From Thermodesulfobacteriota bacterium (lineage in GTDB: Bacteria; Desulfobacterota_D; UBA1144; Nemesobacterales; Nemesobacteraceae): a DNA stretch of 64,000 nucleotides. Positions 1 through 64,000 of the stretch are shown here, piece after piece. A model generated the notes under the pieces. The model saw nothing but the letters and a program-made list of their open reading frames with translations, ran no database searches and was not told the DNA's origin. The first letter of the stretch is position 1, and the number at the start of each line of letters is the position of its first letter. The stretch spans positions 1,153,732-1,217,731 of the forward strand of contig OZ242322.1 in assembly GCA_965208155.1 (NCBI GenBank), written 5' to 3'. A program made the translations under genes and the position numbers.

Positions 1-2
1 CT

Positions 3-584
3 TTGGAACCTCATTCCCGAGCTGATAAGATACATGACTCCCGGGCTACTCTCGAAGGTCAGTTGCGCGAGTGCTTCGGGCGTGTTGTATACTCCCACAA
101 GACCCATGAAAAATGCGCCGACATCCTGCTATCGCGACTTGCATGGATTAAGTTGTTGCAGATTGCCCTCTCGGCCATAACAACTGGCGGTTGTATCGCC
201 ATCGCGTTTGGTGCGGGCAACACCGGTATCCTGATTAGCGTTATAGTATCAACACTATTGCTCGCATTGAACATGTACACCAAAGATTACAATTTAGGTG
301 AACTTTCTGAGAAACACCGCCAAGTAGGAGCAGACCTCTGGATAATACGAGAGAAGCACCTTTCCCTTATCACGGATTTGCGGATGGGAAATAAGCCTGT
401 TGAAAAATTGCAAGCAGACCGAGACAGGCTGCTTGACGAACTACATGCCATCTATTCAGCAGCTCCGAGCACAACTCATAAAGCATACAAGAAGGCTCAA
501 AAAGCACTCAAGCAATCTGAAGACATGACATTCTCCGATGAAGAAATTGATGCTTTTCTGCCGAATGAACTTAAGAAAAATTGA
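3..584 (+). CDS. 2-TM membrane protein, SLATT-like (possible CBASS/SMODS-associated effector-type fold); 5' end cut by the window edge, so the true start is unknown
   Basis: The ORF is open from the window edge. Two adjacent hydrophobic helices (LAWIKLLQIALSAITTGGCIAIAF / GILISVIVSTLLLALNMY) are followed by a ~100-aa charged helical tail. The TTG at position 3 is probably not the real start. Confidence 0.45.
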   Translation: MEPHSRADKIHDSRATLEGQLRECFGRVVYSHKTHEKCADILLSRLAWIKLLQIALSAITTGGCIAIAFGAGNTGILISVIVSTLLLALNMYTKDYNLGELSEKHRQVGADLWIIREKHLSLITDLRMGNKPVEKLQADRDRLLDELHAIYSAAPSTTHKAYKKAQKALKQSEDMTFSDEEIDAFLPNELKKN

Positions 585-639
585 TCGTTTCGCAATGATG
601 GAAACAATCTACCGATAAGATCACTGTGGAGGTAAAATC

Positions 640-891
640 ATGAGACAAGAATTTGAGAAAATAGGGGCGGAGGAAGTTAAGTATTTCATTCTTTCTCTCT
701 CGTTTGAAGACTCAGACACATACTACTATTTCAAAGAAGGATTTACTCGTGGCAGAGGCCACACGTCTTTGCTTACCGAGAGTGAATGCTCAAAGATCAA
801 GGCGAAGCTTGAGGAGAAAATGCCCGAGTGCAATATTCAGTGTAACCACAAGGCAAATATATTGAAGTTTCCTCAAAGCTTTTGGAAATGA
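640..891 (+). CDS. Hypothetical small protein (83 aa)
   Basis: ATG preceded by a GGAGGT RBS at ~8 nt. No recognisable motif. Confidence 0.35.
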   Translation: MRQEFEKIGAEEVKYFILSLSFEDSDTYYYFKEGFTRGRGHTSLLTESECSKIKAKLEEKMPECNIQCNHKANILKFPQSFWK

Positions 892-908
892 TTAGGGGGG
901 AGATAAAA

Positions 909-1099
909 ATGAAGAACAGCAGCGATAATGAAAAAGTGGTAACGGATAAGAAGAAAGAAGACCAGCTTTCCTCCACGAAGCGGCATGAAGTCAAAAAACC
1001 TGTCGGAGAATTACTGAAAAGCGCGGGAGAGAAGAATTGGGATGAAGAAGGCCAAATAGGAACCAGTAAAGATTCTGTACCCGTGGCCGAACAAGCGGT
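909..1099 (+). pseudogene. Probable N-terminal fragment, in a different frame, of the downstream AlbA_2-type regulator gene
   Basis: ATG at 909 has a strong GGGGGAG RBS. The encoded ...GELLKSAGEKNWDEEGQIG...VAEQAVCLQA resembles the N-terminal EfK / AFAN strand of AlbA_2 domains. The frame is lost before reaching the body of the gene. Confidence 0.35.
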
Positions 1100-2443
1100 T
1101 TGCCTTCAGGCACCTTGGATAAGAGCCGTATGCGTCAGGGCACATGTACGGATTTGTGCGGGGGCGACAGGATGGTTCTCGTCATCTGGGTTCCAGGAGG
1201 AGAGACGAGACCTTACAAGGCCAGAACCGCTCTTTCCGGCAAATCTTCCGAATGGGCTTGGTACATAAGGAAGCAGTTAAGCACCGTGCGTGCCGGGGCC
1301 GCCGACGAACGGGAGCTTCTGAGCCTCGCTGCCACAGTGCCTTTCGATGACCGTTACAACCAGAGATCCTCGATAGATGATTTGTCACTGAAGCTGATTG
1401 AGGAATTTCTCGCTGAGGTAAGAAGCAGTCTCGGGGATCAGGCCGCCGGAGTTACCATGGAGGCCCTTGGGCGGCGGATGAATATTGTGGGCGGTCCGCC
1501 CGAATCCGTTTTCCCGAAGAATATAGGGTTGATGTTCTTCAACGACCACCCCGGGTCTTTTTTCCCTGCGACGCAGATTGACGTGGTCTGGTTTCCCAAC
1601 GGACCCGGCGGCGACCGTTTTGAAGAGAAGATCTTTGAAGGCCCCTTGCCGAAGATGATCCGAAGCGCCCTGGAATACATCCAGCGCGGCTACCTGAAAG
1701 AGACAGTCGTCAAGCACCCGCAGCGCGCCGAGGCCGACCGCTTCTGGAACTACCCGTACGCAGCCGTTGAAGAGGCGGTCGTAAACGCCGTTTATCACAG
1801 ATCCTACGAGATCAGGGAACCCGTGGAAGTGCGGATAACCCCTGAGGAACTGAGCGTGTTGAGTTACCCGGGCCCCGACGGGTCAGTCATAATCGAGGAT
1901 CTGAGAGTCGGCAGGGCGGTAAGCCGTCGCTACCGCAACCGCAGGATCGGAGAGTTTCTGAAAGAATTGAATCTTGCCGAAGGTCGCTCCACCGGCATTC
2001 CCAAGATTCTTAAGGCCATGAGCGAAAACGGGTCTCCCGCCCCTGTTTTCGAAATCGACGGGGAACGAAGCTACTTTTTAACCCGTCTTCCTTCGCATAC
2101 TTATGCTCCCGGGAGAACCGAGAAGACATCCGAGAAGCGCGCGGCCCATAACGGGGCCCATGACGAGGCCCATGACGCCTCCGCCGTGAACCTGAGCGGC
2201 ACGGAACGCCGGATATTGATTGCCTGTGGGGAAGGCCCGCAAAAGGCATCCGAACTTCTCAGGGCTCTTGGCTACGAATCCCGCACTGGCAATTTCAAAA
2301 GGTCTCTGGGTCGTCTTCTGGATTCGCGGATACTGGAAAAAACTCTGGGAAGCGCGCCGAGGAGCAGGAATCAGAAATACAGGCTGACGGAGCGGGGCCG
2401 GGCCATCGCGTCGGATCTGGGTGCCGGGGATATCGAGACATAA
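1100..2443 (+). CDS. AlbA_2 (divergent AAA / Schlafen-like) putative transcriptional regulator with C-terminal winged-helix HTH (RecG-C-terminal-like family). The N-terminal domain appears truncated or frameshifted.
   Basis: MVLVIWVPGGETRPYKAR...AWYIRKQ matches the second half of AlbA_2. The central HATPase_c_4-like region and C-terminal ...GTERRILIACGEGPQKASELLRALGYESRTGNFKRSLGRLL wHTH are typical of this family. The N-terminal ~60 aa of the domain are missing from this frame. Confidence 0.6.
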   Translation: MPSGTLDKSRMRQGTCTDLCGGDRMVLVIWVPGGETRPYKARTALSGKSSEWAWYIRKQLSTVRAGAADERELLSLAATVPFDDRYNQRSSIDDLSLKLIEEFLAEVRSSLGDQAAGVTMEALGRRMNIVGGPPESVFPKNIGLMFFNDHPGSFFPATQIDVVWFPNGPGGDRFEEKIFEGPLPKMIRSALEYIQRGYLKETVVKHPQRAEADRFWNYPYAAVEEAVVNAVYHRSYEIREPVEVRITPEELSVLSYPGPDGSVIIEDLRVGRAVSRRYRNRRIGEFLKELNLAEGRSTGIPKILKAMSENGSPAPVFEIDGERSYFLTRLPSHTYAPGRTEKTSEKRAAHNGAHDEAHDASAVNLSGTERRILIACGEGPQKASELLRALGYESRTGNFKRSLGRLLDSRILEKTLGSAPRSRNQKYRLTERGRAIASDLGAGDIET

Positions 2444-2497
2444 GTTCCGAGAGCGAGTGTCGCCGCCTCGGCACCTGTTCTGGATTTCTCCGCGTTC

Positions 2498-2839
2498 TCA
2501 GGGTACTGGTTTTTCCGTATGCCGCCCGCCGGATACGAGCACTACGTGGTCTTTTTCTATTTCCCTGTGAAAATTTTCCGGTAAGCGCGTCCAGTCTCGG
2601 GCTTCCACCAGAAAGGGAATGTTTGACTCCCGAAACGCCTCTGAAAGCGCCTTCAGCCGGTCGGCTTCAATCCGCCGCAGCCCGGGCGCGCGCAACGCCA
2701 GGTCCAGGTCACTTCCCCCATGGCTTCGGCCATGAATACGGCTGCCGTAAACCCAGGCCTCGACTTCGGGCAGGTGGCGGCGCAGCAACGATTCGATCAT
2801 CTTGCGATGTCTTGAAGATAAGCTCAGTCTTTCAGCCAT
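2498..2839 (-). CDS. Minimal nucleotidyltransferase (MNT / HI0073 family) – antitoxin-like partner of the HEPN protein
   Basis: GSRIHGRSHGGSDLDL is the GS...DxD polymerase-beta-type NTase motif. 113 aa. Overlaps the upstream HEPN gene by 8 nt. Confidence 0.8.
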   Translation of the reverse strand: MAERLSLSSRHRKMIESLLRRHLPEVEAWVYGSRIHGRSHGGSDLDLALRAPGLRRIEADRLKALSEAFRESNIPFLVEARDWTRLPENFHREIEKDHVVLVSGGRHTEKPVP

Positions 2840-3254
2840 CGTCTGTTCCTTCTATTACGTCTGCCAGCGCTTTGGCATCTGCCGTAAAATCCGGAAGCAG
2901 CCTGATTGTGCTCTCGGCGAAACTTTTTCCGTAGCCGTGTGCCGTGTCGTTACGATTGTCGCGGTATAAAAGCCAGCGCTCGCAGGTGTCGGAGTCAATG
3001 AGACCGTGCTTGGCGGCGTAGCGGAAAATATCCTTGAAAACCAGCCGGTCCGCCTGACGGTTATCGGCGAAATAGGGGCCCAGAACTTTTCTCAGCAGTT
3101 TGCCGCTTTGCTCAAGAATAATTTCGAACTCTTTTACGCAGGCTGCGCGGTAGACGTCATAGGCAATTTCATCCGGGTCTCTGCGTTCAAGCTCTTTTAA
3201 GCAGTGTTCAAGAGTGTCAAGGCAGCGCCTGAGAAATTCCGTATTGATGCTCAT
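2832..3254 (-). CDS. HEPN-domain protein, nucleotidyltransferase substrate-binding HI0074 family (toxin-like partner)
   Basis: R-x4-HxY HEPN motif (RNDTAHGY). 140 aa. Translationally coupled to the MNT gene. Confidence 0.8.
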   Translation of the reverse strand: MSINTEFLRRCLDTLEHCLKELERRDPDEIAYDVYRAACVKEFEIILEQSGKLLRKVLGPYFADNRQADRLVFKDIFRYAAKHGLIDSDTCERWLLYRDNRNDTAHGYGKSFAESTIRLLPDFTADAKALADVIEGTDDG

Positions 3255-3525
3255 GGTTTTTGCGGCCTTCAGACCCGACCTCCTTCAGCCTTTTGGGGAA
3301 ATTCCTGTCTCTGGAAAATACCCCAAAAGAGCCGGGAAGGCAATTGAGCATGTGGGTGTTGGGTCCATTTGATTAATCCCTTGAGCGTTCGTTTTTGTCG
3401 GACTTTCTGTGTTTTTTTCAAGCTTGGGTCTTGTGTATGGAGCGAACAAGCAAAAACTGCGTCCCCTCGGACTTGAAACCCGCATGTTTAGTGATTACAA
3501 CATACTTACGCAAAGGAGCAAGCGC

Positions 3526-3815
3526 ATGAAGATCAAACTTATATCTATTGGCAGCTCGAAGAGAATTCGTATCCCTTCGTCGGTTATCGGCAGTGCGGGC
3601 TCGGCAGCGAACTGGAGATGTGCGTCGGGAACAAAGTAATCATGCTTGCGCCTGTGCAAAGTGTGCGCGAGGACTGGAGTGCTGCCTTTGAAAAAATGGC
3701 GACCGCAGGTGACGACGCGTTCCTGATGTGCTTGAAAATGATTTCGATGCCGAAGGCTGGACATGGTAGGGCAGACTGGGATGGCAGCTCTGTGTTGAAA
3801 AAAATGCCGATCTAA
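3526..3815 (+). pseudogene. MazE/PemI-type (AbrB/SpoVT fold) antitoxin gene carrying a frameshift near 3600; no cognate toxin gene follows
   Basis: MKIKLISIGSSKRIRIPSSVIGSAG... (frame 1) continues in frame 0 as ...ELEMCVGNKVIMLAPVQSVREDWSAAFEKMATAGDDAFL, the typical MazE swapped-hairpin and C-terminal tail. AT-rich non-coding DNA lies downstream. Confidence 0.55.
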
Positions 3816-3887
3816 TCCTGTAAAAATTGGCCCTTTTCCCGGTTTCAGGTAGATATACCTCTTGTGTGAGGAAAGTATGTTATTCAA

Positions 3888-6027
3888 GTTGAACCTGAAT
3901 TCCCAACTATAGGGAGTGAAGTTACATCCAAGATAAGTTTCATTCCGTATTTCTGTGTTTTTTCGCAGTAAGTCAAGCAGATTTGTCATTATTATAGTTA
4001 ACTTATAAACACTTTACCACTTATTTACAGCAACCCACCCACCCAAAACTCAATTCAGCAGTACTGCTCTCCAACTTCTCATATGCCATCCCTATATCAG
4101 ATTAACCCACTGCAAGTAAACCATTTAACTCACCTTATCCTCCAACCCCAACAAATATTGCTTGACAATGACGAACATACAGAATATAGTATTAGCTATA
4201 GTGATAGTGTGTTTATCTATTTACTATCTGCAATGACATCACCGCACGCAAAAAGATTCCTGGAACCAACAAATCCAGCAAAAACGTTATGAAGCCCTGC
4301 GCGCATACCACGTAGACGGATTGTCGTCAGCTGAAGTGGCCATACGTTTCGGATACTCCCATGGAACGGTCCGTAACATCTGTTCGGAATTTGCGAACAG
4401 CGATGATCCGGATTTCTTTTTGCCCAAACCGCGCAAACGCAAAGCCACACGCAAAGAAGACGAATCCCTCAAACGCAAGGAGAGGATAGTGGAGTTGCGC
4501 AAATCAGGCCGTCTTTCTATCTATGACATCATCAATGTTTTGAAGAAGAAAGGTGTTTCTGTGAGTTCGGCCTATGTTCACGGTGTGCTTAAAGGGGCGG
4601 GGGTACAGAAGCTTGCGCGAAGGTCCCTGGATGAGAGGCTGGACATTGTACGGGCACATAAAGCGGCTACGTCTGACCGAAGGGTGCTGAATCTGGGTTC
4701 CCGGACGTTTCGTACCGAGTTTGCTGGGTTGTTTCTGTTTGCCCATGATCTTGGGAGAGCAGACATTGACGGGATAGTGGAGCGAAGCGGCATGCCTGGG
4801 AGCGGGATGATACCGGCGGGGTGCGCGTTTCGTTCCCTGCTTGCTTTGAAGCTATGGGGGATAGGAAGACCTTCACGGATAATGGCAGAGACTCTTGATG
4901 AGGGGTTAGGGCTGTTCTGTGGTCTTAACGTAATACCGAAGCGAAGCACTCTTACGGAGTATTCATGCAGGATTGATCCGAGGATGAATCCCGGGCTTAT
5001 GGACAGGTGGTATAAAGTGGTACGCGGTCTTGGAGTCAATCTTGGAGGGGAGGAATCGTTTGATCTTGATTTCCACGCTATTCCCTATCACGGGGACGCG
5101 GCGTTGGTAGAACGCCACTATGTATCGAAGAGGAGCAGGCGTCAGAAGGGGATACTGGCGTTTGTAGCGAGGGATGCTGACGCGAGGATGTTTGCCTGGG
5201 CCAACACTGATATACGCAAGAAGGGGGCAAGCGATGAGATACTGCGGTTCATAGAGGGGTGGGAGAAGCGTACGGGGCGCAAGCCCAGGGAGCTTGTGTT
5301 TGACAGTGGTTTTACCACGTATGCCAATCTGGGGAGGCTTGAGGAGATGGGGATAAGGTTTCTGACATTACGAAGAAGGTCTGAGAAGATGGTGTCTGTG
5401 TTGGCTTCAAAGCCGTCTTCTGAGTGGAAGAAGATAAGGCTCAGCAATGTGGGCAGGGAGTACAGGACCCCTAAGATATATGAGCAGAGGGTTAAGCTCA
5501 GGGATTATCCCGGGGATATACGACAGATAGCAATAAAGGATCTTGGACGCAGGAAGCCGGTGCTGCTTCTGACCAATCAGATGGAGGAGAATGCGGCGAA
5601 GCTTATAGACCGTTACGCGAGGCGAATGATAATAGAGAATACGATAGCGGACGCTATAGACTTTTTTCACATGGACGCGCTTTCTGCGGCTGTGGCTATG
5701 AAGGTTAATGTGGACGCACAGCTTACGGTGATGGCCAGTGGGTTGTACAGGGTATTGGGGAAGCGAGTGGGTGATGGGTATGATGTAGCGAAGGCGAGTA
5801 CTATATTCCGGGATCTTGTGAGGGCAAGTGGAAAAGTAGAGGTAAAGGGGGATGAGATAATAGTGAGTCTTGGACGCCGTGCGAACAATCCGCTGCTCAT
5901 AGCTGCTGGCTATGGGGAGATGGAAGAACGAATCCCCTGGCTTGATAATCGTGTTCTCAAGATAAGGTTCTTCTGACCCCCCTCAAAGTGTCATGTCAAT
6001 TCCTGCAGTTGGGAATTCAGGTTGAAC
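3888..6027. mobile_element. Insertion sequence, IS4-superfamily (IS1634-like?), ~2.14 kb, single transposase gene, 21/22-bp terminal inverted repeats
   Basis: Left end GTTGAACCTGAATTCCCAACT (3888-3908). Right end reverse-complement is GTTCAACCTGAATTCCCAACT (6007-6027), one mismatch. The IRs flank a 551-aa DDE transposase. No flanking direct repeat is visible. Confidence 0.65.
4321..5976 (+). CDS. DDE transposase of the IS (N-terminal HTH; C-terminal Y-x2-R-x3-E signature, RYARRMIIEN)
   Basis: 551-aa ORF between the IRs. HTH-like segment LSSAEVAIRFGYSHGTVRNI. The start is ambiguous: TTG at 4321 with an open frame upstream, and a short ATG ORF at 4233 in the neighbouring frame (MTSPHAKRFLEPTNPAKTL) ending at an A5 run. 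Confidence 0.75.
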   Translation: MSSAEVAIRFGYSHGTVRNICSEFANSDDPDFFLPKPRKRKATRKEDESLKRKERIVELRKSGRLSIYDIINVLKKKGVSVSSAYVHGVLKGAGVQKLARRSLDERLDIVRAHKAATSDRRVLNLGSRTFRTEFAGLFLFAHDLGRADIDGIVERSGMPGSGMIPAGCAFRSLLALKLWGIGRPSRIMAETLDEGLGLFCGLNVIPKRSTLTEYSCRIDPRMNPGLMDRWYKVVRGLGVNLGGEESFDLDFHAIPYHGDAALVERHYVSKRSRRQKGILAFVARDADARMFAWANTDIRKKGASDEILRFIEGWEKRTGRKPRELVFDSGFTTYANLGRLEEMGIRFLTLRRRSEKMVSVLASKPSSEWKKIRLSNVGREYRTPKIYEQRVKLRDYPGDIRQIAIKDLGRRKPVLLLTNQMEENAAKLIDRYARRMIIENTIADAIDFFHMDALSAAVAMKVNVDAQLTVMASGLYRVLGKRVGDGYDVAKASTIFRDLVRASGKVEVKGDEIIVSLGRRANNPLLIAAGYGEMEERIPWLDNRVLKIRFF

Positions 6028-7416
6028 ATAGAGAATTTTGGCAGACTAGCCGAAGCGGAAATCCGTATCGGGCAATTCACGGTTTTCTCCGGACCTAACA
6101 ATACGGGAAAAAGTTTTGTCTCAAAGCTTTTGTACTCCCTGTTCGACGTGATGAATGCCGACCACGCCCGGATGTACTTCAACATGCTGTCCCGCCCCGT
6201 ACTCAATGGTCTTTTAGACTTGGGAAGTTCCAGTTTCGCCAAAGAGAACGAAGAATCACTTGCCAAGATGGATTCACTTATGGGCTTGATAGGCACCTTT
6301 TTTGAGCATGGATATTCACGCAATCTGGAAGAAAAATGGCCTGATATCAGTGCCTACGCAAGGGAACTGAAAACGGAGCATGTACAGCTTGAGAGAAACC
6401 TCGACAAATGGGCGCGGGAAGAAGGAGCTTTCGTGTCCGGCAAAATCCATAAGAAAACCTTGGAAAGAATGAAAGATGATATAGACCGCTTCTGCGGTGC
6501 ACTTAAGAACAACGCCAGGGAATTTGCCATGGACGGCATAAAAGAGAGGATCTCTCAAAACCTTGTCCGGAATTTTCAGACGGCCAACCTTTCAAACCTG
6601 AGAAAAGATCAAACCCGACCGGCTAGAATCGTTCTCGATAATGTTGGTGCGTTTACGATTGAAAACACCAGGTCGGTTGATTTCAGTATCAAGGATGAGG
6701 CGAGCTTTCACGGACTCCAGGAATACTCAAGAGTGATCTATCTGGAATCCCCTCTTTACTGGAAGCTGAAATCTGCACTGGAGGGGATCAAAATGGCTCC
6801 ACGCTTTCTTTATAGCGGGGGCAAGGACGCTTTAAGCGGAGTGCCTGGTTACTTCTACGATCTGGCTAGGGCGTTGAGAGTAGAATATACAGACGACGGT
6901 TGTCACAAGGGGTTTGTGAACCTCTACGAACGACTGATCTCAAAAGAAGTAATGGATGGAAAGCTTGTGGTTTCCGAGACTGGAGAGCTGCGGTTTGAAG
7001 ACAATAAACACGTTCTCCCTCTACCTTTACATCTTGTCGCGATGGGCGTTGTCAATATCGGTATTCTTGCTCTGCTCATCGAGCGTAGAATTATAGACGA
7101 GGGTTCTTTTCTTTTTATTGACGAGCCAGAGGCGCACCTTCACCCATCTTGGCATGTCAAGATCGCCAAAACGCTTTTTGATTTATCTCGGTTGGGCGTG
7201 AATGTTGTAATCGCAACCCACAGCGTGGACATACTTAAGTTTCTTGAGGTGGAAGTGAACAAAGACCCAGGAAACAAAGAACTTATAGCGCTTAACCGTT
7301 TTTCATCTGAAGGCATCGAAGGTGGTGGAGAAGGCTTCGACAGCAAACTTGATGCTATACAGGAAAACCTGACCGAGCCGTTTTCCGCTCTTTTCCTGGA
7401 GGACTTACAATCTTGA
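6022..7416 (+). CDS. ABC-type ATPase of the OLD / AAA_15-AAA_21 family (no fused Toprim domain)
   Basis: N-terminal IENFGRL...FSGPNNTGKS Walker A. C-terminal LFIDEPEAHLHP Walker B/D-loop and ATHS H-loop. The track's TTG start lies inside the IS right IR; the native start appears displaced by the IS. Confidence 0.8.
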   Translation: MNIENFGRLAEAEIRIGQFTVFSGPNNTGKSFVSKLLYSLFDVMNADHARMYFNMLSRPVLNGLLDLGSSSFAKENEESLAKMDSLMGLIGTFFEHGYSRNLEEKWPDISAYARELKTEHVQLERNLDKWAREEGAFVSGKIHKKTLERMKDDIDRFCGALKNNAREFAMDGIKERISQNLVRNFQTANLSNLRKDQTRPARIVLDNVGAFTIENTRSVDFSIKDEASFHGLQEYSRVIYLESPLYWKLKSALEGIKMAPRFLYSGGKDALSGVPGYFYDLARALRVEYTDDGCHKGFVNLYERLISKEVMDGKLVVSETGELRFEDNKHVLPLPLHLVAMGVVNIGILALLIERRIIDEGSFLFIDEPEAHLHPSWHVKIAKTLFDLSRLGVNVVIATHSVDILKFLEVEVNKDPGNKELIALNRFSSEGIEGGGEGFDSKLDAIQENLTEPFSALFLEDLQS

Positions 7417-7958
7417 CGTCGCTTGAAGGTTTCGCAGGACCCCTGAAGATCAGGAAGCTTGTGGGGGAGGAGGGCAAGACGTGCGAGTTTCCCGCAAAAG
7501 CCTACGCGGTTGATAAGCCCGCTCCCGGAAATCGAAAGACCCTCAAAGGTCAATACCAGATGGACAACGCTCATTCCTGCGATTATATACTCATTAATGA
7601 CAGCAATGTTTTATTGCTGGAAGACTCGAACCTCGGGGAAAAAAAGAAAGAATTGGAGAGAAAGTACTCTGGAGAATTGTCTATAAGAATCATTGGGAAA
7701 GAACAACTTTTAAAAGCTTACGCAAGCTTGCTGCTTTTATGCAAAATCGCATCTTCGGACAGAGCCGCTAGGAGGATGATAAAGGACAAGGCAGTTAATT
7801 TTTGTGTTGTATGGAATGATGTTAAGCTGACTGATTCCCGTGTGTTTTCTCAGGTGAAGCGACAAGTGGAAAAACCCTTGAAAGGGATCGTGTCAAAGGT
7901 TTTTGTCCTATCCCTGACAGAGTTAGAGAGTATAATCGCGGACTATCCAAAGCAATGA
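7413..7958 (+). CDS. Small (181 aa) partner protein of the ATPase, possibly Toprim-like / DUF4276-like
   Basis: Start overlaps the ATPase stop by 4 nt (GGAGGA RBS inside the ATPase 3' end). N-terminal KIRKLVGEEG and a later LLLEDSNLGEKKK acidic patch resemble the Glu / acidic-cluster layout of small Toprim-like partners of OLD-type ATPases. The domain assignment is tentative. Confidence 0.5.
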   Translation: MTSLEGFAGPLKIRKLVGEEGKTCEFPAKAYAVDKPAPGNRKTLKGQYQMDNAHSCDYILINDSNVLLLEDSNLGEKKKELERKYSGELSIRIIGKEQLLKAYASLLLLCKIASSDRAARRMIKDKAVNFCVVWNDVKLTDSRVFSQVKRQVEKPLKGIVSKVFVLSLTELESIIADYPKQ

Positions 7959-8463
7959 ACGACCTTGAATCTCTGCCTGGAAACCAAGCGAAACGATTCG
8001 GCAAGCGAGGTTCCACTCTCAGTGGTACTTGTTGAATCCTGATCGAATCAGTTCCAGAATCCGTGGATCATTGCTTTTTCTGTAAGAATGTAAGAAATGG
8101 GAGCGCTTAAGCAACACAACAGCTTCTTATGTCAAACTTAAAGTCCGCGATTATGCTCTTTCCCCCAAGGCTTATACTGTAAAAATTGCGGACTTCCTGC
8201 TGATAAACTGGGGTTTGTGTTATGAAAACCGCGGGGTCATTTGGTGAGGGACTCTGGACGGTTCCCTCTCGGAGCGATGTGGGCCTGATGCTCCGAGGCA
8301 CGGTCTCGACACGAGGTCTCCGAGGTCTGTGTTATGTCCGTCGGCTCATTCGGCTACGCGCGGGAGGAGCGACGAGGCCGTTTCAGCCAGCCCGCACAGG
8401 CGGTCTCGGGTTTTTTGTTTCTCCCTCATGGCTTCTTTGCGCTTCTTTTTTCCCTTTCCCCCC

Positions 8464-8521
8464 TTGACACCCCAAGAAACGTGCTTACTTTATAGTTGGC
8501 ACTTGGAAGACGCAAGTGCCA
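8464..8521 (+). promoter_or_regulatory. groESL promoter region with a CIRCE-like HrcA operator
   Basis: TTGACA at 8464-8469. Perfect inverted repeat TGGCACTTG-N7-CAAGTGCCA at 8497-8521, compared with the CIRCE consensus TTAGCACTC-N9-GAGTGCTAA. Lies ~35 nt upstream of groES. Confidence 0.5.
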
Positions 8522-8557
8522 GAGAGGCTTTAAAAAGTTAAAAAGGAGGTATTAGAG

Positions 8558-10508
<1,951 letters not shown>

Positions 10509-10540
10509 AATCCCCCCTGTACCTGGTAGAAACCACTAAG

Positions 10541-10578
10541 CGGGCACGGCGCACGGGCGTCCTGCCCGTTTTTTTTGC
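10541..10578 (+). terminator. Rho-independent terminator after groEL
   Basis: GC-rich hairpin CGGGCA...TGCCCG followed by T8. Confidence 0.5.
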
Positions 10579-10692
10579 TGTTTTCAAAGTTTTTTAATTT
10601 TCTCTTGACAGTTTAAGTAAATTACTTATATTTATAGCGTTGGTTAGAAACATTGATCAATACTCATCCTTCATCCTCCTTTTTGTTTAGGA

Positions 10693-10728
10693 AGAGCGCC
10701 TCGGCCCCCCTGAGGCGCTCTTTTTTTG
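10693..10728 (+). terminator. Second intrinsic terminator
   Basis: Perfect 10-bp stem AGAGCGCCTC / GAGGCGCTCT, 9-nt loop, then T7. Confidence 0.6.
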
Positions 10729-10786
10729 TTCTGATCGGAAAGGTGGTGTATATTTTCTGCCCTGATCTGTTAGGGAGTCCCATGGA

Positions 10787-11377
10787 ATGAAACGGCATTA
10801 CTTGCTTTTAAGCGCTTTGGTCCTGATTGCTTTTGTGTGGGTTGCGGTCCTTGGTTTTCTTCGCACTGACAAGGGAAGCTTCCACGGGGATGAGTACCGC
10901 CGCCCCGGCTTTGATTTTTCCCTGACCGACCACAGGAACCGAGAGTTCTCTCTTTCCGATCACCCGGGCAAGGTCATGCTGCTTAACTTCGGCTTTACGA
11001 ACTGTCCGGACATATGCCCCACCACCCTGGGGATGCTGGGAGAGGTGCTTGATCTGGTGGGAGACGAGAGGGCCACGGCGCTTTTCATAACCGTGGACCC
11101 CAAGCGCGACACCGTGGCCCGCCTCGGGGCCTACATTCCGTTTTTTCACGACCGCATAGTCGGCCTCACCGGTCCGGAGCAGGCTATAAGGCAGGTAAAC
11201 GACGCCTGCGGGACCTTTTATTCAAAGGAGCAGGGGGCCTCGGAATCAGACTATAGCGTGGTTCATTCGCCCGCGGTTTACCTGATAGGTCCCGGCGGTG
11301 AGATGATGCTCCGCTACCCCAAGGAAAAACTTGACCCGAAGAAAATCGCAGGCGACGTAAAACGCCTTCTTCTGTAG
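10787..11377 (+). CDS. SCO1/SenC family copper chaperone (thioredoxin-like, CxxxC)
   Basis: N-terminal TM helix; FGFTNCPDICPTT motif; 196 aa. Confidence 0.85.
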   Translation: MKRHYLLLSALVLIAFVWVAVLGFLRTDKGSFHGDEYRRPGFDFSLTDHRNREFSLSDHPGKVMLLNFGFTNCPDICPTTLGMLGEVLDLVGDERATALFITVDPKRDTVARLGAYIPFFHDRIVGLTGPEQAIRQVNDACGTFYSKEQGASESDYSVVHSPAVYLIGPGGEMMLRYPKEKLDPKKIAGDVKRLLL

Positions 11378-11839
11378 GTGCCCATGAACGTTAGAAAAGC
11401 ACTGCTCGTTTTAGCTGTTTTACTTCTTGCTGCTCCCCCGGCTTGGAGCGAGGGGGAGATCTCCGTTAAGGACCCGTGGGTAAGGCGAAATCCCCCAGGG
11501 ACTTCTGTAACCGCGGCCTACATGGTTATCGAGAACCCCGCTTCGGCGGGAGACGAACTTCTGGAGGCGAGCTGCGGCTGCTCTGCTTCGGTCTCGCTTC
11601 ACGTTACGGAGATGAGGGAAGGTTCAATGGCAATGAAGAAGGTCGCTTCGATTGAGGTTCCGGCGGGCACGTCGGTCGCCCTCTCACCGGGAGGCTATCA
11701 CTTGATGCTCGAAGGCCTCTCGGGCGACATGAAAGAAAGCGTGATTCTGGAGCTGAAGTTCCGCTCGGGCGCGCGGATATCGATTACGGCGCCTGTCCTC
11801 GATCCCCCGGAGGCAAGCCGCCGCAACCACCACCACTAG
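11378..11839 (+). CDS. Copper chaperone PCu(A)C (DUF461)
   Basis: Signal peptide. H(M)-x10-M-x21-HxM-type motifs (HVTEM...MAMKK...GGYHLM). His-rich C-terminus. Immediately follows SCO1. Confidence 0.8.
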   Translation: MPMNVRKALLVLAVLLLAAPPAWSEGEISVKDPWVRRNPPGTSVTAAYMVIENPASAGDELLEASCGCSASVSLHVTEMREGSMAMKKVASIEVPAGTSVALSPGGYHLMLEGLSGDMKESVILELKFRSGARISITAPVLDPPEASRRNHHH

Positions 11840-12252
11840 GGTTTTGCGGCTTGGGAGGCGCCGGGGGCCTGGCCTTTGTCCTCCGGGCTTTTCGGTGCCG
11901 GGGTTTTCATTTCGCACTTCGCTTTCATGATTCCTCCGGCCTCGGTTATCAGGGTCTCGATCTCGACTTCTCCCGTTACTTCTCCCGTGCTTTTGATCTC
12001 AAGCGCCCTGGCATCTATCTTTCCGGTTACTTTCCCGAATATGATGACCTCTCCGGCGTTTATGTCCCCGGTCACCGAACCGTTAGGGCCCACCACGATT
12101 GAGTCGGTGACTTTTATGTCTCCCTTGAGTTCCCCTTCGACCCTCATCGACCCATCGCACGAGACGATTCCCTCGAACACCGCCCCTTCGCCCAGAATCG
12201 TTTCCACGGCACCCGGGTTATTGTTTTTGTTCTTCCGCTTGCTGTTGTACAT
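11836..12252 (-). CDS. Bactofilin (CcmA-like polymer-forming protein)
   Basis: Repetitive beta-helix pattern (G.V.G.I.A..V.I.G.V.G). Confidence 0.8.
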   Translation of the reverse strand: MYNSKRKNKNNNPGAVETILGEGAVFEGIVSCDGSMRVEGELKGDIKVTDSIVVGPNGSVTGDINAGEVIIFGKVTGKIDARALEIKSTGEVTGEVEIETLITEAGGIMKAKCEMKTPAPKSPEDKGQAPGASQAAKP

Positions 12253-12267
12253 GCGGGTTTTCCCTTA

Positions 12268-13110
12268 TCATCTTATGTATTTTATAGGGTTGATCCTTCT
12301 TCCGTACTTTTTTATCTCGTAGTGAAGATGCGGCCCGGTCGAGCGGCCTGTTGATCCTACTTCCCCTATCTTCTCTCCCGCTACGACCTTCTGCCCCCTG
12401 GTGACATTTATTTCGGAGAGATGCCCGTAGAGAGTTTTGTAGCCTTTTTTGTGCCTGATGATAACGTGCTTTCCGTAGCCCTTCTCGTACCTGGCCTTCT
12501 CAACGACCCCGTCCGCCGTCGCTGTGACCTCGTCTCCTGTGTTTCCCATGAAATCTACTCCGCCGTGAAACTCCCTGGCTTGCGAGAAGGGAGATTTCCT
12601 GTAGCCGTAGCGCGAGGACATTTCTCCCCGGGTGGGCTTTCCGAAAGGAATGGAGTTCATGACCCCGGCGAGGCGGTCTATGTCCTTCTCGACCGCGTCA
12701 AAGTAATCGTGACCGATATCGCTTGTCTGGAAGCCGCGTCCTCCCGCGGGGAGAGCTTTTCTCCGCTTTTTCTCAGAGAGCACCCTCTCCACGGAGGCAA
12801 GCTTTTTCTCAAGACGAAGGACCCTTTTTATGAATTTGTCCTCAAGTTTTTTGTCCACGATTATGTCATGCGACATCGCCTCGACGACGCTTAGCAGTTC
12901 GTCTATGTCGGCCTGTCTCTCCGCCCGGATATCTTGCGCTTCCCCGTGGAACTTGTATGAGAGAAAGAAGGAGAGAAGCGCGCCCAGCACGAAAATCCCC
13001 ATGGCGCCCAGCACCAGCTGGAACCGGTCCCTGCTTACGCCCCAGGACCTGGTCCAGCCGAACTTGTTGCAGCATACTATGAACGATAGTCCGTCGTTTC
13101 TTCTTCCCAC
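12268..13110 (-). CDS. M23 family metallopeptidase (LytM-type), membrane anchored
   Basis: HGGVDF...HLHYEI motifs and a coiled-coil region. Immediately downstream of bactofilin (CcmA–Csd1-like pair). Confidence 0.85.
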   Translation of the reverse strand: MGRRNDGLSFIVCCNKFGWTRSWGVSRDRFQLVLGAMGIFVLGALLSFFLSYKFHGEAQDIRAERQADIDELLSVVEAMSHDIIVDKKLEDKFIKRVLRLEKKLASVERVLSEKKRRKALPAGGRGFQTSDIGHDYFDAVEKDIDRLAGVMNSIPFGKPTRGEMSSRYGYRKSPFSQAREFHGGVDFMGNTGDEVTATADGVVEKARYEKGYGKHVIIRHKKGYKTLYGHLSEINVTRGQKVVAGEKIGEVGSTGRSTGPHLHYEIKKYGRRINPIKYIR

Positions 13111-13247
13111 CCTTCACCTCGTTGCCGCCCCGGACGCGGCTGGTTATATAGTACTAATGTAATGCGAATATCGAGATAAGAATAATTGATAAAAGCCCCT
13201 TGTCAAAAAAATAGCAAGTGATCGCAACGCCTTGTAGCGGAGGACTT

Positions 13248-14069
13248 TCACTTGCCCGAGTAGCCCGAGATTCTCCCGAGCTGCTCGAGGCTCCTTACCC
13301 CCTGGTGGAACTCTCCGCCGATTTCCCAGGTGGGGTAGCTTTTTATGTTCTTGGCCGCGCAGAGAGCGGGGTCGGGGTCGGGACCGCTTCGGCTGCACTC
13401 AACGTAGGTTATGTAGCCGAAGGCCCCACCGAAAAGCTCCTTCTGCTTCTCGCAGTGAGCGCAGGTGTGTGAGCCGTACATGGTAGCTCCGCGCTCGGCG
13501 AGGTATTTCGCAAGGCTTACCTGGTAGAAGGTGGCCGCTGACTGTGGATTCCCCTGCGGCGCGGGGGAATGAATGGAGTAGGATGCGGCAAACACCAAGA
13601 CAAACACTGCCGCCGCTTTGCCGAATGATCTTATGACGCCGCCGGTTACTTGAGAGGCTGCGAGCAGAAACAGCGCCGCCGCGATTGCGGCCGAGGCGAC
13701 GCACCATGAGCAAAACGCCTCTATTATGAAAAGTTCAAGGTAGGTGAGATAGGCTGAAAAACCGACGGCCGCTGCCGACAGCAGGAAAAGAAGGTTCCAC
13801 CTCGCGCGGCGCCCAAGTGGCGAGACGGCCGCTGCGGCCATTGCCGCGTACCCGAGAACTCCGAGCAGCGAGATCGGGATGCCCCCGATACTCGAGTACC
13901 GGCTCTCCCTCACCACGTCGCAGCCCCTGCCCGTGAGGCAAAGCTCCGCGCCCCCGAGCAAAAAATCAGCCACAAGCAGGTATCCCGATACAAGCGCCCC
14001 CAGGGCGCAGAGGGCGGTCGCCGCTCCCGCGGCACCCCCAAAAAAGGTTTTTTTTCCTTTTGCAGCCAT
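13248..14069 (-). CDS. Vitamin K epoxide reductase (VKOR) family protein fused to a thioredoxin-like domain
   Basis: Multi-TM N-terminal half with a CSWC redox motif; C-terminal CAHC thioredoxin-like motif. Confidence 0.75.
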   Translation of the reverse strand: MAAKGKKTFFGGAAGAATALCALGALVSGYLLVADFLLGGAELCLTGRGCDVVRESRYSSIGGIPISLLGVLGYAAMAAAAVSPLGRRARWNLLFLLSAAAVGFSAYLTYLELFIIEAFCSWCVASAAIAAALFLLAASQVTGGVIRSFGKAAAVFVLVFAASYSIHSPAPQGNPQSAATFYQVSLAKYLAERGATMYGSHTCAHCEKQKELFGGAFGYITYVECSRSGPDPDPALCAAKNIKSYPTWEIGGEFHQGVRSLEQLGRISGYSGK

Positions 14070-14241
14070 CCCGTCCCGTATTATACAGATTATTCGCGGG
14101 TTTTAGAAACCTCTTCGCCCCGCAGCTTTAAGGCCGTGTTAACGGTTTTTAAAAGGGTGATTAAAAAAACGCAAAACCTTCGGTTCACCCCTTGTTTTTT
14201 GCGCTCCATGCGGTTTTTATTTTATACGGGGTTCAGCACGG

Positions 14242-14868
14242 ATGATTAACAACGACAACATAGCTCAGAAGATCACGTTTCCGCGCCCCGCCGAGGGCGG
14301 CAGGGCTGCGGGCGCGGCGAACTTTGTCTCCACCGTTTTCTCCCCCGCGCTTGTGGTTTCCTACGCGGTGATTCTCTGTTCCTACTCGCTTGACCACTCC
14401 GCCAAGTTTCTCTGGACCTCTTTTTTCATGCTCCTTTTCGTGCTCGTCCCGACGGCCTACATATTCTATCTCATGGGCCGGGGCAAGGTGACGGATTTTC
14501 ATATAAGCGTGAGGGAGGAGCGGATAAGGCCGCTCAGTATTATTTTCATCTACTCCGTGTTTTCCCTTGTTCTCTACGGTTTCGTCGGCGGGCCCGGCGC
14601 CCTGGTGACGCTCGGCTACTTGTGCCTGGCGCTTACGGGTCTTTGGATACTGGTTTCGCTTTACTGGAAGATAAGCGGTCACTGCGCCGCAATGGGAGCG
14701 CTCGGGGCTATGGTGTTTGCCTATCCGCACGAGACACTGATTTTCGTTATTCCGCCCCTTGTCCTGCTGGTCGCCTGGTCAAGGATAAGGCTCGGGTGCC
14801 ACAGCCTGGCCCAGACCCTGGCGGGACTGGTTCTCGGAATCTCGGTCTTCTGGTTCTTTCTTTCCTGA
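14242..14868 (+). CDS. PAP2 family membrane phosphatase
   Basis: SGHCAAMGAL and RIRLGCHSLAQTLAG match the PAP2 (SGH / RxxxxxHxxxD-like) motifs; 6 TM. Confidence 0.7.
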   Translation: MINNDNIAQKITFPRPAEGGRAAGAANFVSTVFSPALVVSYAVILCSYSLDHSAKFLWTSFFMLLFVLVPTAYIFYLMGRGKVTDFHISVREERIRPLSIIFIYSVFSLVLYGFVGGPGALVTLGYLCLALTGLWILVSLYWKISGHCAAMGALGAMVFAYPHETLIFVIPPLVLLVAWSRIRLGCHSLAQTLAGLVLGISVFWFFLS

Positions 14869-14891
14869 TTTTCCCCGCCGCGGCTCTTTTC

Positions 14892-15989
14892 TCAGAGAAA
14901 AAGATCGAGAAGCCCTTTCTGCTCGGCGTCTTCGATGGGAGAACCGGTTGGGTGTCTGAACTCCTCTTTGCCCCCGTAGCGCTCGGCAAGGGCGAGTATG
15001 GTTTCCGATATGTCGGGAACGACGTCCCTGTAGGACTCGGGCTGCGGCCGGGGGAGGGATACCCATCTCTTGAGTGTGCTTTCGAAATCCCCGCCCACCT
15101 TGTGGAGCACCTCGAATCCCATCTGCTCAAGCGCCACCGCGTTGCACTCCTGCTCGTACTGCCCCTTCATCGGCACCGCGAGCAGCTTCTTGCCGAGGAA
15201 AAGGGCCTCAGACGGCGTCTCGAACCCGGCGTTTGTGAGGATGCCCTCGCTTCCGGTGAAGCTTTTTATGAACTTCTCATAGCTTACCGGGTACACGGTG
15301 ACGTTTCCTTCGGTGTAGGGTTCTCCCTTGTAGTGCTTTGAGAAAAGCTCCCAGCGCACGTCGATACCCCCGAGGTGCCCGATCAGTTTCCGCTCGTCGA
15401 AGCTCGGGAGGTAGACCGTGTAGTGGCCGTTTCGGCGCACTTCGTAGCGGCGAAGTTCCTTTCTTATTATGGGGGTTTTTATGAAGTTGTCATACTCGCG
15501 GAAATGAAGCCCGAGCGGTATGCACACGGGAGCGTACCACTTTATTATGAATTCCATTATCTTGTTCGGTTTCTCGGGCCTCGGGGTCTTGGGTGAGGCA
15601 AACGATGTCTGGTGGGAGAGAGACACGCAGGGCCTTTTCTTAAGACGGCACGCCCAGGAGGATATGGGCTCGAAGTCGCTTACCACCATGTCGTAATCGG
15701 CCACGGGAAGGTCGTTCACGTCTCCGAGCAGCTTGTCGAAGCGGGCCTTCTTTATGGAGGCGTAGTAATCGATCCCGCCGCTTTTCCCGAAAACAAAGCC
15801 AAGTCCCCGCAGATTGTACTTTACCTCAAAGCCGAGGTCTATCTCGTGCTGGCGCTCGCTTACCATTATGTCGACCTCGACCGACTTTCGAAGCTCGGCT
15901 ATCACGTCCCTTGAGCGGCTTATGTGGCCGTTTCCGGTTCCCTGTATCGCGTAGAGTATCTTCAACCCTCTCCTCCTTGCACGCGACAT
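14892..15989 (-). CDS. GT-B fold glycosyltransferase (MGT / UDP-glycosyltransferase-like family, TIGR00661-type)
   Basis: N-terminal YAIQGTGNGHISRS and a C-terminal nucleotide-sugar binding region. Confidence 0.7.
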   Translation of the reverse strand: MSRARRRGLKILYAIQGTGNGHISRSRDVIAELRKSVEVDIMVSERQHEIDLGFEVKYNLRGLGFVFGKSGGIDYYASIKKARFDKLLGDVNDLPVADYDMVVSDFEPISSWACRLKKRPCVSLSHQTSFASPKTPRPEKPNKIMEFIIKWYAPVCIPLGLHFREYDNFIKTPIIRKELRRYEVRRNGHYTVYLPSFDERKLIGHLGGIDVRWELFSKHYKGEPYTEGNVTVYPVSYEKFIKSFTGSEGILTNAGFETPSEALFLGKKLLAVPMKGQYEQECNAVALEQMGFEVLHKVGGDFESTLKRWVSLPRPQPESYRDVVPDISETILALAERYGGKEEFRHPTGSPIEDAEQKGLLDLFL

Positions 15990-16019
15990 AATTGTAATCT
16001 TTTTTGCGGGCGTTGTTAA

Positions 16020-17297
16020 ACATAGGGAATTATGTATTTAAGTTGACACTTTCATACACTGTTCTTGGCCGAACAGGCCCTACATCAGCCTGCTTCTCTT
16101 TCATCCTTCCGACCATGCGGGGTACATTTCCACCCGCAATCGTGAGTCCACGATGAAGGATATTTAACGCTGCGTTTACATCCCTGTCCGCCTCGTATCC
16201 GCATGAACATTTATGCGTCCGCACAGACAGAGACTTCTTTACCGTTGCTCCACAACTTGAGCATTCCTGAGAGGTCCCCTTGGGGTCCACTTCCACCATC
16301 TTAACGCCAGCACTTTCGGCCTTCTCGTTAAGCAGCGTTATGAGCTTGTCCCAAGTCTGCTCAGATATGCTCTTTGCCAACTTCCCGTTGCGAAGCATGT
16401 TCTTTGTACTAAGCTTCTCTACCGCTATGAAATCGTAAATCTTTACCATCTCCGCACTCAGGCGGTGAAGGTAATCTCTTTCCTTGTCCGTGACCCTCTG
16501 CCATTCCCTGGCAAGGCTAATGACAGCCTTCTTCCAGTTGTTGCTGCCCCTCACCTTGCGGGACACGGAGCGCTGCAAGCGTATGATCTTCTTTCTGTCT
16601 ATCTCCCGTTTCTCCACCGTCTTGCCGTCGCTTGTGGTAAGACGCTTCGATATCCCCATGTCTATACCCACGGGATTAGTGACCGGTTTCTCCTCAGGTG
16701 TCGGTAGATCGTAAGACAGGGAAACTTCGGTACGCAGAGGCTTTCTGGTAATTCTGATTGCCTTGAGCAGACCATTCGACGGGAGTTCCCGAGACGGCTT
16801 TACCTCAATGCGGGGCAATCCCTTTATCTTGAGAACAAGCTTGCCTCCCTGCTTCTTGAGCATACGCCAGCACTTATCGTTTATCTCTATGGTACGCCAG
16901 CGTCTCCCCTTCTTGAACCGAGGGAAGCCCGCTTTTTCCTTCCTCTCCACCCTGCGGAAAAACGACTTGTACGCCTTGTCAAGTCTCGACAGTACGCCAC
17001 GGAACACTGTACTGTCTACCGACTGGTACTCGGGGAACTCTGCCCTGACCTCTACAAGTTCCTTGTACTGGTCATAAAGACTGCGACTTTTGCCCGTCTT
17101 TCTGTAGCAGTCAATGCGGGACTCCAGTCCTGCGTTGTACAGTTCCGCAGACAGCGAGAATAGCTCCGTCAACTGCTCATGCCCTGCACTGGACAACTTC
17201 ACCCTGCATTTGTAAGTTCTTATCATTACTACATTGTACCTGTTTTTCTGACTGTTCGGAACCTAGTCCGTCAATTCAGGTACATAATTCCCTAAAC
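16020..17297. mobile_element. TnpB-only IS200/IS605-superfamily element (IS1341-like) with imperfect terminal inverted repeats
   Basis: ATAGGGAATTATGTA...TTGAC...GAACAG at 16022-16078 mirrors TACATAATTCCCTAA with GTCAA and CTGTTCGG at 17248-17295. The element encloses only tnpB. Confidence 0.6.
16030..17226 (-). CDS. tnpB: TnpB (RuvC-like, RNA-guided endonuclease of IS200/IS605 family; OrfB_IS605 + zinc finger)
   Basis: 398 aa; VGIDMGI RuvC-I; CSSCG...CSCG zinc finger; DRDVNAALNI RuvC-III. Confidence 0.9.
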   Translation of the reverse strand: MIRTYKCRVKLSSAGHEQLTELFSLSAELYNAGLESRIDCYRKTGKSRSLYDQYKELVEVRAEFPEYQSVDSTVFRGVLSRLDKAYKSFFRRVERKEKAGFPRFKKGRRWRTIEINDKCWRMLKKQGGKLVLKIKGLPRIEVKPSRELPSNGLLKAIRITRKPLRTEVSLSYDLPTPEEKPVTNPVGIDMGISKRLTTSDGKTVEKREIDRKKIIRLQRSVSRKVRGSNNWKKAVISLAREWQRVTDKERDYLHRLSAEMVKIYDFIAVEKLSTKNMLRNGKLAKSISEQTWDKLITLLNEKAESAGVKMVEVDPKGTSQECSSCGATVKKSLSVRTHKCSCGYEADRDVNAALNILHRGLTIAGGNVPRMVGRMKEKQADVGPVRPRTVYESVNLNT

Positions 17298-17422
17298 ATA
17301 CCCCGAGCGCTGATTATTCCCGATCTTCGTCAAGGCGGCGTAAGGCTCCCGTTAAGGGGCGGTTAAAGCCCGGAACCCGGCGTTTTCTCCCGCGCGGATT
17401 CACTGCCGGGGGCGAAATCGTT

Positions 17423-17593
17423 ATGACTGACCGCACAAACGCACTGACTGTTTACGTGACTGGTCAGTGCGGTATGCTAAAGCAGGGAAATGGTTAGAAG
17501 CAATGCACATGTTTCAGATGGGAAGAAGGCGCCTGTGACGTGGAAATCACAGATTATCACTGGATCAGCATAAAAACGAAAAACAGGAGGTAA
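17423..17593 (+). pseudogene. higB-like (RelE/ParE-fold toxin) remnant with an in-frame TAG, N-terminally truncated
   Basis: C-terminal ...CFRWEEGACDVEITDYH matches the Rts1-type HigB tail (..RicFRwedGdaydVeivDYH). An in-frame TAG at 17495, and only ~56 codons from the first ATG. Sits directly upstream of higA. Confidence 0.4.
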
Positions 17594-17598
17594 GAGCA

Positions 17599-17901
17599 AT
17601 GCCCAGGGAGCTTATTCACCCCGGTGAGTTCCTTGTTGACGAACTTAGGGAAATCGAGGTGACGCCGACGGAGTTGTCACGTCGTATTGGCGTGCCCCCG
17701 AATCGTATTTCCCAGATCATTCGCGGGAAGCGGGATATAACGGTTGATACCGCCTTGCGGCTTGGACAGTTTTTCGGTACCACGCCTGAACTCTGGATTA
17801 ACCTGCAGAGGGATTATGATCTTGACAAGGTGAAAGCCGAATCATGGCCGGAGATTCAGAAGATTCAACGCTGGCAACCCGAAACCGGTTCGCATAGATA
17901 G
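17599..17901 (+). CDS. higA: HigA-family antitoxin (HTH_XRE, TIGR02607-type)
   Basis: IHPGEFLVDEL...GVPPNRISQIIRGKRDITVDTALRLGQFFGTTPELWINLQ; AGGAGG RBS. Confidence 0.8.
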   Translation: MPRELIHPGEFLVDELREIEVTPTELSRRIGVPPNRISQIIRGKRDITVDTALRLGQFFGTTPELWINLQRDYDLDKVKAESWPEIQKIQRWQPETGSHR

Positions 17902-17984
17902 TTCCTGCGCTCTAACGGAAGACCTGCTGACATCGGCACTAGCTATATTGTTAGCTGGATTACAGATAATCGAGGTGACTGGTC

Positions 17985-18218
17985 ATTTACGTAGTTAACG
18001 TTCATCAAGCCAAAACTCATCTGTCCCGGCTTCTGGCGCAGGTTGAGGCCGGAGAGGAAGTCGTTATCGCCCGCAGGGGCAAACCGGTCGCGCGGCTCAT
18101 CAGCTGCAAGCCTCGTGGCAAACGGCAGCCGGATACGCTCAAGGGGAAAGTTGTTCTGCCCGAAGGATTTTTCGATCCGTTGCCGGAGGACGAACTCCTG
18201 GAGTGGGAGGGGAAATAG
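17985..18218 (+). CDS. Phd/YefM-type (VapB-like) antitoxin; no canonical start codon in frame (candidate ATT start with a GAGGTGA RBS)
   Basis: ..VVNVHQAKTHLSRLLAQVEAGEEVVIARRGKPVARLIS... The ORF is bounded upstream by TGA at 17976 and has no ATG/GTG/TTG. The stop overlaps the GTG of the downstream PIN remnant. Confidence 0.45.
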   Translation: MYVVNVHQAKTHLSRLLAQVEAGEEVVIARRGKPVARLISCKPRGKRQPDTLKGKVVLPEGFFDPLPEDELLEWEGK

Positions 18219-18220
18219 CA

Positions 18221-18517
18221 GTGCGGGTGTTGCTCGACACTCATGCGTTTATCTGTTGGCTTGCCGACAGTGCTAGTCTTTCCGCTTCGGCGCGGGGGAC
18301 ATAGCGGATGGGGACGTTGCCGTCAGTGCCACGTCCGCGTTCCTGCAGTCTTGTGGGCACTTGAAACAGCAGGCTTTGCCCGAGGGATACTTTCACAGTC
18401 TCAGCCCATTTGTTAAGAAACCGGTCAATTCATTTGTTAGAAAAGCGGTCATTTTAATTGCTATCTACACGTCCCAACAGCGCACTTGCCCAGAAGTTCC
18501 CGTTAAGTTAGCCTAAT
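18221..18517 (+). pseudogene. VapC (PIN-domain toxin) remnant: 27 intact N-terminal codons, then a stop and frameshifted, degraded remainder
   Basis: VRVLLDTHAFICWLADSASLSASARGT* is a classic PIN N-terminus (..LDT.a.i.w...). The continuation ..DGDVAVSATSAFLQ.. is in another frame and the rest is unrecognisable. Confidence 0.45.
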
Positions 18518-18556
18518 ATCCCGTCAGGATATATCTATCCTCCAGGGGGATTTTAC

Positions 18557-19723
18557 ATGAAAATCAAGTGGGCGGAGAGAATCGAGCAGTTGCCTCCATA
18601 TCTTTTCGCCGAGATCGACAGAAAAAAAAACGAGCTGGTCGAGCGCGGGGTCGACGTGATCGACCTCGGGGTGGGCGACCCGGACATACCGACGCCGGAG
18701 CACATAGTGGAGTCGCTTCGCGAGGCCTCGGGGAATCCGGCAAACCACCGCTACCCGTCCTACGTGGGCATGCCGTCTTTTCGGGAGGCGGCTGCCGAGT
18801 GGTACAAAGAGCGCTTCGGGGTAAGCCTTGACCCCGCAAAGCAGGTAGTGACTCTCATAGGCTCCAAGGAAGGTATCGCCCACGCGCCTTTGGCGTTTGT
18901 TGACCCGGGGGACGTGGCGCTTGTGCCAGATCCCGGATACCCCGTGTACCCGATTTCGACCACGTTTGCCGGAGGGGTTCCCTACGCGATGCCGCTTCTT
19001 AAGGAAAACGAGTTTCTTCCGGATTTTGACGCCATTCCCGCGGAGGTGGCCAAGCGGGCCGTCATGATGTTTCTTAACTATCCGAACAATCCGACGACGG
19101 TTCTCGCCAACGAGAGGTTCTTCGGGGAAGCGGTCGATTTCGCCCGGGAAAACGAGATACTCATCTGCCACGATGCGGCCTACACGGAGATAGCGTTTTA
19201 CGGAAAAAATCCCCTGAGCTTCCTCGAGATACCGGGGGCGGTGGACGTGGGAATTGAGTTCCACTCGCTTTCAAAGACCTTCAGCATGACTGGATGGCGC
19301 CTGGCGTTCGCCGCGGGGAACGAGAGGGCCGTAGCGGGTCTCGGGAAGATAAAGACGAACATAGACTCGGGGGTTTTCCAGGCGGTTCAGGTGGCGGGCA
19401 TAACGGCGCTTCGCAACAGTTCCGTCGGACTTGAGGAGAGAAAAGAGGTCTACAGGGAGCGCCTCGAGATATTCTGCCGCGGCCTTCGGGAAGCGGGCAT
19501 AGAGTACACCGTCCCCGAGGCCACTTTCTACGTGTGGTTCGAGGTTCCCGGGGGGATGACGTCTTCTGAGTTCTCAGAGAGAATGCTCACCGAAGCCGGC
19601 GTGGTCGTAACTCCCGGAAATGGTTTCGGGGATTGCGGCGAGGGATACGCCAGGGTGTCGGTGACGTTCGACACGCAGAGGATAGAGCAGGCGGCCGAGA
19701 GGATAGCGAAGTTCAAGCCGTAG
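18557..19723 (+). CDS. PLP-dependent aminotransferase class I/II, LL-diaminopimelate aminotransferase (DapL)-like
   Basis: 388 aa; LPPYLFAEIDRKK...GVDVIDLGVGDPDIPTP; SLSKTFSMTGWR PLP-lysine motif. Confidence 0.8.
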   Translation: MKIKWAERIEQLPPYLFAEIDRKKNELVERGVDVIDLGVGDPDIPTPEHIVESLREASGNPANHRYPSYVGMPSFREAAAEWYKERFGVSLDPAKQVVTLIGSKEGIAHAPLAFVDPGDVALVPDPGYPVYPISTTFAGGVPYAMPLLKENEFLPDFDAIPAEVAKRAVMMFLNYPNNPTTVLANERFFGEAVDFARENEILICHDAAYTEIAFYGKNPLSFLEIPGAVDVGIEFHSLSKTFSMTGWRLAFAAGNERAVAGLGKIKTNIDSGVFQAVQVAGITALRNSSVGLEERKEVYRERLEIFCRGLREAGIEYTVPEATFYVWFEVPGGMTSSEFSERMLTEAGVVVTPGNGFGDCGEGYARVSVTFDTQRIEQAAERIAKFKP

Positions 19724-19760
19724 GGACAACCGGGTCTTTAGAGATAAGAGGTTTTGAGAG

Positions 19761-21221
19761 TTGTTTGAGTTTATAAAATACTTCTGTACCCTGCTTTACG
19801 TTGTCTCCTCCGTTTTTCTCTGCATATTCGGTCTTCACCGCTACTACCTGGTGCATCTTTACTCGAGGACGAAGGCGTGCCGCGCCGCGGCCCCGCAGGG
19901 ACAAGAGCACCTTCAGCGCGTCACGGTGCAGCTTCCCGTCTATAACGAGATGTACGTGACCGAGAGGCTCATCCGCGCGGTCTGCGAGATTGACTACCCG
20001 AGGGATCTGCTCGAGGTACAGGTGCTTGACGACTCAACCGACGACACAAGCCGCATAGCGGCGCGCTGCACCGAGGAACTCCGGGCTGTCGGCTTTGACA
20101 TAAAGCATATCAGAAGGGAGACCCGCGAGGGGTACAAGGCGGGGGCGCTTGCCGCGGGCTGCGCGCAGGCAAGCGGGGAGTTACTCGCGGTTTTCGACGC
20201 GGATTTCGTTCCCCCGAGGGATTTTCTCCGAAGGACCGTGCCGTGCTTCGAGGACCCTGAGGTCGGGATAGTGCAGACGAGGTGGGGGCATCTTAACCGC
20301 GATTACTCGCTTCTCACGAAGGCACAGTCGGTGCTTCTTGACGGACATTTCGTCGTGGAGCAGGCCGCCCGGCACTCAAACGGACTTTTTCTTAACTTCA
20401 ACGGCACCGCCGGGGTTATCCGCAAAAAATGCATAGAGCAGAGCGGAGGGTGGCAGCACGATACCCTGACCGAGGATCTTGATCTCAGCTACAGGGCGCA
20501 GATAAACGGATGGCGCGCGGTCTACCTGCCCGACGTCGTATCGGACGCAGAGCTTCCCGTTGACATGAACGCCTTCAAGATACAGCAGCACAGGTGGGTT
20601 AAGGGAGGGATACAGACGGCGGGGAAGCTTTTGCCCTCGGTGCTTCGCGATTCCCAGATTCCGTTTAAGGTCAAGGCCGAGAGCGTGTTTCACCTCCTCG
20701 GTAATTTCAGCTATCTGTTTCTGCTCGGCACGATAATTCTCATAATACCCATGAGCTTCCTATGGGAGCGGATATGGCTTAACGACTTTTTCATAGCAAG
20801 CGTCACGGGGGTTGCCCTCGGCACTTTCGCCATAACAAGGTTCTACATACTGGCGGTGCGCGAGGCCCATGGCGCCCGGGCGCGGGAGTTCTACAAGTAC
20901 ATACCCGTTGCGCTAAGCGTCGGGGCGGGCATAGGCGTCAACAACGCCAAGGCCGTGCTTGAGGCGGTTCTGGGCAGGACATCGGGTTTTGTCAGAACTC
21001 CCAAGTACGCCGTCGTGGGCAGCCAAGGCCGGTGGAGAGCCTCTGCGTACGTTTCTTCAAAAGGGATTACTACCTTTTTCGAGGTTGTCCTCTCGGTTTT
21101 CTTCACGTTCCAGGTGGCGTACGTTCTCTACATGGGATTTTTCATCTGGGTTCCCTTCCTGCTTCTAATGCAGTTCGGCTTTACCTACACAGCTTTTCTC
21201 TCGATATATCACGGTTCGTGA
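19761..21221 (+). CDS. Family 2 glycosyltransferase, processive CesA/CslA-like (membrane-embedded)
   Basis: QVLDDSTDDT, DADFVPP (DxD), QTRWGH, QQHRWVKG (QxxRW). N- and C-terminal TM helices. Confidence 0.8.
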   Translation: MFEFIKYFCTLLYVVSSVFLCIFGLHRYYLVHLYSRTKACRAAAPQGQEHLQRVTVQLPVYNEMYVTERLIRAVCEIDYPRDLLEVQVLDDSTDDTSRIAARCTEELRAVGFDIKHIRRETREGYKAGALAAGCAQASGELLAVFDADFVPPRDFLRRTVPCFEDPEVGIVQTRWGHLNRDYSLLTKAQSVLLDGHFVVEQAARHSNGLFLNFNGTAGVIRKKCIEQSGGWQHDTLTEDLDLSYRAQINGWRAVYLPDVVSDAELPVDMNAFKIQQHRWVKGGIQTAGKLLPSVLRDSQIPFKVKAESVFHLLGNFSYLFLLGTIILIIPMSFLWERIWLNDFFIASVTGVALGTFAITRFYILAVREAHGARAREFYKYIPVALSVGAGIGVNNAKAVLEAVLGRTSGFVRTPKYAVVGSQGRWRASAYVSSKGITTFFEVVLSVFFTFQVAYVLYMGFFIWVPFLLLMQFGFTYTAFLSIYHGS

Positions 21222-21389
21222 GAGATTTTCGCAGATATTGGGTTTTTGCCGTTTCCGGGTTCTGTTAAAACTCCCTGTCTTCTTGCGGTTAGGGGTATAC
21301 GCTTGACATGTACCGGAGTCTCGACAGCCTATTCTCAGATTACCAGTATGAGTCTGCGGGTGGTCTATGTTGTGCAGAAAATATTCTTG

Positions 21390-21417
21390 TAAATTGGGAA
21401 GGTTTATGTATAATTTG
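21390..21417 (+). promoter_or_regulatory. Candidate sigma70-type promoter for the downstream ATPase gene, possibly leaderless
   Basis: TTGTAA-16nt-TATAAT ending 6-8 nt before the ATG at 21423. Confidence 0.3.
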
Positions 21418-21422
21418 CAAGC

Positions 21423-22595
21423 ATGATAGAACGTCACACCTACAACACACTAAGGAAAGCTTTGAGCCGACAGGCCGCCGTGGTGCTGGTCGGTCCGCGT
21501 CAGGTCGGCAAGACAACTCTTGCGCTTGATATTGCTGAGAAGTTAGATGCTCTGTACCTTGATCTTGAAGCCAGTGCGGACCGCGCAAAGCTGTCCGATC
21601 CCGAGCTGTTCCTCAAATCCTATGAAGATTGCCTTGTCATTCTTGACGAGATTCACCGCGTTCCGGAACTGTTTTCCGAACTGCGCGGCCTGATTGATAA
21701 GGGAAGGCGGCGGGGGAAACGGACGGGGCGCTTCCTGATCCTCGGGTCGGCATCAATCGATCTGCTCAGGCAATCTGGGGAAAGCCTTGCGGGACGGATA
21801 GAATATGTTGAACTGAATCCGCTGAATGTGCTTGAAGCGGGAGGAGATGACGATTCCTTGAACTTGCTCTGGGTGCGCGGCGGGTTCCCGGACAGTTTTC
21901 TCGCCCAAGACAATGGCGACAGTCTGGCTTTCCGTCGCAATTTCATCCGTACCTATCTTGAACGCGATGTGCAGCAGTTCGGATGGCGTATTCCCGCGGA
22001 GACCCTTGAACGCCTCTGGACTATGCTCGCTCACGGACAAGGCACACTGCTGAACACCTCGAAGCTTGCATCCGGTCTTTCTATAAGCGCCCGCACCTTG
22101 ACTGGCTATATAGACCTGCTGACCGACCTTTTACTTGTGCGCCGACTGCGACCGTTCCATGTCAATGTGCGAAAGCGCCTAGTGAAATCGCCGAAAGTCT
22201 ACGTGCGCGACAGCGGAATAGTCCACGCCCTTCTAGGGGTCATGGATTACAATTCCCTCGCGGGTCATCCCGTAGTCGGCGCGAGCTGGGAGGGTTTCGT
22301 GATAGAAAACCTTCTGTCCGTCGCTCCTGCTGAAACTAGGGCGAGCTTTTACCGCACCTCGGCGGGTGCGGAGATTGACCTTGTGCTTGAACTGCCCGGA
22401 AGACGCGGTCCCTGGGCAATCGAAATCAAGCGTGGCCTAAGCGGTGCCTTGGGCAAGGGTTTTCGAAACGCCGTTGAGGACATCAAGCCCGAGCGATCTT
22501 TTGTCGTTACCGCCGGTTCTGATCGCTACCCGGTTGCAAAGGACGTCGAGGCGATCGGTCTTCGGGAGATGGCGTCAGTTCTCAGGAAGCAGTGA
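21423..22595 (+). CDS. AAA+ ATPase with C-terminal DUF4143 (COG1373 family)
   Basis: VGPRQVGKTT Walker A; ILDEIHR Walker B; 390 aa. Confidence 0.8.
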   Translation: MIERHTYNTLRKALSRQAAVVLVGPRQVGKTTLALDIAEKLDALYLDLEASADRAKLSDPELFLKSYEDCLVILDEIHRVPELFSELRGLIDKGRRRGKRTGRFLILGSASIDLLRQSGESLAGRIEYVELNPLNVLEAGGDDDSLNLLWVRGGFPDSFLAQDNGDSLAFRRNFIRTYLERDVQQFGWRIPAETLERLWTMLAHGQGTLLNTSKLASGLSISARTLTGYIDLLTDLLLVRRLRPFHVNVRKRLVKSPKVYVRDSGIVHALLGVMDYNSLAGHPVVGASWEGFVIENLLSVAPAETRASFYRTSAGAEIDLVLELPGRRGPWAIEIKRGLSGALGKGFRNAVEDIKPERSFVVTAGSDRYPVAKDVEAIGLREMASVLRKQ

Positions 22596-22784
22596 CAGCA
22601 GTCCCCCTGCCTCCCCGGCGAAGGGGCGACTTACGTCCGGTTCCAGATTGTTCCGAAAGGAACAGCCCACAGCCCGTCACCCATGGAACCCGCGAGTTCT
22701 CCCGAATAGAGTACGATTCCCGTAAATTGCCTTTCGCGGGCGATGTTTTCCCGAAACCATTTAAGGCTCCTGAAGTCATTTTTT

Positions 22785-24653
22785 CTATGGGTGCAAAGTT
22801 TGGTTAGATCCCGGTTTTTCTTTGCCGGGATTGGAGTATGGGAAGTGACTCAGGCGGGTCGGAAGGTCCGGGATATTGAAGATTTTCCTCATGTTTCCGG
22901 GATACTTTTGCACGGCTTTTTTCGTATCTTCCACTCCCTTCCTGACAACTTGCCCGTCAAGATTGACGAAACTCTTCGCCAGGGTTTTCTCTCCTTTGAG
23001 AATAATCCCAACGTAATTCGGATTCTTAAGATTCCTGGTAAACGGCATATCTTCGGCCATGGTGGTCAATGTACGTTCCAGTGAGCAGTTGCCCCCCTTC
23101 CTGCGCTCATCGCGTTTCACTCCTCGAAAGAATTGCTCCATCAGGTTGTTGGTACGCTGCGGTTGAATCTCAATTGTGCCCCTGTCACAGTTCACAATCA
23201 GAGGTTCTGTAAAAAGCCTGCCCCAGTATTTGTCAATCTGCTTGACCATCTTTGCGTAATCCTTCTCCTCAGCCCCAAGACGCTTAATCTGCTCATCATT
23301 ACGAAACGCGGTTACTCCTTGTCTTATTGTTCGCATATTCGTTTCACCCGTATCGTTAAGTCCACTGCTGCTGTCCGGCAAAGCAATTCGCATCGCGTCG
23401 CGAAGCCGGTCAAATACATCTGTTCTTTCTTCCATCATCACGCTCTTGTCCAACAGAACAGAATCATTAAGCGCTCTGCGCAGGGGTGAAAGAATTACCT
23501 TGCGCGCCACAGATTCGGACATTTGTGTCTTGAGTCTTTCCAGAGCCGGATAAGCCAACACCAGCCGCCGGTAAACGTTGAGATGAGGTCGGTCAAATGG
23601 AAATCCTAAACCGTCTGACTGGCTTTTAGCCTCCACAATCCACGCCGCGAGCATATAGGCCCACACAATTGCTGACAGATTCATCTCTGCGCGCTTCTCA
23701 TCACTCGTCTTCAGATAAAGAAGCAAACCATCCGCGTCTACAGGATTACAGTCAATCTCCGCTTTTAACTCTCTTATCATCTTACGCAGAGTTCCACTCA
23801 CATTGTATCCCCGCATTTTGCGCCGTACTCTATCATACGGGCCACTCAACAAATCTTTGCCTATATCTCTTAAAAAATGAAAATGACATATAGTGTCGGG
23901 AACATCAGGGAAGACTTCTTGAACCGCCTTGATAATAGCGCCGCCCATATCATGCACCAGACAAACCGGGTCTCCGTAAGCGCTTTTGATTCCCTGGAGG
24001 AAAGGAATAATTCCAGCTGAATTCTCCGAGGGGATTTTAACACCTCCGAGCACAAGACCCGATAATCCGTCAATGCAGCACATCAAATGCGGACTGCCGC
24101 CTTCGCATGTGCCGTCGAGGTGCAGGATATAGCCGCCACTTGATGCTTCCATAAACTGTCTCAACGATGACTGGCTGTTGCGGTGCGCGTGGCCGAGGTA
24201 TACGATGAACCGCCGACACAGAACTTCTATCTCGCGCAGCGAGATATCAATATGACGAGCCTTTAACGCAAACTGAATAGATTGCTGGCTCCGGGAATGC
24301 TCAAAACGCTCCCGACCGATGTATTCGATCACGTCAAATCCGAACTTGCAATGCGGGGCAACGAGACGATCAAGTTCATCGGGTCTGAACACCTTGTGAC
24401 ACTCAGGGCAGCACCGGTAATTCAAAACAGCATGAAACTCACCGATGTCCATAGTGACCACCGTGCGTCTTTGGGTCTTGTACGCTTTCAATGCGCCCCC
24501 GCATGGACAAACCGCTGCGTCAGGTTGAAATTCAAGCTCCGGGGTTTTGGGAAACAAATTGCGAATGCTCAGCCCCGCAGCGTAAGCGTCAATCATACGA
24601 CGCAATTGTTCAATCAGGTATGAAGCGTCGTTTTTTTTTCCGTAAACACACAA
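22785..24653 (-). CDS. Putative transposase with N-terminal zinc ribbon (622 aa); family unassigned (ISL3 / ISLre2 / ISNCY-like?)
   Basis: CPCGG...CCPECH zinc ribbon. Large alpha/beta core with conserved acidic/His residues (ICHFHFLRDIGKD). Preceded by a small overlapping ORF, as in two-ORF ISs. Confidence 0.55.
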   Translation of the reverse strand: MCVYGKKNDASYLIEQLRRMIDAYAAGLSIRNLFPKTPELEFQPDAAVCPCGGALKAYKTQRRTVVTMDIGEFHAVLNYRCCPECHKVFRPDELDRLVAPHCKFGFDVIEYIGRERFEHSRSQQSIQFALKARHIDISLREIEVLCRRFIVYLGHAHRNSQSSLRQFMEASSGGYILHLDGTCEGGSPHLMCCIDGLSGLVLGGVKIPSENSAGIIPFLQGIKSAYGDPVCLVHDMGGAIIKAVQEVFPDVPDTICHFHFLRDIGKDLLSGPYDRVRRKMRGYNVSGTLRKMIRELKAEIDCNPVDADGLLLYLKTSDEKRAEMNLSAIVWAYMLAAWIVEAKSQSDGLGFPFDRPHLNVYRRLVLAYPALERLKTQMSESVARKVILSPLRRALNDSVLLDKSVMMEERTDVFDRLRDAMRIALPDSSSGLNDTGETNMRTIRQGVTAFRNDEQIKRLGAEEKDYAKMVKQIDKYWGRLFTEPLIVNCDRGTIEIQPQRTNNLMEQFFRGVKRDERRKGGNCSLERTLTTMAEDMPFTRNLKNPNYVGIILKGEKTLAKSFVNLDGQVVRKGVEDTKKAVQKYPGNMRKIFNIPDLPTRLSHFPYSNPGKEKPGSNQTLHP

Positions 24654-25309
24654 AGAATATGCTCAACCTGACCCAGTGTCACATAGCGTCCTCTGTCCCC
24701 AAGCGACTTTACAATGGAAGCGCTGTCCATATCCAGCTTGTACTCTCTTATAGCGGTGGTCAATACGTCAATAACCAGCCACCCCGGCAACTGTTCCCCA
24801 CCGGGAATGCGAAACTGATACCGTGCCGCCTTCTGTTCTTCACACCGCTCCCTCTTGGCGCTGAGATACAGATAGACGCCCCCTGAAATCTCCCGCGTAA
24901 TCTTCTCCTCACGTACCAGATACAGAGGCGCATTCTGCACTCGTACATTTAACTGCTTCTCCAACTCATTGAGTGTGTATCCGGCGGGAGAACGATGTAC
25001 CAGTGTCGCTATGGTGGCCTTGAGATTGCCGGCTTTGGAAAAACCTATGCCGTCATACTGCCATAAACCAGCTTCATCAAAAACCGGAATATCGCTCAGA
25101 GTGTAATAGATTCCGTTGTGCGAATAGCTTGAGAGATATCCAAGAGCATTCAAACGGTTGTAGACACTGATGCGTGAAGATGTTTTCAGTATCTTCAAGA
25201 GTTCCGGCAGAGTGGCGACACGGTTTTTTTTAAAGCAGGCTCGCAGCGCTTTGGCCGAGTCTGTGATTGAGAGCATATAGACCTCCTTCCTGGTTGCTAT
25301 ATAGTACAT
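24614..25309 (-). CDS. IS-associated accessory protein (231 aa, unknown function), overlapping the transposase start by 40 nt
   Basis: Co-oriented; its 3' end overlaps the transposase start. No motif recognised. Confidence 0.4.
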   Translation of the reverse strand: MYYIATRKEVYMLSITDSAKALRACFKKNRVATLPELLKILKTSSRISVYNRLNALGYLSSYSHNGIYYTLSDIPVFDEAGLWQYDGIGFSKAGNLKATIATLVHRSPAGYTLNELEKQLNVRVQNAPLYLVREEKITREISGGVYLYLSAKRERCEEQKAARYQFRIPGGEQLPGWLVIDVLTTAIREYKLDMDSASIVKSLGDRGRYVTLGQVEHILCVFTEKKTTLHT

Positions 25310-25482
25310 GTCTAAACAGTATACTATATAGGACTTCGCCCGATAAAACCAGAGGATTCAGTATATTTTGATCGAAAACAGGGGTTTTTAGAAGGAATTT
25401 GGACAGAACGTGGCTTCTGACATGTTTGATGTGGTATAATGTATCATCTGTAAATCAAGTGTTTTCAATACGTTAGGAAAAT

Positions 25483-26598
25483 CTAACTAAGTTTTGCGCT
25501 CATAGCATTTTTTCCAATGGCTGAGCCCGACTTGATTTCGATCCCGAGTAGCGCCCCGTCATCTCTTTCAACCAGGAACTCAATCTCGCGCTTTTCGCGG
25601 TCACGGTAATGAAACAGGTTGTATCTTCCGGCGCTGGCATCCGTCTGGGCGGCTATTTCGTTGAACATGAAGGTTTCGATCAGCTTGCCCGAGCGATAAG
25701 CGTCCATGCGGATCAGCTGCCTGTTCCAGCCGAGAATCGAAGACATAAGTCCCGAGTCGGTCATAAAAAGTCTGGGGCGCCGCCCCGTCCGCGCGTAATC
25801 GGTGCGTTTCCACGCCCTTATGCGCTCGACCACATACAGGGCTTCCAAGGCATTTATATATGTCTCGACCGTGGGGCGAGCAATGGAAAGTCCGGCGCCT
25901 ATGGATGAGATGTCCATGAATTTGCCCGACCATGCCGCCAGGGTGTGTATCAGTTCGCTCATGGCGTCGCGTCGCTGGATACGCCCGAGGTCCCTCAGGT
26001 CGCGCTCCAAAAGCGCGTGCACGTAATCCCGATGCCATAGTCTTCGTTCTGCCTCTCCAAGCAGAATGGCTTCCGGGAAACCGCCTCCAAAAGAGATGTC
26101 CAGCATAGTGTCACGGTCGTAAGCGCGGTCGGGATGGCAGAAATCCTGTCTGAAAGCCCGGTCAAGGAAATCCGGAGGCGCCCCCAGAATTTCTCCATGC
26201 GTGAGCGGACGCAGCCGTACCTTTCTTATGCGCCCGGCGAGAGATTCCCGCACCCCGGGGGAAGACTGTATGTCGGCCGAACCCGTCAGCAGGTATTGTC
26301 CGGGCCTTGTATCTTCATCTACATTTATCTTGATTGCGGAAAGCAGATCGGGAGCACGCTGGATTTCGTCAATGAAGAGGGTTTTTCCCGAGTGCCTAAC
26401 GAAGCCTCGCGGGTCGGTTTCGGCAATCTGCCGTACGGCCGGATCATCTAAAGCGCGGTAGGCGATATCCTCTGAAACCAATTCCTTGGCAAGAGTAGTC
26501 TTGCCGCATTGCCGCGCTCCGCAGAGCAACCCCACGCGGCGCGTTTCGAGGGCTTTTTCCAAAGTGTCCCGCTGCCAGCGGACATAAGAACGTGACAT
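25483..26598 (-). CDS. AAA+ ATPase with C-terminal DUF4143 (COG1373 family), paralog of 21423-22595
   Basis: CGARQCGKTT Walker A; FIDEIQR Walker B; 371 aa. Confidence 0.8.
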   Translation of the reverse strand: MSRSYVRWQRDTLEKALETRRVGLLCGARQCGKTTLAKELVSEDIAYRALDDPAVRQIAETDPRGFVRHSGKTLFIDEIQRAPDLLSAIKINVDEDTRPGQYLLTGSADIQSSPGVRESLAGRIRKVRLRPLTHGEILGAPPDFLDRAFRQDFCHPDRAYDRDTMLDISFGGGFPEAILLGEAERRLWHRDYVHALLERDLRDLGRIQRRDAMSELIHTLAAWSGKFMDISSIGAGLSIARPTVETYINALEALYVVERIRAWKRTDYARTGRRPRLFMTDSGLMSSILGWNRQLIRMDAYRSGKLIETFMFNEIAAQTDASAGRYNLFHYRDREKREIEFLVERDDGALLGIEIKSGSAIGKNAMSAKLS

Positions 26599-26713
26599 GA
26601 TCCTAAACTCGCTGTATTGCTATTTCCGTATCCGCGATTTTGCAAAAATTGCACCCGCGTTTTTATAGAAATAATACTCGCGTTTTTATAGAAGACAATG
26701 TTCCCAGGTTGTA

Positions 26714-29700
26714 TTATCCGGCATCGTTGTTTTTCCGCTGCTGCGCCCTGCTGCTTTCTATCGTCTTTTTGATCCGGGCTGTTTCCCCCTCCCCGGAGGC
26801 GTCGTCCGATCTGGCGTTATCGAGGCGCTCACGCACTCCTTTGGTAGAGCGCTTAAGGCGCTCTCCGCCCTTAAGTATCTCCTCCCGCCCCGCCCCGGGG
26901 TCTTCTGCGGTCCTTGTCGCGGCGCTCCCGATTCCGTCCCGGGCCCGCTCACGCGCCCGTCCCGCTTCCTCTCTCACCGCGGCTGAATCTTCCTCTATGG
27001 AGCTTTGCGTCCGCTCCACTCCGGCGCCACCTGCCCCTCCCGCCGACTTTGCGTATCCCCCGAAGGCCCCCTCCGCGTCGACCTCGAACCTGCGTACGTC
27101 CCCGAGACCGTAGCTGTCAGCAGGCATAGCGGCGACCGATTCCCTTTCCCTGGTCCCGCTCCCCGCCCCGATGAGTCCCGAAAGACCCGTAACCCTGTGT
27201 ATCGACCCGGAGACGGCTTCCGCTTCCTCCGTGTCGTATCTTCCGTCGCGAAGGTCGGCAAGTCCTCTGGCCGCGTAGCCGTCCGAATAGCCCTGCCCCC
27301 TCATGTCGGCAAACACCGTCTGGGTGTACTCCCTCTCAAGCCCCGCGCCGAAGGAGCTTTCCCCGGAGAGCACTTCGGAGTACGCCCTTGCCTTCTCCCT
27401 CTGGGAGGAGTAGTCCTGAAGGGAGCTTCTTGCTGAGCGAAGCTCGGCCCTTGTCTCCTCTGAGTCCCGGGCCGTGAACTGCATGCTCTCGCGTGCCTCT
27501 TTTGATGAAAGCGTGCTCTCAAGCTCGGAAAAAGCCGTTGAGAAATTCACCCGGGAGTTAGAACTCGAGGCAAACTCCCGGGCTTCCTCGTATCTCTCGG
27601 AGGCGCTTGAGTCCGTCTTTCGCGCTCCCCGCGCCTTTATCCCGGCTCCGACCGACGCTCCCCCGCCGCCGAGGCCCGCGGAGGTCCCCGCCCGAGCACC
27701 CGCCTCGTAGACCATCGCGGTGTCCCACGACATCTTGAGCGACTCCTGGCGGGAGAGGCCGAACCTGCTCTGAAGGCTCTCGGCCGTCTCAAGCACGGTC
27801 GCGAGATCCTTTTTCTCGCCCGTCACGCTTGAGAGCCCGAGCACCTCGGAGTAGCTCTTCTCGTCAGCCGCCGTGCGCGAGGCCCCGACCACCCGCACGG
27901 ACGCCGCGGCCGCGGAATCCGTTACCGCCTCCCTGCTCGCCTCCATGTTCCTCATGGTGTCGGCGAGTTCCTCCCTCGCCGCAAAGCGCACCCCCTCCGT
28001 TCCCGTTATCCGCATCCCGCCCACGCTCGAGGCCGGCTGATCGTAGACATTTTCGTAGCGGCGGCTGAGATTGCCCGTTATGGTCTCCCGCGCGATGTCT
28101 GACTTGTTCGCCGTCACAGTGTCGTAGCGCCCTGTCGCGACCGACACGTTTCCAAGCGATATGTTTCCGGCGGCGTGGGCCCCGGCCGTCTGGGTCGAGA
28201 TCGACTGCGTGGGTCCCATGAACTGCTGCACGGCTCCCACCACGGCGTGCTGGCTCGCGGAGACGACGTAGTAGGCGATCATGGGGACTATGGTGGCCGC
28301 AAGCCCCGCGACCGCCATTGCCATGTCGCTCTCGTGGACCACCGACCCCCTTGATATCACGGTGAGCGAGCCGTCCGTGTAGGGCTCAAGCGCTCTTGAG
28401 AGCTTCAGGCTCGAGAACAGGTTCACTATGGCGTATATGGGATTCCAGAGCTCGGTCCAGAGCATCGCGATCAGGTAGGCGGGGATTATGCGCGCGGCAA
28501 GCGGCGTCATCGCCAGGAAGATCACCGCGGGGAATATGCCGTAGAGCATTCCCTGGAGAAGCCCCCTTATGTAGGGGAGGGTGTGGCGGGCCATCTCCCC
28601 CAGCACGAGAAACGAGTGTTTCTGCCTCGCGCGCGCCTCGGCGATAGAGAGGCTGAGAAGCGAGGCCTCCGAACCCCCGGCGACCGCAAGCGACCTCACC
28701 GAGCGCGAGTAGCTGTTTATCATGGCGTTCTGGATGATTATCTCCTTTGCCGACATCGAGACCCCGGCAAGCTCCCTGTACGATTCACGAAGGGCCTCGG
28801 TGAAGCCGGCGGTGTCGGTTATGTTCGTCTGGCGGTTGACGAAGCCGGATTCCTCGGCAAGCTCAACCGACCACCCGGGGTAGTAGGCGCCGAGGCAGGC
28901 TCGCACCCCTGCGTGGGCCTCCCCGCAGTAGGCGAGTATGGGTCTTGGGGCCGCGGAGCAGTCCCCCGCGCTCGGAGGGGAGGCGTACGCGCCCGCGGGC
29001 AGAGAGACGTTCGTGTGGAGTTCGACAAAACGGTAGTTTGCCGTTCCCATGGAGGAGAAAAGGTCGGCCGACTTCTCAAGGCTGGCCGGGCTCAGAAGCC
29101 CCGAGGTTACGCTCTTTAGGCCGCACTCCCTAACAAACGAGTCAAGCGTGTTGGCGAGATGAGGCTCCGCGACCGCAAACGAGGTCGAGCGCTTTATGAG
29201 CTCGGCGCCGCGCAGCAGCCCGTTTTTCGAGTAGCTGAGCGAGTCGGGAAGCGAAAACGCTCCCTCCATAATCTTGGTGAGGCCGCCCCCGACCCCCGAA
29301 GTCGCCCAGGCGAACACGCCGACCCCGGCCGGCACCGAGGATATCACTCTCGTGTACGAGGTCACCCTGTCGTAGACCGCCATGTCGACCTTAACGCCAA
29401 AGAGCGTCATGTAGATGAGTATGGAGAGCGCGAACTGGTGGCCCGGCGCCATCCTTCCTCCGAAAAGAGAGGACAGAACCGCAAGCAGTATGCCGGCCAC
29501 GAGTCCCAGGCGTATGAGACCCAGCAGACCCGAGCCCGCGAGGATCGCTATTGAGTTCAGCACCTCGGCTATGAACTGCCCGTTTCCGTAGGTGTCTATC
29601 TGGAAGACTCCCTGCGCCCCCGCCGTCTCCGGGAAAAGCAGCACCCCGGCAAGCGCGGCAGCCCCGAGCGCAAAAGCAGGCCCCGGAACCTCGCCGCGCG

Positions 29701-29716
29701 CGTTTTTTCTGCCCAT
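26714..29716 (-). CDS. traG: F-type conjugal transfer protein TraG (mating-pair stabilisation / pilus assembly; TraG_N domain with a long low-complexity C-terminus)
   Basis: 1000 aa. Polytopic N-terminal TraG_N region. Last gene of the tra operon, following traH as in F. Confidence 0.8.
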   Translation of the reverse strand: MGRKNARGEVPGPAFALGAAALAGVLLFPETAGAQGVFQIDTYGNGQFIAEVLNSIAILAGSGLLGLIRLGLVAGILLAVLSSLFGGRMAPGHQFALSILIYMTLFGVKVDMAVYDRVTSYTRVISSVPAGVGVFAWATSGVGGGLTKIMEGAFSLPDSLSYSKNGLLRGAELIKRSTSFAVAEPHLANTLDSFVRECGLKSVTSGLLSPASLEKSADLFSSMGTANYRFVELHTNVSLPAGAYASPPSAGDCSAAPRPILAYCGEAHAGVRACLGAYYPGWSVELAEESGFVNRQTNITDTAGFTEALRESYRELAGVSMSAKEIIIQNAMINSYSRSVRSLAVAGGSEASLLSLSIAEARARQKHSFLVLGEMARHTLPYIRGLLQGMLYGIFPAVIFLAMTPLAARIIPAYLIAMLWTELWNPIYAIVNLFSSLKLSRALEPYTDGSLTVISRGSVVHESDMAMAVAGLAATIVPMIAYYVVSASQHAVVGAVQQFMGPTQSISTQTAGAHAAGNISLGNVSVATGRYDTVTANKSDIARETITGNLSRRYENVYDQPASSVGGMRITGTEGVRFAAREELADTMRNMEASREAVTDSAAAASVRVVGASRTAADEKSYSEVLGLSSVTGEKKDLATVLETAESLQSRFGLSRQESLKMSWDTAMVYEAGARAGTSAGLGGGGASVGAGIKARGARKTDSSASERYEEAREFASSSNSRVNFSTAFSELESTLSSKEARESMQFTARDSEETRAELRSARSSLQDYSSQREKARAYSEVLSGESSFGAGLEREYTQTVFADMRGQGYSDGYAARGLADLRDGRYDTEEAEAVSGSIHRVTGLSGLIGAGSGTRERESVAAMPADSYGLGDVRRFEVDAEGAFGGYAKSAGGAGGAGVERTQSSIEEDSAAVREEAGRARERARDGIGSAATRTAEDPGAGREEILKGGERLKRSTKGVRERLDNARSDDASGEGETARIKKTIESSRAQQRKNNDAG

Positions 29717-29722
29717 GGCTCC

Positions 29723-31123
29723 TCAGTTCGCCCCCTGTATGATCTCGTCACCCGCCCTGTGGCGGCTTTTTCTCTCGAACACAACGGGGGAGCGGGAATC
29801 AAGGTGCTCTATTATGGAGAGGGCGTAGACAAGCTCCTCTATCTTCGTGTTTTCCTGCTCCATCATGAGCGAGACCTCCTCGCGAAGCATCCTCATCCGC
29901 TCGGCGATCTTTTTTCTGTCCATCGCCGAGAGCGTTCCCCTCATCTGCGAGCTCCCGACTCCGCTCCAGAGGCTTCGCTCCGCCCGCTCAAGCCACGCCG
30001 CAACGGAGAACACGGCTATCGGCCTCGCAAGCGCCGAGACGTAGGTTCCGCCTATCTCGGGATCCACGGCCCCGGCCGAGGAGAGAAGCTTCCACGCGGG
30101 AAAGGGAAGGGCGTCTAGGAACCTGACGGTATCGTCCTGCGGGCGGCGGTTTCCGACTATGGCCGCGTGGGCCTCGAGCAGCTTCTCGGAAACAAGTTCC
30201 GAAAACGGCTTGAAGTTCGCCCCGACGGGCACCGTCGCGGGCGAAGCGCAGTAGGGATCCCCGCCGCAACTGTACACGCTCCCCGCGCCGCCTCCGCCCG
30301 CGAGGTACTCGAGGCTTATGGTCGGGGGCTTGTACTCAGAACCCGTCTGGGTGATTATGAAGGTTCCCGTGACGCTCATCACCTGCTCTTTCTGCTCCTT
30401 TGAGAGGGTTGCCGCGGGAATGGTCCGAAGCGCCTCCCACACGGTGTTCCTGGTCGGCCGCACCAGCTCCTTGTCCTGCGTTACCGTGCCCGCGTTTATG
30501 TCCGCTACGGTGCTTGTCATTCCGCTCTGGGTGCGGCACTCAGAGAGCCCTTCCGCGGGATCGGTGAAAAGCGACTGCTTTACTCCCACGAACGCGCAGC
30601 GCCCCGCCTGCTCTCCCCTGATCACTCCCCCTTCCCCGAATATTCCCTCGGCGAGGCTCTCCCCCGCCCTGCACGTGTCGACGCTCAGCGAGTTTGCGGC
30701 GCGCGAGGCGGCCTCGAGCTTTTCCATTATGTTCTCGCACGGGGAGCAAAGCGTCTTTAGCGCCATCATGAACGCGTAGCTCGCAAACGACGTTCCTATG
30801 GTCTTCATCTTCCGTATGAGATCATCCGCGCTTATGTAGGAGATCGCCCCCAGGAAAAGATCCACCCCTCCGCACCCCGAGCGCAGGTGCGGCAGGCTCA
30901 CCGAGAGCGGCTGTATGGTTTCGTTAGGGAGCCTCACCGAGACCGAGCCTCCGGTGACAAAGCCCCTTGACTGCCCCTCGTAGACCCCGGCCGGAGTGGC
31001 GGTCCCCGAGAGCCCGAGGCGGTCGAACATGCCGCGGACCTCGCTTCCGAGATCGGCCATGGAGACCCGGGGGGAGAAAAGCAGGGTGAAAACAAATACT
31101 GCCACAAGGGATATCTTCCTCAT
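29723..31123 (-). CDS. traH: F-type pilus assembly protein TraH
   Basis: Signal peptide, MFDRLG, GCGGVDLFLG and other TraH hallmarks; 466 aa. Confidence 0.85.
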   Translation of the reverse strand: MRKISLVAVFVFTLLFSPRVSMADLGSEVRGMFDRLGLSGTATPAGVYEGQSRGFVTGGSVSVRLPNETIQPLSVSLPHLRSGCGGVDLFLGAISYISADDLIRKMKTIGTSFASYAFMMALKTLCSPCENIMEKLEAASRAANSLSVDTCRAGESLAEGIFGEGGVIRGEQAGRCAFVGVKQSLFTDPAEGLSECRTQSGMTSTVADINAGTVTQDKELVRPTRNTVWEALRTIPAATLSKEQKEQVMSVTGTFIITQTGSEYKPPTISLEYLAGGGGAGSVYSCGGDPYCASPATVPVGANFKPFSELVSEKLLEAHAAIVGNRRPQDDTVRFLDALPFPAWKLLSSAGAVDPEIGGTYVSALARPIAVFSVAAWLERAERSLWSGVGSSQMRGTLSAMDRKKIAERMRMLREEVSLMMEQENTKIEELVYALSIIEHLDSRSPVVFERKSRHRAGDEIIQGAN

Positions 31124-31956
31124 TTCCCCTCCCCGCCGAGCAGCAAAAGCCCCCTGTCCTCCCCGCTCCCCGCTCCGAGCACTTCCTCTCCCACTACGTG
31201 GAGCCTTCGCCTTATTTCCCCCAGAGTGAGGTAGCCCGTGCCTATACGGGCGATCTTTCTCCGTGAGGGTATGAAAAGGAAAAGCGCCGGCACACGCTCG
31301 ACTCCGAGGCGCGCGGCCTGCGCCGCGCCGTCAACAAAGTGCGGGTAGAGGGGGTGAAGCCCCCTTCCGTCAAGCGACGCCGCGAGTACCCCGATCCCGT
31401 GGCGGCGCTCAAGGGTTTTTATGATCTCCGCCTGCCCGCGGCAAAACGGGCAGTCCGAGCGGAAGAAGAAAACGAGCTTTCCCGCCCGGGATATTTTTCC
31501 GATCACACGGTCCCGCGCGGTTTTCCTGAGATTCCTTGAGATCTCGGCTCCCGCGGCGCTTACCGGGTTATCGACCGTTTCGTCAAGAGCCGGGCTCTCC
31601 CATAGCACCCGTTTCCAGACGCGCGCGAATTCCTCGCTTCTCTCAAGCACCCGCTTCTGGTGCTCCATGTACGCCCTCACGTTCTTTTTTGTCGGCGAGA
31701 GAAGCGCCGCCTCAAAAAGCCTCTCTCCCCTTTTCCTTATCTCCTCCGCACTCGGCTGCCTCCCGGAGGTTGCGGACCGAGCCTCATCCCTGTGCGCGGA
31801 GAAAGGCTCGTACCAGAACCACCCCCTTTCCCTCTGGTCAAAATAGGTCTCCCCGAGGGCCGGGGGCAGCGCAGCTGAAAACATGGCCAGAAACGAAAAG
31901 ACAGCCGCCCTCACCGCTCCCCCTCCCCGCCGCAGCCAAGCGATTCGTCCGGGCAC
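31120..31956 (-). CDS. traF: TraF / TrbB-like thioredoxin-fold protein of F-type T4SS (with CxxC)
   Basis: GWFWYEP N-terminal motif; FFFRSDCPFCRGQAEII thioredoxin-like CxxC. Confidence 0.7.
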   Translation of the reverse strand: MPGRIAWLRRGGGAVRAAVFSFLAMFSAALPPALGETYFDQRERGWFWYEPFSAHRDEARSATSGRQPSAEEIRKRGERLFEAALLSPTKKNVRAYMEHQKRVLERSEEFARVWKRVLWESPALDETVDNPVSAAGAEISRNLRKTARDRVIGKISRAGKLVFFFRSDCPFCRGQAEIIKTLERRHGIGVLAASLDGRGLHPLYPHFVDGAAQAARLGVERVPALFLFIPSRRKIARIGTGYLTLGEIRRRLHVVGEEVLGAGSGEDRGLLLLGGEGK

Positions 31957-33104
31957 ATATCCTCGATATCCTCTACTGTGCCCTCTGCTGACTCCGAAAG
32001 ACCGGGAGTGTCGGCTGTGTCAACAAGTCCCTCGTAAATCTCCGAGAAATCCACCGCGTCAAAGTCTATTTCCTGGAGCTGCTCTGTGGTCATCCCTCCG
32101 CAGTGGGGACTTTTGGCCCGGCCCCAGCCGCCGTTTGCGGCCGTGGGCCACAGGCCTTTTCGTATGAGCTGCCCTCTTGTCTGCTCGTGCACCACCCTTG
32201 CCATCCTGGAATTAAAGCAGCAGTAAACCCTTCTTTTCTTGACGGTGATACCGAATACCTTTTTCCTGTGGATGCCGATATAGTGGCAGGCCCCCGCGCC
32301 GTCCCTTCTCGCGCGAAGCTCCTTGGTGCTCCTGGGGCACGCGCCCGAGAATATCCCCTCTTTTGCGCAGCAGTTCTGTACGAATCCCGCGAGATTCAGA
32401 TCGCAGCGGTAGCGCTTTCCCTTGAATATCGTTACTCCCCCGCCCGAGACATCCGCGCAGTCGATCGGTCCCGCGGTCGCCCCCGTGGCCTCGTCGACCT
32501 CGATGGGTCCGTAGCCCTCGGCGGAACTCTCTCCGTCCCTGGTAGTCGCGAGGCAGCGCTCCATGTCGTCGAGCATGGCCATGCGCGAGGCCACTTCGGG
32601 AAAATCGGCGCTCTGCGCGGTCTGCGTATCGAAACACTCATCCCCCTCTGCGCATCGGACCTCCGTTTCGCACACCCCGCTCTCCCCGCACGAGGGGCTC
32701 TCGATCGGCATCTCGGAGTTTGCGGTCACGGAGCCGGTTTCGGGAGAGGCGGGGCGCTTCGCCGAGCTTTGCTTGAGATGGCCCGCGGCGTCGGAAGTAA
32801 CGGGGTCCCCGCTTTGTATCCGCCCGGCTCCCTCCTCTCTCATCCCTTCCGGATTCCCCGTCCACCGCTCCCCCTCGCGGATGAATTCCTGTCGCTCTGC
32901 CTCTCCGTATCCCGGAACCGTCTGCGGCGAAGAGGGGTTAAGCGCAGAAGAGTGGCGGGAGAGCATTTCCTCTCCGTGGCGGCGCCCTTGGTCAAGGGCC
33001 TCCCGAAAATCGTCCCCGCCTCCCGCCGCGGGCGCAAAGATAAGCGCGAGGCTAATTGTCATAAAAACCGCCGCGAGAGAGTTTTTCAATGAATATCCCT
33101 GCAT
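31911..33104 (-). CDS. traN: TraN (Cys-rich mating-pair stabilisation adhesin), short form
   Basis: C-terminal hallmark ...YCCFNSRMARVVHEQTRGQL...CGG...EQLQEIDFDAVDFSEI. Many Cys. Confidence 0.8.
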   Translation of the reverse strand: MQGYSLKNSLAAVFMTISLALIFAPAAGGGDDFREALDQGRRHGEEMLSRHSSALNPSSPQTVPGYGEAERQEFIREGERWTGNPEGMREEGAGRIQSGDPVTSDAAGHLKQSSAKRPASPETGSVTANSEMPIESPSCGESGVCETEVRCAEGDECFDTQTAQSADFPEVASRMAMLDDMERCLATTRDGESSAEGYGPIEVDEATGATAGPIDCADVSGGGVTIFKGKRYRCDLNLAGFVQNCCAKEGIFSGACPRSTKELRARRDGAGACHYIGIHRKKVFGITVKKRRVYCCFNSRMARVVHEQTRGQLIRKGLWPTAANGGWGRAKSPHCGGMTTEQLQEIDFDAVDFSEIYEGLVDTADTPGLSESAEGTVEDIEDMCPDESLGCGGEGER

Positions 33105-33732
33105 TCGGATCCTCCTTTTTCATAAGCCCGAGAGCGCGGGGAAGCGCTATGTCCCCCAAAACCTTTACGTGGCGAAGCCCCCCGCAGTCCGAACCCGGCA
33201 GATAGCCGTAGGCAAGCACAAGCTGCGGCACCGCCCCGACCGCGAGGCACTCGAAAAGAACGGGGTCTATCCAGACCTCCGCTCCGCCGATGCCTGATAT
33301 CCGCGAGGCGGTTTCCCCGAGGCTCCCTCCCGAAAGTCCCCGCAAAACCATCACCGCTCCCCCGGCCGCGCTCTCCCGTGCCGCCTCCCGAAGAGAGGAG
33401 CGCGGCATCGAAAATGAGAAAAAGTAAAAAAGCCCGGGCGCATCGCCTGTGCCTGCGTTTTTCTCGGCTCCCGGGGGCTTTACCGAGAGCAGCTCCATTA
33501 CTTTTTCGGTTTCTCCGGGGGAGTTTATTTCAGAAAGTGTTTTCTCCGCCCCCGCCACATCAGGCGAGAGCAGCTCTCCCATGAGTTTCCTCGCGCGTGA
33601 GATATCCGCGCGGCCGGGTTCAGTCCTTATTTCCCCGAGCGAAACGGGATTCTCTGCGGGCACTGCCGGCGTTGCGGCTAGCGTGGCCGCGATCAGAGCA
33701 GGCAGCAGTCTTTTTTTCTCCATAGAACCCAT
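33052..33732 (-). CDS. trbC: F-type pilin-assembly protein TrbC (start chosen at the internal ATG with a GGAGAGG RBS)
   Basis: GLFYFFSFSMPRSSLREAARESAAGGAVMVLRGL matches the TrbC_Ftype core. The ORF-track start at 33882 would overlap traU by 190 nt. Confidence 0.7.
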   Translation of the reverse strand: MGSMEKKRLLPALIAATLAATPAVPAENPVSLGEIRTEPGRADISRARKLMGELLSPDVAGAEKTLSEINSPGETEKVMELLSVKPPGAEKNAGTGDAPGLFYFFSFSMPRSSLREAARESAAGGAVMVLRGLSGGSLGETASRISGIGGAEVWIDPVLFECLAVGAVPQLVLAYGYLPGSDCGGLRHVKVLGDIALPRALGLMKKEDPNAGIFIEKLSRGGFYDN

Positions 33733-34682
33733 ACCCAGTCCTCTCCCTCTCCGGGATACCACTTTCCCGCGGCCCAGCGGGCCGTTGTTCTTCCCACGGG
33801 GAAGGCCCCGGTGTTCTTGGGAAACGCGAGCTGAAGCTTGTACTGGTCCTTCACTATGACCCTGTGGGGCCGGGGCGCGCACAGGGAACCCTCGCCCGTG
33901 GTCCTGGGCGCAAGAAGCTCGTTATGCAGTTTCGCGAGCAGCTTTACGGCCGAGAGCGCGTAGACGGCCGGGATATCCCCCGTGGCTCCGTTGTTTCCCG
34001 TATGGGGATAGACGCTTCCCCACGACCCGGCGCACCAGAAAAGCTTGTTTATGCCGAACCCGCCCGCTGCGGCCACGGCGTCCGCGGCGCATGACGCCTG
34101 GGCCGGGGGATTCGCCACGAGGGCTATTTCGGGATGAAGCAGAAACGAAAGCTCGTCGTTGCTCCAGAGGGGATCGAAAGCCGTCAGGTAAGCGAGATCG
34201 AACCCTCCCCGGGTCATGCATCCGAAACTTGAGAAAAGATTGAGCACCGAGAACACCGGGTAGACAAAGTGGTGCGCGTGAAGAAAGGAAGTCCTGTCTC
34301 CCCGCTGCCCGCCTCCCTCTCCGTATGCCCCCGCCGTCGAGAAGGAGGGGAGGGGGAGCTTCCGGCCCCCGAGCGAGGGGAAGCATCCGGGGTGCCTTAC
34401 GACCTCTACAAGCGCCACGGGTTCCCAGAACGAGACCTTTATACCGACCCTGGGGACCGGTGAACCGCAGAAACAGAGAGGAAACCGGCTTACCGTGTCG
34501 GTTCCCTCACCGGGCGTTACGGCCACTCCCCCTATCTTTATCGGGAACATCGCCTTCCAGTCAACGTCTGTGATCGGGTTAAAAAACCTGCCGCCGCATT
34601 TGGGCGACGCCGCAGCCTCCCTTGCGGGGGCGGTGAACAGGGCTGCGAGCAGAAATGCGAGGAGTATCTTTTTTTGGGACAT
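33693..34682 (-). CDS. traU: F-type pilus assembly protein TraU
   Basis: GRFFNPITDVDWKAMFPIKIGG and conserved Cys pattern; 329 aa. Confidence 0.9.
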   Translation of the reverse strand: MSQKKILLAFLLAALFTAPAREAAASPKCGGRFFNPITDVDWKAMFPIKIGGVAVTPGEGTDTVSRFPLCFCGSPVPRVGIKVSFWEPVALVEVVRHPGCFPSLGGRKLPLPSFSTAGAYGEGGGQRGDRTSFLHAHHFVYPVFSVLNLFSSFGCMTRGGFDLAYLTAFDPLWSNDELSFLLHPEIALVANPPAQASCAADAVAAAGGFGINKLFWCAGSWGSVYPHTGNNGATGDIPAVYALSAVKLLAKLHNELLAPRTTGEGSLCAPRPHRVIVKDQYKLQLAFPKNTGAFPVGRTTARWAAGKWYPGEGEDWVWVLWRKKDCCLL

Positions 34683-35040
34683 TCTAGTAATAATGTATTA
34701 CAAAAAAGGGAATAAGGCAAGCGGAATCCGCCCGGGCGGCGAAGTTTCCGCCTGGCTTGCGGGATATGCATTGCGGGAAGTTCTCTTTCTTCGGAAAAAA
34801 AGGCGCGGGGCCCTTCCCGCGGCCCGCAAGCACAGAGGGGGTTTGGATTTTTCAGGCGAATTAACCGCGAGGATAACGGGCAATGTCTCCGGGAAAGCTT
34901 GCGCGTCCGCGAAGCAGGCGATGCTAAAGGAAAATGCTTGTGCTCCCGAGAGCAGATACATTAGATGTCTTGATAATTTTCCCTGTATGATATAATAAGT
35001 TGTATTAAAAATTACTTTTTATATATAATCATATATCAAA

Positions 35041-35355
35041 ATGAATTACACGACTGAACATATAGCCCGCGCGTTACGCAGCGCCCGCGAAGCCCGGGGT
35101 TTTAGCCAGCGCGAACTGGGCGCAAAGACGGGGGTGGCGCAGGGCTATATCTCAAGGATTGAGAACGGGGCTGTTGATCTCAGGGTTTCAAGCCTGGTTG
35201 CGCTTGCCCGGGCTCTTGGTCTGGAACTCACGCTTGTTCCGCGCGCGGTACTGCCCGCCGTGGAATCGATAACGCGCGCCCGCGCCGCCGCGCCGCCGCG
35301 CGGACAGGAGGGCTCGAGGCCGCTTTACGGTCTTGACGAGGAAGGTGATGACTGA
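35041..35355 (+). CDS. hipB: HipB-like HTH_XRE antitoxin
   Basis: RGFSQRELGAKTGVAQGYISRIENG. Overlaps hipA by 23 nt. AT-rich TATAAT-containing promoter upstream. Confidence 0.7.
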   Translation: MNYTTEHIARALRSAREARGFSQRELGAKTGVAQGYISRIENGAVDLRVSSLVALARALGLELTLVPRAVLPAVESITRARAAAPPRGQEGSRPLYGLDEEGDD

Positions 35356-36574
35356 CGTCCATGTTCTTGAAGTCCTGCTTCACGGCTCTTCCGTCGGTAC
35401 GCTGACGCGAGTCGGAGACGACCGCGCGTTATTCGCATTTAACCGCTCCTATATTGAGAATCCCGCAAGACCGGTGGTCAGTCTTGGTTTCAAGGACCGG
35501 TTCGGGGAACTGATTACGGCCTTCCCGCCCACGCAGACGCGGATTATGCCGTTTTTTTCAAACCTGCTTCCCGAAGGCCGTATGCGTGCCTATCTGGCGG
35601 GGCGCGCCGGAGTAAAATCCGTCCGGGAATTTTTTTTGCTCTGGGCGCTGGGCGAAGACTTGCCGGGAGCGCTTGCCGTCAGATCTTCAGGCGGTGAGCC
35701 GTGGCCGTCTGACTCTTCGGATGAAAGTTACGGCGGCGGGAGGAGCGAGAGCGCCCTTCGGTTCTCACTGGCGGGGATGCAGCTTAAGTTCTCAGCCGTT
35801 GAGGAGGCTCGCGGCGGTTTTACCCTTCCGGCAAAGGGGGTTGGCGGTTCATGGATAGTCAAGCTGCCTTCGCTTCATTTTGCGGGTGTTCCCGAGTGCG
35901 AGTTCTCGATGATGACGCTTGCCCGGCTGATCGGCATGGACGTGCCGGAGGTACGGCTTGTGGACATAGACGAGATCGGCAACCTTCCCCGGGATATCGG
36001 CGCTCTGAGCGGGCGGGCGCTCGCCGTAAAGCGCTTCGACCGGCGGGAGGACGGCGGCGCGGTTCACATTGAGGACTTCGCGCAGGTTTTCGGCGTCTAT
36101 CCCGAGGACAAGTACAGAAGGGCGAGAGCGCGCAACATCGCCGGGGTAATAGGGGCCGAGTGCGGGGAGGGGGACGCGGCCGAGTTTATCCGGCGCCTTA
36201 CGTTCAGCGTGCTTATCGGCAATGCCGACATGCATCTTAAGAACTGGTCGCTTGTTTATCCTCCTGGGCGAAACGCTGCTCTGGCTCCCGCCTATGACTT
36301 CGTTTCCACGGTTGCCTACATACCGTCAAGCGAAGCCGCTTTGAAGTTCAGCCGAACCAGGCGCTTTGAGCGTTACTCGGAGGATGAGCTTTCTCATCTT
36401 GCGGCCAAGGCCCTGCTTCCCGAAAAGCTTGTTCTGGACACGGCGCGCGAGACCGTGGAGCTGTTCCGTCAGCACTGGCGTGCCGAGAGAAGGAACCTCC
36501 TGTTGTCCGGCGACGCGATAAAAGCCATTGAGGATCATCTGAGGACTCTTCCCCTGGGAGCGCACCCTGGATGA
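35333..36574 (+). CDS. hipA: HipA family serine/threonine kinase toxin
   Basis: 413 aa; LSLAGMQLKFS, VKRFDRR, GNADMHLKNWSL. Confidence 0.85.
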   Translation: MTRKVMTDVHVLEVLLHGSSVGTLTRVGDDRALFAFNRSYIENPARPVVSLGFKDRFGELITAFPPTQTRIMPFFSNLLPEGRMRAYLAGRAGVKSVREFFLLWALGEDLPGALAVRSSGGEPWPSDSSDESYGGGRSESALRFSLAGMQLKFSAVEEARGGFTLPAKGVGGSWIVKLPSLHFAGVPECEFSMMTLARLIGMDVPEVRLVDIDEIGNLPRDIGALSGRALAVKRFDRREDGGAVHIEDFAQVFGVYPEDKYRRARARNIAGVIGAECGEGDAAEFIRRLTFSVLIGNADMHLKNWSLVYPPGRNAALAPAYDFVSTVAYIPSSEAALKFSRTRRFERYSEDELSHLAAKALLPEKLVLDTARETVELFRQHWRAERRNLLLSGDAIKAIEDHLRTLPLGAHPG

Positions 36575-36837
36575 CTGTTACTTCTTGTCCCTCCACTTGA
36601 TATAGCAGAACTTATTTTTAAGAGGGACAGAAGAGCAGTCGAGAGGAATTCGTCTTTACGGCACGGAATTTGCGCCGGGGGCAGGGGGGAACTTCAGCTT
36701 AACGAGTTCAAGTTTTTCCAAATCTTCAATAGACCATCAAATATCGTTAAGTAGTCTTTTGAAGAATTTGGCACTGTTGCAGGTTTTCTTTGGGTGGTAT
36801 GCGGGGTTTGCTCCCCACCCGCCTCTTCCCTGAACAA

Positions 36838-36915
36838 AGAAATTATGGCAGAGACATGTGAAGTTCAAAATGTCGTATCTGGGTTTCATTGCGGCGGGGG
36901 ATTATGCTCTTTCAG
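36838..36915. repeat. Degenerate copy (~80% identity) of the 3' terminal ~80 bp of the IS4-family IS found at 42826-42905
   Basis: ATTATGGCAGAGACATGTGAAGTTCAAAATGTCGTATCTGGGTTTCA... versus GTTATGGCAGGCAGTAGTGAAGTTCAAAATGGCGTATGCGGGTTTCA... Confidence 0.45.
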
Positions 36916-36920
36916 ACCGA

Positions 36921-37427
36921 TCAAGGGGGCAGCGACACTGCCAAGTCGCTGATCACGTCTGAGATGTATTCACGAAGCCACGGTTCTGGCTCGCGATGCG
37001 ACTTGAGAATGCTTGCTGATTCCCGATCGCCCCATGATTCTGCTGCCCCCACCGCGGCATCCCTGATTTCCACATTATCTGCAGTCAGTGCCCTGCGGAT
37101 GAGTTCAGCGCGCCATGAATATGTTCCAGGTTTCGTCTGACGTCCAAGGCAGCGCAGGACTGACGCGGCAAAGCCTGGATGTTCTTCGTCCAGAGAAAAA
37201 CTCTTAAGCCAGTCGAAAACTTGCCGGTTTTTCGAGGAACGCAGCGCCGTTGCGATAATCCGCTCCGCGGGATGACTCATTCCGCTTTCAAGCTGGCTGG
37301 CTTCAAATGCTGCGTGGAGCCTGTTTGAAAATTGTGTCTGTTCCGGTGACAAAATGTACCTGCCTCCCCGAGTTCCCTTACGGAACGATCTCCGGCTGTG
37401 TTTTGCCTGAAGAGTACAGGGCTTCAT
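36921..37427 (-). CDS. Hypothetical protein (119-168 aa, start ambiguous), overlapping the 3' end of abiEii
   Basis: Helical protein with no motif recognised. An internal ATG at 37280 would remove the overlap. Confidence 0.4.
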   Translation of the reverse strand: MKPCTLQAKHSRRSFRKGTRGGRYILSPEQTQFSNRLHAAFEASQLESGMSHPAERIIATALRSSKNRQVFDWLKSFSLDEEHPGFAASVLRCLGRQTKPGTYSWRAELIRRALTADNVEIRDAAVGAAESWGDRESASILKSHREPEPWLREYISDVISDLAVSLPP

Positions 37428-38301
37428 GAATCTCCGTTAACGTGCCCCTGATATGTGCGCTCAGGGAAGCGACGAATTCCGGTTTCCCCACTGTTTCCGA
37501 CAACGCCGTCTTATCAAGAAATCTCGACATTTCCTGCTGAAACAGCCGCTTTTCAAAATACTCGGGTATCGTATCGATTCTTTCTTCAAGAAGGGATTTA
37601 TAATGCTCGGTTATTCCGCGATCGGCAATTTTCAGTCTGATTAAATCAGACTTCACCACGGCGCCTTTCTGCCGCAGCCACAGCATGTCCCACAAGTCCC
37701 GGGCTTTTATGTTGCTCCGCGCGGGCACCGCGACCAGTTTGTCCGCCAGTATTTCGGAAAGAGAAGAGCACCTGAGGAACATTGTATTGTAGCCGTCGGG
37801 CAAATCCTGATAATTGGTCCTGATAATCTGGGGCGAGACTTCGTACGTGGGAAGGCATGTTATGTCTATGTTGATTCGCTGCTGAGGCAGATCTTTTCTG
37901 TCTCCTCCGGTCTTTATGATAACCTTCCAGGTGCTGACGCGGCTGTTTGCGAAACCGGAGTCTTCCTTCATCTCTTTTGGACTCCTTACCTCTGTTTCAA
38001 GTCCGTAACGGCCGTATATGTAATCCTTGAGTTCAGACCTGATCCTCTCAAATTCCTTCGCCCGAAAATTCACCCCCGCGTGAAAATCAATGTCTTCGCT
38101 GTATCGGTTTGATCCGTAGCACAGACGCAGGCACGTACCGCCCACAAAAGCCATGGGAGGGGGCATCAGGGCCTTGCGCTGCAGGACGTAAAAAATGTCG
38201 TAATGTATCAGTTCCTTTTCAATTACGGGGCGCAGTTGTGCGAGAGCCGGAGCGGCTCCGATAACCCTTCTGACTCTTTCAGTTAACGGGATTGCGGTCA
38301 C
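37378..38301 (-). CDS. AbiEii / AbiGii family nucleotidyltransferase toxin (DUF1814)
   Basis: FVGGTCLRLCYGSNRYSEDIDF NTase motif; 307 aa. Confidence 0.8.
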   Translation of the reverse strand: MTAIPLTERVRRVIGAAPALAQLRPVIEKELIHYDIFYVLQRKALMPPPMAFVGGTCLRLCYGSNRYSEDIDFHAGVNFRAKEFERIRSELKDYIYGRYGLETEVRSPKEMKEDSGFANSRVSTWKVIIKTGGDRKDLPQQRINIDITCLPTYEVSPQIIRTNYQDLPDGYNTMFLRCSSLSEILADKLVAVPARSNIKARDLWDMLWLRQKGAVVKSDLIRLKIADRGITEHYKSLLEERIDTIPEYFEKRLFQQEMSRFLDKTALSETVGKPEFVASLSAHIRGTLTEIHEALYSSGKTQPEIVP

Positions 38302-38944
38302 GGATCACCTCATTATAAGTTTCCATTGAAACCATGTGAATGTTGCGGCCCACTCGCCTCAGATCTTCAAAAGCCGTCTCGGGGTCGGCGATCCTGAGCG
38401 GTCTTGCGTTCTGCCAGCAGGTGTTGCGGATAATCTCGGATTCCCGCCGTGTGGTATGCGTAAACTCTATTGTTCCGTAGGGCGTGGTGTATTTCTGACT
38501 CCTTCCCGTCGTCATCACCGTGAGGTAGTTAAGCGTCATCTGGCTTATTGCGCCGTATTCCGAAAGGGCTGTCTCAAGACTTATGTAGGAGTATTTTCCC
38601 CCGCGAAGCGCAACCGCGACGGATTCAAGCCTGTAGGCGTTGGCGGAGTTCCGTGTATATAAATATACGCCCCGGCAGGCTCTTTCGATTACGCTGCCCG
38701 CCATGGCCCTTTTGAGCGTCTTTTTCAGGTTTTCTTCCGGTTCGCCCGGGAAAACATTCCTGATCATCCCGTTTGTGAAAGCGTGTATCCCATTTTCTGA
38801 CAGCAGATCCAGAAATTCGACTAGCGCGGACATTTTCATTGCTTTGTCTCCACAGAAAAGGTAACTAATTTTCCCCTTTCTGTAAACCTTTTTCGAAAAG
38901 CGGAAGGTCAATCGCGGATCAGCAACTTGCAAGGAATCCCGCAA
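38279..38944 (-). CDS. AbiEi family antitoxin / transcriptional regulator (probable start at the internal ATG 38836)
   Basis: Lies upstream of abiEii with a 23-nt overlap. C-terminal AbiEi_4-like region. Confidence 0.65.
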   Translation of the reverse strand: MRDSLQVADPRLTFRFSKKVYRKGKISYLFCGDKAMKMSALVEFLDLLSENGIHAFTNGMIRNVFPGEPEENLKKTLKRAMAGSVIERACRGVYLYTRNSANAYRLESVAVALRGGKYSYISLETALSEYGAISQMTLNYLTVMTTGRSQKYTTPYGTIEFTHTTRRESEIIRNTCWQNARPLRIADPETAFEDLRRVGRNIHMVSMETYNEVIRDRNPVN

Positions 38945-38963
38945 GCAGTTGATGGTCCAGGGG

Positions 38964-39054
38964 TCATATGCCGGAGGCTCTTGTTCCCTGTTCCGTCATT
39001 TGTTTTTTTCCGTGACTTCTTCTATCAGTGCCAGAAGATCATCTGAAACGCCGG
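38964..39054. repeat. Direct repeat copy A (~91 bp) covering the last ~19 codons plus the 3' flank of the 124-aa gene
   Basis: >90% identical to 44373-44464. Confidence 0.7.
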
Positions 39055-39370
39055 ATGGAAGCAGGTTTTTCCCGTGTTTTCGGCGCGCGGCGATCATAGC
39101 CGCGTAGTAAATCTCTCCTCCGGGATTTATGCTGACCGAGATTACCTTTTCAGGAGACCTGTACCACTCAAAGGAGATGGCTCCGTCAGGTTCCGCAGCT
39201 GTTTGCGGCATTTCGATATCTGGGGGGAGAAGTTCAAGAAAAGCTCTGGCGTCTCGCAGAACTTCTTCTGATACGGGTTCCGCTCTTGCGCCGTCCCAGT
39301 TCTCAGAAGAACATTCCTCAAAAACTTCCTGAAGTTCACGGAAAACTTCGTTGACAGTGATATCGGGCAT
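38996..39370 (-). CDS. Hypothetical acidic protein (124 aa)
   Basis: Complete ORF. Its 3' end is duplicated 5.4 kb away. Confidence 0.5.
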   Translation of the reverse strand: MPDITVNEVFRELQEVFEECSSENWDGARAEPVSEEVLRDARAFLELLPPDIEMPQTAAEPDGAISFEWYRSPEKVISVSINPGGEIYYAAMIAARRKHGKNLLPSGVSDDLLALIEEVTEKNK

Positions 39371-39707
39371 GCTCTTTGTGCTTCTCCGGGGTCATCCGTC
39401 GGGTCAACCGGGAAGAATTTTTTCCTTTCGACGGTTTTATTCATACATGATAACGTATTTTTGTTTTTCTGTCCGTTTCCTGGATTCTTCGTTGTATTAT
39501 TATCCATGGTTGTATGGCTCCTTGTTAAACAGGGTTGACCAGCTTTGCCACCAGACTGGAAAAAGCACCGGCCTTGGTCATCCTGTTAAAACATGAGAAT
39601 GAATTTGCAAGAAAAATCGAACAGGGATCTTATGGCCCGCAGATTAATGATGAAGACTGCCTGCTTGGTGCTTAATCCCGAAAAGTAGGTATTCTGGAAA
39701 CATATTC

Positions 39708-40589
39708 ATGAATGATTTATTGCTAAAAGGCCTTCAATTCGAAGTTGAAAACCTCGCCATTATCCGCAGAGGTAACTTCACCCAGAAACCGCTGACGGTT
39801 TTCTGTGGTCCGAACAACAGCGGTAAAACATTGGCCATGTACTCTCTTTACTATTTTTACAGCTTGTTGCCCGAGAGGGTCAGCAAGGGTAAAAACCTCG
39901 AGAGAGTCAGCCTTGAGAAATTTAACAAATACATGTCGTCCTCGCTTCCAGGGTTGTTCAATACCTCTTTAAAGGAACTGGACAAGGCGACATTCTGTCT
40001 TAAAGCCACGGAAAGTGACTGGCAAAGAATTGTCGGCGAAGCGAGGAGTTCGACTCGGATTTTCCTTGTGCCTGCGGAACGTAATGGTCTGCATCTGTTT
40101 TTTCGTGAACTTAGCACGCGGCGCACCGCCCTGCTGCACCATGCTTCCAGAGAAGACACAGATATCTCGGAATTGTTGCGCGACGTTATCCATTCGCACT
40201 ACGCTCTTCCAATAGCCGATTATATCAACTGGCTTAACGAGTTGCCCGAAAAACAGAAGTTGAAATCGAATGGTTTCCACGAGCATGCTTCGTTGCTTAA
40301 AAGGAAGCTGGTTGGTGGAACCTACAGGGTTGATGCTCGCAGCGGTGCTGTTCAGTTCAAGCCCTATCAGCCCAAGCGCGATGGAATAAAAACAAATTTC
40401 ATGGGCCTGCATATGACTTCCGGCATGGTTAAAAGCTTGTTCGGACTGTGGTTTTACCTGGAAAACCAGGCGTCAAAGGGCAGCGTACTTATGATCGATG
40501 AACCGGAGTTAAACATTCATCCCGCAGGCCAGCGCTACATAGCCCGGCTTCTGGCGAGGCTTGTGAATGCCGGGCTTAATATCGTCATC
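39708..40589 (+). pseudogene. AAA_15/AAA_21 ABC-type ATPase, N-terminal 294 codons, interrupted by an IS insertion
   Basis: FCGPNNSGKT Walker A; LMIDEPELNIHP Walker B. The reading frame runs into the IS left IR. It resumes exactly after the IS as ...STHSDYIVRELNSLIML (H-loop). Confidence 0.8.
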
Positions 40590-42948
40590 CTTTCAAGCCG
40601 ACACACTTGACTCCTTAATATTCGCTGGGTATATATACTGGCGTGCGGATAGGATTACGTCATTTTTCATCAGACAGCATAGAATGGTTAAAAGAAGCGG
40701 CGACAGATCCTGAACAGACTCGCTATGGGCTGGCACTGGGGCTTTGCGAGAAGGACAACTGGCGCAATGCCCGGGGGGAGTTGTGTCTTGCGTCCGCACG
40801 CAAGAGGCTTCCCACAATAGCGCAAGCCGTCGGAGTCAAGCTGCCCGCTCCTGCGTCCCTGCCCAAGGGCATGGTTCCTGGAGGCAAGGCTCCGCCGTTT
40901 GGAGCGGGCTATCCGGACAAGTATGTGGTTTGTTCTCTTGAGAGTCTGGGAGAAGTTTCTGTTGAGCCCGTGAAGGGGGCGGAGAAGAAGCTTTGGCGTG
41001 AGATGATACAGACTCATCATCCCGAGGGCTGGAGCAAGGTTCCCGGCAAACAGATATCCTACTGGATAACCACAGAGAATCATGGACGTGTGGGAGGCAT
41101 AGGTTTCTGTGCGGCAAGCTGGCACCAGGGTGCACGTGACAAATGGATAGGGTGGAGTGGGAGGGCGCGGGTGGAGAATCTTGGTCTGGTGATAAACAAC
41201 CATCGTTTTCTTCTGCTTCCGGGAGTCAGGGTAAAGAATCTGGCATCCCACGTGTTGTCGCTTGCCATATCGCAAGTGAGGGTGGAGTGGAAGGATATTC
41301 ACGGGACAGAACCCGTGGCGGCTTATACCTACATATCGAGTGATCATGAGGGGAGCAGTTACAGGGCCGCTGGGTGGGAGATGTGTGAGGAGAAGACTTC
41401 AGGGCGTCCTGCGAGCGGGGGGATTGTGGAGAGCAAGACGGTATGGATGAAACCCATATTGGGGGGATGGAAGAAGGTTTTGTGCGAAGAGCCCAGGCAC
41501 GTAATTGGACAGACACCAGAGCCTTATTACACAGAAGAGGCAGACTGGGCGGATGTGGAATACGGACGCAGTTCACATTCCGACGGACGGGTGAGGGAGC
41601 GTATAATATATATGGGGAGGAGGTGGGCCGATAATCCGGGGGAGCCGCTGCCAGTGGTTTTTCCTGGTGAAGCGGAGCAGAGGGGGATGTACAGGTTGCT
41701 GTCAAACAAGAGAGTTACGATGGAACATATACTTGAACCTCATACGGAAGCAACGGTGAGCCGGTGTCGTATGGAGAGAGTGGTTCTGGCTGTTCAGGAC
41801 ACCACTACGGTTAATTACAGTGGGCATGAGAAGACAGAGGGGCTTGTGAGCATAGGGGGGAAGGGCAAAGGGTTGTTTGTTCATGTGGGGTTGGCGATAA
41901 CGGAGGGGAAACGTCCTTTGGGGGTTTACGATCTTAACGCCACGGTGAGGGCAGTTGGGAAGGGTAAGAAGAACAAGAAGCAGGAGAGCAAGAGGTGGGT
42001 AGAAGGGCTTTTCAAGGCTCGGGAACTTAAAGAAGCGTGCGAAGGGACGCGTGTGGTTACGGTATGTGACAGGGAGGGGGACATGTGGGAACTTCTTCGA
42101 GAGGGGGTAGAGGGAGGGGACGGTCTTTTGGTGCGTTCAAAGAAGGGGCATAAGCGGCGTGTTGTGGTAGGGGAGGAGACAGAGAATCTGTGGAAGCACA
42201 TACAGAGCAGGCCGGTGCTTGCCAAAAGGGAGATAGAGGTGAAAGCATGCGGAGGGAAGAGGAAACGGGAGAGTCGGAGTGTGATGCTAGAGATACGTGC
42301 CGCGAGAGTGAAGCTTGTGGCTCCTTTAAGTGAGGGGGCTTCTGTGGAGCCGCTTGATATGCTTGCGGTAAGTGCTTCTGAGCCTGATCCGCCGAGCGGC
42401 AAGGAGCGTCTTCACTGGGTTTTGCTAACCACAGAGGGGGAAGAAACAGCGGAGGATGCGGTGCGTGCGATCAAGTGGTATGAGGCTCGGTGGAGTATAG
42501 AAGAGTATTTTAAAGCTCTTAAGACGGGAACGGGAATAAAGAAAAGGAGATTTGATTGCGCAGATGATCTGCGCAAGTGTCTTGGATTTGACGTTGTTAC
42601 GGCGTACAGGGTGTTTGATCTTGAGAGGATGGCGAGGGAGAAGCCGGACACTCCGGCCCGAGAGGTAGCGGGGGAGGAAGAGATAGATGCCATGTACAGT
42701 CTGCTCGAGTATGAAAGAATTATAAAGAAGAGGCCTGATGAAGCGCCCGACATACGCACTTACGTGATTGATCTTGCGAGATACGCTGGATTCAGGCCCA
42801 GCAAACGACAGCCGCTTCCGGGTACGAAGAAGTTATGGCAGGCAGTAGTGAAGTTCAAAATGGCGTATGCGGGTTTCAGGGCCGCGCGACAAATTCAAAC
42901 AAGGGGGCCCTGAAAAATAATGATGAGTCAAGTGTGTCGGCTTGAAAG
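40590..42948. mobile_element. IS4-family insertion sequence (2359 bp) with perfect 24-bp IRs and a 9-bp target-site duplication
   Basis: IR CTTTCAAGCCGACACACTTGACTC at 40590-40613, and its reverse complement at 42925-42948. TSD ATCGTCATC at 40581-40589 and 42949-42957. Confidence 0.9.
40643..42913 (+). CDS. IS4-family DDE transposase with N-terminal DUF4338-like domain (756 aa)
   Basis: C-terminal YEARWSIEEYFKALK (Y-2-R-3-E-6-K). N-terminal ISYWI..VGGIGFCAASWHQGARDKWIGWS region. Confidence 0.85.
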   Translation: MRIGLRHFSSDSIEWLKEAATDPEQTRYGLALGLCEKDNWRNARGELCLASARKRLPTIAQAVGVKLPAPASLPKGMVPGGKAPPFGAGYPDKYVVCSLESLGEVSVEPVKGAEKKLWREMIQTHHPEGWSKVPGKQISYWITTENHGRVGGIGFCAASWHQGARDKWIGWSGRARVENLGLVINNHRFLLLPGVRVKNLASHVLSLAISQVRVEWKDIHGTEPVAAYTYISSDHEGSSYRAAGWEMCEEKTSGRPASGGIVESKTVWMKPILGGWKKVLCEEPRHVIGQTPEPYYTEEADWADVEYGRSSHSDGRVRERIIYMGRRWADNPGEPLPVVFPGEAEQRGMYRLLSNKRVTMEHILEPHTEATVSRCRMERVVLAVQDTTTVNYSGHEKTEGLVSIGGKGKGLFVHVGLAITEGKRPLGVYDLNATVRAVGKGKKNKKQESKRWVEGLFKARELKEACEGTRVVTVCDREGDMWELLREGVEGGDGLLVRSKKGHKRRVVVGEETENLWKHIQSRPVLAKREIEVKACGGKRKRESRSVMLEIRAARVKLVAPLSEGASVEPLDMLAVSASEPDPPSGKERLHWVLLTTEGEETAEDAVRAIKWYEARWSIEEYFKALKTGTGIKKRRFDCADDLRKCLGFDVVTAYRVFDLERMAREKPDTPAREVAGEEEIDAMYSLLEYERIIKKRPDEAPDIRTYVIDLARYAGFRPSKRQPLPGTKKLWQAVVKFKMAYAGFRAARQIQTRGP

Positions 42949-43293
42949 ATCGTCATCAGTACGCACAGCGATTACATAGTGCGGGAACTCAATTCACTGA
43001 TCATGCTCAGCGGAGACAAAAACCAGAAGCTGCTCAGCAGGCATGGATATGACAAGAGTGAAGTTCTCAGCATTGAACAAGTGGGCGCTTATCTTTACGA
43101 TGAACAAACTATCACCCCTTTTGAAATAACTCCGGAAGATGGAATCTACGCGACGACTTTCGATGAGGTGATTGGCGATATAAATATGACTAACGACGAT
43201 ATTTATTACAGCCTGCAGGAACAAAGCGATGTCCGAAGAGGCGATACGAAGGAAATTTCTGCTTTTTCAATTCGGGAAAATTCCGTACAATAA
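42949..43293 (+). pseudogene. C-terminal 115 codons of the IS-interrupted AAA_15 ATPase
   Basis: In frame from the TSD: IVISTHSDYIVRELNSLIMLSGDK... Confidence 0.75.
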
Positions 43294-43308
43294 ACCGTAA
43301 GGATTTGG

Positions 43309-44073
43309 TTATACGGCAAGTTCTTCTCGTACCTTGTCTCGATTAGACCATAGGACTGCACGCAGGTCGTAGTTATGAAAAGCATCCAAAACGCTACCTG
43401 ATACACTTTCTTCGGAATCGTTTAGGATTGCATAGGCGCGTGATTCCTGAGGTCTTGCTTCCTTGGTATCGATCCACGAAAAAACCAAGGCTTTTGCGGT
43501 ATCTCTACTAGGGCGATTGATCGCCCGCAGAATACGTTCCGGCTGAGTCTTTGACTTCGGTATAATAAAATCAAAAAGGTGATCGTAACCGCTTCTGCCT
43601 GTAAATTTCACTTTGGGCGAGTAGCGGATTTCAGACATGTCCAGCCAGTTGATAACATCCTCGTAAAAAAAGCTTTCCACTATCGGAGATGCCATATAGA
43701 AAAGGTCGTTAACCGAAAGCATGGCCTGTAGAAGATTATGTTTCTGTAGAGCAAAATTATCTGTAGATGCGTTGACTTCAAGCGCTTTTAGATTTCTCCT
43801 AGCCCCGAAACCGTCAAGCGTCATTTTGAGCAGGGCTTGGCGCTTCGGGGTGTCTATTTTGCAACCCGACAGTTCAAGGTCTTCCAGAATATAGCCGTCA
43901 TCTGAGAGAACTAATTCCCCATTTCGACGTTTTACATAAATCTGCAGATAATCATTGTGACGATCCAAAAATGGCGTGGTTATTTCAACATAGTTGTCGG
44001 TTTCGCGAAGCGTCGTTTTGTTCCGTAGCCATTTCCAGTATTCGTCCAGCAGTGTTTGAACGCTCGGCATCAT
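43309..44073 (-). CDS. DUF1828/DUF1829-like protein (254 aa), convergent with the ATPase
   Basis: N-terminal LLDEYWKWL...[18 protein letters not shown] pattern typical of DUF1828. The assignment is tentative. Confidence 0.45.
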
Positions 44074-44372
44074 GAAAACAACCCTTTTTAAATTATAGTC
44101 GGTTTAACGATGTTACAAAACTCCATAAACTCCTTAAGTACTTGGTGAAGGTCGTTTAAATCTTCGTGCTTTTTTTCAAATCAGCCTCGGAAGGCGAGTC
44201 CGAAGAGGCTGATTTGAAACCGTTTCCTTGCCCTGATGCCACCTTCCTTCCGCCCTCCTTCTCTTGACCGTCTTTTCTCCTCTTAGTGCTACAACGCCAC
44301 CTTCGCCTTGAACTCTGGTGAATACGCCTTTGAGGCATTTGCGTAGTGGAGTATAGCTATACTGGGCAGGGA

Positions 44373-44464
44373 TCATATGCCGGAAGTCCCTTGTTCCCTG
44401 CTCCGTCATTTGTTTTTTTCCGTGACTTCCTCTATCAGTGCCAGAAGATCATTTGAAACGCCGG
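44373..44464. repeat. Direct repeat copy B (~92 bp): orphan duplicate of the 3' end of the 124-aa gene
   Basis: Encodes the same C-terminal ...DLLALIEEVTEKNK* but has no upstream gene body. Confidence 0.7.
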
Positions 44465-44601
44465 GTCTTTCGGGAAAATGTGAACCGCTCCCTCTGCCTG
44501 GAGCAATTAAAAGAGATTTTTTCTCTTTTAAATTGATTTTTAAGGGTTTTTATGTATATTAGCAGTATGTAATGAGTTGATATCGTATAAGGAGATGTCA
44601 A

Positions 44602-45924
44602 ATGATTATAAGTTTTTCAATAGAGAACTGGATGTCTTTCCGTGACCCCGTTTCTTTCTCAATGGTTGCAAGCCGTGAAAGACAGCATGGAAACCGGATC
44701 CCCAAGGTCGGAAAATACCAGATGAGGATTTTGCCTGTAGCGGCGATCTACGGCGCCAACGCGTCGGGCAAAACGAATTTCTTCAAAGCTCTGGGTTTTG
44801 TCAGGAATCTGGTTCTTGAAGGAACAGGTACTGACAAGCCGATTCCCGTGGAGCCCTATCGACTCGCCAACGGGTATACGGAAAGACCTTCCCGATTCAG
44901 TATAGAGCTGCTGATTGACGAAACAATCTACGAATTCAGCTTTGCCGCGACCAGAAGGGCCATTGTCGAGGAGAAGCTCGTAGAGATTACCAGCACAAGC
45001 GAGAAAACCCTGTATAACCGCCAGGCGGGCGAACCGAATCTTCACAGTTCACTAGGCGGGAAACCGTTTCTCCTTTTTGCTTTTCAGGGCACGGGGGACA
45101 ATCAGCTGTTCCTTACGAACTCCGTATCCCAGAAGGTTGACGACTTCAGGCCGGTTTATGACTGGTTCAGAAATTCCTTATCGTTGATTGCTCCGGATTC
45201 TATATATCAAAGATTCGGATACCTGCTTGATGAAACCCATCCGATGCGCAGCGCGGTTAACAGAACAATCCCGCAGCTTGATACAGGCATCTCTTATCTG
45301 AGCTTGGAAGAAGTGCCTTTTGAAAGCATTCCTTTCGAAGAAGAATTTAAAAACGATCTGTACGGAAAAATCGAAGAAGGCGGATACAGGGACGCTCGCC
45401 ACGGCACTGAACGTTTTGTCCTTGCAAAAAGGGGTGGTGAGGTGGTGGCGAAAAAGCTGGTCGCGTTTCACCCCAGAGCTGACGGAACAGATGCTAAGTT
45501 TGAATTCCATCAGGAATCAGAAGGTTCCCGGAGGGTAATTGATCTGCTGCCCGCCTTTCTGGGCGAGCCGCCTTTCGGCTCAAACAGTGTATATGTTATT
45601 GACGAGATGGACCGAAGCTTGCACCCGTTGCTGACGAGGAAGCTGATTGAAGTCTATCTCGACGGTGGCAGTGCGCAGAGCCGCGCGCAGCTGGTATTCA
45701 CAACGCACGATGTTTCCCTCATGGATCAAGACCTTTTCCGCCGTGACGAAATGTGGGTTACCGAGAAAAACTCCGAGGGGAATTCAGATATTTTTTCCTT
45801 CAGCGACTACAAGGGTATCCGCTATGACAAGGATATCCGTAAAAGCTATCTTCAGGGCCGTTTAGGTGGTGTTCCCCGGTTCTCTTTAGGCGGCACCGAG
45901 ATTAACCGCGAGGACAACAAGTAA
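44602..45924 (+). CDS. AAA_21-type ABC ATPase (440 aa), stand-alone
   Basis: IYGANASGKTN Walker A; YVIDEMDRSLHP Walker B; C-terminal FTTHD H-loop. GGAG RBS. Confidence 0.8.
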   Translation: MIISFSIENWMSFRDPVSFSMVASRERQHGNRIPKVGKYQMRILPVAAIYGANASGKTNFFKALGFVRNLVLEGTGTDKPIPVEPYRLANGYTERPSRFSIELLIDETIYEFSFAATRRAIVEEKLVEITSTSEKTLYNRQAGEPNLHSSLGGKPFLLFAFQGTGDNQLFLTNSVSQKVDDFRPVYDWFRNSLSLIAPDSIYQRFGYLLDETHPMRSAVNRTIPQLDTGISYLSLEEVPFESIPFEEEFKNDLYGKIEEGGYRDARHGTERFVLAKRGGEVVAKKLVAFHPRADGTDAKFEFHQESEGSRRVIDLLPAFLGEPPFGSNSVYVIDEMDRSLHPLLTRKLIEVYLDGGSAQSRAQLVFTTHDVSLMDQDLFRRDEMWVTEKNSEGNSDIFSFSDYKGIRYDKDIRKSYLQGRLGGVPRFSLGGTEINREDNK

Positions 45925-45999
45925 TGCCTCCGGGAAAACGGAGAAGATTCATCTAAATCACGCAAGGCTACGTGCCCGACATTGCATCCTCGGATTTTG

Positions 46000-46857
46000 T
46001 CAAGACATGCTTATCGTTTTTTTAGCTTCTACTGTCCAAGTGCGGATACTAGACAAAATTTCTTCAGGCAAACCGATGCAGTTTTCTACCAAGCGGCATC
46101 GGTCCAAAACTATTCCGGCATCAGTGTTAGTATTTTTCCAATCGGAATTGTCAAGTGCTTCCGAGATGCAAAATACTCTTGTCGGGTTGACAAGAAATGG
46201 TTCAAGCATCCATTTACGGATAAATCCCTCTGGTTGTAACTGGGAAGTAGATTTCTTCCAATTTGTTCCTGTTTTACATTGACCGAACAAAAGCAGTTGG
46301 CCCGGCCGCCGGTCTGCAAACGGAATCCATGCTACAACGTCAAGCAAGCCGTCTTTTTTCCTGACGGGTCTTTCGTCTCTGTTTCGAAACCCTGAACCTT
46401 CACCTAGCATATTGCAAAGTTCGTTAATTTTATTTTTGAAGTTTCCTTGTCTGGCTGTTCCAAAAACAAAACATTGCGCTTTATCCTGACCGAGATAAGT
46501 CTTCAATGCATGAGCAGATAGATATTCCAGCAACTTCGTACCGTCAATCTCCGCATGCTTTCTCTGCTTTTTCATATTGAGGCGGGTGCTTAGCAGCAAG
46601 TACAAGTAAACAACCGATTGTGTTTTTTCGGGTTCTGGGACATGGCCCCGCAACGCTGTCCCCTGTTGGTTGAGAGCAAACGGGTAAACGGAAGCGCATG
46701 CTCTTTCTCTACGATCGATTTCATTCATCACTTCATTAATCCGCTCGGCGTTTTCATCCTCATCATCGTTACAACCCTCATTGCTCTCGTTTTCGCCAAT
46801 ACGTCCCAAGTATGCAACGATCTCCCTAGCGGAGGTGTTTCCTTTAATCCAGCACAA
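46000..46857 (-). CDS. Hypothetical protein (285 aa), possible PD-(D/E)xK-like nuclease; last gene of the MTase / ParB-like operon
   Basis: GLLDVVAW...PGQLLLFGQCKTG resembles a D...(E/Q)xK core. Acidic N-terminus. The assignment is tentative. Confidence 0.45.
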   Translation of the reverse strand: MCWIKGNTSAREIVAYLGRIGENESNEGCNDDEDENAERINEVMNEIDRRERACASVYPFALNQQGTALRGHVPEPEKTQSVVYLYLLLSTRLNMKKQRKHAEIDGTKLLEYLSAHALKTYLGQDKAQCFVFGTARQGNFKNKINELCNMLGEGSGFRNRDERPVRKKDGLLDVVAWIPFADRRPGQLLLFGQCKTGTNWKKSTSQLQPEGFIRKWMLEPFLVNPTRVFCISEALDNSDWKNTNTDAGIVLDRCRLVENCIGLPEEILSSIRTWTVEAKKTISMS

Positions 46858-46929
46858 GAGCTCTGCGAAGTCTGCCAGTTCCAGAATGTCCGCATCTGGA
46901 GACGGTAGGTGGGGAAGCTTGAACAGGAT

Positions 46930-48051
46930 TTATTCCTCCGCAGCACGAGCCCTATTTTTTCTGGAGATTTTCCCCATGCGATTTCTTTTGCGAAGCATTT
47001 CTGAGTACACATCCTCAGCCATTTCGGCAACTGTTTCCGCTATGTGTAGAAGGTCTTCCGACCCATCATAGCCCGTCGTCATGTAGGCACGCGTATTTTG
47101 GAGTCCGCGTTTTGACTTTAGGAGTGCTTCTTCGAAGACATCGGTTGGAAGACGGCTTAATTCAAAAGCCACTGCTAATTCTTTGTCGTCTCGAAGTGCA
47201 GCAAGTGCCTCTCTACTTTTCAAGACTTCATTAAGCTGTCTAAGATGGGGATTCTGAGTCTCTACAACGGGCGGCTTGTTCTCTTTTTTATCTCCGTACA
47301 GCCAGATGCACAATTCGCCAAGTCTGCTTATGGCCTTTTTGGGTACTGGTGTTTTGGCTTCGGCATCCACCGACTTCAAGGATAGAAATTTACTGACTCC
47401 GTCGTAGTCGAGACCCGTGTAGAGGTGAGAGAAGGCAAATCTCTTACGAAACCGGTTGTCCCGATCGTAGACTCCCTGCCTTTCTGCTTGTTCTATGACC
47501 ATCAGCCCACGGTAAAGACGTTGCACTGTTTTGTGGCGGTCACCAATCTGTTCCGCAATGTCTTCAAGGGATATTTGGTATTTTCTGTGGATATTGGCAA
47601 TGTACTCGGCCTTTGCGTAACTACTCCACTTGGCGGGTCCGTTTACATGTTTAAAGCCTATATAGCGCCAGAGTTCTTCACGAGTGGAAATTTTTACCGG
47701 CAGATTCTCAAGCTTCTTGAGTTTTGCTCTCTTGAGGGTTGGAACATCCCAACCTTTTTCTGCAGCGAGGTTAGGATCAAGGAGTGCTTTTACGGCCGCA
47801 AGCCGCCGGTTTCCTTCAATGACTATTTTTTTGCTGCCTTCTTCAGCAACGATTAAGGGTTCATGTTCGAAATACCCGCTGGCAGCGATGGATTGTACCA
47901 ATTCCTTGATATCCATTGCGTCCCAAAGGATCGAGATAATATCATCTTCCTTTGCTGTTCCGGTGATTCCGTATTCCGCAAGCCGGGGATTCTCCCTGTC
48001 AAAGTGCAGCGAAGAAGTGGGCAGCCAGTTAGTATCTTCTGTTTTCGTCAT
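46930..48051 (-). CDS. ParB/Sulfiredoxin-domain protein (ParB-like nuclease/NTPase N-terminal domain), 373 aa
   Basis: KIVIEGNRRLAAVKAL is the ParB-box GxxR motif. Long helical C-terminus. Confidence 0.7.
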   Translation of the reverse strand: MTKTEDTNWLPTSSLHFDRENPRLAEYGITGTAKEDDIISILWDAMDIKELVQSIAASGYFEHEPLIVAEEGSKKIVIEGNRRLAAVKALLDPNLAAEKGWDVPTLKRAKLKKLENLPVKISTREELWRYIGFKHVNGPAKWSSYAKAEYIANIHRKYQISLEDIAEQIGDRHKTVQRLYRGLMVIEQAERQGVYDRDNRFRKRFAFSHLYTGLDYDGVSKFLSLKSVDAEAKTPVPKKAISRLGELCIWLYGDKKENKPPVVETQNPHLRQLNEVLKSREALAALRDDKELAVAFELSRLPTDVFEEALLKSKRGLQNTRAYMTTGYDGSEDLLHIAETVAEMAEDVYSEMLRKRNRMGKISRKNRARAAEE

Positions 48052-48064
48052 CAGTTTTTCTCCG

Positions 48065-48958
48065 CTAAGCGATTTTCAGCAAAGTGTTTTCGTTTTGCCC
48101 CATGCTATATGACTGTGGAATATGGACGTTATCGGGCGCGATTATCAGTTCCCGCGCGAAATGCTTTACCTGTAAAGTATAACGGAGCGGCAGCAGGGCC
48201 ATCTTGCATTTACCGTAAAGCCCACGAACCAGATCGCTGTCGTCGTAGGACATGATCCAAGGCAATTTTTTCTGAGTGTGCATGTACTTCGCCAATACGT
48301 GATGGTCTTCCGGTTCATACGCGTTGAGGTAAAGTCTCCGGCCGTTGCTTACGTAGGGCGGATCCAAGTATACGAACACGTGTCCCCTTCTGTGTCCCTT
48401 TGGCAGGTGGAGCCTGAGGAAATCAACGGCATCTTCGTTAAACACTTCTATGCGCTCGCGGTGTTTGGCGAGCGCGAGCAAGCGTTTCGCAAGACCCTCG
48501 CGATTAAAACGAGCATCCATTTTCCATCTGCCTTCTTGCCCGAAGCCTCCGATCGGCCCGGCGCCCATCAATATCCCCGACCTGTTGGTGCGATTCATGT
48601 AGAAGGCCGCAAAACCCAGATCAAAGAGATTGTGCCGCCCGGGGCTGGCGCAGATTTCTCTCTGGTTTCTCCACTCCTTGATCGTTAACGGCACTTTGAT
48701 TACGCGTTGCGCGAAACGTTCGGGCTGCTCAAGGGCTGCGCGCCAGAACGCGTAAATGCAGGGGTCCGCGTCGTTTAATCGAATCTTTGAAACAACCCCG
48801 GCACCCAGCAGCGCCAGCGCCGCGCCCGCTCCTCCTGCGTAAGGTTCGAAATAGACGCATCCCCTCAAGTCGTTTAGATCAATAACGTCGGCCAGAAACC
48901 CGGAAAGCGCCGTTTTCCCGCCGGGATATCGCAACGGACTGAGATGTTTTTCAGACAT
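48065..48958 (-). CDS. Dam-family N6-adenine DNA methyltransferase (D12 class); start at the internal ATG (MSEKHLSPL...)
   Basis: LRYPGGK (motif I) and DPPYV (motif IV). The ORF-track start at 49051 would overlap traW. Confidence 0.85.
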   Translation of the reverse strand: MSEKHLSPLRYPGGKTALSGFLADVIDLNDLRGCVYFEPYAGGAGAALALLGAGVVSKIRLNDADPCIYAFWRAALEQPERFAQRVIKVPLTIKEWRNQREICASPGRHNLFDLGFAAFYMNRTNRSGILMGAGPIGGFGQEGRWKMDARFNREGLAKRLLALAKHRERIEVFNEDAVDFLRLHLPKGHRRGHVFVYLDPPYVSNGRRLYLNAYEPEDHHVLAKYMHTQKKLPWIMSYDDSDLVRGLYGKCKMALLPLRYTLQVKHFARELIIAPDNVHIPQSYSMGQNENTLLKIA

Positions 48959-49037
48959 ATCCTTCCTTTTCCCTAGTACTGAAGTATGCACTCTGACACT
49001 TGCCTGGTCAATTTTAAGGAACAAAATCGCCTCTATA

Positions 49038-49655
49038 CTATTGCAGGACAATCTCCCGCAGCCTGAGCTTTTTTCCCTCCTGAGTCACAAGCGACGGCAC
49101 TTTTTCAATCTTGAGCCTCCTGAGCATAAAAGGACTTGCCTTGTATACTGGTTGACCCGCAAGCAAGGAAGCTCTTCGGATATCACCGTCTGTGAGCAGC
49201 AGAATCGGGTTTTCACTTCTTTTATCTGCCTCCTCAAGCGCCCTTTTCACCTGGTCCTCCCTCAGCACCAGAATGCTTTTCGAAAGCGCCATGTGGTCAA
49301 GCGGATTCACGGCACCAGCGGGAAAAATCATCGCTCCGGTATGGTCGCGCAGCGGATTCCGCACATTCACCGAAGGGTCGACGTAACGTACCCGCTCAGA
49401 AGTGGCTGATGGGACGTCAAGAGAAACAAAAAAGTGCTGCGCCCAGGATTCCCGGACTTTTTTCTCCATGCTCCCCCGAAGCGCCGCCATTGAGATATCC
49501 CCCGCCTTTCTCCGCACGTAGGAAAGCATGTCCTCTTCCTCTATCTCGTAGAGGCGCCCGTGAACCCCGAGATCTTTCCCCGAGGCCGGCACCGAGTGGG
49601 ACTGGACAAAAAAGACCGAGGCTAGAACAATGGAAATCCACGCCCGACTATCCAT
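49038..49655 (-). CDS. traW: F-type pilus assembly protein TraW
   Basis: Signal peptide, KDLGVHGRLYEIEEEDM N-terminal motif; ~205 aa. Lies between trbI/peptidase and (in F) traU. Confidence 0.8.
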   Translation of the reverse strand: MDSRAWISIVLASVFFVQSHSVPASGKDLGVHGRLYEIEEEDMLSYVRRKAGDISMAALRGSMEKKVRESWAQHFFVSLDVPSATSERVRYVDPSVNVRNPLRDHTGAMIFPAGAVNPLDHMALSKSILVLREDQVKRALEEADKRSENPILLLTDGDIRRASLLAGQPVYKASPFMLRRLKIEKVPSLVTQEGKKLRLREIVLQ

Positions 49656-50116
49656 GATTTTCTCGCAAACCCCCAGTATCTTGAATCATAGCTTCTCTCA
49701 CCGTCTCCAAGAACGAAGTAGCTGCCGGCGGGAATCACCCCGTCGTGCCGGAAGCTTGCGACCGCAGCTCCCCTTGAATCATGTCCTTTTGCGACGGCCA
49801 CTCTCTTGCCGTTTAAGTAGAACTCCCTGCCTTGGGTCCTGAGCGTATCGCCAGGGCAGCCGACGAACCTCTTCGCGAAAACCGTTCCGTAACCCCAGTA
49901 GGGATTGTGGACGTTCAGGCGAAAAAGTCCTATGCTCCGGGGCCCGCAGGCGACCTCCCCGCCCCGCACCGTCAGAAACACCCGGTGGGGAAGCGATCCC
50001 GACACGTTAAACGAGATACGAATCCCGAAGAGATACGCCCCCGCGAGCAAAGCAAGGACCAGAAAAACCGAAACGGCCCCCCGCGCTCCCGCGCATACCC
50101 GCAAAAAATCACTCAT
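49622..50116 (-). CDS. S26-family signal peptidase (conjugative TraF/TrhF-type pilin peptidase)
   Basis: GDGERSYDSRYWG box E. N-terminal TM. Confidence 0.8.
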   Translation of the reverse strand: MSDFLRVCAGARGAVSVFLVLALLAGAYLFGIRISFNVSGSLPHRVFLTVRGGEVACGPRSIGLFRLNVHNPYWGYGTVFAKRFVGCPGDTLRTQGREFYLNGKRVAVAKGHDSRGAAVASFRHDGVIPAGSYFVLGDGERSYDSRYWGFARKSWIVGRGFPLF

Positions 50117-50462
50117 TCCCCTCTCCCCGGGCGGAGAGTTCTTCGAGCACCTCCCCGGTTATGTCTCTCCCGCCCCCGAGGACCGACTTTGCGTCAAGCA
50201 CGAGATATCCCTCTTTTTCATAATTGACAAGAACCTCGCCGAACCGCAGGAAAAACCGCCCGACCCGCTCCTCCGCATCCTCGCGCGACAGTTCCCCGCG
50301 AAGCACCCTTTCGAATATCCTTTTTTTCTCCTCTGAGATCACCGTCTCAAGATCTATGAAAACCACCTTTTCGCCCTTCTGCGAAACCCCGCATGAGAAA
50401 ACCCCCAAGACAGCCAGGGCCGCAAGCGCGGCCAGGAGAACCGAAACCCTGATCCCTTTCAT
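50109..50462 (-). CDS. trbI: TrbI-like small F-type transfer protein (position-based; weak sequence match)
   Basis: Small signal-anchored protein sitting between traC and traW exactly as F trbI. Internal ATG chosen to abut the traC stop. Confidence 0.45.
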   Translation of the reverse strand: MKGIRVSVLLAALAALAVLGVFSCGVSQKGEKVVFIDLETVISEEKKRIFERVLRGELSREDAEERVGRFFLRFGEVLVNYEKEGYLVLDAKSVLGGGRDITGEVLEELSARGEGNE

Positions 50463-52978
50463 CTTTTCCCCCGGGAAGTCTCGACGCACCGCTCTATGGC
50501 TTCTCGCACTTCCATTCCCTCCGATATGAATCCGTTAAGAAGCGAGACGTCGTCTGGGTTAGTGGTGTAGGTCCAGTAGGAAAAAGGGTCGACGACCAGG
50601 CGCCCGAGGCCCATGCCGCGCTCGCTGTTGTATATGAACACCTCTGAGAACTCCCCGGGGCGCGTAGAGAGCGTAGAGACAAGCTCCCCGAAGTAATCCC
50701 CGAGAAGAAGCTTTCCTCCCCTTTTTATCTCCTCGACGCTTTCCCCCTTCTGGCGGAGCATGAACATCCAGGCCGAGTTCTCAAGCACCGACTCCCCGAG
50801 GTCCCCCGCCCTGTAGAAGTCAAGCAGGCTCTGGGTCACGGAGACAAACGCGCCGTTATACTTCCGGGCTCTGCGGTACCCGTGCGCTATGAACTCCCCC
50901 GAGAACCCCCCGCCGAGAAGATCCCACGCCTCGTCTATTATCGCGAGCTTCCGCCGCTCGCGGCCCCCGAGGTACATCTCCCTCTCTATGTGCCAGATGA
51001 TCATCAGCACCACGACGGTCTGGAGCTCGGGCTTTGACTTAAGCTCCTCAAGCTCAAGCACGCAGAGGTCCCTCTCAAACGAGAGGTTTGACGGTCCCTC
51101 GAAAAACCGCCCGTACTGCCCGCGGGATGTGTAGGCGTAGAGCATGTGCGCAAGGTCCTCCGAGCGCCGCTTCGGGTCGGAGATCCCCGAGAGCGCCTCC
51201 ACGACGTCGTCTATCCGTGCCTCGGGGCCGCGGCGCTCCCACGCCTTCTTTATCGCCTCTTCGAGAAGCGATTTCCCGAGGTCACCTATTTTCTCGGACG
51301 GAGAGGCCATCTGGGCGAAAAGGGGCTTTAGCAGCTCCATGTCCTCGTCTATGTCCGTTATGCGGGAGAAGGGGTTAAGCGAGATCCCGCTTTTCTCGTC
51401 AAACACCACGAACTCCCCGCCCACAAGTCCGCAGAGCTTCTCATAGGAGCGGCCTATGTCTATCACGAACACCCGAGCCCCCTCCGAGAGATACCCGGTG
51501 ATCATGTCCGAGGTGAGAAACGACTTGCCCGAGCCCGACTGCGCGAACACCGCGCAGTTGTAGTTTGAAGCCGAGGCGAAAAGATCAAGCTTCATTATCT
51601 GTCCCCTCCTCGATATGAAGGTAAGCGGCCCCCCGCCCGTCCCCTTCCAGTCAGACATCACGGGAAGGATGGAGGCCCCGGCTGAGCTCTGCATGGTCAA
51701 GTTCCGCCTGAGAAGCTTTGTGAGGGCCGCCTCTCCGCCAAGCGGCAGGCTTTCAAGGAGAAGGGGAAGCACTATGTATCTCTCCTCTCTGAGGTCGAAG
51801 TTCCGCGCCCTCCATATTCCGGTCACCATCTCCCTTACGCGCTCCGCCTCCTCTGTGCTTCGGGTCCTGAGAAAGAGGCTGAGCGACCCCATTACCAGCC
51901 CCTCGTCCTCAAGGGCGTTAACCAGAAAATCGAAGTTCTCTGACTTTCTCCTGAGCCTCGGTATGAATCTCGTCACAAGCCCGAAGCTCTGCTGCTTCAC
52001 CACGGCGGCCTTGGCCCGCACTTCGGAGGCTTTTTTTCTCTCGGGGATTACGAACCCGGCCTGGAGAAAGAAGTACGCGGGCACCTGGGAGAGTCCCCGA
52101 AGCGGGTCTCCCAGCAGCTCGTGGAACTCATCAAGGGAGAAGTACTCGGGCATGGACGCGGGGGAGTATCCCCGAAGGCGCGCGTCCCCGAGCGAAATCT
52201 CCCCCGCCCCCACTTCCATCATCGTCTCGCGGTCTATTACCTGGTTTCTTATCTCGTCGCGCGGGTCGTAGGGCCCCCCGCCCGCCCGGTCGAGATAGTA
52301 GGGGTCATCGTACCAGCGCCCGTCGGGGTTAAGCGCCTCGCGGAGAATGAGGATCAGCTGCGCCGGGGGCAGGTCGCGGGGGTGAAGCTGCGCTGAGCCG
52401 AGAACCCCGGCCACGTTCGCCCCGAGCTTGCGGGCGCTTTCTGTGTGTTTCTCCCACTCCGTGTCCTTTTTCTCTGCGGAGCCGGCTGGGATCCTGACCG
52501 AAACCAGAAAGCGGAAGTCCCTCGCGGGAACCCCGACCCTCTCGCGCATCCCGAGGGTGTAAAGCCGCTTTCTCTCGGCCGTGATCTCCCGGCAGATGCC
52601 GCCCCGCCCCGATTCTTCCACGGGGAAAAACGGGGATATGACCTCGGAGGCAAACACGTGGAACTTAACCGAGGTCCCGGCCGGAAGCACCCGGTCGCCT
52701 AGCATTCCGCCCAGTATCCTTTTTGTGTCCTCCCCGGCGAAAAGAAGAGGGTTTATCTCCCACACAAACCCAGCCGACATGTCGGCAAGCACGTACATCC
52801 CGTCTTCCCAGGCCACGTAGGGAAGGTAGCGGGAAAGCGAATCCCTGGCCGCAAGATCCCGAAACCGCTCTTTCGCCACGCCCATCAGGGACCCTTCCCC
52901 GCTCCCCGAAGGCGCATTTCCCCGGGATAGCCCCCCGGGCGGCGGCCAAGCGGAGCTGTCTTTCCGCCGATTGTCCAC
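50459..52978 (-). CDS. traC: TraC (VirB4-family T4SS ATPase), F-type
   Basis: SRYLPY N-terminal motif; Walker A SGSGKS; 808-839 aa (an alternative start at 52885 overlaps the traV stop). Confidence 0.9.
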   Translation of the reverse strand: MDNRRKDSSAWPPPGGLSRGNAPSGSGEGSLMGVAKERFRDLAARDSLSRYLPYVAWEDGMYVLADMSAGFVWEINPLLFAGEDTKRILGGMLGDRVLPAGTSVKFHVFASEVISPFFPVEESGRGGICREITAERKRLYTLGMRERVGVPARDFRFLVSVRIPAGSAEKKDTEWEKHTESARKLGANVAGVLGSAQLHPRDLPPAQLILILREALNPDGRWYDDPYYLDRAGGGPYDPRDEIRNQVIDRETMMEVGAGEISLGDARLRGYSPASMPEYFSLDEFHELLGDPLRGLSQVPAYFFLQAGFVIPERKKASEVRAKAAVVKQQSFGLVTRFIPRLRRKSENFDFLVNALEDEGLVMGSLSLFLRTRSTEEAERVREMVTGIWRARNFDLREERYIVLPLLLESLPLGGEAALTKLLRRNLTMQSSAGASILPVMSDWKGTGGGPLTFISRRGQIMKLDLFASASNYNCAVFAQSGSGKSFLTSDMITGYLSEGARVFVIDIGRSYEKLCGLVGGEFVVFDEKSGISLNPFSRITDIDEDMELLKPLFAQMASPSEKIGDLGKSLLEEAIKKAWERRGPEARIDDVVEALSGISDPKRRSEDLAHMLYAYTSRGQYGRFFEGPSNLSFERDLCVLELEELKSKPELQTVVVLMIIWHIEREMYLGGRERRKLAIIDEAWDLLGGGFSGEFIAHGYRRARKYNGAFVSVTQSLLDFYRAGDLGESVLENSAWMFMLRQKGESVEEIKRGGKLLLGDYFGELVSTLSTRPGEFSEVFIYNSERGMGLGRLVVDPFSYWTYTTNPDDVSLLNGFISEGMEVREAIERCVETSRGKR

Positions 52979-53376
52979 CGTCCCTCACCCGAGACCACGT
53001 ATGTGTACTTGCCCGAGTGAAAAACGCCGCGGCCATCCTGCCACGGGGCTATCCAGAGACGTATTACGGGCGGGGGGACGTAAACGGGCATCGCTTCCTC
53101 CGTCCGCGCTGCCTTTTTCTCCTCCGCCCGCCCGCGCGTGTTTTTTCCCGCGCGAAACGCCCCGCCCTTAAGAAATCTTCTCCCCTCGCCCGCGCTTTTT
53201 TTCTCCTCGGGGGTCATCCCCGGCTCCCCGCTTCCCCGCTCTGCCTCGGCGTAGACCCGGGAGACGCTTTTGCACGAGTGGCCCTCCAGGACGGGGCAGC
53301 CGTAGCGCGACGTCCCCCCGGCGCAGCCGGAAAGCAGCAGGGCGAAGAGTGAGAGAGCGAAGGCTGACTTCCTCAT
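52885..53376 (-). CDS. traV: TraV lipoprotein (F-type T4SS outer-membrane core)
   Basis: Lipobox LLSGC; paired Cys; PVIRLWIAPWQDGRG motif. Confidence 0.7.
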   Translation of the reverse strand: MRKSAFALSLFALLLSGCAGGTSRYGCPVLEGHSCKSVSRVYAEAERGSGEPGMTPEEKKSAGEGRRFLKGGAFRAGKNTRGRAEEKKAARTEEAMPVYVPPPVIRLWIAPWQDGRGVFHSGKYTYVVSGEGRWTIGGKTAPLGRRPGGYPGEMRLRGAGKGP

Positions 53377-54536
53377 CCCCCCTCCTTTGCGTAAGCGGTA
53401 CTTCTCGGGGCAAGTTCTGTCCCCTCGGTTATTATCACGTCGACGCGGCGCCCCGCGTCTATCTCTATTACGGGAAACACCTCCTCTGCGAGTTCGAGGT
53501 AGTATTCGGCAAGCAGCCTTCCGGCTTCCCCCGCTCCCCCGCCAAGGCCGGTCTTAACGAGGTCGCGCGATGAGTTCGAGCTCACGGTAAACGTTCCCCC
53601 CGCGACCACCCCGGTGGTCGAATTCGAGCTCTCGACCGCTTCGCCGAACCCCGAGGCGAATCCGGAGAGGATTGCGCGCGAGAGCATCTTTCCCTGTTTT
53701 GAAACGAGCCGCCCGCGGATTCCCGTCTTTCCGTCCTCCCCGGCCACGTATCCCTTTATCTTGGTGTCTATAACGTCCCCCGAGCGAAGCACGCAGGCTA
53801 TTCTCTCAAGCCTTACGTACGCCCTCTCGCTTGCGAGCTGTCCGTAGCCGGCCCCCGTAATGTGGCAGCGCGCTATGTCAAGGAGCCTCCCGCCGGGCAG
53901 GCGGGAAGGTTCCACAAGGTATATCAGCACGGGGTGGGGGTTTCGCGCGGCGCCGGTCGCGGTTGGGGCGTCAAGGCCGCTTAGAAGCACGCCGGGGACA
54001 AAGCTTCCGGAAGGAATCCAGTTAAGCAGCGCCGTTTGCGCGGTACCCACGTCGCCCACATCGCCCCCGATGGGGGAGAAAACCCGTATTTGCGCAGGCT
54101 CGGGCGCAGGCGGTGGAGGGGGCGGGGCGGCGGGAGGGAATCCCGCTTCGGGCGGGGTTTCGTCCGCGGGAGGCGGGTAGGGGTGGCGTTCCCGCGGCTC
54201 TAGCTCTCCTAGCATGGCTGAGACGGCCTCAAGCGTTTTTTTTATCTCTCTCTGCTCTGTCTCTATCATCCCCAGGCGCCGCTCTCCCTCTATTCGCCAT
54301 TTCTCCCGGGCGAGATCCACTCCCCGCAGGATCTTTATGCTCCCCCGCGGCTTTTTCTCCCCCAGAAGCCCCTTTTCCTCTCCGCCAAGCAGAAGCAGAA
54401 AAAGAGCTACTACGAAAAGCCCCGAGAGAAGCACCCCCGCCGCGAGCACCTGGCGTTTTCTCCCGGCGAAGATTTTCCTGATCCTGGCGATCATCTGGGA
54501 GGCTCCTTTTTCGTAACCACGAAAACCCGCCCCCAC
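53373..54536 (-). CDS. traB: TraB (VirB10-like), Pro-rich linker
   Basis: N-terminal TM, Pro-rich region, and a C-terminal VirB10 beta-barrel pattern (start possibly 54494). Confidence 0.8.
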   Translation of the reverse strand: MGAGFRGYEKGASQMIARIRKIFAGRKRQVLAAGVLLSGLFVVALFLLLLGGEEKGLLGEKKPRGSIKILRGVDLAREKWRIEGERRLGMIETEQREIKKTLEAVSAMLGELEPRERHPYPPPADETPPEAGFPPAAPPPPPPAPEPAQIRVFSPIGGDVGDVGTAQTALLNWIPSGSFVPGVLLSGLDAPTATGAARNPHPVLIYLVEPSRLPGGRLLDIARCHITGAGYGQLASERAYVRLERIACVLRSGDVIDTKIKGYVAGEDGKTGIRGRLVSKQGKMLSRAILSGFASGFGEAVESSNSTTGVVAGGTFTVSSNSSRDLVKTGLGGGAGEAGRLLAEYYLELAEEVFPVIEIDAGRRVDVIITEGTELAPRSTAYAKEGG

Positions 54537-55183
54537 TCCCCCGGCCCGAGCGAGGCGCGCTCCATGCCCACCGCCACAGTTTCGGGGGAAACAAGGAACA
54601 TGCTCTCACTAAGCGCGACGGTCCCGGAGCCCGAGTTTCTTACAACGTAGAGCGTGGCCAGAAAAGGGGGCGCCGCCGCCTGCGCTCCCCGCGCGACGTG
54701 AAGCGAGCGGGAGAGTTTCTGCTCCTTCTTTTCCCCGGTCGTTGAGTTGTCCCGGGCGAGTGAGAGCACGAGATCGGTTATGGCTTCCTCGTAGGGAAGG
54801 GCTTGCGTGCCTCCGGCCGGGCCGGGGGAGGGTGAGTCCCTGTCCCTGATTATAGCGGTTCGCGAAGGCCCCTCCTCGGGCGAGAGCAGAAGGGTGAGCC
54901 TTCTTTTTTCGGTAAGGATTATCAGTTCCGCCGGCTCTTCGGTCCTAACGAGCACGGAGCGGCCGATTATCTTAACGTCCATTGCCCCGCTTGAGGAAAA
55001 AGCGTTTGTTACGGTTTCAGGGAGCTCTATTCTGTTTGTGTCGGTGCGCGATACCTCAAGCGACACGGGTTTTTCTTGCGGCGCTCCCCCGAGATCTATG
55101 GTGAGGGCGGCCGCGGCCTGGGCGAAGGCAAAAAGCGCGGCGGCGAAGCCGGCAAGGGTGCGCGGGAGAAAATCAGTATTCAC
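54491..55183 (-). CDS. traK: TraK (VirB9-like secretin-type core protein), F-type
   Basis: Signal peptide; 230 aa; sits between traE and traB. Confidence 0.7.
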   Translation of the reverse strand: MNTDFLPRTLAGFAAALFAFAQAAAALTIDLGGAPQEKPVSLEVSRTDTNRIELPETVTNAFSSSGAMDVKIIGRSVLVRTEEPAELIILTEKRRLTLLLSPEEGPSRTAIIRDRDSPSPGPAGGTQALPYEEAITDLVLSLARDNSTTGEKKEQKLSRSLHVARGAQAAAPPFLATLYVVRNSGSGTVALSESMFLVSPETVAVGMERASLGPGEWGRVFVVTKKEPPR

Positions 55184-55763
55184 CGCCGCCCCCTGCCTCT
55201 TCGTCTTCTACAAGCTCCGTTACGAGCGGGCGGTTAAGGGCTCCGAGAGAGAAGCGGATACGGTACGTAACCTCCCTCTGGCCGGTCACCACGTTTCCGA
55301 CCACCCTTACGCGCTGCCCCGAGACCGCCACGACCGCCCCTTCTTCCTCTACTGCCACTGTTTTCGGGAAAAACGCCTGGGCGATCCCGCTTGCCTTTAT
55401 CTCTTTTGACTTTTGGAGCAGAAATCCCGAGATGGGGTCGTAGCTCTCGGGGTGTACGTAGAGGAGAAACTGCCTTATGTTAAAGTCAACGCTCTCTGCG
55501 GTGAAGGAAGCGACGAAGGGAAGCAGGCCGAGCGCCCACTGCTCAGTGTAGGCAAGAGACGCCCCGCCCGCCGCGCTCATGGTGAAGTCCTTGTGCGCGT
55601 ACTCGGGGACGTGGACGTGCACGGTTGTCCGCTCAGAGAGCCTTTTCATGTGGCAGCCCTGAAGGGCCACTGTTACGCAGAGCGCCCCCACGGCGAAGCG
55701 GAGCAGCCCGTTTTCCCGGGCGAGGTTAAGCCATCTTTCCCTGAACGTGCGTATGAGCATCAC
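55173..55763 (-). CDS. traE: TraE (VirB8-like) F-type
   Basis: N-terminal TM; ~196 aa; position after traL. Confidence 0.75.
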   Translation of the reverse strand: MMLIRTFRERWLNLARENGLLRFAVGALCVTVALQGCHMKRLSERTTVHVHVPEYAHKDFTMSAAGGASLAYTEQWALGLLPFVASFTAESVDFNIRQFLLYVHPESYDPISGFLLQKSKEIKASGIAQAFFPKTVAVEEEGAVVAVSGQRVRVVGNVVTGQREVTYRIRFSLGALNRPLVTELVEDEEAGGGGEY

Positions 55764-56026
55764 TCGCAGAACCTCTCTTTTCTGCTCTCGGGCCTCACCC
55801 CCGAGAGGCCGTACCAGTAGGCGAGGTGAACCAGGAAGGCGCTTCCCCGCCCGGACTTCAGGCGCTCAAGCAGCCAGGCAAGCGCGAACCCCGCGAGCAG
55901 CCCGCCGAGTATCTGGCCCGAAAGAGCCCCGATCCCGAACGCCCCCGAGAAAAGCGCCACCTCGTCAATTTCCCACCAGAATATCTGCGGGGGGTCGTCT
56001 ATGTACCTCGGGATTTTTGTTCTCAT
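55760..56026 (-). CDS. traL: TraL (VirB3-like) F-type
   Basis: IPRYIDDPPQIFWWEIDE...HLAYWYGL matches TraL. Confidence 0.8.
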   Translation of the reverse strand: MRTKIPRYIDDPPQIFWWEIDEVALFSGAFGIGALSGQILGGLLAGFALAWLLERLKSGRGSAFLVHLAYWYGLSGVRPESRKERFCE

Positions 56027-56386
56027 CTAGAATGTTCCCGTGGCTATTCCCTCTATCAGCGCCGGGCCGAGTGAGACCACAAGCGCCACCGCTATTCCCA
56101 TTAGCGCCGGGAAAAGGGTCTGGCGCATGATGGACGCCCCGAGACCCACTATAAAGGTGCAGAGCGCGAGCAGCCGTCCCAGGTAGCCCGTCGACCATCC
56201 CTTGACCTTTGTGTATATGCCCACGAACTCCGTGCCCGTGGTTCCCCCGAGCGCCCACTCGGGGTAAAGAAGCACGAGGCACAGGACCGCGAGAAAAACG
56301 GCCGCCGCGGTAGCGGAAATCCTTGCGGATGTTCTCATATGGCTATCCTCCTTGTAAGATTGCCTGTGTGCGTGAGAATGCGGCAC
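56027..56386 (-). CDS. traA: TraA-like propilin (two hydrophobic segments; long leader)
   Basis: ~100-119 aa with a leader plus two hydrophobic helices. Position is immediately upstream of traL, as in F. Confidence 0.5.
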   Translation of the reverse strand: MPHSHAHRQSYKEDSHMRTSARISATAAAVFLAVLCLVLLYPEWALGGTTGTEFVGIYTKVKGWSTGYLGRLLALCTFIVGLGASIMRQTLFPALMGIAVALVVSLGPALIEGIATGTF

Positions 56387-56436
56387 ATGTCTTTTTTCAT
56401 GTCACATCACCTGAGGCCGCTCCGCCTGTCTTTCCC

Positions 56437-56793
56437 CTACGCCTCGTCCACGGCGCCCCATACGTCGACCACCGAGCGGAACCACTCCTTTGAAATAGGC
56501 TTCTCAGGAAGCATCTCCGCGCCGAGGCTTATTATCATCTCCGCGATTTCCTCCGGGGTGCGGTCCTCCCTCTTCGCGTTCTCGCTAAGCAGGGAGTAGT
56601 GTTTCTCCGAGACGAACACCGTGCCTTCGGCGGGCTCCTCGCCCCCGTTGTTGCATATGTAGTCCATCTCTATCAGCATCTCGAGATACTCCCCCGAAGA
56701 GAGCTTCCTTTTTCGGGATTCAGACTCAAGCTGCCGGTACGCGTTTTTCGCGATAACCACCGCGATGTTTTTTTCGTGGGTTTCTTTTTTCAT
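56437..56793 (-). CDS. Tandem ribbon-helix-helix protein, TraY-like (two RHH repeats)
   Basis: Two beta-alpha-alpha repeats (KNIAVVIAKNAYRQLE... / EKHYSLLSENAKRE...EIAEMI). Position upstream of traA, as traY in F. Confidence 0.4.
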   Translation of the reverse strand: MKKETHEKNIAVVIAKNAYRQLESESRKRKLSSGEYLEMLIEMDYICNNGGEEPAEGTVFVSEKHYSLLSENAKREDRTPEEIAEMIISLGAEMLPEKPISKEWFRSVVDVWGAVDEA

Positions 56794-56853
56794 ACGCTTA
56801 TCTCCTTTATTTTTTGATTTAGTCAGGACACGTACCGCCCGTTTGAGTTTAAA

Positions 56854-58323
56854 TCATTTCTTTTTTCCCCGAACCCGACACGGCGAGAAGGCGGTTATAC
56901 GCCGAAGCGAAGCGCCCTTTCTTTTTTCAAGCTCAGAGAGCCCCGCCCCGAACGCCTCCGCGAAAACCGGTATCCAGAATCCGCCCCTCGTAACCTTCTT
57001 CCCTCCGCAGGTGTAGTTCCAGAAAGACGCGTAGTATCCCTCGCCCACCCCATCGCCCACCCAGTTTCGGGACTTAAGGGAGTTTGTGACGAGAAGCTTC
57101 GCGCGAAGCTCCCCCGCCCTTGAGGAGTCAAAGAACCTCATGTCCGCTATGTTCTCTTTTTCAATGTGCTCCCGCACGCCGTCAAAAAGGTAGTGGGGGC
57201 AGACGTACACTATTCCGTTTGTGGAGGAGATGGCGCGGGCGAAGGGTTTTTTCTCGAGAGCCTCCACGTTTATCGCGGGTCCTATGTGGCCCTTGAGTAT
57301 CCGGGGGATGTCGCGTACGAGCCACTCTGGGGGCTCCGTGTCTTCTTTGTCTCTGTGTGCCCGCGGGTTTTTCCGGGTGCCCGAGAATTCCTCCTCCCGC
57401 GCCGCCATGTCCGCCTTCTTTAGGCGTTCGAGCAGCGAGTCGGGGTTGCTTGTGGCCCTGTGATGGTTCCTTACCGCGTCTATGACCGAACGAAACAGAA
57501 GCGCTCCATCCTCTCCCCCGCACTCCGTGGCCCACGCACAGAGAGCGCGGGCTGACGCCGCAGCGTGATCATCCTTTACGTAGCGCCCGTCTCCGCCCCG
57601 GCGCAGGTGCTCCATTTTTCCGACATCGTGGGCGAGGGCGGCTATCATGTGCTTTCCGTAAAGGAGCCTTTCGGTGTGGACCGAGTCGTGTATTTCCCCC
57701 ATGCGCCGGGCGACGCGAAGGGAGTGGTCAAGCAGGGTTACCCGCGAGAACCTTTTTGTGGTAGGAGCGAATGTGCTTTTTCCGTCCCCCGAGACTACGC
57801 TTGAGCAGAGGCCGTGGCGGTCAAGTTCGGTGAGGACTCTTTCCAGAAGCGCGAGTTCTCCGAGGCGCGAGAAAAGACGGCTCCGCGGCTCTATCACCTC
57901 TTCCCAGAAAGCGCGGGTGAGGGGATGGGTGAAGGATGGGGAGTCTGCGGCTTTCGAGTCAGAAAGCACTGGGACCCCCGAATCAGAGAGTACAGGGACC
58001 CCTGAGTCAGAAAGTATCGGGACTTCCGCATCAGAGAGTATCGGGATCTTAGAGTGAGAGAGTACAGGGGCCCCCGCGTCGCCTCGGAGCCAAAGAGCCT
58101 CTGCCAGGGCGTCTATGGTGCTCGGCTCAGTCGGGGGCCGGTTTTTTCCCTCACTTGTGGTGAATTCCACTGCCATGGGGCCGTCGCCGCTTTTTCTTTT
58201 CGTCGCAAGCGCGAAAAGCGCCGCGCCGAACGTCGTGCAGAGAAGCGAGAAAAGGGCCGCCGCCTCCCAGCTCACCGCCACATGGGGAAGATATTTCATT
58301 TTAGCTTCTCTCCTCTTGCTCAT
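56854..58323 (-). CDS. HD-domain phosphohydrolase-fold protein with an N-terminal TM helix and a (VPxLSDx)n repeat; candidate MobH-type relaxase or accessory protein
   Basis: H...HD...H...D pattern (LLDHSL / LAHDVGK / DDHAAAS). Translationally abutted to the T4CP gene. Confidence 0.55.
   Translation of the reverse strand: MSKRREAKMKYLPHVAVSWEAAALFSLLCTTFGAALFALATKRKSGDGPMAVEFTTSEGKNRPPTEPSTIDALAEALWLRGDAGAPVLSHSKIPILSDAEVPILSDSGVPVLSDSGVPVLSDSKAADSPSFTHPLTRAFWEEVIEPRSRLFSRLGELALLERVLTELDRHGLCSSVVSGDGKSTFAPTTKRFSRVTLLDHSLRVARRMGEIHDSVHTERLLYGKHMIAALAHDVGKMEHLRRGGDGRYVKDDHAAASARALCAWATECGGEDGALLFRSVIDAVRNHHRATSNPDSLLERLKKADMAAREEEFSGTRKNPRAHRDKEDTEPPEWLVRDIPRILKGHIGPAINVEALEKKPFARAISSTNGIVYVCPHYLFDGVREHIEKENIADMRFFDSSRAGELRAKLLVTNSLKSRNWVGDGVGEGYYASFWNYTCGGKKVTRGGFWIPVFAEAFGAGLSELEKRKGASLRRITAFSPCRVRGKKK
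57955..58074. repeat. Five tandem 24-bp in-frame repeats encoding (S/A)(G/E)VP(V/I)LSD octapeptides inside the HD-domain gene
   Basis: GAGTCAGAAAGCACTGGGACCCCC / GAATCAGAGAGTACAGGGACCCCT / ... visible as near-identical units. Confidence 0.7.
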
Positions 58324-59672
58324 CAGCTCTTTATCTCCGGGAACCGTATTTCCTCACACGGCGCGACGTCAAGCGTTCTGCCCCTGTATATGCCGTCGAA
58401 GGTAAAGGCGAAAAACTCCCTTCTCGGAAGCCTCATGAAACTCTCGGGCGGAACCCTGCTCTCCTCCATCTCCCGGACGCTGAGACCCCCGCCGAGGCTC
58501 ATTATGGGGGAGAACCTTTTTCTCATCCCCGCAAGCCGCGAAGCCCACGCGGCAGTGTCGGGGTCGTTTACTCGGAAGATAACCTTGGTGTTCGTGTTGT
58601 CGAGGATCTTTCCCGCGTACGCCGGGCCGAGTTCGGCGACCAGGTCCTGGCGGCTCTGGGTCAGCATGTGAAGCCACACCCCCGCTCCTCCCGCCTTGTT
58701 GAAAAGATCGTCTATTCCGAAGTAAAGAACGTTTGACGCCTCATCGGCGTAAACGGCAAGCGGCGGGTCGATCCTGCGGTGAGAGGCAAGCACCCTGCCG
58801 ACGAAGCTTTGTACCATGGAGAGCAGCACCCGCGCCATTATGTGGGCAGTTTTCCTGGTGAGAAGCGATCCCGTCTGCACAACGAGTATCACCCTCTCTC
58901 CCGCCTCGAGGCGCTCAACAAATCGGTTCGCGGTGTCTTTTCCGATGATTTCTCCGACGGAGCCCGAAGAAAGCGACGTTATAACGGTGCGGAGGCTTGA
59001 GGAAACCTTGGAGAAATAGTCCTGGGGAGAGGAGAGTATCTGGTCTAGGTTCGTCAGGATCTCCTCCGCTTCGGGCCCCTCTATCTCGGCTACCTGGGCG
59101 CGGAGGCCTTCAAGCTCCTTGTAGCCCATGTTCTCCTTTATTTTTTTGAACGTGAAGGTGGGCCGCTCCCCGAGAGATTTCGCGATCAGCATGAGCGACT
59201 GCACCACAACAAGCGTCACCTCGTAGGCTATGTTCGAGTAGAATTCCTCGCGGGTCCTTACGCCCGAGACCACGTGGTTAACGATCTCCTCGGGCATGAA
59301 GTAGTGGGAGAGGGGATCCATCCTGACCGAGTAGCGGGGATGGACGGGGGAGAAGAAGATAAGATCGTCCTCCCGTCCCGCCCCGCGGGCCGCCGTGACT
59401 ATCTTTGAGAAAATGGCGTTATCCCCCTTGGGGTCTATCCAGAGGATGCTTCGCCCAGCGTGTATGTCGTGCTCTATCATGGCTTCCGCGAGGCGGGTCT
59501 TTCCGCTTCGCGTTGCGCCCATGGTGAATATGTGCCCCTCGCGGTCCGCGTCGGGAACGGTTATCGGCGCGGGTTTCGCTTCGGGGTCCGAGTCAAGCGC
59601 CGTGCCCTCTCCCAATGCGCACCCCGCGGGCGCGGGAATATCTCTCGGCTTTCTTGCGCGAAGTCCTATCAA
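58323..59672 (-). CDS. traD: Type IV coupling protein (TraD/VirD4 family), soluble form lacking N-terminal TM
   Basis: GATRSGKT Walker A; DEASN Walker B-like; 449 aa. Confidence 0.8.
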   Translation of the reverse strand: MIGLRARKPRDIPAPAGCALGEGTALDSDPEAKPAPITVPDADREGHIFTMGATRSGKTRLAEAMIEHDIHAGRSILWIDPKGDNAIFSKIVTAARGAGREDDLIFFSPVHPRYSVRMDPLSHYFMPEEIVNHVVSGVRTREEFYSNIAYEVTLVVVQSLMLIAKSLGERPTFTFKKIKENMGYKELEGLRAQVAEIEGPEAEEILTNLDQILSSPQDYFSKVSSSLRTVITSLSSGSVGEIIGKDTANRFVERLEAGERVILVVQTGSLLTRKTAHIMARVLLSMVQSFVGRVLASHRRIDPPLAVYADEASNVLYFGIDDLFNKAGGAGVWLHMLTQSRQDLVAELGPAYAGKILDNTNTKVIFRVNDPDTAAWASRLAGMRKRFSPIMSLGGGLSVREMEESRVPPESFMRLPRREFFAFTFDGIYRGRTLDVAPCEEIRFPEIKS

Positions 59673-59878
59673 GAGGCCCCTCTCCCGGGTTTTTTATTTG
59701 CTTTTTCTGCTTGCATCTGTTTCCTCTTTGTGCCCGTTTTTTGCTATCTGAAATACAATGTATTACAATTAAGAGCAAATGTCTAGCATTTTTTCGGGAA
59801 ATTTTTTGGGACGGCAGGTCCGGCGGATTCTCCGAGCGGGGAGATCTTCGATTTTTTCCGCCTTATATATGAAGGAGA

Positions 59879-60553
59879 GTGGTTATGAGCGAGGGTCGGG
59901 GAGGTTTCGTTCACGTATCGCCTTCTCCCCACGCGGCGCCGCGGGGAATCATAGACGCGATATCTGAGATACAGCAGTACCACATAATAGAGCGCACGGG
60001 GCAGGACATACCTTCTGATTTCCTGACGATGAGGGGAATGCTCACTTTTTTCATGGTGGGTTTCCGTAGCGGCTTCTGGGAGGGGGCGTTTTTGGGGCTT
60101 CTGCTTCCGCTCGGGTGGGGAGTGTGGGAGGAGGTGATCCCGGCTTTCGGGGGGACGGCTGATCTTTTCGGGAAGTGCCTTATTTTTCTTTTCGGGTGCG
60201 GGATAAGTCTCATGATGACGGTTGTGCTCGGGGGGATACTCGCCGGGTACTACGGGGGAAATCTCACGAGAAAGGCGGTTAACTCGCTTGTGTGGGGCCG
60301 GACGGCAAGTCTTGTGGCGAAGGGGCTTCTGGTATTCTGCGTGTTTAACCTGCTTGTGTTTCTGATGAGTCCCGGGAACGTGTATTTTATCTGCGAGGCG
60401 CTTCGGGGGGTTATCGGGAACCCGGCGTCTTTTTACTGGGGGATAATGGAAATGAAGGAGCCTCTTCGGAAAAGCGCCGCTACGCAGCTTTACCTCTCCC
60501 CCGTGCTTAGCCTCGTACCCTTTGTCACGCTTCGGCTTTTCGGGCGGGGATGA
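59879..60553 (+). CDS. Hypothetical polytopic membrane protein (224 aa)
   Basis: 5-6 predicted TM helices; no motif. Confidence 0.45.
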   Translation: MVMSEGRGGFVHVSPSPHAAPRGIIDAISEIQQYHIIERTGQDIPSDFLTMRGMLTFFMVGFRSGFWEGAFLGLLLPLGWGVWEEVIPAFGGTADLFGKCLIFLFGCGISLMMTVVLGGILAGYYGGNLTRKAVNSLVWGRTASLVAKGLLVFCVFNLLVFLMSPGNVYFICEALRGVIGNPASFYWGIMEMKEPLRKSAATQLYLSPVLSLVPFVTLRLFGRG

Positions 60554-60849
60554 GCGCGTGTCGGGGCGGCCGCTTGCGCCGCTGGTTTCTATATTTTTTG
60601 CGTGGTTTGGGGTTTCGCGCGGCTGTGTGTCGGAGGAATTTTTCTCTTGACATGAGCGCGCTTCTGGGTTAGTGTTAAGAAAGTATTGAGGAGGAGTGTG
60701 ATTTTCCGTTAAGGAAGAAAACGCTTGAAGCCGGATTGTTTTTGTAGTAAACTTGGAACAAGTTTGATTATGCTATAAATCCGTTTTTAGGAATTTGGGG
60801 CGTGATCGTTTATTTTGGAAATATAAATTTTTACAGGAGGTAAGGAGAG

Positions 60850-62331
60850 ATGATTCAAGCCAGATGGCTTATAATATTTTTTGCCGTTCTCGGCATGTCG
60901 GTTCCGTCATTCGCGATAGACTGGTCGCTTGGCGGATTCCCGAGCTACATGAGGACGAGAGCGCGTTTTATTGACAACGCCACTTTGTTGAATGATGGAA
61001 GGATTAGTGTTGTTGACACGACGCTCAGGATTACCCCGCAGCTGGGCCTAAGCGACGCGGTTACGGTGCGTGCCCAGGTTGATGTTGCGAGTAACATGGT
61101 ATGGGGCGGTGTTACCAACGGCTTCTTTGGAGACTATGACAGTGTAGTCCTGTCTGACCTTAGGCCGGATGATCGCTTCAGAGGAGCCATTTTGACCGGT
61201 GATAAAACTTTTGACCAAGATTTCGGATTCTTCAACGTGCGCATGCTTCACGCTGACATAGTTCTTCCGAACAACCTAGGTTTCGTGAGGATAGGGCGCC
61301 AGCCTTTTGACTGGGGTCTTGGAATCCTCGCAAATGGCGGACACGATCCGCATTCTGATCTTGGTTTCGTAGTTGACAGGTTGCTTTGGTTGAAATCTTT
61401 TCCGGCTGGAGCTGGAACCTTCACATTGGTTCTCGTATCTGATGTATTCACCCAGGGCGCTTCTCTGTTTGGTGGAGACACGGGCACAGGTTATGACATA
61501 CTTGCCGCAGCGGGTATCTACAACCAGCAGATGGGAGATGTGAATGTGACCATAGGGGGATATGGATTCCCTTACCTGCATCAAGAGAATATAGCGGGTG
61601 TTTGGGACGTTGATCGCACTGCTCTTTACGCTGGGTTGCTAGTACTTAAGTCCGCTAACTGGAGTTTCACATATGAGGTTCAGATGTTTGGAGGTGGAGA
61701 GGTAGATCTTAACGATGCAGCTGGAACCTCAATTGAGCTTGACTACGCATTTGATATGGCAGCACGCCTTGAGCTTATGCCTTCAATGATGGCCCAGGTA
61801 AGCGCGATAGGTCTGGAAGCTGGTTGGGCGCAGGGAGACGATGGCAGTACTCCTCTTACAGTTGAAGGTAATGCCCTTCCGTTCAGCCCAGCTTATAACG
61901 TAGACAACCTTCTTTTCAAGCATGTCGTTCCGACTCTTTACAACATAGAGGGAAGCGTTATAAACGCCATATATGCCAAGTTGTACGCGAACATGAGGCT
62001 TTCCGATAACCTCGGATTCACTCCTCAGGTTCTTATGGCTTGGAATGATGAGACGAATGCAGTTTCAGCTTTTGACGCTGCCCCCGGTTCATTCGGTTCA
62101 GCCAGTGATGTTGAAAAGTACCTTGGAACCGAGATTGAGGGAACGCTCAGCTGGACTCTTCATCCGGGCGTAAACCTTGACTTTATCGGAAGCTTGGTGC
62201 TTGCCGGAGACGGTCTTAAGGATCTGCTTGAAGCTCACGCAACTGCCAATGGAGTCACTGCTACCGCCGATGACACGATCTGGGCATTCCAGACAAGGCT
62301 GATGGTCTACATTGACCAGTTCATTAAATAG
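60850..62331 (+). CDS. Outer-membrane beta-barrel protein (porin-like)
   Basis: Signal peptide (IFFAVLGMSVPSFA), alternating amphipathic beta-strands, aromatic C-terminal region; AGGAGG RBS. Confidence 0.55.
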   Translation: MIQARWLIIFFAVLGMSVPSFAIDWSLGGFPSYMRTRARFIDNATLLNDGRISVVDTTLRITPQLGLSDAVTVRAQVDVASNMVWGGVTNGFFGDYDSVVLSDLRPDDRFRGAILTGDKTFDQDFGFFNVRMLHADIVLPNNLGFVRIGRQPFDWGLGILANGGHDPHSDLGFVVDRLLWLKSFPAGAGTFTLVLVSDVFTQGASLFGGDTGTGYDILAAAGIYNQQMGDVNVTIGGYGFPYLHQENIAGVWDVDRTALYAGLLVLKSANWSFTYEVQMFGGGEVDLNDAAGTSIELDYAFDMAARLELMPSMMAQVSAIGLEAGWAQGDDGSTPLTVEGNALPFSPAYNVDNLLFKHVVPTLYNIEGSVINAIYAKLYANMRLSDNLGFTPQVLMAWNDETNAVSAFDAAPGSFGSASDVEKYLGTEIEGTLSWTLHPGVNLDFIGSLVLAGDGLKDLLEAHATANGVTATADDTIWAFQTRLMVYIDQFIK

Positions 62332-62367
62332 AAACAAAACCAAATCAAAGCTAACAAAGCTTGAATG

Positions 62368-62402
62368 AAGCGGGCTCCCTCACAAAGGTTGCCCGCTTTT
62401 TT
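62368..62402 (+). terminator. Rho-independent terminator after the OMP gene
   Basis: AAGCGGGC...GCCCGCTT stem followed by T6. Confidence 0.6.
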
Positions 62403-62509
62403 CATGCCCTTTTTGTGGTGAGGGTGGGGTTTTCAGGTGGGGTGAGGCGGGGATTTTCCGACTTTTAGAGATTGTTTTTTCCGGTTCATAAAAAGGATGG
62501 TTCCATGTT

Positions 62510-64000
62510 ATGCAATCACGAGACGGAAGCGCCCAGAATTTCGAACTAACTGAGGATGTCGTTAAACAGGCTTATCTCTATCTCAAGAGTTATGCCTACT
62601 ATGAGAACATCAATTTCTTTCTCAAACAGAAAATCGCCGAGTTTGAATGCGACCCTGAGTTTAACGAACGAATCAAGGAATTGGCCCGCTTGCTTGCCCG
62701 CGGAAGAATTTCGCAAGGGCGCAAATTCAAGGGATGGATTGAGGATGTCAGTTACCGGATATTGCCCAAGTCCGTCAGCCGTCCTGAAGATAAAGACGAT
62801 AACGGCGAGCGAAACGAACTTTTCATAAGCAACGTTACTACCTCGTCCAGCTACCGCGCGGACAAGGTGAACTACTTTATCACCGCCCCCGTCGAGTTGC
62901 ACGTAGTTGAGGTCCTATGGTGTCTGGTTGTCGGCCCGCTTGTGGAAGAGGAACTGAGGGAATGTTGCTTCGGATACCGCATGGATGACATGGCGAAAAA
63001 ATTCTGCTCGCAGCCCGTAGGACGCCAGAATTCCCAGGCTTTGTTCAAACACTATATGCACCAGTACAGCTCGTGGCGCGACCGGGCGCTCGAGATGGCC
63101 AAGGAAATCTCTGAGAGCGGAGAAGACGTGGCTTTGCTGTCCCTTGATCTTAAATTCTACTACTACAACATCGATCTGAATTTCGAGAAGATCAAAGACA
63201 GGGTCAAAGAAGGTTTCCGGAATGACGACCGGCTTCGCGGCATCGCGCTTGCGCTGACTGATTCTCTCGAAAAAATATTCTCCGCCTACCATAAGAAAAC
63301 AGTTCCGCTTTTAAGCTCCACGCATCCAGGATGCGAGGGCAGAACTGGCTTGCCCGTCGGGTTTCTTTCCTCATCTATACTTGGCAACTGGTACCTCGCC
63401 GGGTTTGACAGGGAGATTCTTGAGACCGCCAGACCGGATTACTACGGTCGCTATGTGGACGACATCCTGATGGTGTTCAGAAACCCGGGGACTGATCATG
63501 GAACCGACCCTCCCGTAAAATCCTTTGTCAGAAGATTTCTCGGCGAACAACTTAAAGAGGTGGAGCCTGGGGATGGGGAAAAGGATTCCGCTCCATGTTT
63601 CTATATTAAAGTTGACGATAACCTCCTTCCGGTTCAGCAGGACAAGCTCATACTTTATCTGCTCGACCGGGAACACAGCAGGGCGGTGCTGGAAGTGTTC
63701 CGCCAGGAGCTTCAGGAACGAAGCAGCGCGTTCAGATTTCTGCCGGGCGAGGATGTTGAAAGGGAACTTGACATATTCGCGTACGACATCCTCTACGAGG
63801 GTTCGCATAACAAGCTGCGTAGCATCGTGGGTCTTGCGGAGAATGAAACGGAACTGGCGAGTTATCTCGCAAGGCATATCATTCTGCACAGGCTTTGCGA
63901 AACGGACAAAAAAGATTCGGTGCTCCCGCAGCTCAAGCTCTTCTTTAAGGGAAAAAACGCTCTCCGGTTCAGCCGCCTGTGGGAAAAAGTCTACCAGTAC
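62510..64000 (+). CDS. Reverse transcriptase (5' part, ≥497 codons, no stop before the window end), non-intron, Abi/UG-like
   Basis: RT motif 2 (ITAPVELHVVEVLWCLVVGPL), A (LLSLDLKFYYYNIDL), B (LPVGFLSSSILGNWYLAGFD), C (YGRYVDDILMVF). ~90-aa N-terminal extension and a ~60-aa insert between motifs 2 and A. Not in the ORF track because the frame runs off the window. Confidence 0.8.
   Translation, partial: MQSRDGSAQNFELTEDVVKQAYLYLKSYAYYENINFFLKQKIAEFECDPEFNERIKELARLLARGRISQGRKFKGWIEDVSYRILPKSVSRPEDKDDNGERNELFISNVTTSSSYRADKVNYFITAPVELHVVEVLWCLVVGPLVEEELRECCFGYRMDDMAKKFCSQPVGRQNSQALFKHYMHQYSSWRDRALEMAKEISESGEDVALLSLDLKFYYYNIDLNFEKIKDRVKEGFRNDDRLRGIALALTDSLEKIFSAYHKKTVPLLSSTHPGCEGRTGLPVGFLSSSILGNWYLAGFDREILETARPDYYGRYVDDILMVFRNPGTDHGTDPPVKSFVRRFLGEQLKEVEPGDGEKDSAPCFYIKVDDNLLPVQQDKLILYLLDREHSRAVLEVFRQELQERSSAFRFLPGEDVERELDIFAYDILYEGSHNKLRSIVGLAENETELASYLARHIILHRLCETDKKDSVLPQLKLFFKGKNALRFSRLWEKVYQY

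Follow-up and report, generated by a model that had tools for sequence, protein, structure and literature searches.

The window, i.e., the whole 64,000-nt stretch of DNA that was analysed, probably cuts off roughly in the middle of an anti-phage module that consists of one gene and is of the UG5-large type. In this module, a class 3 reverse transcriptase (RT) would be fused to a C-terminal nitrilase (C-N hydrolase) effector, and the gene would be low-GC cargo next to a cluster of F-type conjugation genes. The host chromosome is that of a Candidatus Dadabacteria member from an uncultured Thermodesulfobacteriota lineage. Judged from its sequence, the gene belongs with DRT11 and the E. coli RT-nitrilase system and would be a divergent new UG5-large RT-nitrilase of a known family. 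The coordinates of the gene and of its neighbouring features are collected in Table 1.

Table 1. Features at the right-hand end of the window
Feature	Position	Strand	Remarks
224-aa membrane protein	59879..60553	+	Syntenic ORF L004:1420-2088 shares 81% identity
493-aa secreted TIGR04551-like protein	60850..62331	+	NCBIfam TIGR04551 at 1.5e-24, below cut-off
Intrinsic terminator of the upstream porin-like gene	62367..62402	+	Hairpin with T-run, -27.1 kcal/mol
G-rich strain-specific spacer, GTGGTGAGGGTGGGGTTTTCAGGTGGGGTGAGGCGGGG	62415..62452	+	Missing at the homologous position in L002 and L004
Proximal leader with A-rich stretch and ribosome-binding site, TCATAAAAAGGA	62453..62509	+	Kept in close relatives
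Gene assigned to UG5-family class 3 UG/Abi RTs, 5' half	62510..64000	+	497 of about 1,020 codons
D213, catalytic Asp of motif A	63146..63148	+	Invariant in 62 family members
YVDD, catalytic site of motif C (aa 315-318)	63452..63463	+	Invariant in 62 family members
S406 in the motif ERSSAFRFLP	63725..63727	+	Invariant in 62 UG5 proteins

Family assignment

The initial annotation had proposed a defence-associated RT of Abi/UG/DRT-like type that does not stem from an intron, to be classified against RT family models. PADLOC supports this proposal and places the gene in UG5, a family of class 3 (PMC9226505). The RT_UG5-nitrilase model matched at 7.1e-126 (419 bits) and the RT_UG5_small model at 9.8e-124 (412 bits, across the whole visible 497 aa), whereas Drt1a, the next-best PADLOC family after UG5, reached only 1.6e-14, and the models for DRT1, DRT3, Drt2, Drt3a, retrons, and group II introns were likewise far weaker. 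Because the UG5 models match so much better than those of other RT families, the gene is classified here, on its sequence, as a class 3 UG/Abi RT of the UG5 family. Important to note is that Pfam RVT_1 scored 27.3 bits, just under its 29.6-bit cut-off, and the identification therefore rests on the UG5 models.

By profile search, the nearest solved structure is that of DRT1 (9yfd, E = 2.4e-17). When the structure model of the window RT was compared by Foldseek with the PDB (entries released to 8 April 2026), the matches listed were generic RT matches only, with TM values of 0.3-0.45 (DGR, G2L4, DRT9, DRT2, and AbiA RTs) or 0.3-0.5 (group II, DGR, and G2L4 RTs); the structures of DRT2 and DRT9 among them are RT-ncRNA structures. 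DRT1 (9yfd) is not among the matches listed and may be missing from that library.

Gene structure and catalytic motifs

The feature had originally been drawn from 62405 to 64000. It does contain a real RT gene, but position 62405 marks the start of a non-coding leader, and the reading frame opens at the ATG at 62510, from where its translation is free of stops up to base 64000 (497 codons). The visible part of the gene covers an N-terminal helical extension, the fingers and palm, and the onset of a post-palm helical region. Motifs 1, 2, A, B, and C all lie within this half and the catalytic motifs are intact, as had been described for the canonical RT motifs including LPxG and YVDD and as was borne out by both the translation and the nucleotide coordinates. 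Motif 1 reads RILPK (aa 83-87), motif A LSLDLK, and motif B GLPVG (aa 280-284, with the L-P-V-G codons at 63350-63361), and the YVDD of motif C is also kept in DRT11 and DRT1. In an alignment of 62 family members, W137, Y186, W189, D213, P282, D300, R314-D318, and S406 are invariant, and all of these residues are present in the window RT.

The two extra segments noticed in the initial annotation are real. The N-terminal extension, put there at ~90 aa, measures ~80 aa, and an extra ~60 aa are found between motif 2 and motif A; the alignment showed that both are conserved family-wide and are not specific to the window RT. In the AlphaFold2 model (mean pLDDT 89.5), the extension forms a confident four-helix unit with helices at residues 15-32, 36-47, 51-63, and 71-78. 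The frame runs on for 179 aa beyond YVDD, in line with the earlier count of more than 150 aa past motif C.

The probable nitrilase fusion and the close relatives

An effector had been expected beyond the end of the window, encoded by a separate downstream gene. The effector indeed lies outside, but homology points to a nitrilase fused to the RT itself. The four nearest relatives (P0012/L004, P0060/L001, L002, and L003) share 68-80% identity with the window protein, and all four run on into RTasNitrilase and into the C-terminal half of the UG5-nitrilase models. Their full gene encodes ~1,020 aa (the conceptual gene of L004, at 4800-7867, has ~1,022 codons). Furthermore, the E-K-C signature of the nitrilase (the Glu of PELS, a Lys, and the Cys of CFE) is invariant in the four relatives, the E. 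coli proteins, and DRT11. Because all of the closest relatives carry the nitrilase in the same gene, the window copy is most likely UG5-large, with the nitrilase on the same polypeptide. As the nitrilase half and the stop codon fall outside of the window, the fusion is deduced from the relatives only, and the RT half by itself separates UG5-large from UG5-small poorly (419 versus 412 bits). A related-locus search of genome and metagenome contigs yielded only relatives of 35-37% identity.

Downstream of the gene, no transmembrane (TM) ORF is found in L001, L003, and L004, and L004 loses its homology with L001 or L003 either right at the stop codon or no farther than 31 nt from it. No conserved flanking RNA or partner gene was seen among the close relatives compared. 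The gene and its close relatives thus show a minimal single-gene layout without a conserved flanking RNA or TM partner, which agrees with the template-free, protein-primed model of class 3 enzymes.

Genomic neighbourhood

The position next to a transfer region, pointed out in the initial annotation, was confirmed by matches to TraE, TraK, TrbI/TraB, TraC, TraU, TraN, TraH, TraG_N, and a coupling protein in the window. The RT gene thus sits beside an F-type T4SS/conjugation cluster, and the cargo in the window, with genes of toxin-antitoxin and Abi type, includes HipA, AbiEii, and AAA_15/21. The GC content is 50.7% for the RT gene and 50% for the porin-like gene, compared with 59-61% for the tra genes. 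A location in defence islands or mobile cargo is a trait of UG5-large (DRT11-type) systems and is also that of the window gene. In the related loci, ApeA-HEPN, KAP NTPase, and SIR2 genes are found downstream of the L001 gene, and HicB, Fic, and NTase genes downstream of the L002 gene. Such a conjugation-adjacent cargo position fits the spread of class 3 defence RTs on mobile elements.

Two genes precede the RT gene. The TIGR04551-like protein carries an N-terminal hydrophobic signal segment and is probably an outer-membrane protein; its gene is linked to the RT gene in the three closest loci and unlinked in L003, L005, and L006. The 224-aa membrane protein has no match in PADLOC, Pfam, or NCBIfam. 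It was considered as the canonical TM partner of UG5/UG1 systems and rejected, given that BLASTP found no similarity to the E. coli partner (L007:2575-3264) and PADLOC gave no match. The block formed by these two genes and the RT gene shows ~80% DNA identity between the window and L004, and to its left T4CP/HD genes in the window stand against DUF3800 in L004. One could imagine that the RT-nitrilase acts in a three-gene, envelope-linked cassette together with the 224-aa polytopic membrane protein and the TIGR04551-like protein, where the upstream pair would replace the downstream TM partner, but we consider this a long shot.

Leader and terminator

The hairpin of the terminator listed in Table 1 is strong (z = -4.9; none of 200 shuffled sequences folds as well), is conserved in L002 and L004, and separates the transcript of the porin-like gene from the RT gene. 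It is followed by a non-coding leader of 107 nt, whose G-rich character and position behind a terminator had been correctly recognized. The accompanying proposal that this stretch encodes a structured, msr/msd-like or DRT-ncRNA-like RNA did not hold up. The G-rich run occurs once in the window, and L002 and L004 lack it even though they are otherwise ~80% identical to the window in DNA; on this comparison, the spacer does not belong to the RT system. Folding the leader revealed no stability beyond that of shuffled sequences (z = +0.74). Rfam gave no match in 56000-64000 at E <= 1 and none in the whole window at the gathering score, and a tRNA scan also found none. Retron-type inverted repeats were not found by the RT gene in 56000-64000, nor does any direct repeat longer than 26 nt touch the RT region within that interval, the downstream side lying beyond the window; the msr/msd-like repeats and DGR TR/VR pairs that had been thought worth searching for were hence not recovered there. 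A G-quadruplex reading of the G-rich run was dismissed as well, since the run is not conserved and G4-like motifs comparable to it number 18 in the window, which makes the one in the leader unexceptional.

In contrast to the spacer, the proximal leader is ~85% identical in L002 and L004, and the more distant L003 shares only TCATAAAAAGGA, with homology confined to the 24 nt upstream of the ATG. It contains the ribosome-binding site AAGGA at 62493-62497 ahead of the start codon and is probably the translation-initiation region. It possibly includes the promoter too; a scan for sigma-70-like promoters returned no plus-strand site upstream of the RT gene.

Comparison with known systems and proposed mechanism

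The UG5-large RT-nitrilase of E. coli (P2/P4 hotspot; PDLC02995; P0056, L007) belongs to the same RT family as the window gene, with 45% identity over residues 172-497 and the same motifs, including ERSSAFRFLP. Both are located in mobile-element cargo, and the fused C-terminal nitrilase of the E. coli protein is common to the close relatives of the window gene. The hosts differ (Enterobacteriaceae versus a Thermodesulfobacteriota lineage), and so does the downstream side. In L007, the ORF that follows directly, overlapping the stop codon, encodes a protein of 229 aa whose N-terminus carries a single hydrophobic segment, whereas no such ORF exists in L001, L003, and L004. This partner has been reported as required in the E. 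coli system (PMC9226505). The canonical TM partner of UG5-large (clusters 85/1858, directly downstream) accompanies only a minority of members and is dispensable for DRT11.

DRT11 from Sinorhizobium meliloti RMO17 pSymA (PMC13436386) consists of an RT and nitrilase polypeptide without a TM partner, a layout that is deduced for the window gene from its relatives. Both RTs carry YVDD and, within the ERxS motif, the conserved Ser, and both genes lie on a conjugative element among toxin-antitoxin genes without an associated ncRNA. As the two share only 24% identity over residues 128-412, they belong to different UG5 sub-clades; moreover, DRT11 has been tested experimentally, whereas the window gene is known from sequence. 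It was shown that DRT11 confers phage resistance, that the catalytic residues of both its RT and its nitrilase are needed, that it protects only at low multiplicity of infection, and that it requires no TM partner; no ncRNA at the locus showed up in RNA-seq (PMC13436386). An earlier validation, of a UG5-large system of E. coli E101, is cited in PMC9226505.

DRT1 (UG1; cryo-EM structure 9yfd, PMC13275509) is likewise a class 3 enzyme with an RT and a C-terminal nitrilase and provides the mechanistic model. It belongs to another UG family than the window RT (Drt1a at 1.6e-14) and is longer (1,229 aa). PMC13275509 reports for DRT1 a phage resistance that depends on both RT and nitrilase activity, and describes DNA synthesis by DRT1, DRT5S, and DRT5L as template-free, with RNase A present, and the product as covalently bound to the protein; its class 3 data point to template-free, protein-primed synthesis. 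Since the authors count DRT5S and DRT5L among class 3, these names are taken here to stand for UG5-small and UG5-large.

Following this published class 3 work, the RT of the window gene would make short, semi-random ssDNA without an RNA template. Synthesis would be primed from a side chain of the RT itself, so that the DNA would remain covalently attached to the enzyme. The DNA adduct would then drive oligomerisation, by which the nitrilase would be both assembled and kept dormant. A phage replication factor would perturb this dormant state, upon which the nitrilase may act on an essential metabolite, and the outcome would be an abortive-infection-like halt of the infected cell. Such a mechanism would need no ncRNA.

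Alternative explanations

The visible sequence could also belong to a UG5-small system, in which the RT ends at ~630-650 aa and a cluster-249 nitrilase comes from its own downstream ORF instead of being fused as in the nearest relatives of the window gene. The RT of that type is homologous over the visible 497 aa, where its model scores nearly as well as that of UG5-nitrilase, and many database relatives at 35-40% identity are ~650-aa proteins of the UG5-small type. However, all relatives of more than 65% identity encode the nitrilase in the RT frame or, if indels in homopolymers are disregarded, within the same gene. P0034 and P0028, which represent UG5-small, reach only 37% identity with the window RT. 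The UG5-small layout is quite improbable. A different concern is that the gene might be a decaying or disrupted copy that breaks just past the window, i.e., a relic instead of a working defence system. No product of at least 90% identity is present in the protein collection, while 12 of the 15 other window ORFs of the same contig are there, and the gene may thus be disrupted or uncalled beyond base 64000. Frameshifts also occur in all three long-read relatives (L002-L004), with an additional in-frame TAG in L002. Against this, the 1,491 visible nt are intact with every invariant residue in place, and the absence from the collection may be technical. Moreover, the indels separating L002 and L004, both known from long-read contigs, fall into runs of G, A, or CT, as is typical for consensus errors, and the window is in frame at both of those sites that it covers. 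Sequencing error is therefore at least as likely as decay, and decay of the clade was not accepted as the meaning of these frameshifts. Taken together, a pseudogene is unlikely, and an intact UG5-large gene is preferred.

Several other UG families use an adjacent ncRNA, and the 107-nt G-rich leader behind the terminator could in principle supply a template or scaffold RNA from 62405-62509, which would make the window gene an ncRNA-templated RT of the DRT2, DRT3, DRT9, or retron kind. The missing conservation of the G-rich block in L002 and L004, the unremarkable fold, the empty Rfam search, and the lack of retron- or DGR-type inverted or direct repeats all speak against it, as does the fact that L003 is homologous only from 24 nt ahead of the ATG up to the stop codon. 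Together with the RNA-seq result for DRT11 (PMC13436386) and the template-free polymerisation by class 3 enzymes described in PMC13275509, this leaves such an RNA very improbable. Still less credible, to the point of being practically negligible, is an RT of a mobile element, whether from a group II intron (a maturase), a retron, or a DGR. Weak generic matches exist (TIGR04416, 20.2 bits; retron St85, 27.5 bits), group II, DGR, and G2L4 RTs appear among the Foldseek matches, and in the relative L004 an ORF-less group II intron lies just upstream, directly after the T-run of the terminator. These scores are nevertheless far under the family cut-offs (300 bits for TIGR04416 and 235 bits for retron St85), Rfam finds no intron RNA domain anywhere in the window, TR/VR or msr/msd repeats were not found in 56000-64000, and the profile that the RT matches is that of UG5 and not of DGR RTs. 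The intron of L004, being lacking in both the window and L002, is by comparison of the loci an independent insertion. The earlier statement that no intron maturase context is visible was thereby upheld. The UG5-large module consequently stays the preferred reading, and the window gene is an ordinary addition to a known defence family that, apart from S406, poses no new question.

Ser406 as a candidate priming residue

In DRT1, the priming residue is Ser402, according to PMC13275509. The profile alignment between the window RT and DRT1 ends at DRT1 residue 372, ahead of the Ser402 region, and a search with the C-terminal RT segment alone gave nothing relevant to that region. In the AlphaFold2 model, S406 falls into a stretch of lower confidence (pLDDT 69 for residues 401-410). 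As a hypothesis only, and by analogy with Ser402 of DRT1, the invariant S406 may be put forward as a candidate protein-priming residue, possibly for the whole UG5 family, and is a specific position at which UG5 priming could be tested. It is also kept in DRT11, despite 24% identity, where the motif reads ERASEWRAMP.

Family Assignment and Architecture of the RT Gene

The reverse transcriptase (RT) gene at the edge of the window belongs to the UG5 family. Its product was matched by the PADLOC models RT_UG5-nitrilase (7.1e-126) and RT_UG5_small (9.8e-124), whereas the next family, Drt1a, reached only 1.6e-14; the initial annotation was right in calling it a defense RT. UG5 falls within class 3 of the UG/Abi RTs, whose defining trait is the association with a nitrilase or phosphohydrolase domain (PMC9226505). 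Pfam RVT_1 scored only 27.3 bits, slightly below its cut-off, and among the NCBIfam models, those for Drt3a, Drt2, retron RTs, and group II intron RTs stayed far under theirs. The gene does not encode a group II intron or retron RT, and a DGR RT is very unlikely given the UG5 profile match and the lack of direct repeats longer than 26 nt involving the RT region within 56000-64000.

The ORF is stop-free for 497 codons up to the window edge and is preceded by an AAGGA ribosome-binding site 12 nt 5' of its ATG, and the start codon and its flanking bases are kept in three related contigs. Motifs A, B, and C can be read in the translation as originally described, and 179 residues follow YVDD. The N-terminal extension is about 80 residues long (previously put at about 90) and forms four confident helices in the AlphaFold2 model (mean pLDDT 89.5, pTM 0.89); the insertion between motifs 2 and A, with about 60 extra residues, was likewise borne out. 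Because invariant or near-invariant residues across the family fall in both elements, they are UG5 hallmarks and not oddities of this copy.

Features of the conjugation region, the upstream region, and the RT gene (nucleotide positions in the window; aa, residues of the translated RT)
Feature	Position	Strand	Remark
TraG_N	26714-29716	-
TraH	29723-31123	-
TraN	31911-33104	-
TraU	33693-34682	-
TraC	50459-52978	-
TrbI/TraB	53373-54536	-
TraK	54491-55183	-
TraE	55173-55763	-
HD-domain protein	56854-58323	-
Coupling protein	58323-59672	-
Short stretch after stop codon of porin-like gene	up to 62366
Strong terminator of preceding gene	62367-62402		fold z = -4.9
G-rich run	62415-62452
Proximal leader	62453-62509		57 nt
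RT ORF	62510-64000	+	cut by window edge
Motif 1	aa 83-87		RILPK
Motif A			LSLDLK, with D213
Motif B	aa 280-284		GLPVG
Motif C	aa 315-318		YVDD

The Probable Nitrilase Half and Gene Integrity

A database search with the RT returned 95 relatives, the four closest of which are 68-80% identical (contigs L001-L004). In all four, the RT gene runs on and matches both the RTasNitrilase model and the UG5-nitrilase models in their C-terminal half; that of L004 (4800-7867) has about 1,022 codons. The Glu, Lys, Cys signature of the nitrilase is invariant in these relatives, in the E. coli UG5-large proteins, and in DRT11, the UG5-large system of Sinorhizobium meliloti. Judging from these relatives, the gene is very probably UG5-large, that is, an RT-nitrilase fusion of which the window holds the RT half only. 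The main alternative is UG5-small, where the nitrilase is encoded by a separate ORF. The initial annotation had placed any downstream effector gene outside the window; that location stands, but the effector is most likely fused, as in the four closest relatives, and not a gene of its own.

Frameshifts were found in all three long-read relatives (L002:1810-4878, L003:5977-9049, and L004:4800-7867), and the L002 gene additionally contains an in-frame TAG at codon 19. Since runs of G, A, and CT are where the indels between L002 and L004 fall, and the window is in-frame at both sites within its reach, consensus error is at least as likely an explanation as real decay. A homology search of the protein collection returned no product of the window gene at 90% identity or above, although 12 of the 15 other ORFs of the window have exact entries there, all on one 2,441,076-bp contig. 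Beyond 64000 the gene may be uncalled or annotated as a pseudogene, or its entry may be missing for a technical reason; disruption of the gene is unlikely.

Proposed Mode of Action

The family assignment, the intactness of the RT active site, and the single-gene organization in the relatives are established here. By analogy with DRT1 and DRT11, the RT would most likely use one of its own side chains as the primer for semi-random ssDNA, and the DNA adduct would drive assembly of an oligomer or filament, in which the nitrilase would be formed but kept shut. It would then be released by a phage replication factor (in the DRT1 case a T4 5'-3' ssDNA helicase) and would hydrolyze an essential amide- or amine-bearing metabolite, leading, when the multiplicity of infection is low, to an abortive-infection-like outcome. 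DRT1, DRT5S, and DRT5L polymerize DNA template-free in the presence of RNase A, and their product is covalently bound to the protein (PMC13275509); since the authors list DRT5S and DRT5L as class 3, we take them to be UG5-small and UG5-large.

Ser406, within ERSSAFRFLP, is invariant in 62 UG5 family members and is kept in DRT11. It lies 88 residues past YVDD (77 for Ser402 of DRT1), in a lower-confidence stretch of the AlphaFold2 model. Because its region could not be aligned to DRT1 by sequence, Ser406 is put forward only as a hypothetical UG5 priming residue.

On present evidence, the gene belongs to UG5-large and would work like it. The E. coli RT-nitrilase systems are nearest in sequence (45%), whereas DRT11 is nearest in layout, being minimal and without a TM partner, but is only 24% identical. 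DRT1 (UG1, a class 3 RT-nitrilase) is the closest structurally characterized relative and was the nearest solved structure in a profile search (9yfd, E = 2.4e-17).

Upstream Region and Neighboring Genes

A structured RNA of the msr/msd or DRT type had been proposed upstream of the RT. The intergenic region of 178 nt has four parts (table). Synteny of L002 and L004 with the window extends from the preceding gene into the RT (about 80% DNA identity), and both keep the terminator and the proximal leader, whereas the G-rich run is missing from both. In its place, both share an unrelated, shorter spacer, to which an insertion of about 620 nt is added in L004. In L003, whose RT is 68% identical, only TCATAAAAAGGA is common with the window before the ATG. 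The leader folds no more stably than shuffled sequences (z = +0.74), Rfam gave no match in 56000-64000 at E <= 1, a search for msr/msd inverted repeats and TR/VR pairs found no retron- or DGR-type repeats, and the window contains 18 G4-like motifs. All of this speaks against such an RNA, and the proposed ncRNA is not supported.

The 3' side also argues against it: homology among the relatives stops at, or at most 31 nt from, the stop codon, and only the L002/L004 pair (97% identical) is homologous for about 230 nt further. In this RT clade, neither a flanking RNA nor a partner gene is conserved, which makes the RT ORF alone the unit of inheritance. This agrees with RNA-seq of the DRT11 locus, where no co-located ncRNA was found (PMC13436386).

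Two genes on the + strand separate the RT from the coupling protein; one encodes a membrane protein of 224 aa, the other a TIGR04551-like secreted protein of 493 aa. Together with the RT, they form a block common to the window and L004, with differing left-hand sequence, which could be read as a functional three-gene cassette. However, the RT sits in its own terminator-delimited unit, three loci (L003, L005, and L006) lack both upstream genes, and no relationship links the membrane protein to the canonical TM partner of UG5 present at the E. coli locus L007. This weakly supported idea and the Ser406 priming hypothesis are the only forward-looking points of the locus.

The insertion of about 620 nt in L004 (ena:ERZ28763718:ctg82218, 4087-4710) is a group II intron without an ORF. 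It lies at a position homologous to about 62403 in the window, directly after the terminator T-run, with the porin-like gene on one side and the UG5 RT on the other. It scored 144 bits with RF02001, 52.8 bits with RF01998, and 39.7 bits with RF00029 (slightly under the cut-off of 40), and is missing from the window and L002. Class C bacterial introns are known to insert right after intrinsic terminators.

Conjugation Region and Cargo

The window carries an F-type conjugation gene set on the - strand (table), interrupted over about 14 kb (35333-49051) by a block of cargo genes. This block encodes HipA, an AbiEii nucleotidyltransferase toxin, AAA_15/21 ATPases, a DruA-N/Tn5-like transposase, a DUF1828/1829 protein, a ParB-like protein, and a D12 adenine methyltransferase. 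At 39708-42913, a 756-aa ORF combining a DruA N-terminal domain with Tn5-type transposase DNA-binding and dimerization domains directly follows a 300-aa AAA_15/AAA_21 ATPase fragment; the two may represent a defense ATPase gene interrupted by a transposase.

The GC content of the RT and the porin-like gene (about 50%, vs 59-61% in the tra genes) points to these two genes as cargo of separate origin. The element is chromosomal and ICE-like because GroEL (8868-10508) is 94-97% identical to MAG proteins of Candidatus Dadabacteria, a class of Thermodesulfobacteriota.

Within the HD-domain gene, a 24-nt tandem repeat (57951-58080; four to five copies, about 71% identity) encodes octapeptides such as PILSDAEV, PILSDSGV, and PVLSDSGV in the N-terminal part of this Cas3-HD-like protein between tra genes. 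Directly 3' of the closest RT-nitrilase relative, L001:2355-11302 is a dense defense island with two FRG-domain/TPR proteins, an ApeA-NTD/HEPN protein, a PD-(D/E)XK-like protein, a KAP NTPase, and a SIR2_2 protein. A TnpB gene (OrfB_IS605 plus Cas12f-like TNB domain) lies at 16030-17226; since its 90% cluster has three members from the 2.44-Mb contig that carries the other window ORFs, this IS605-family element is multi-copy in the genome.
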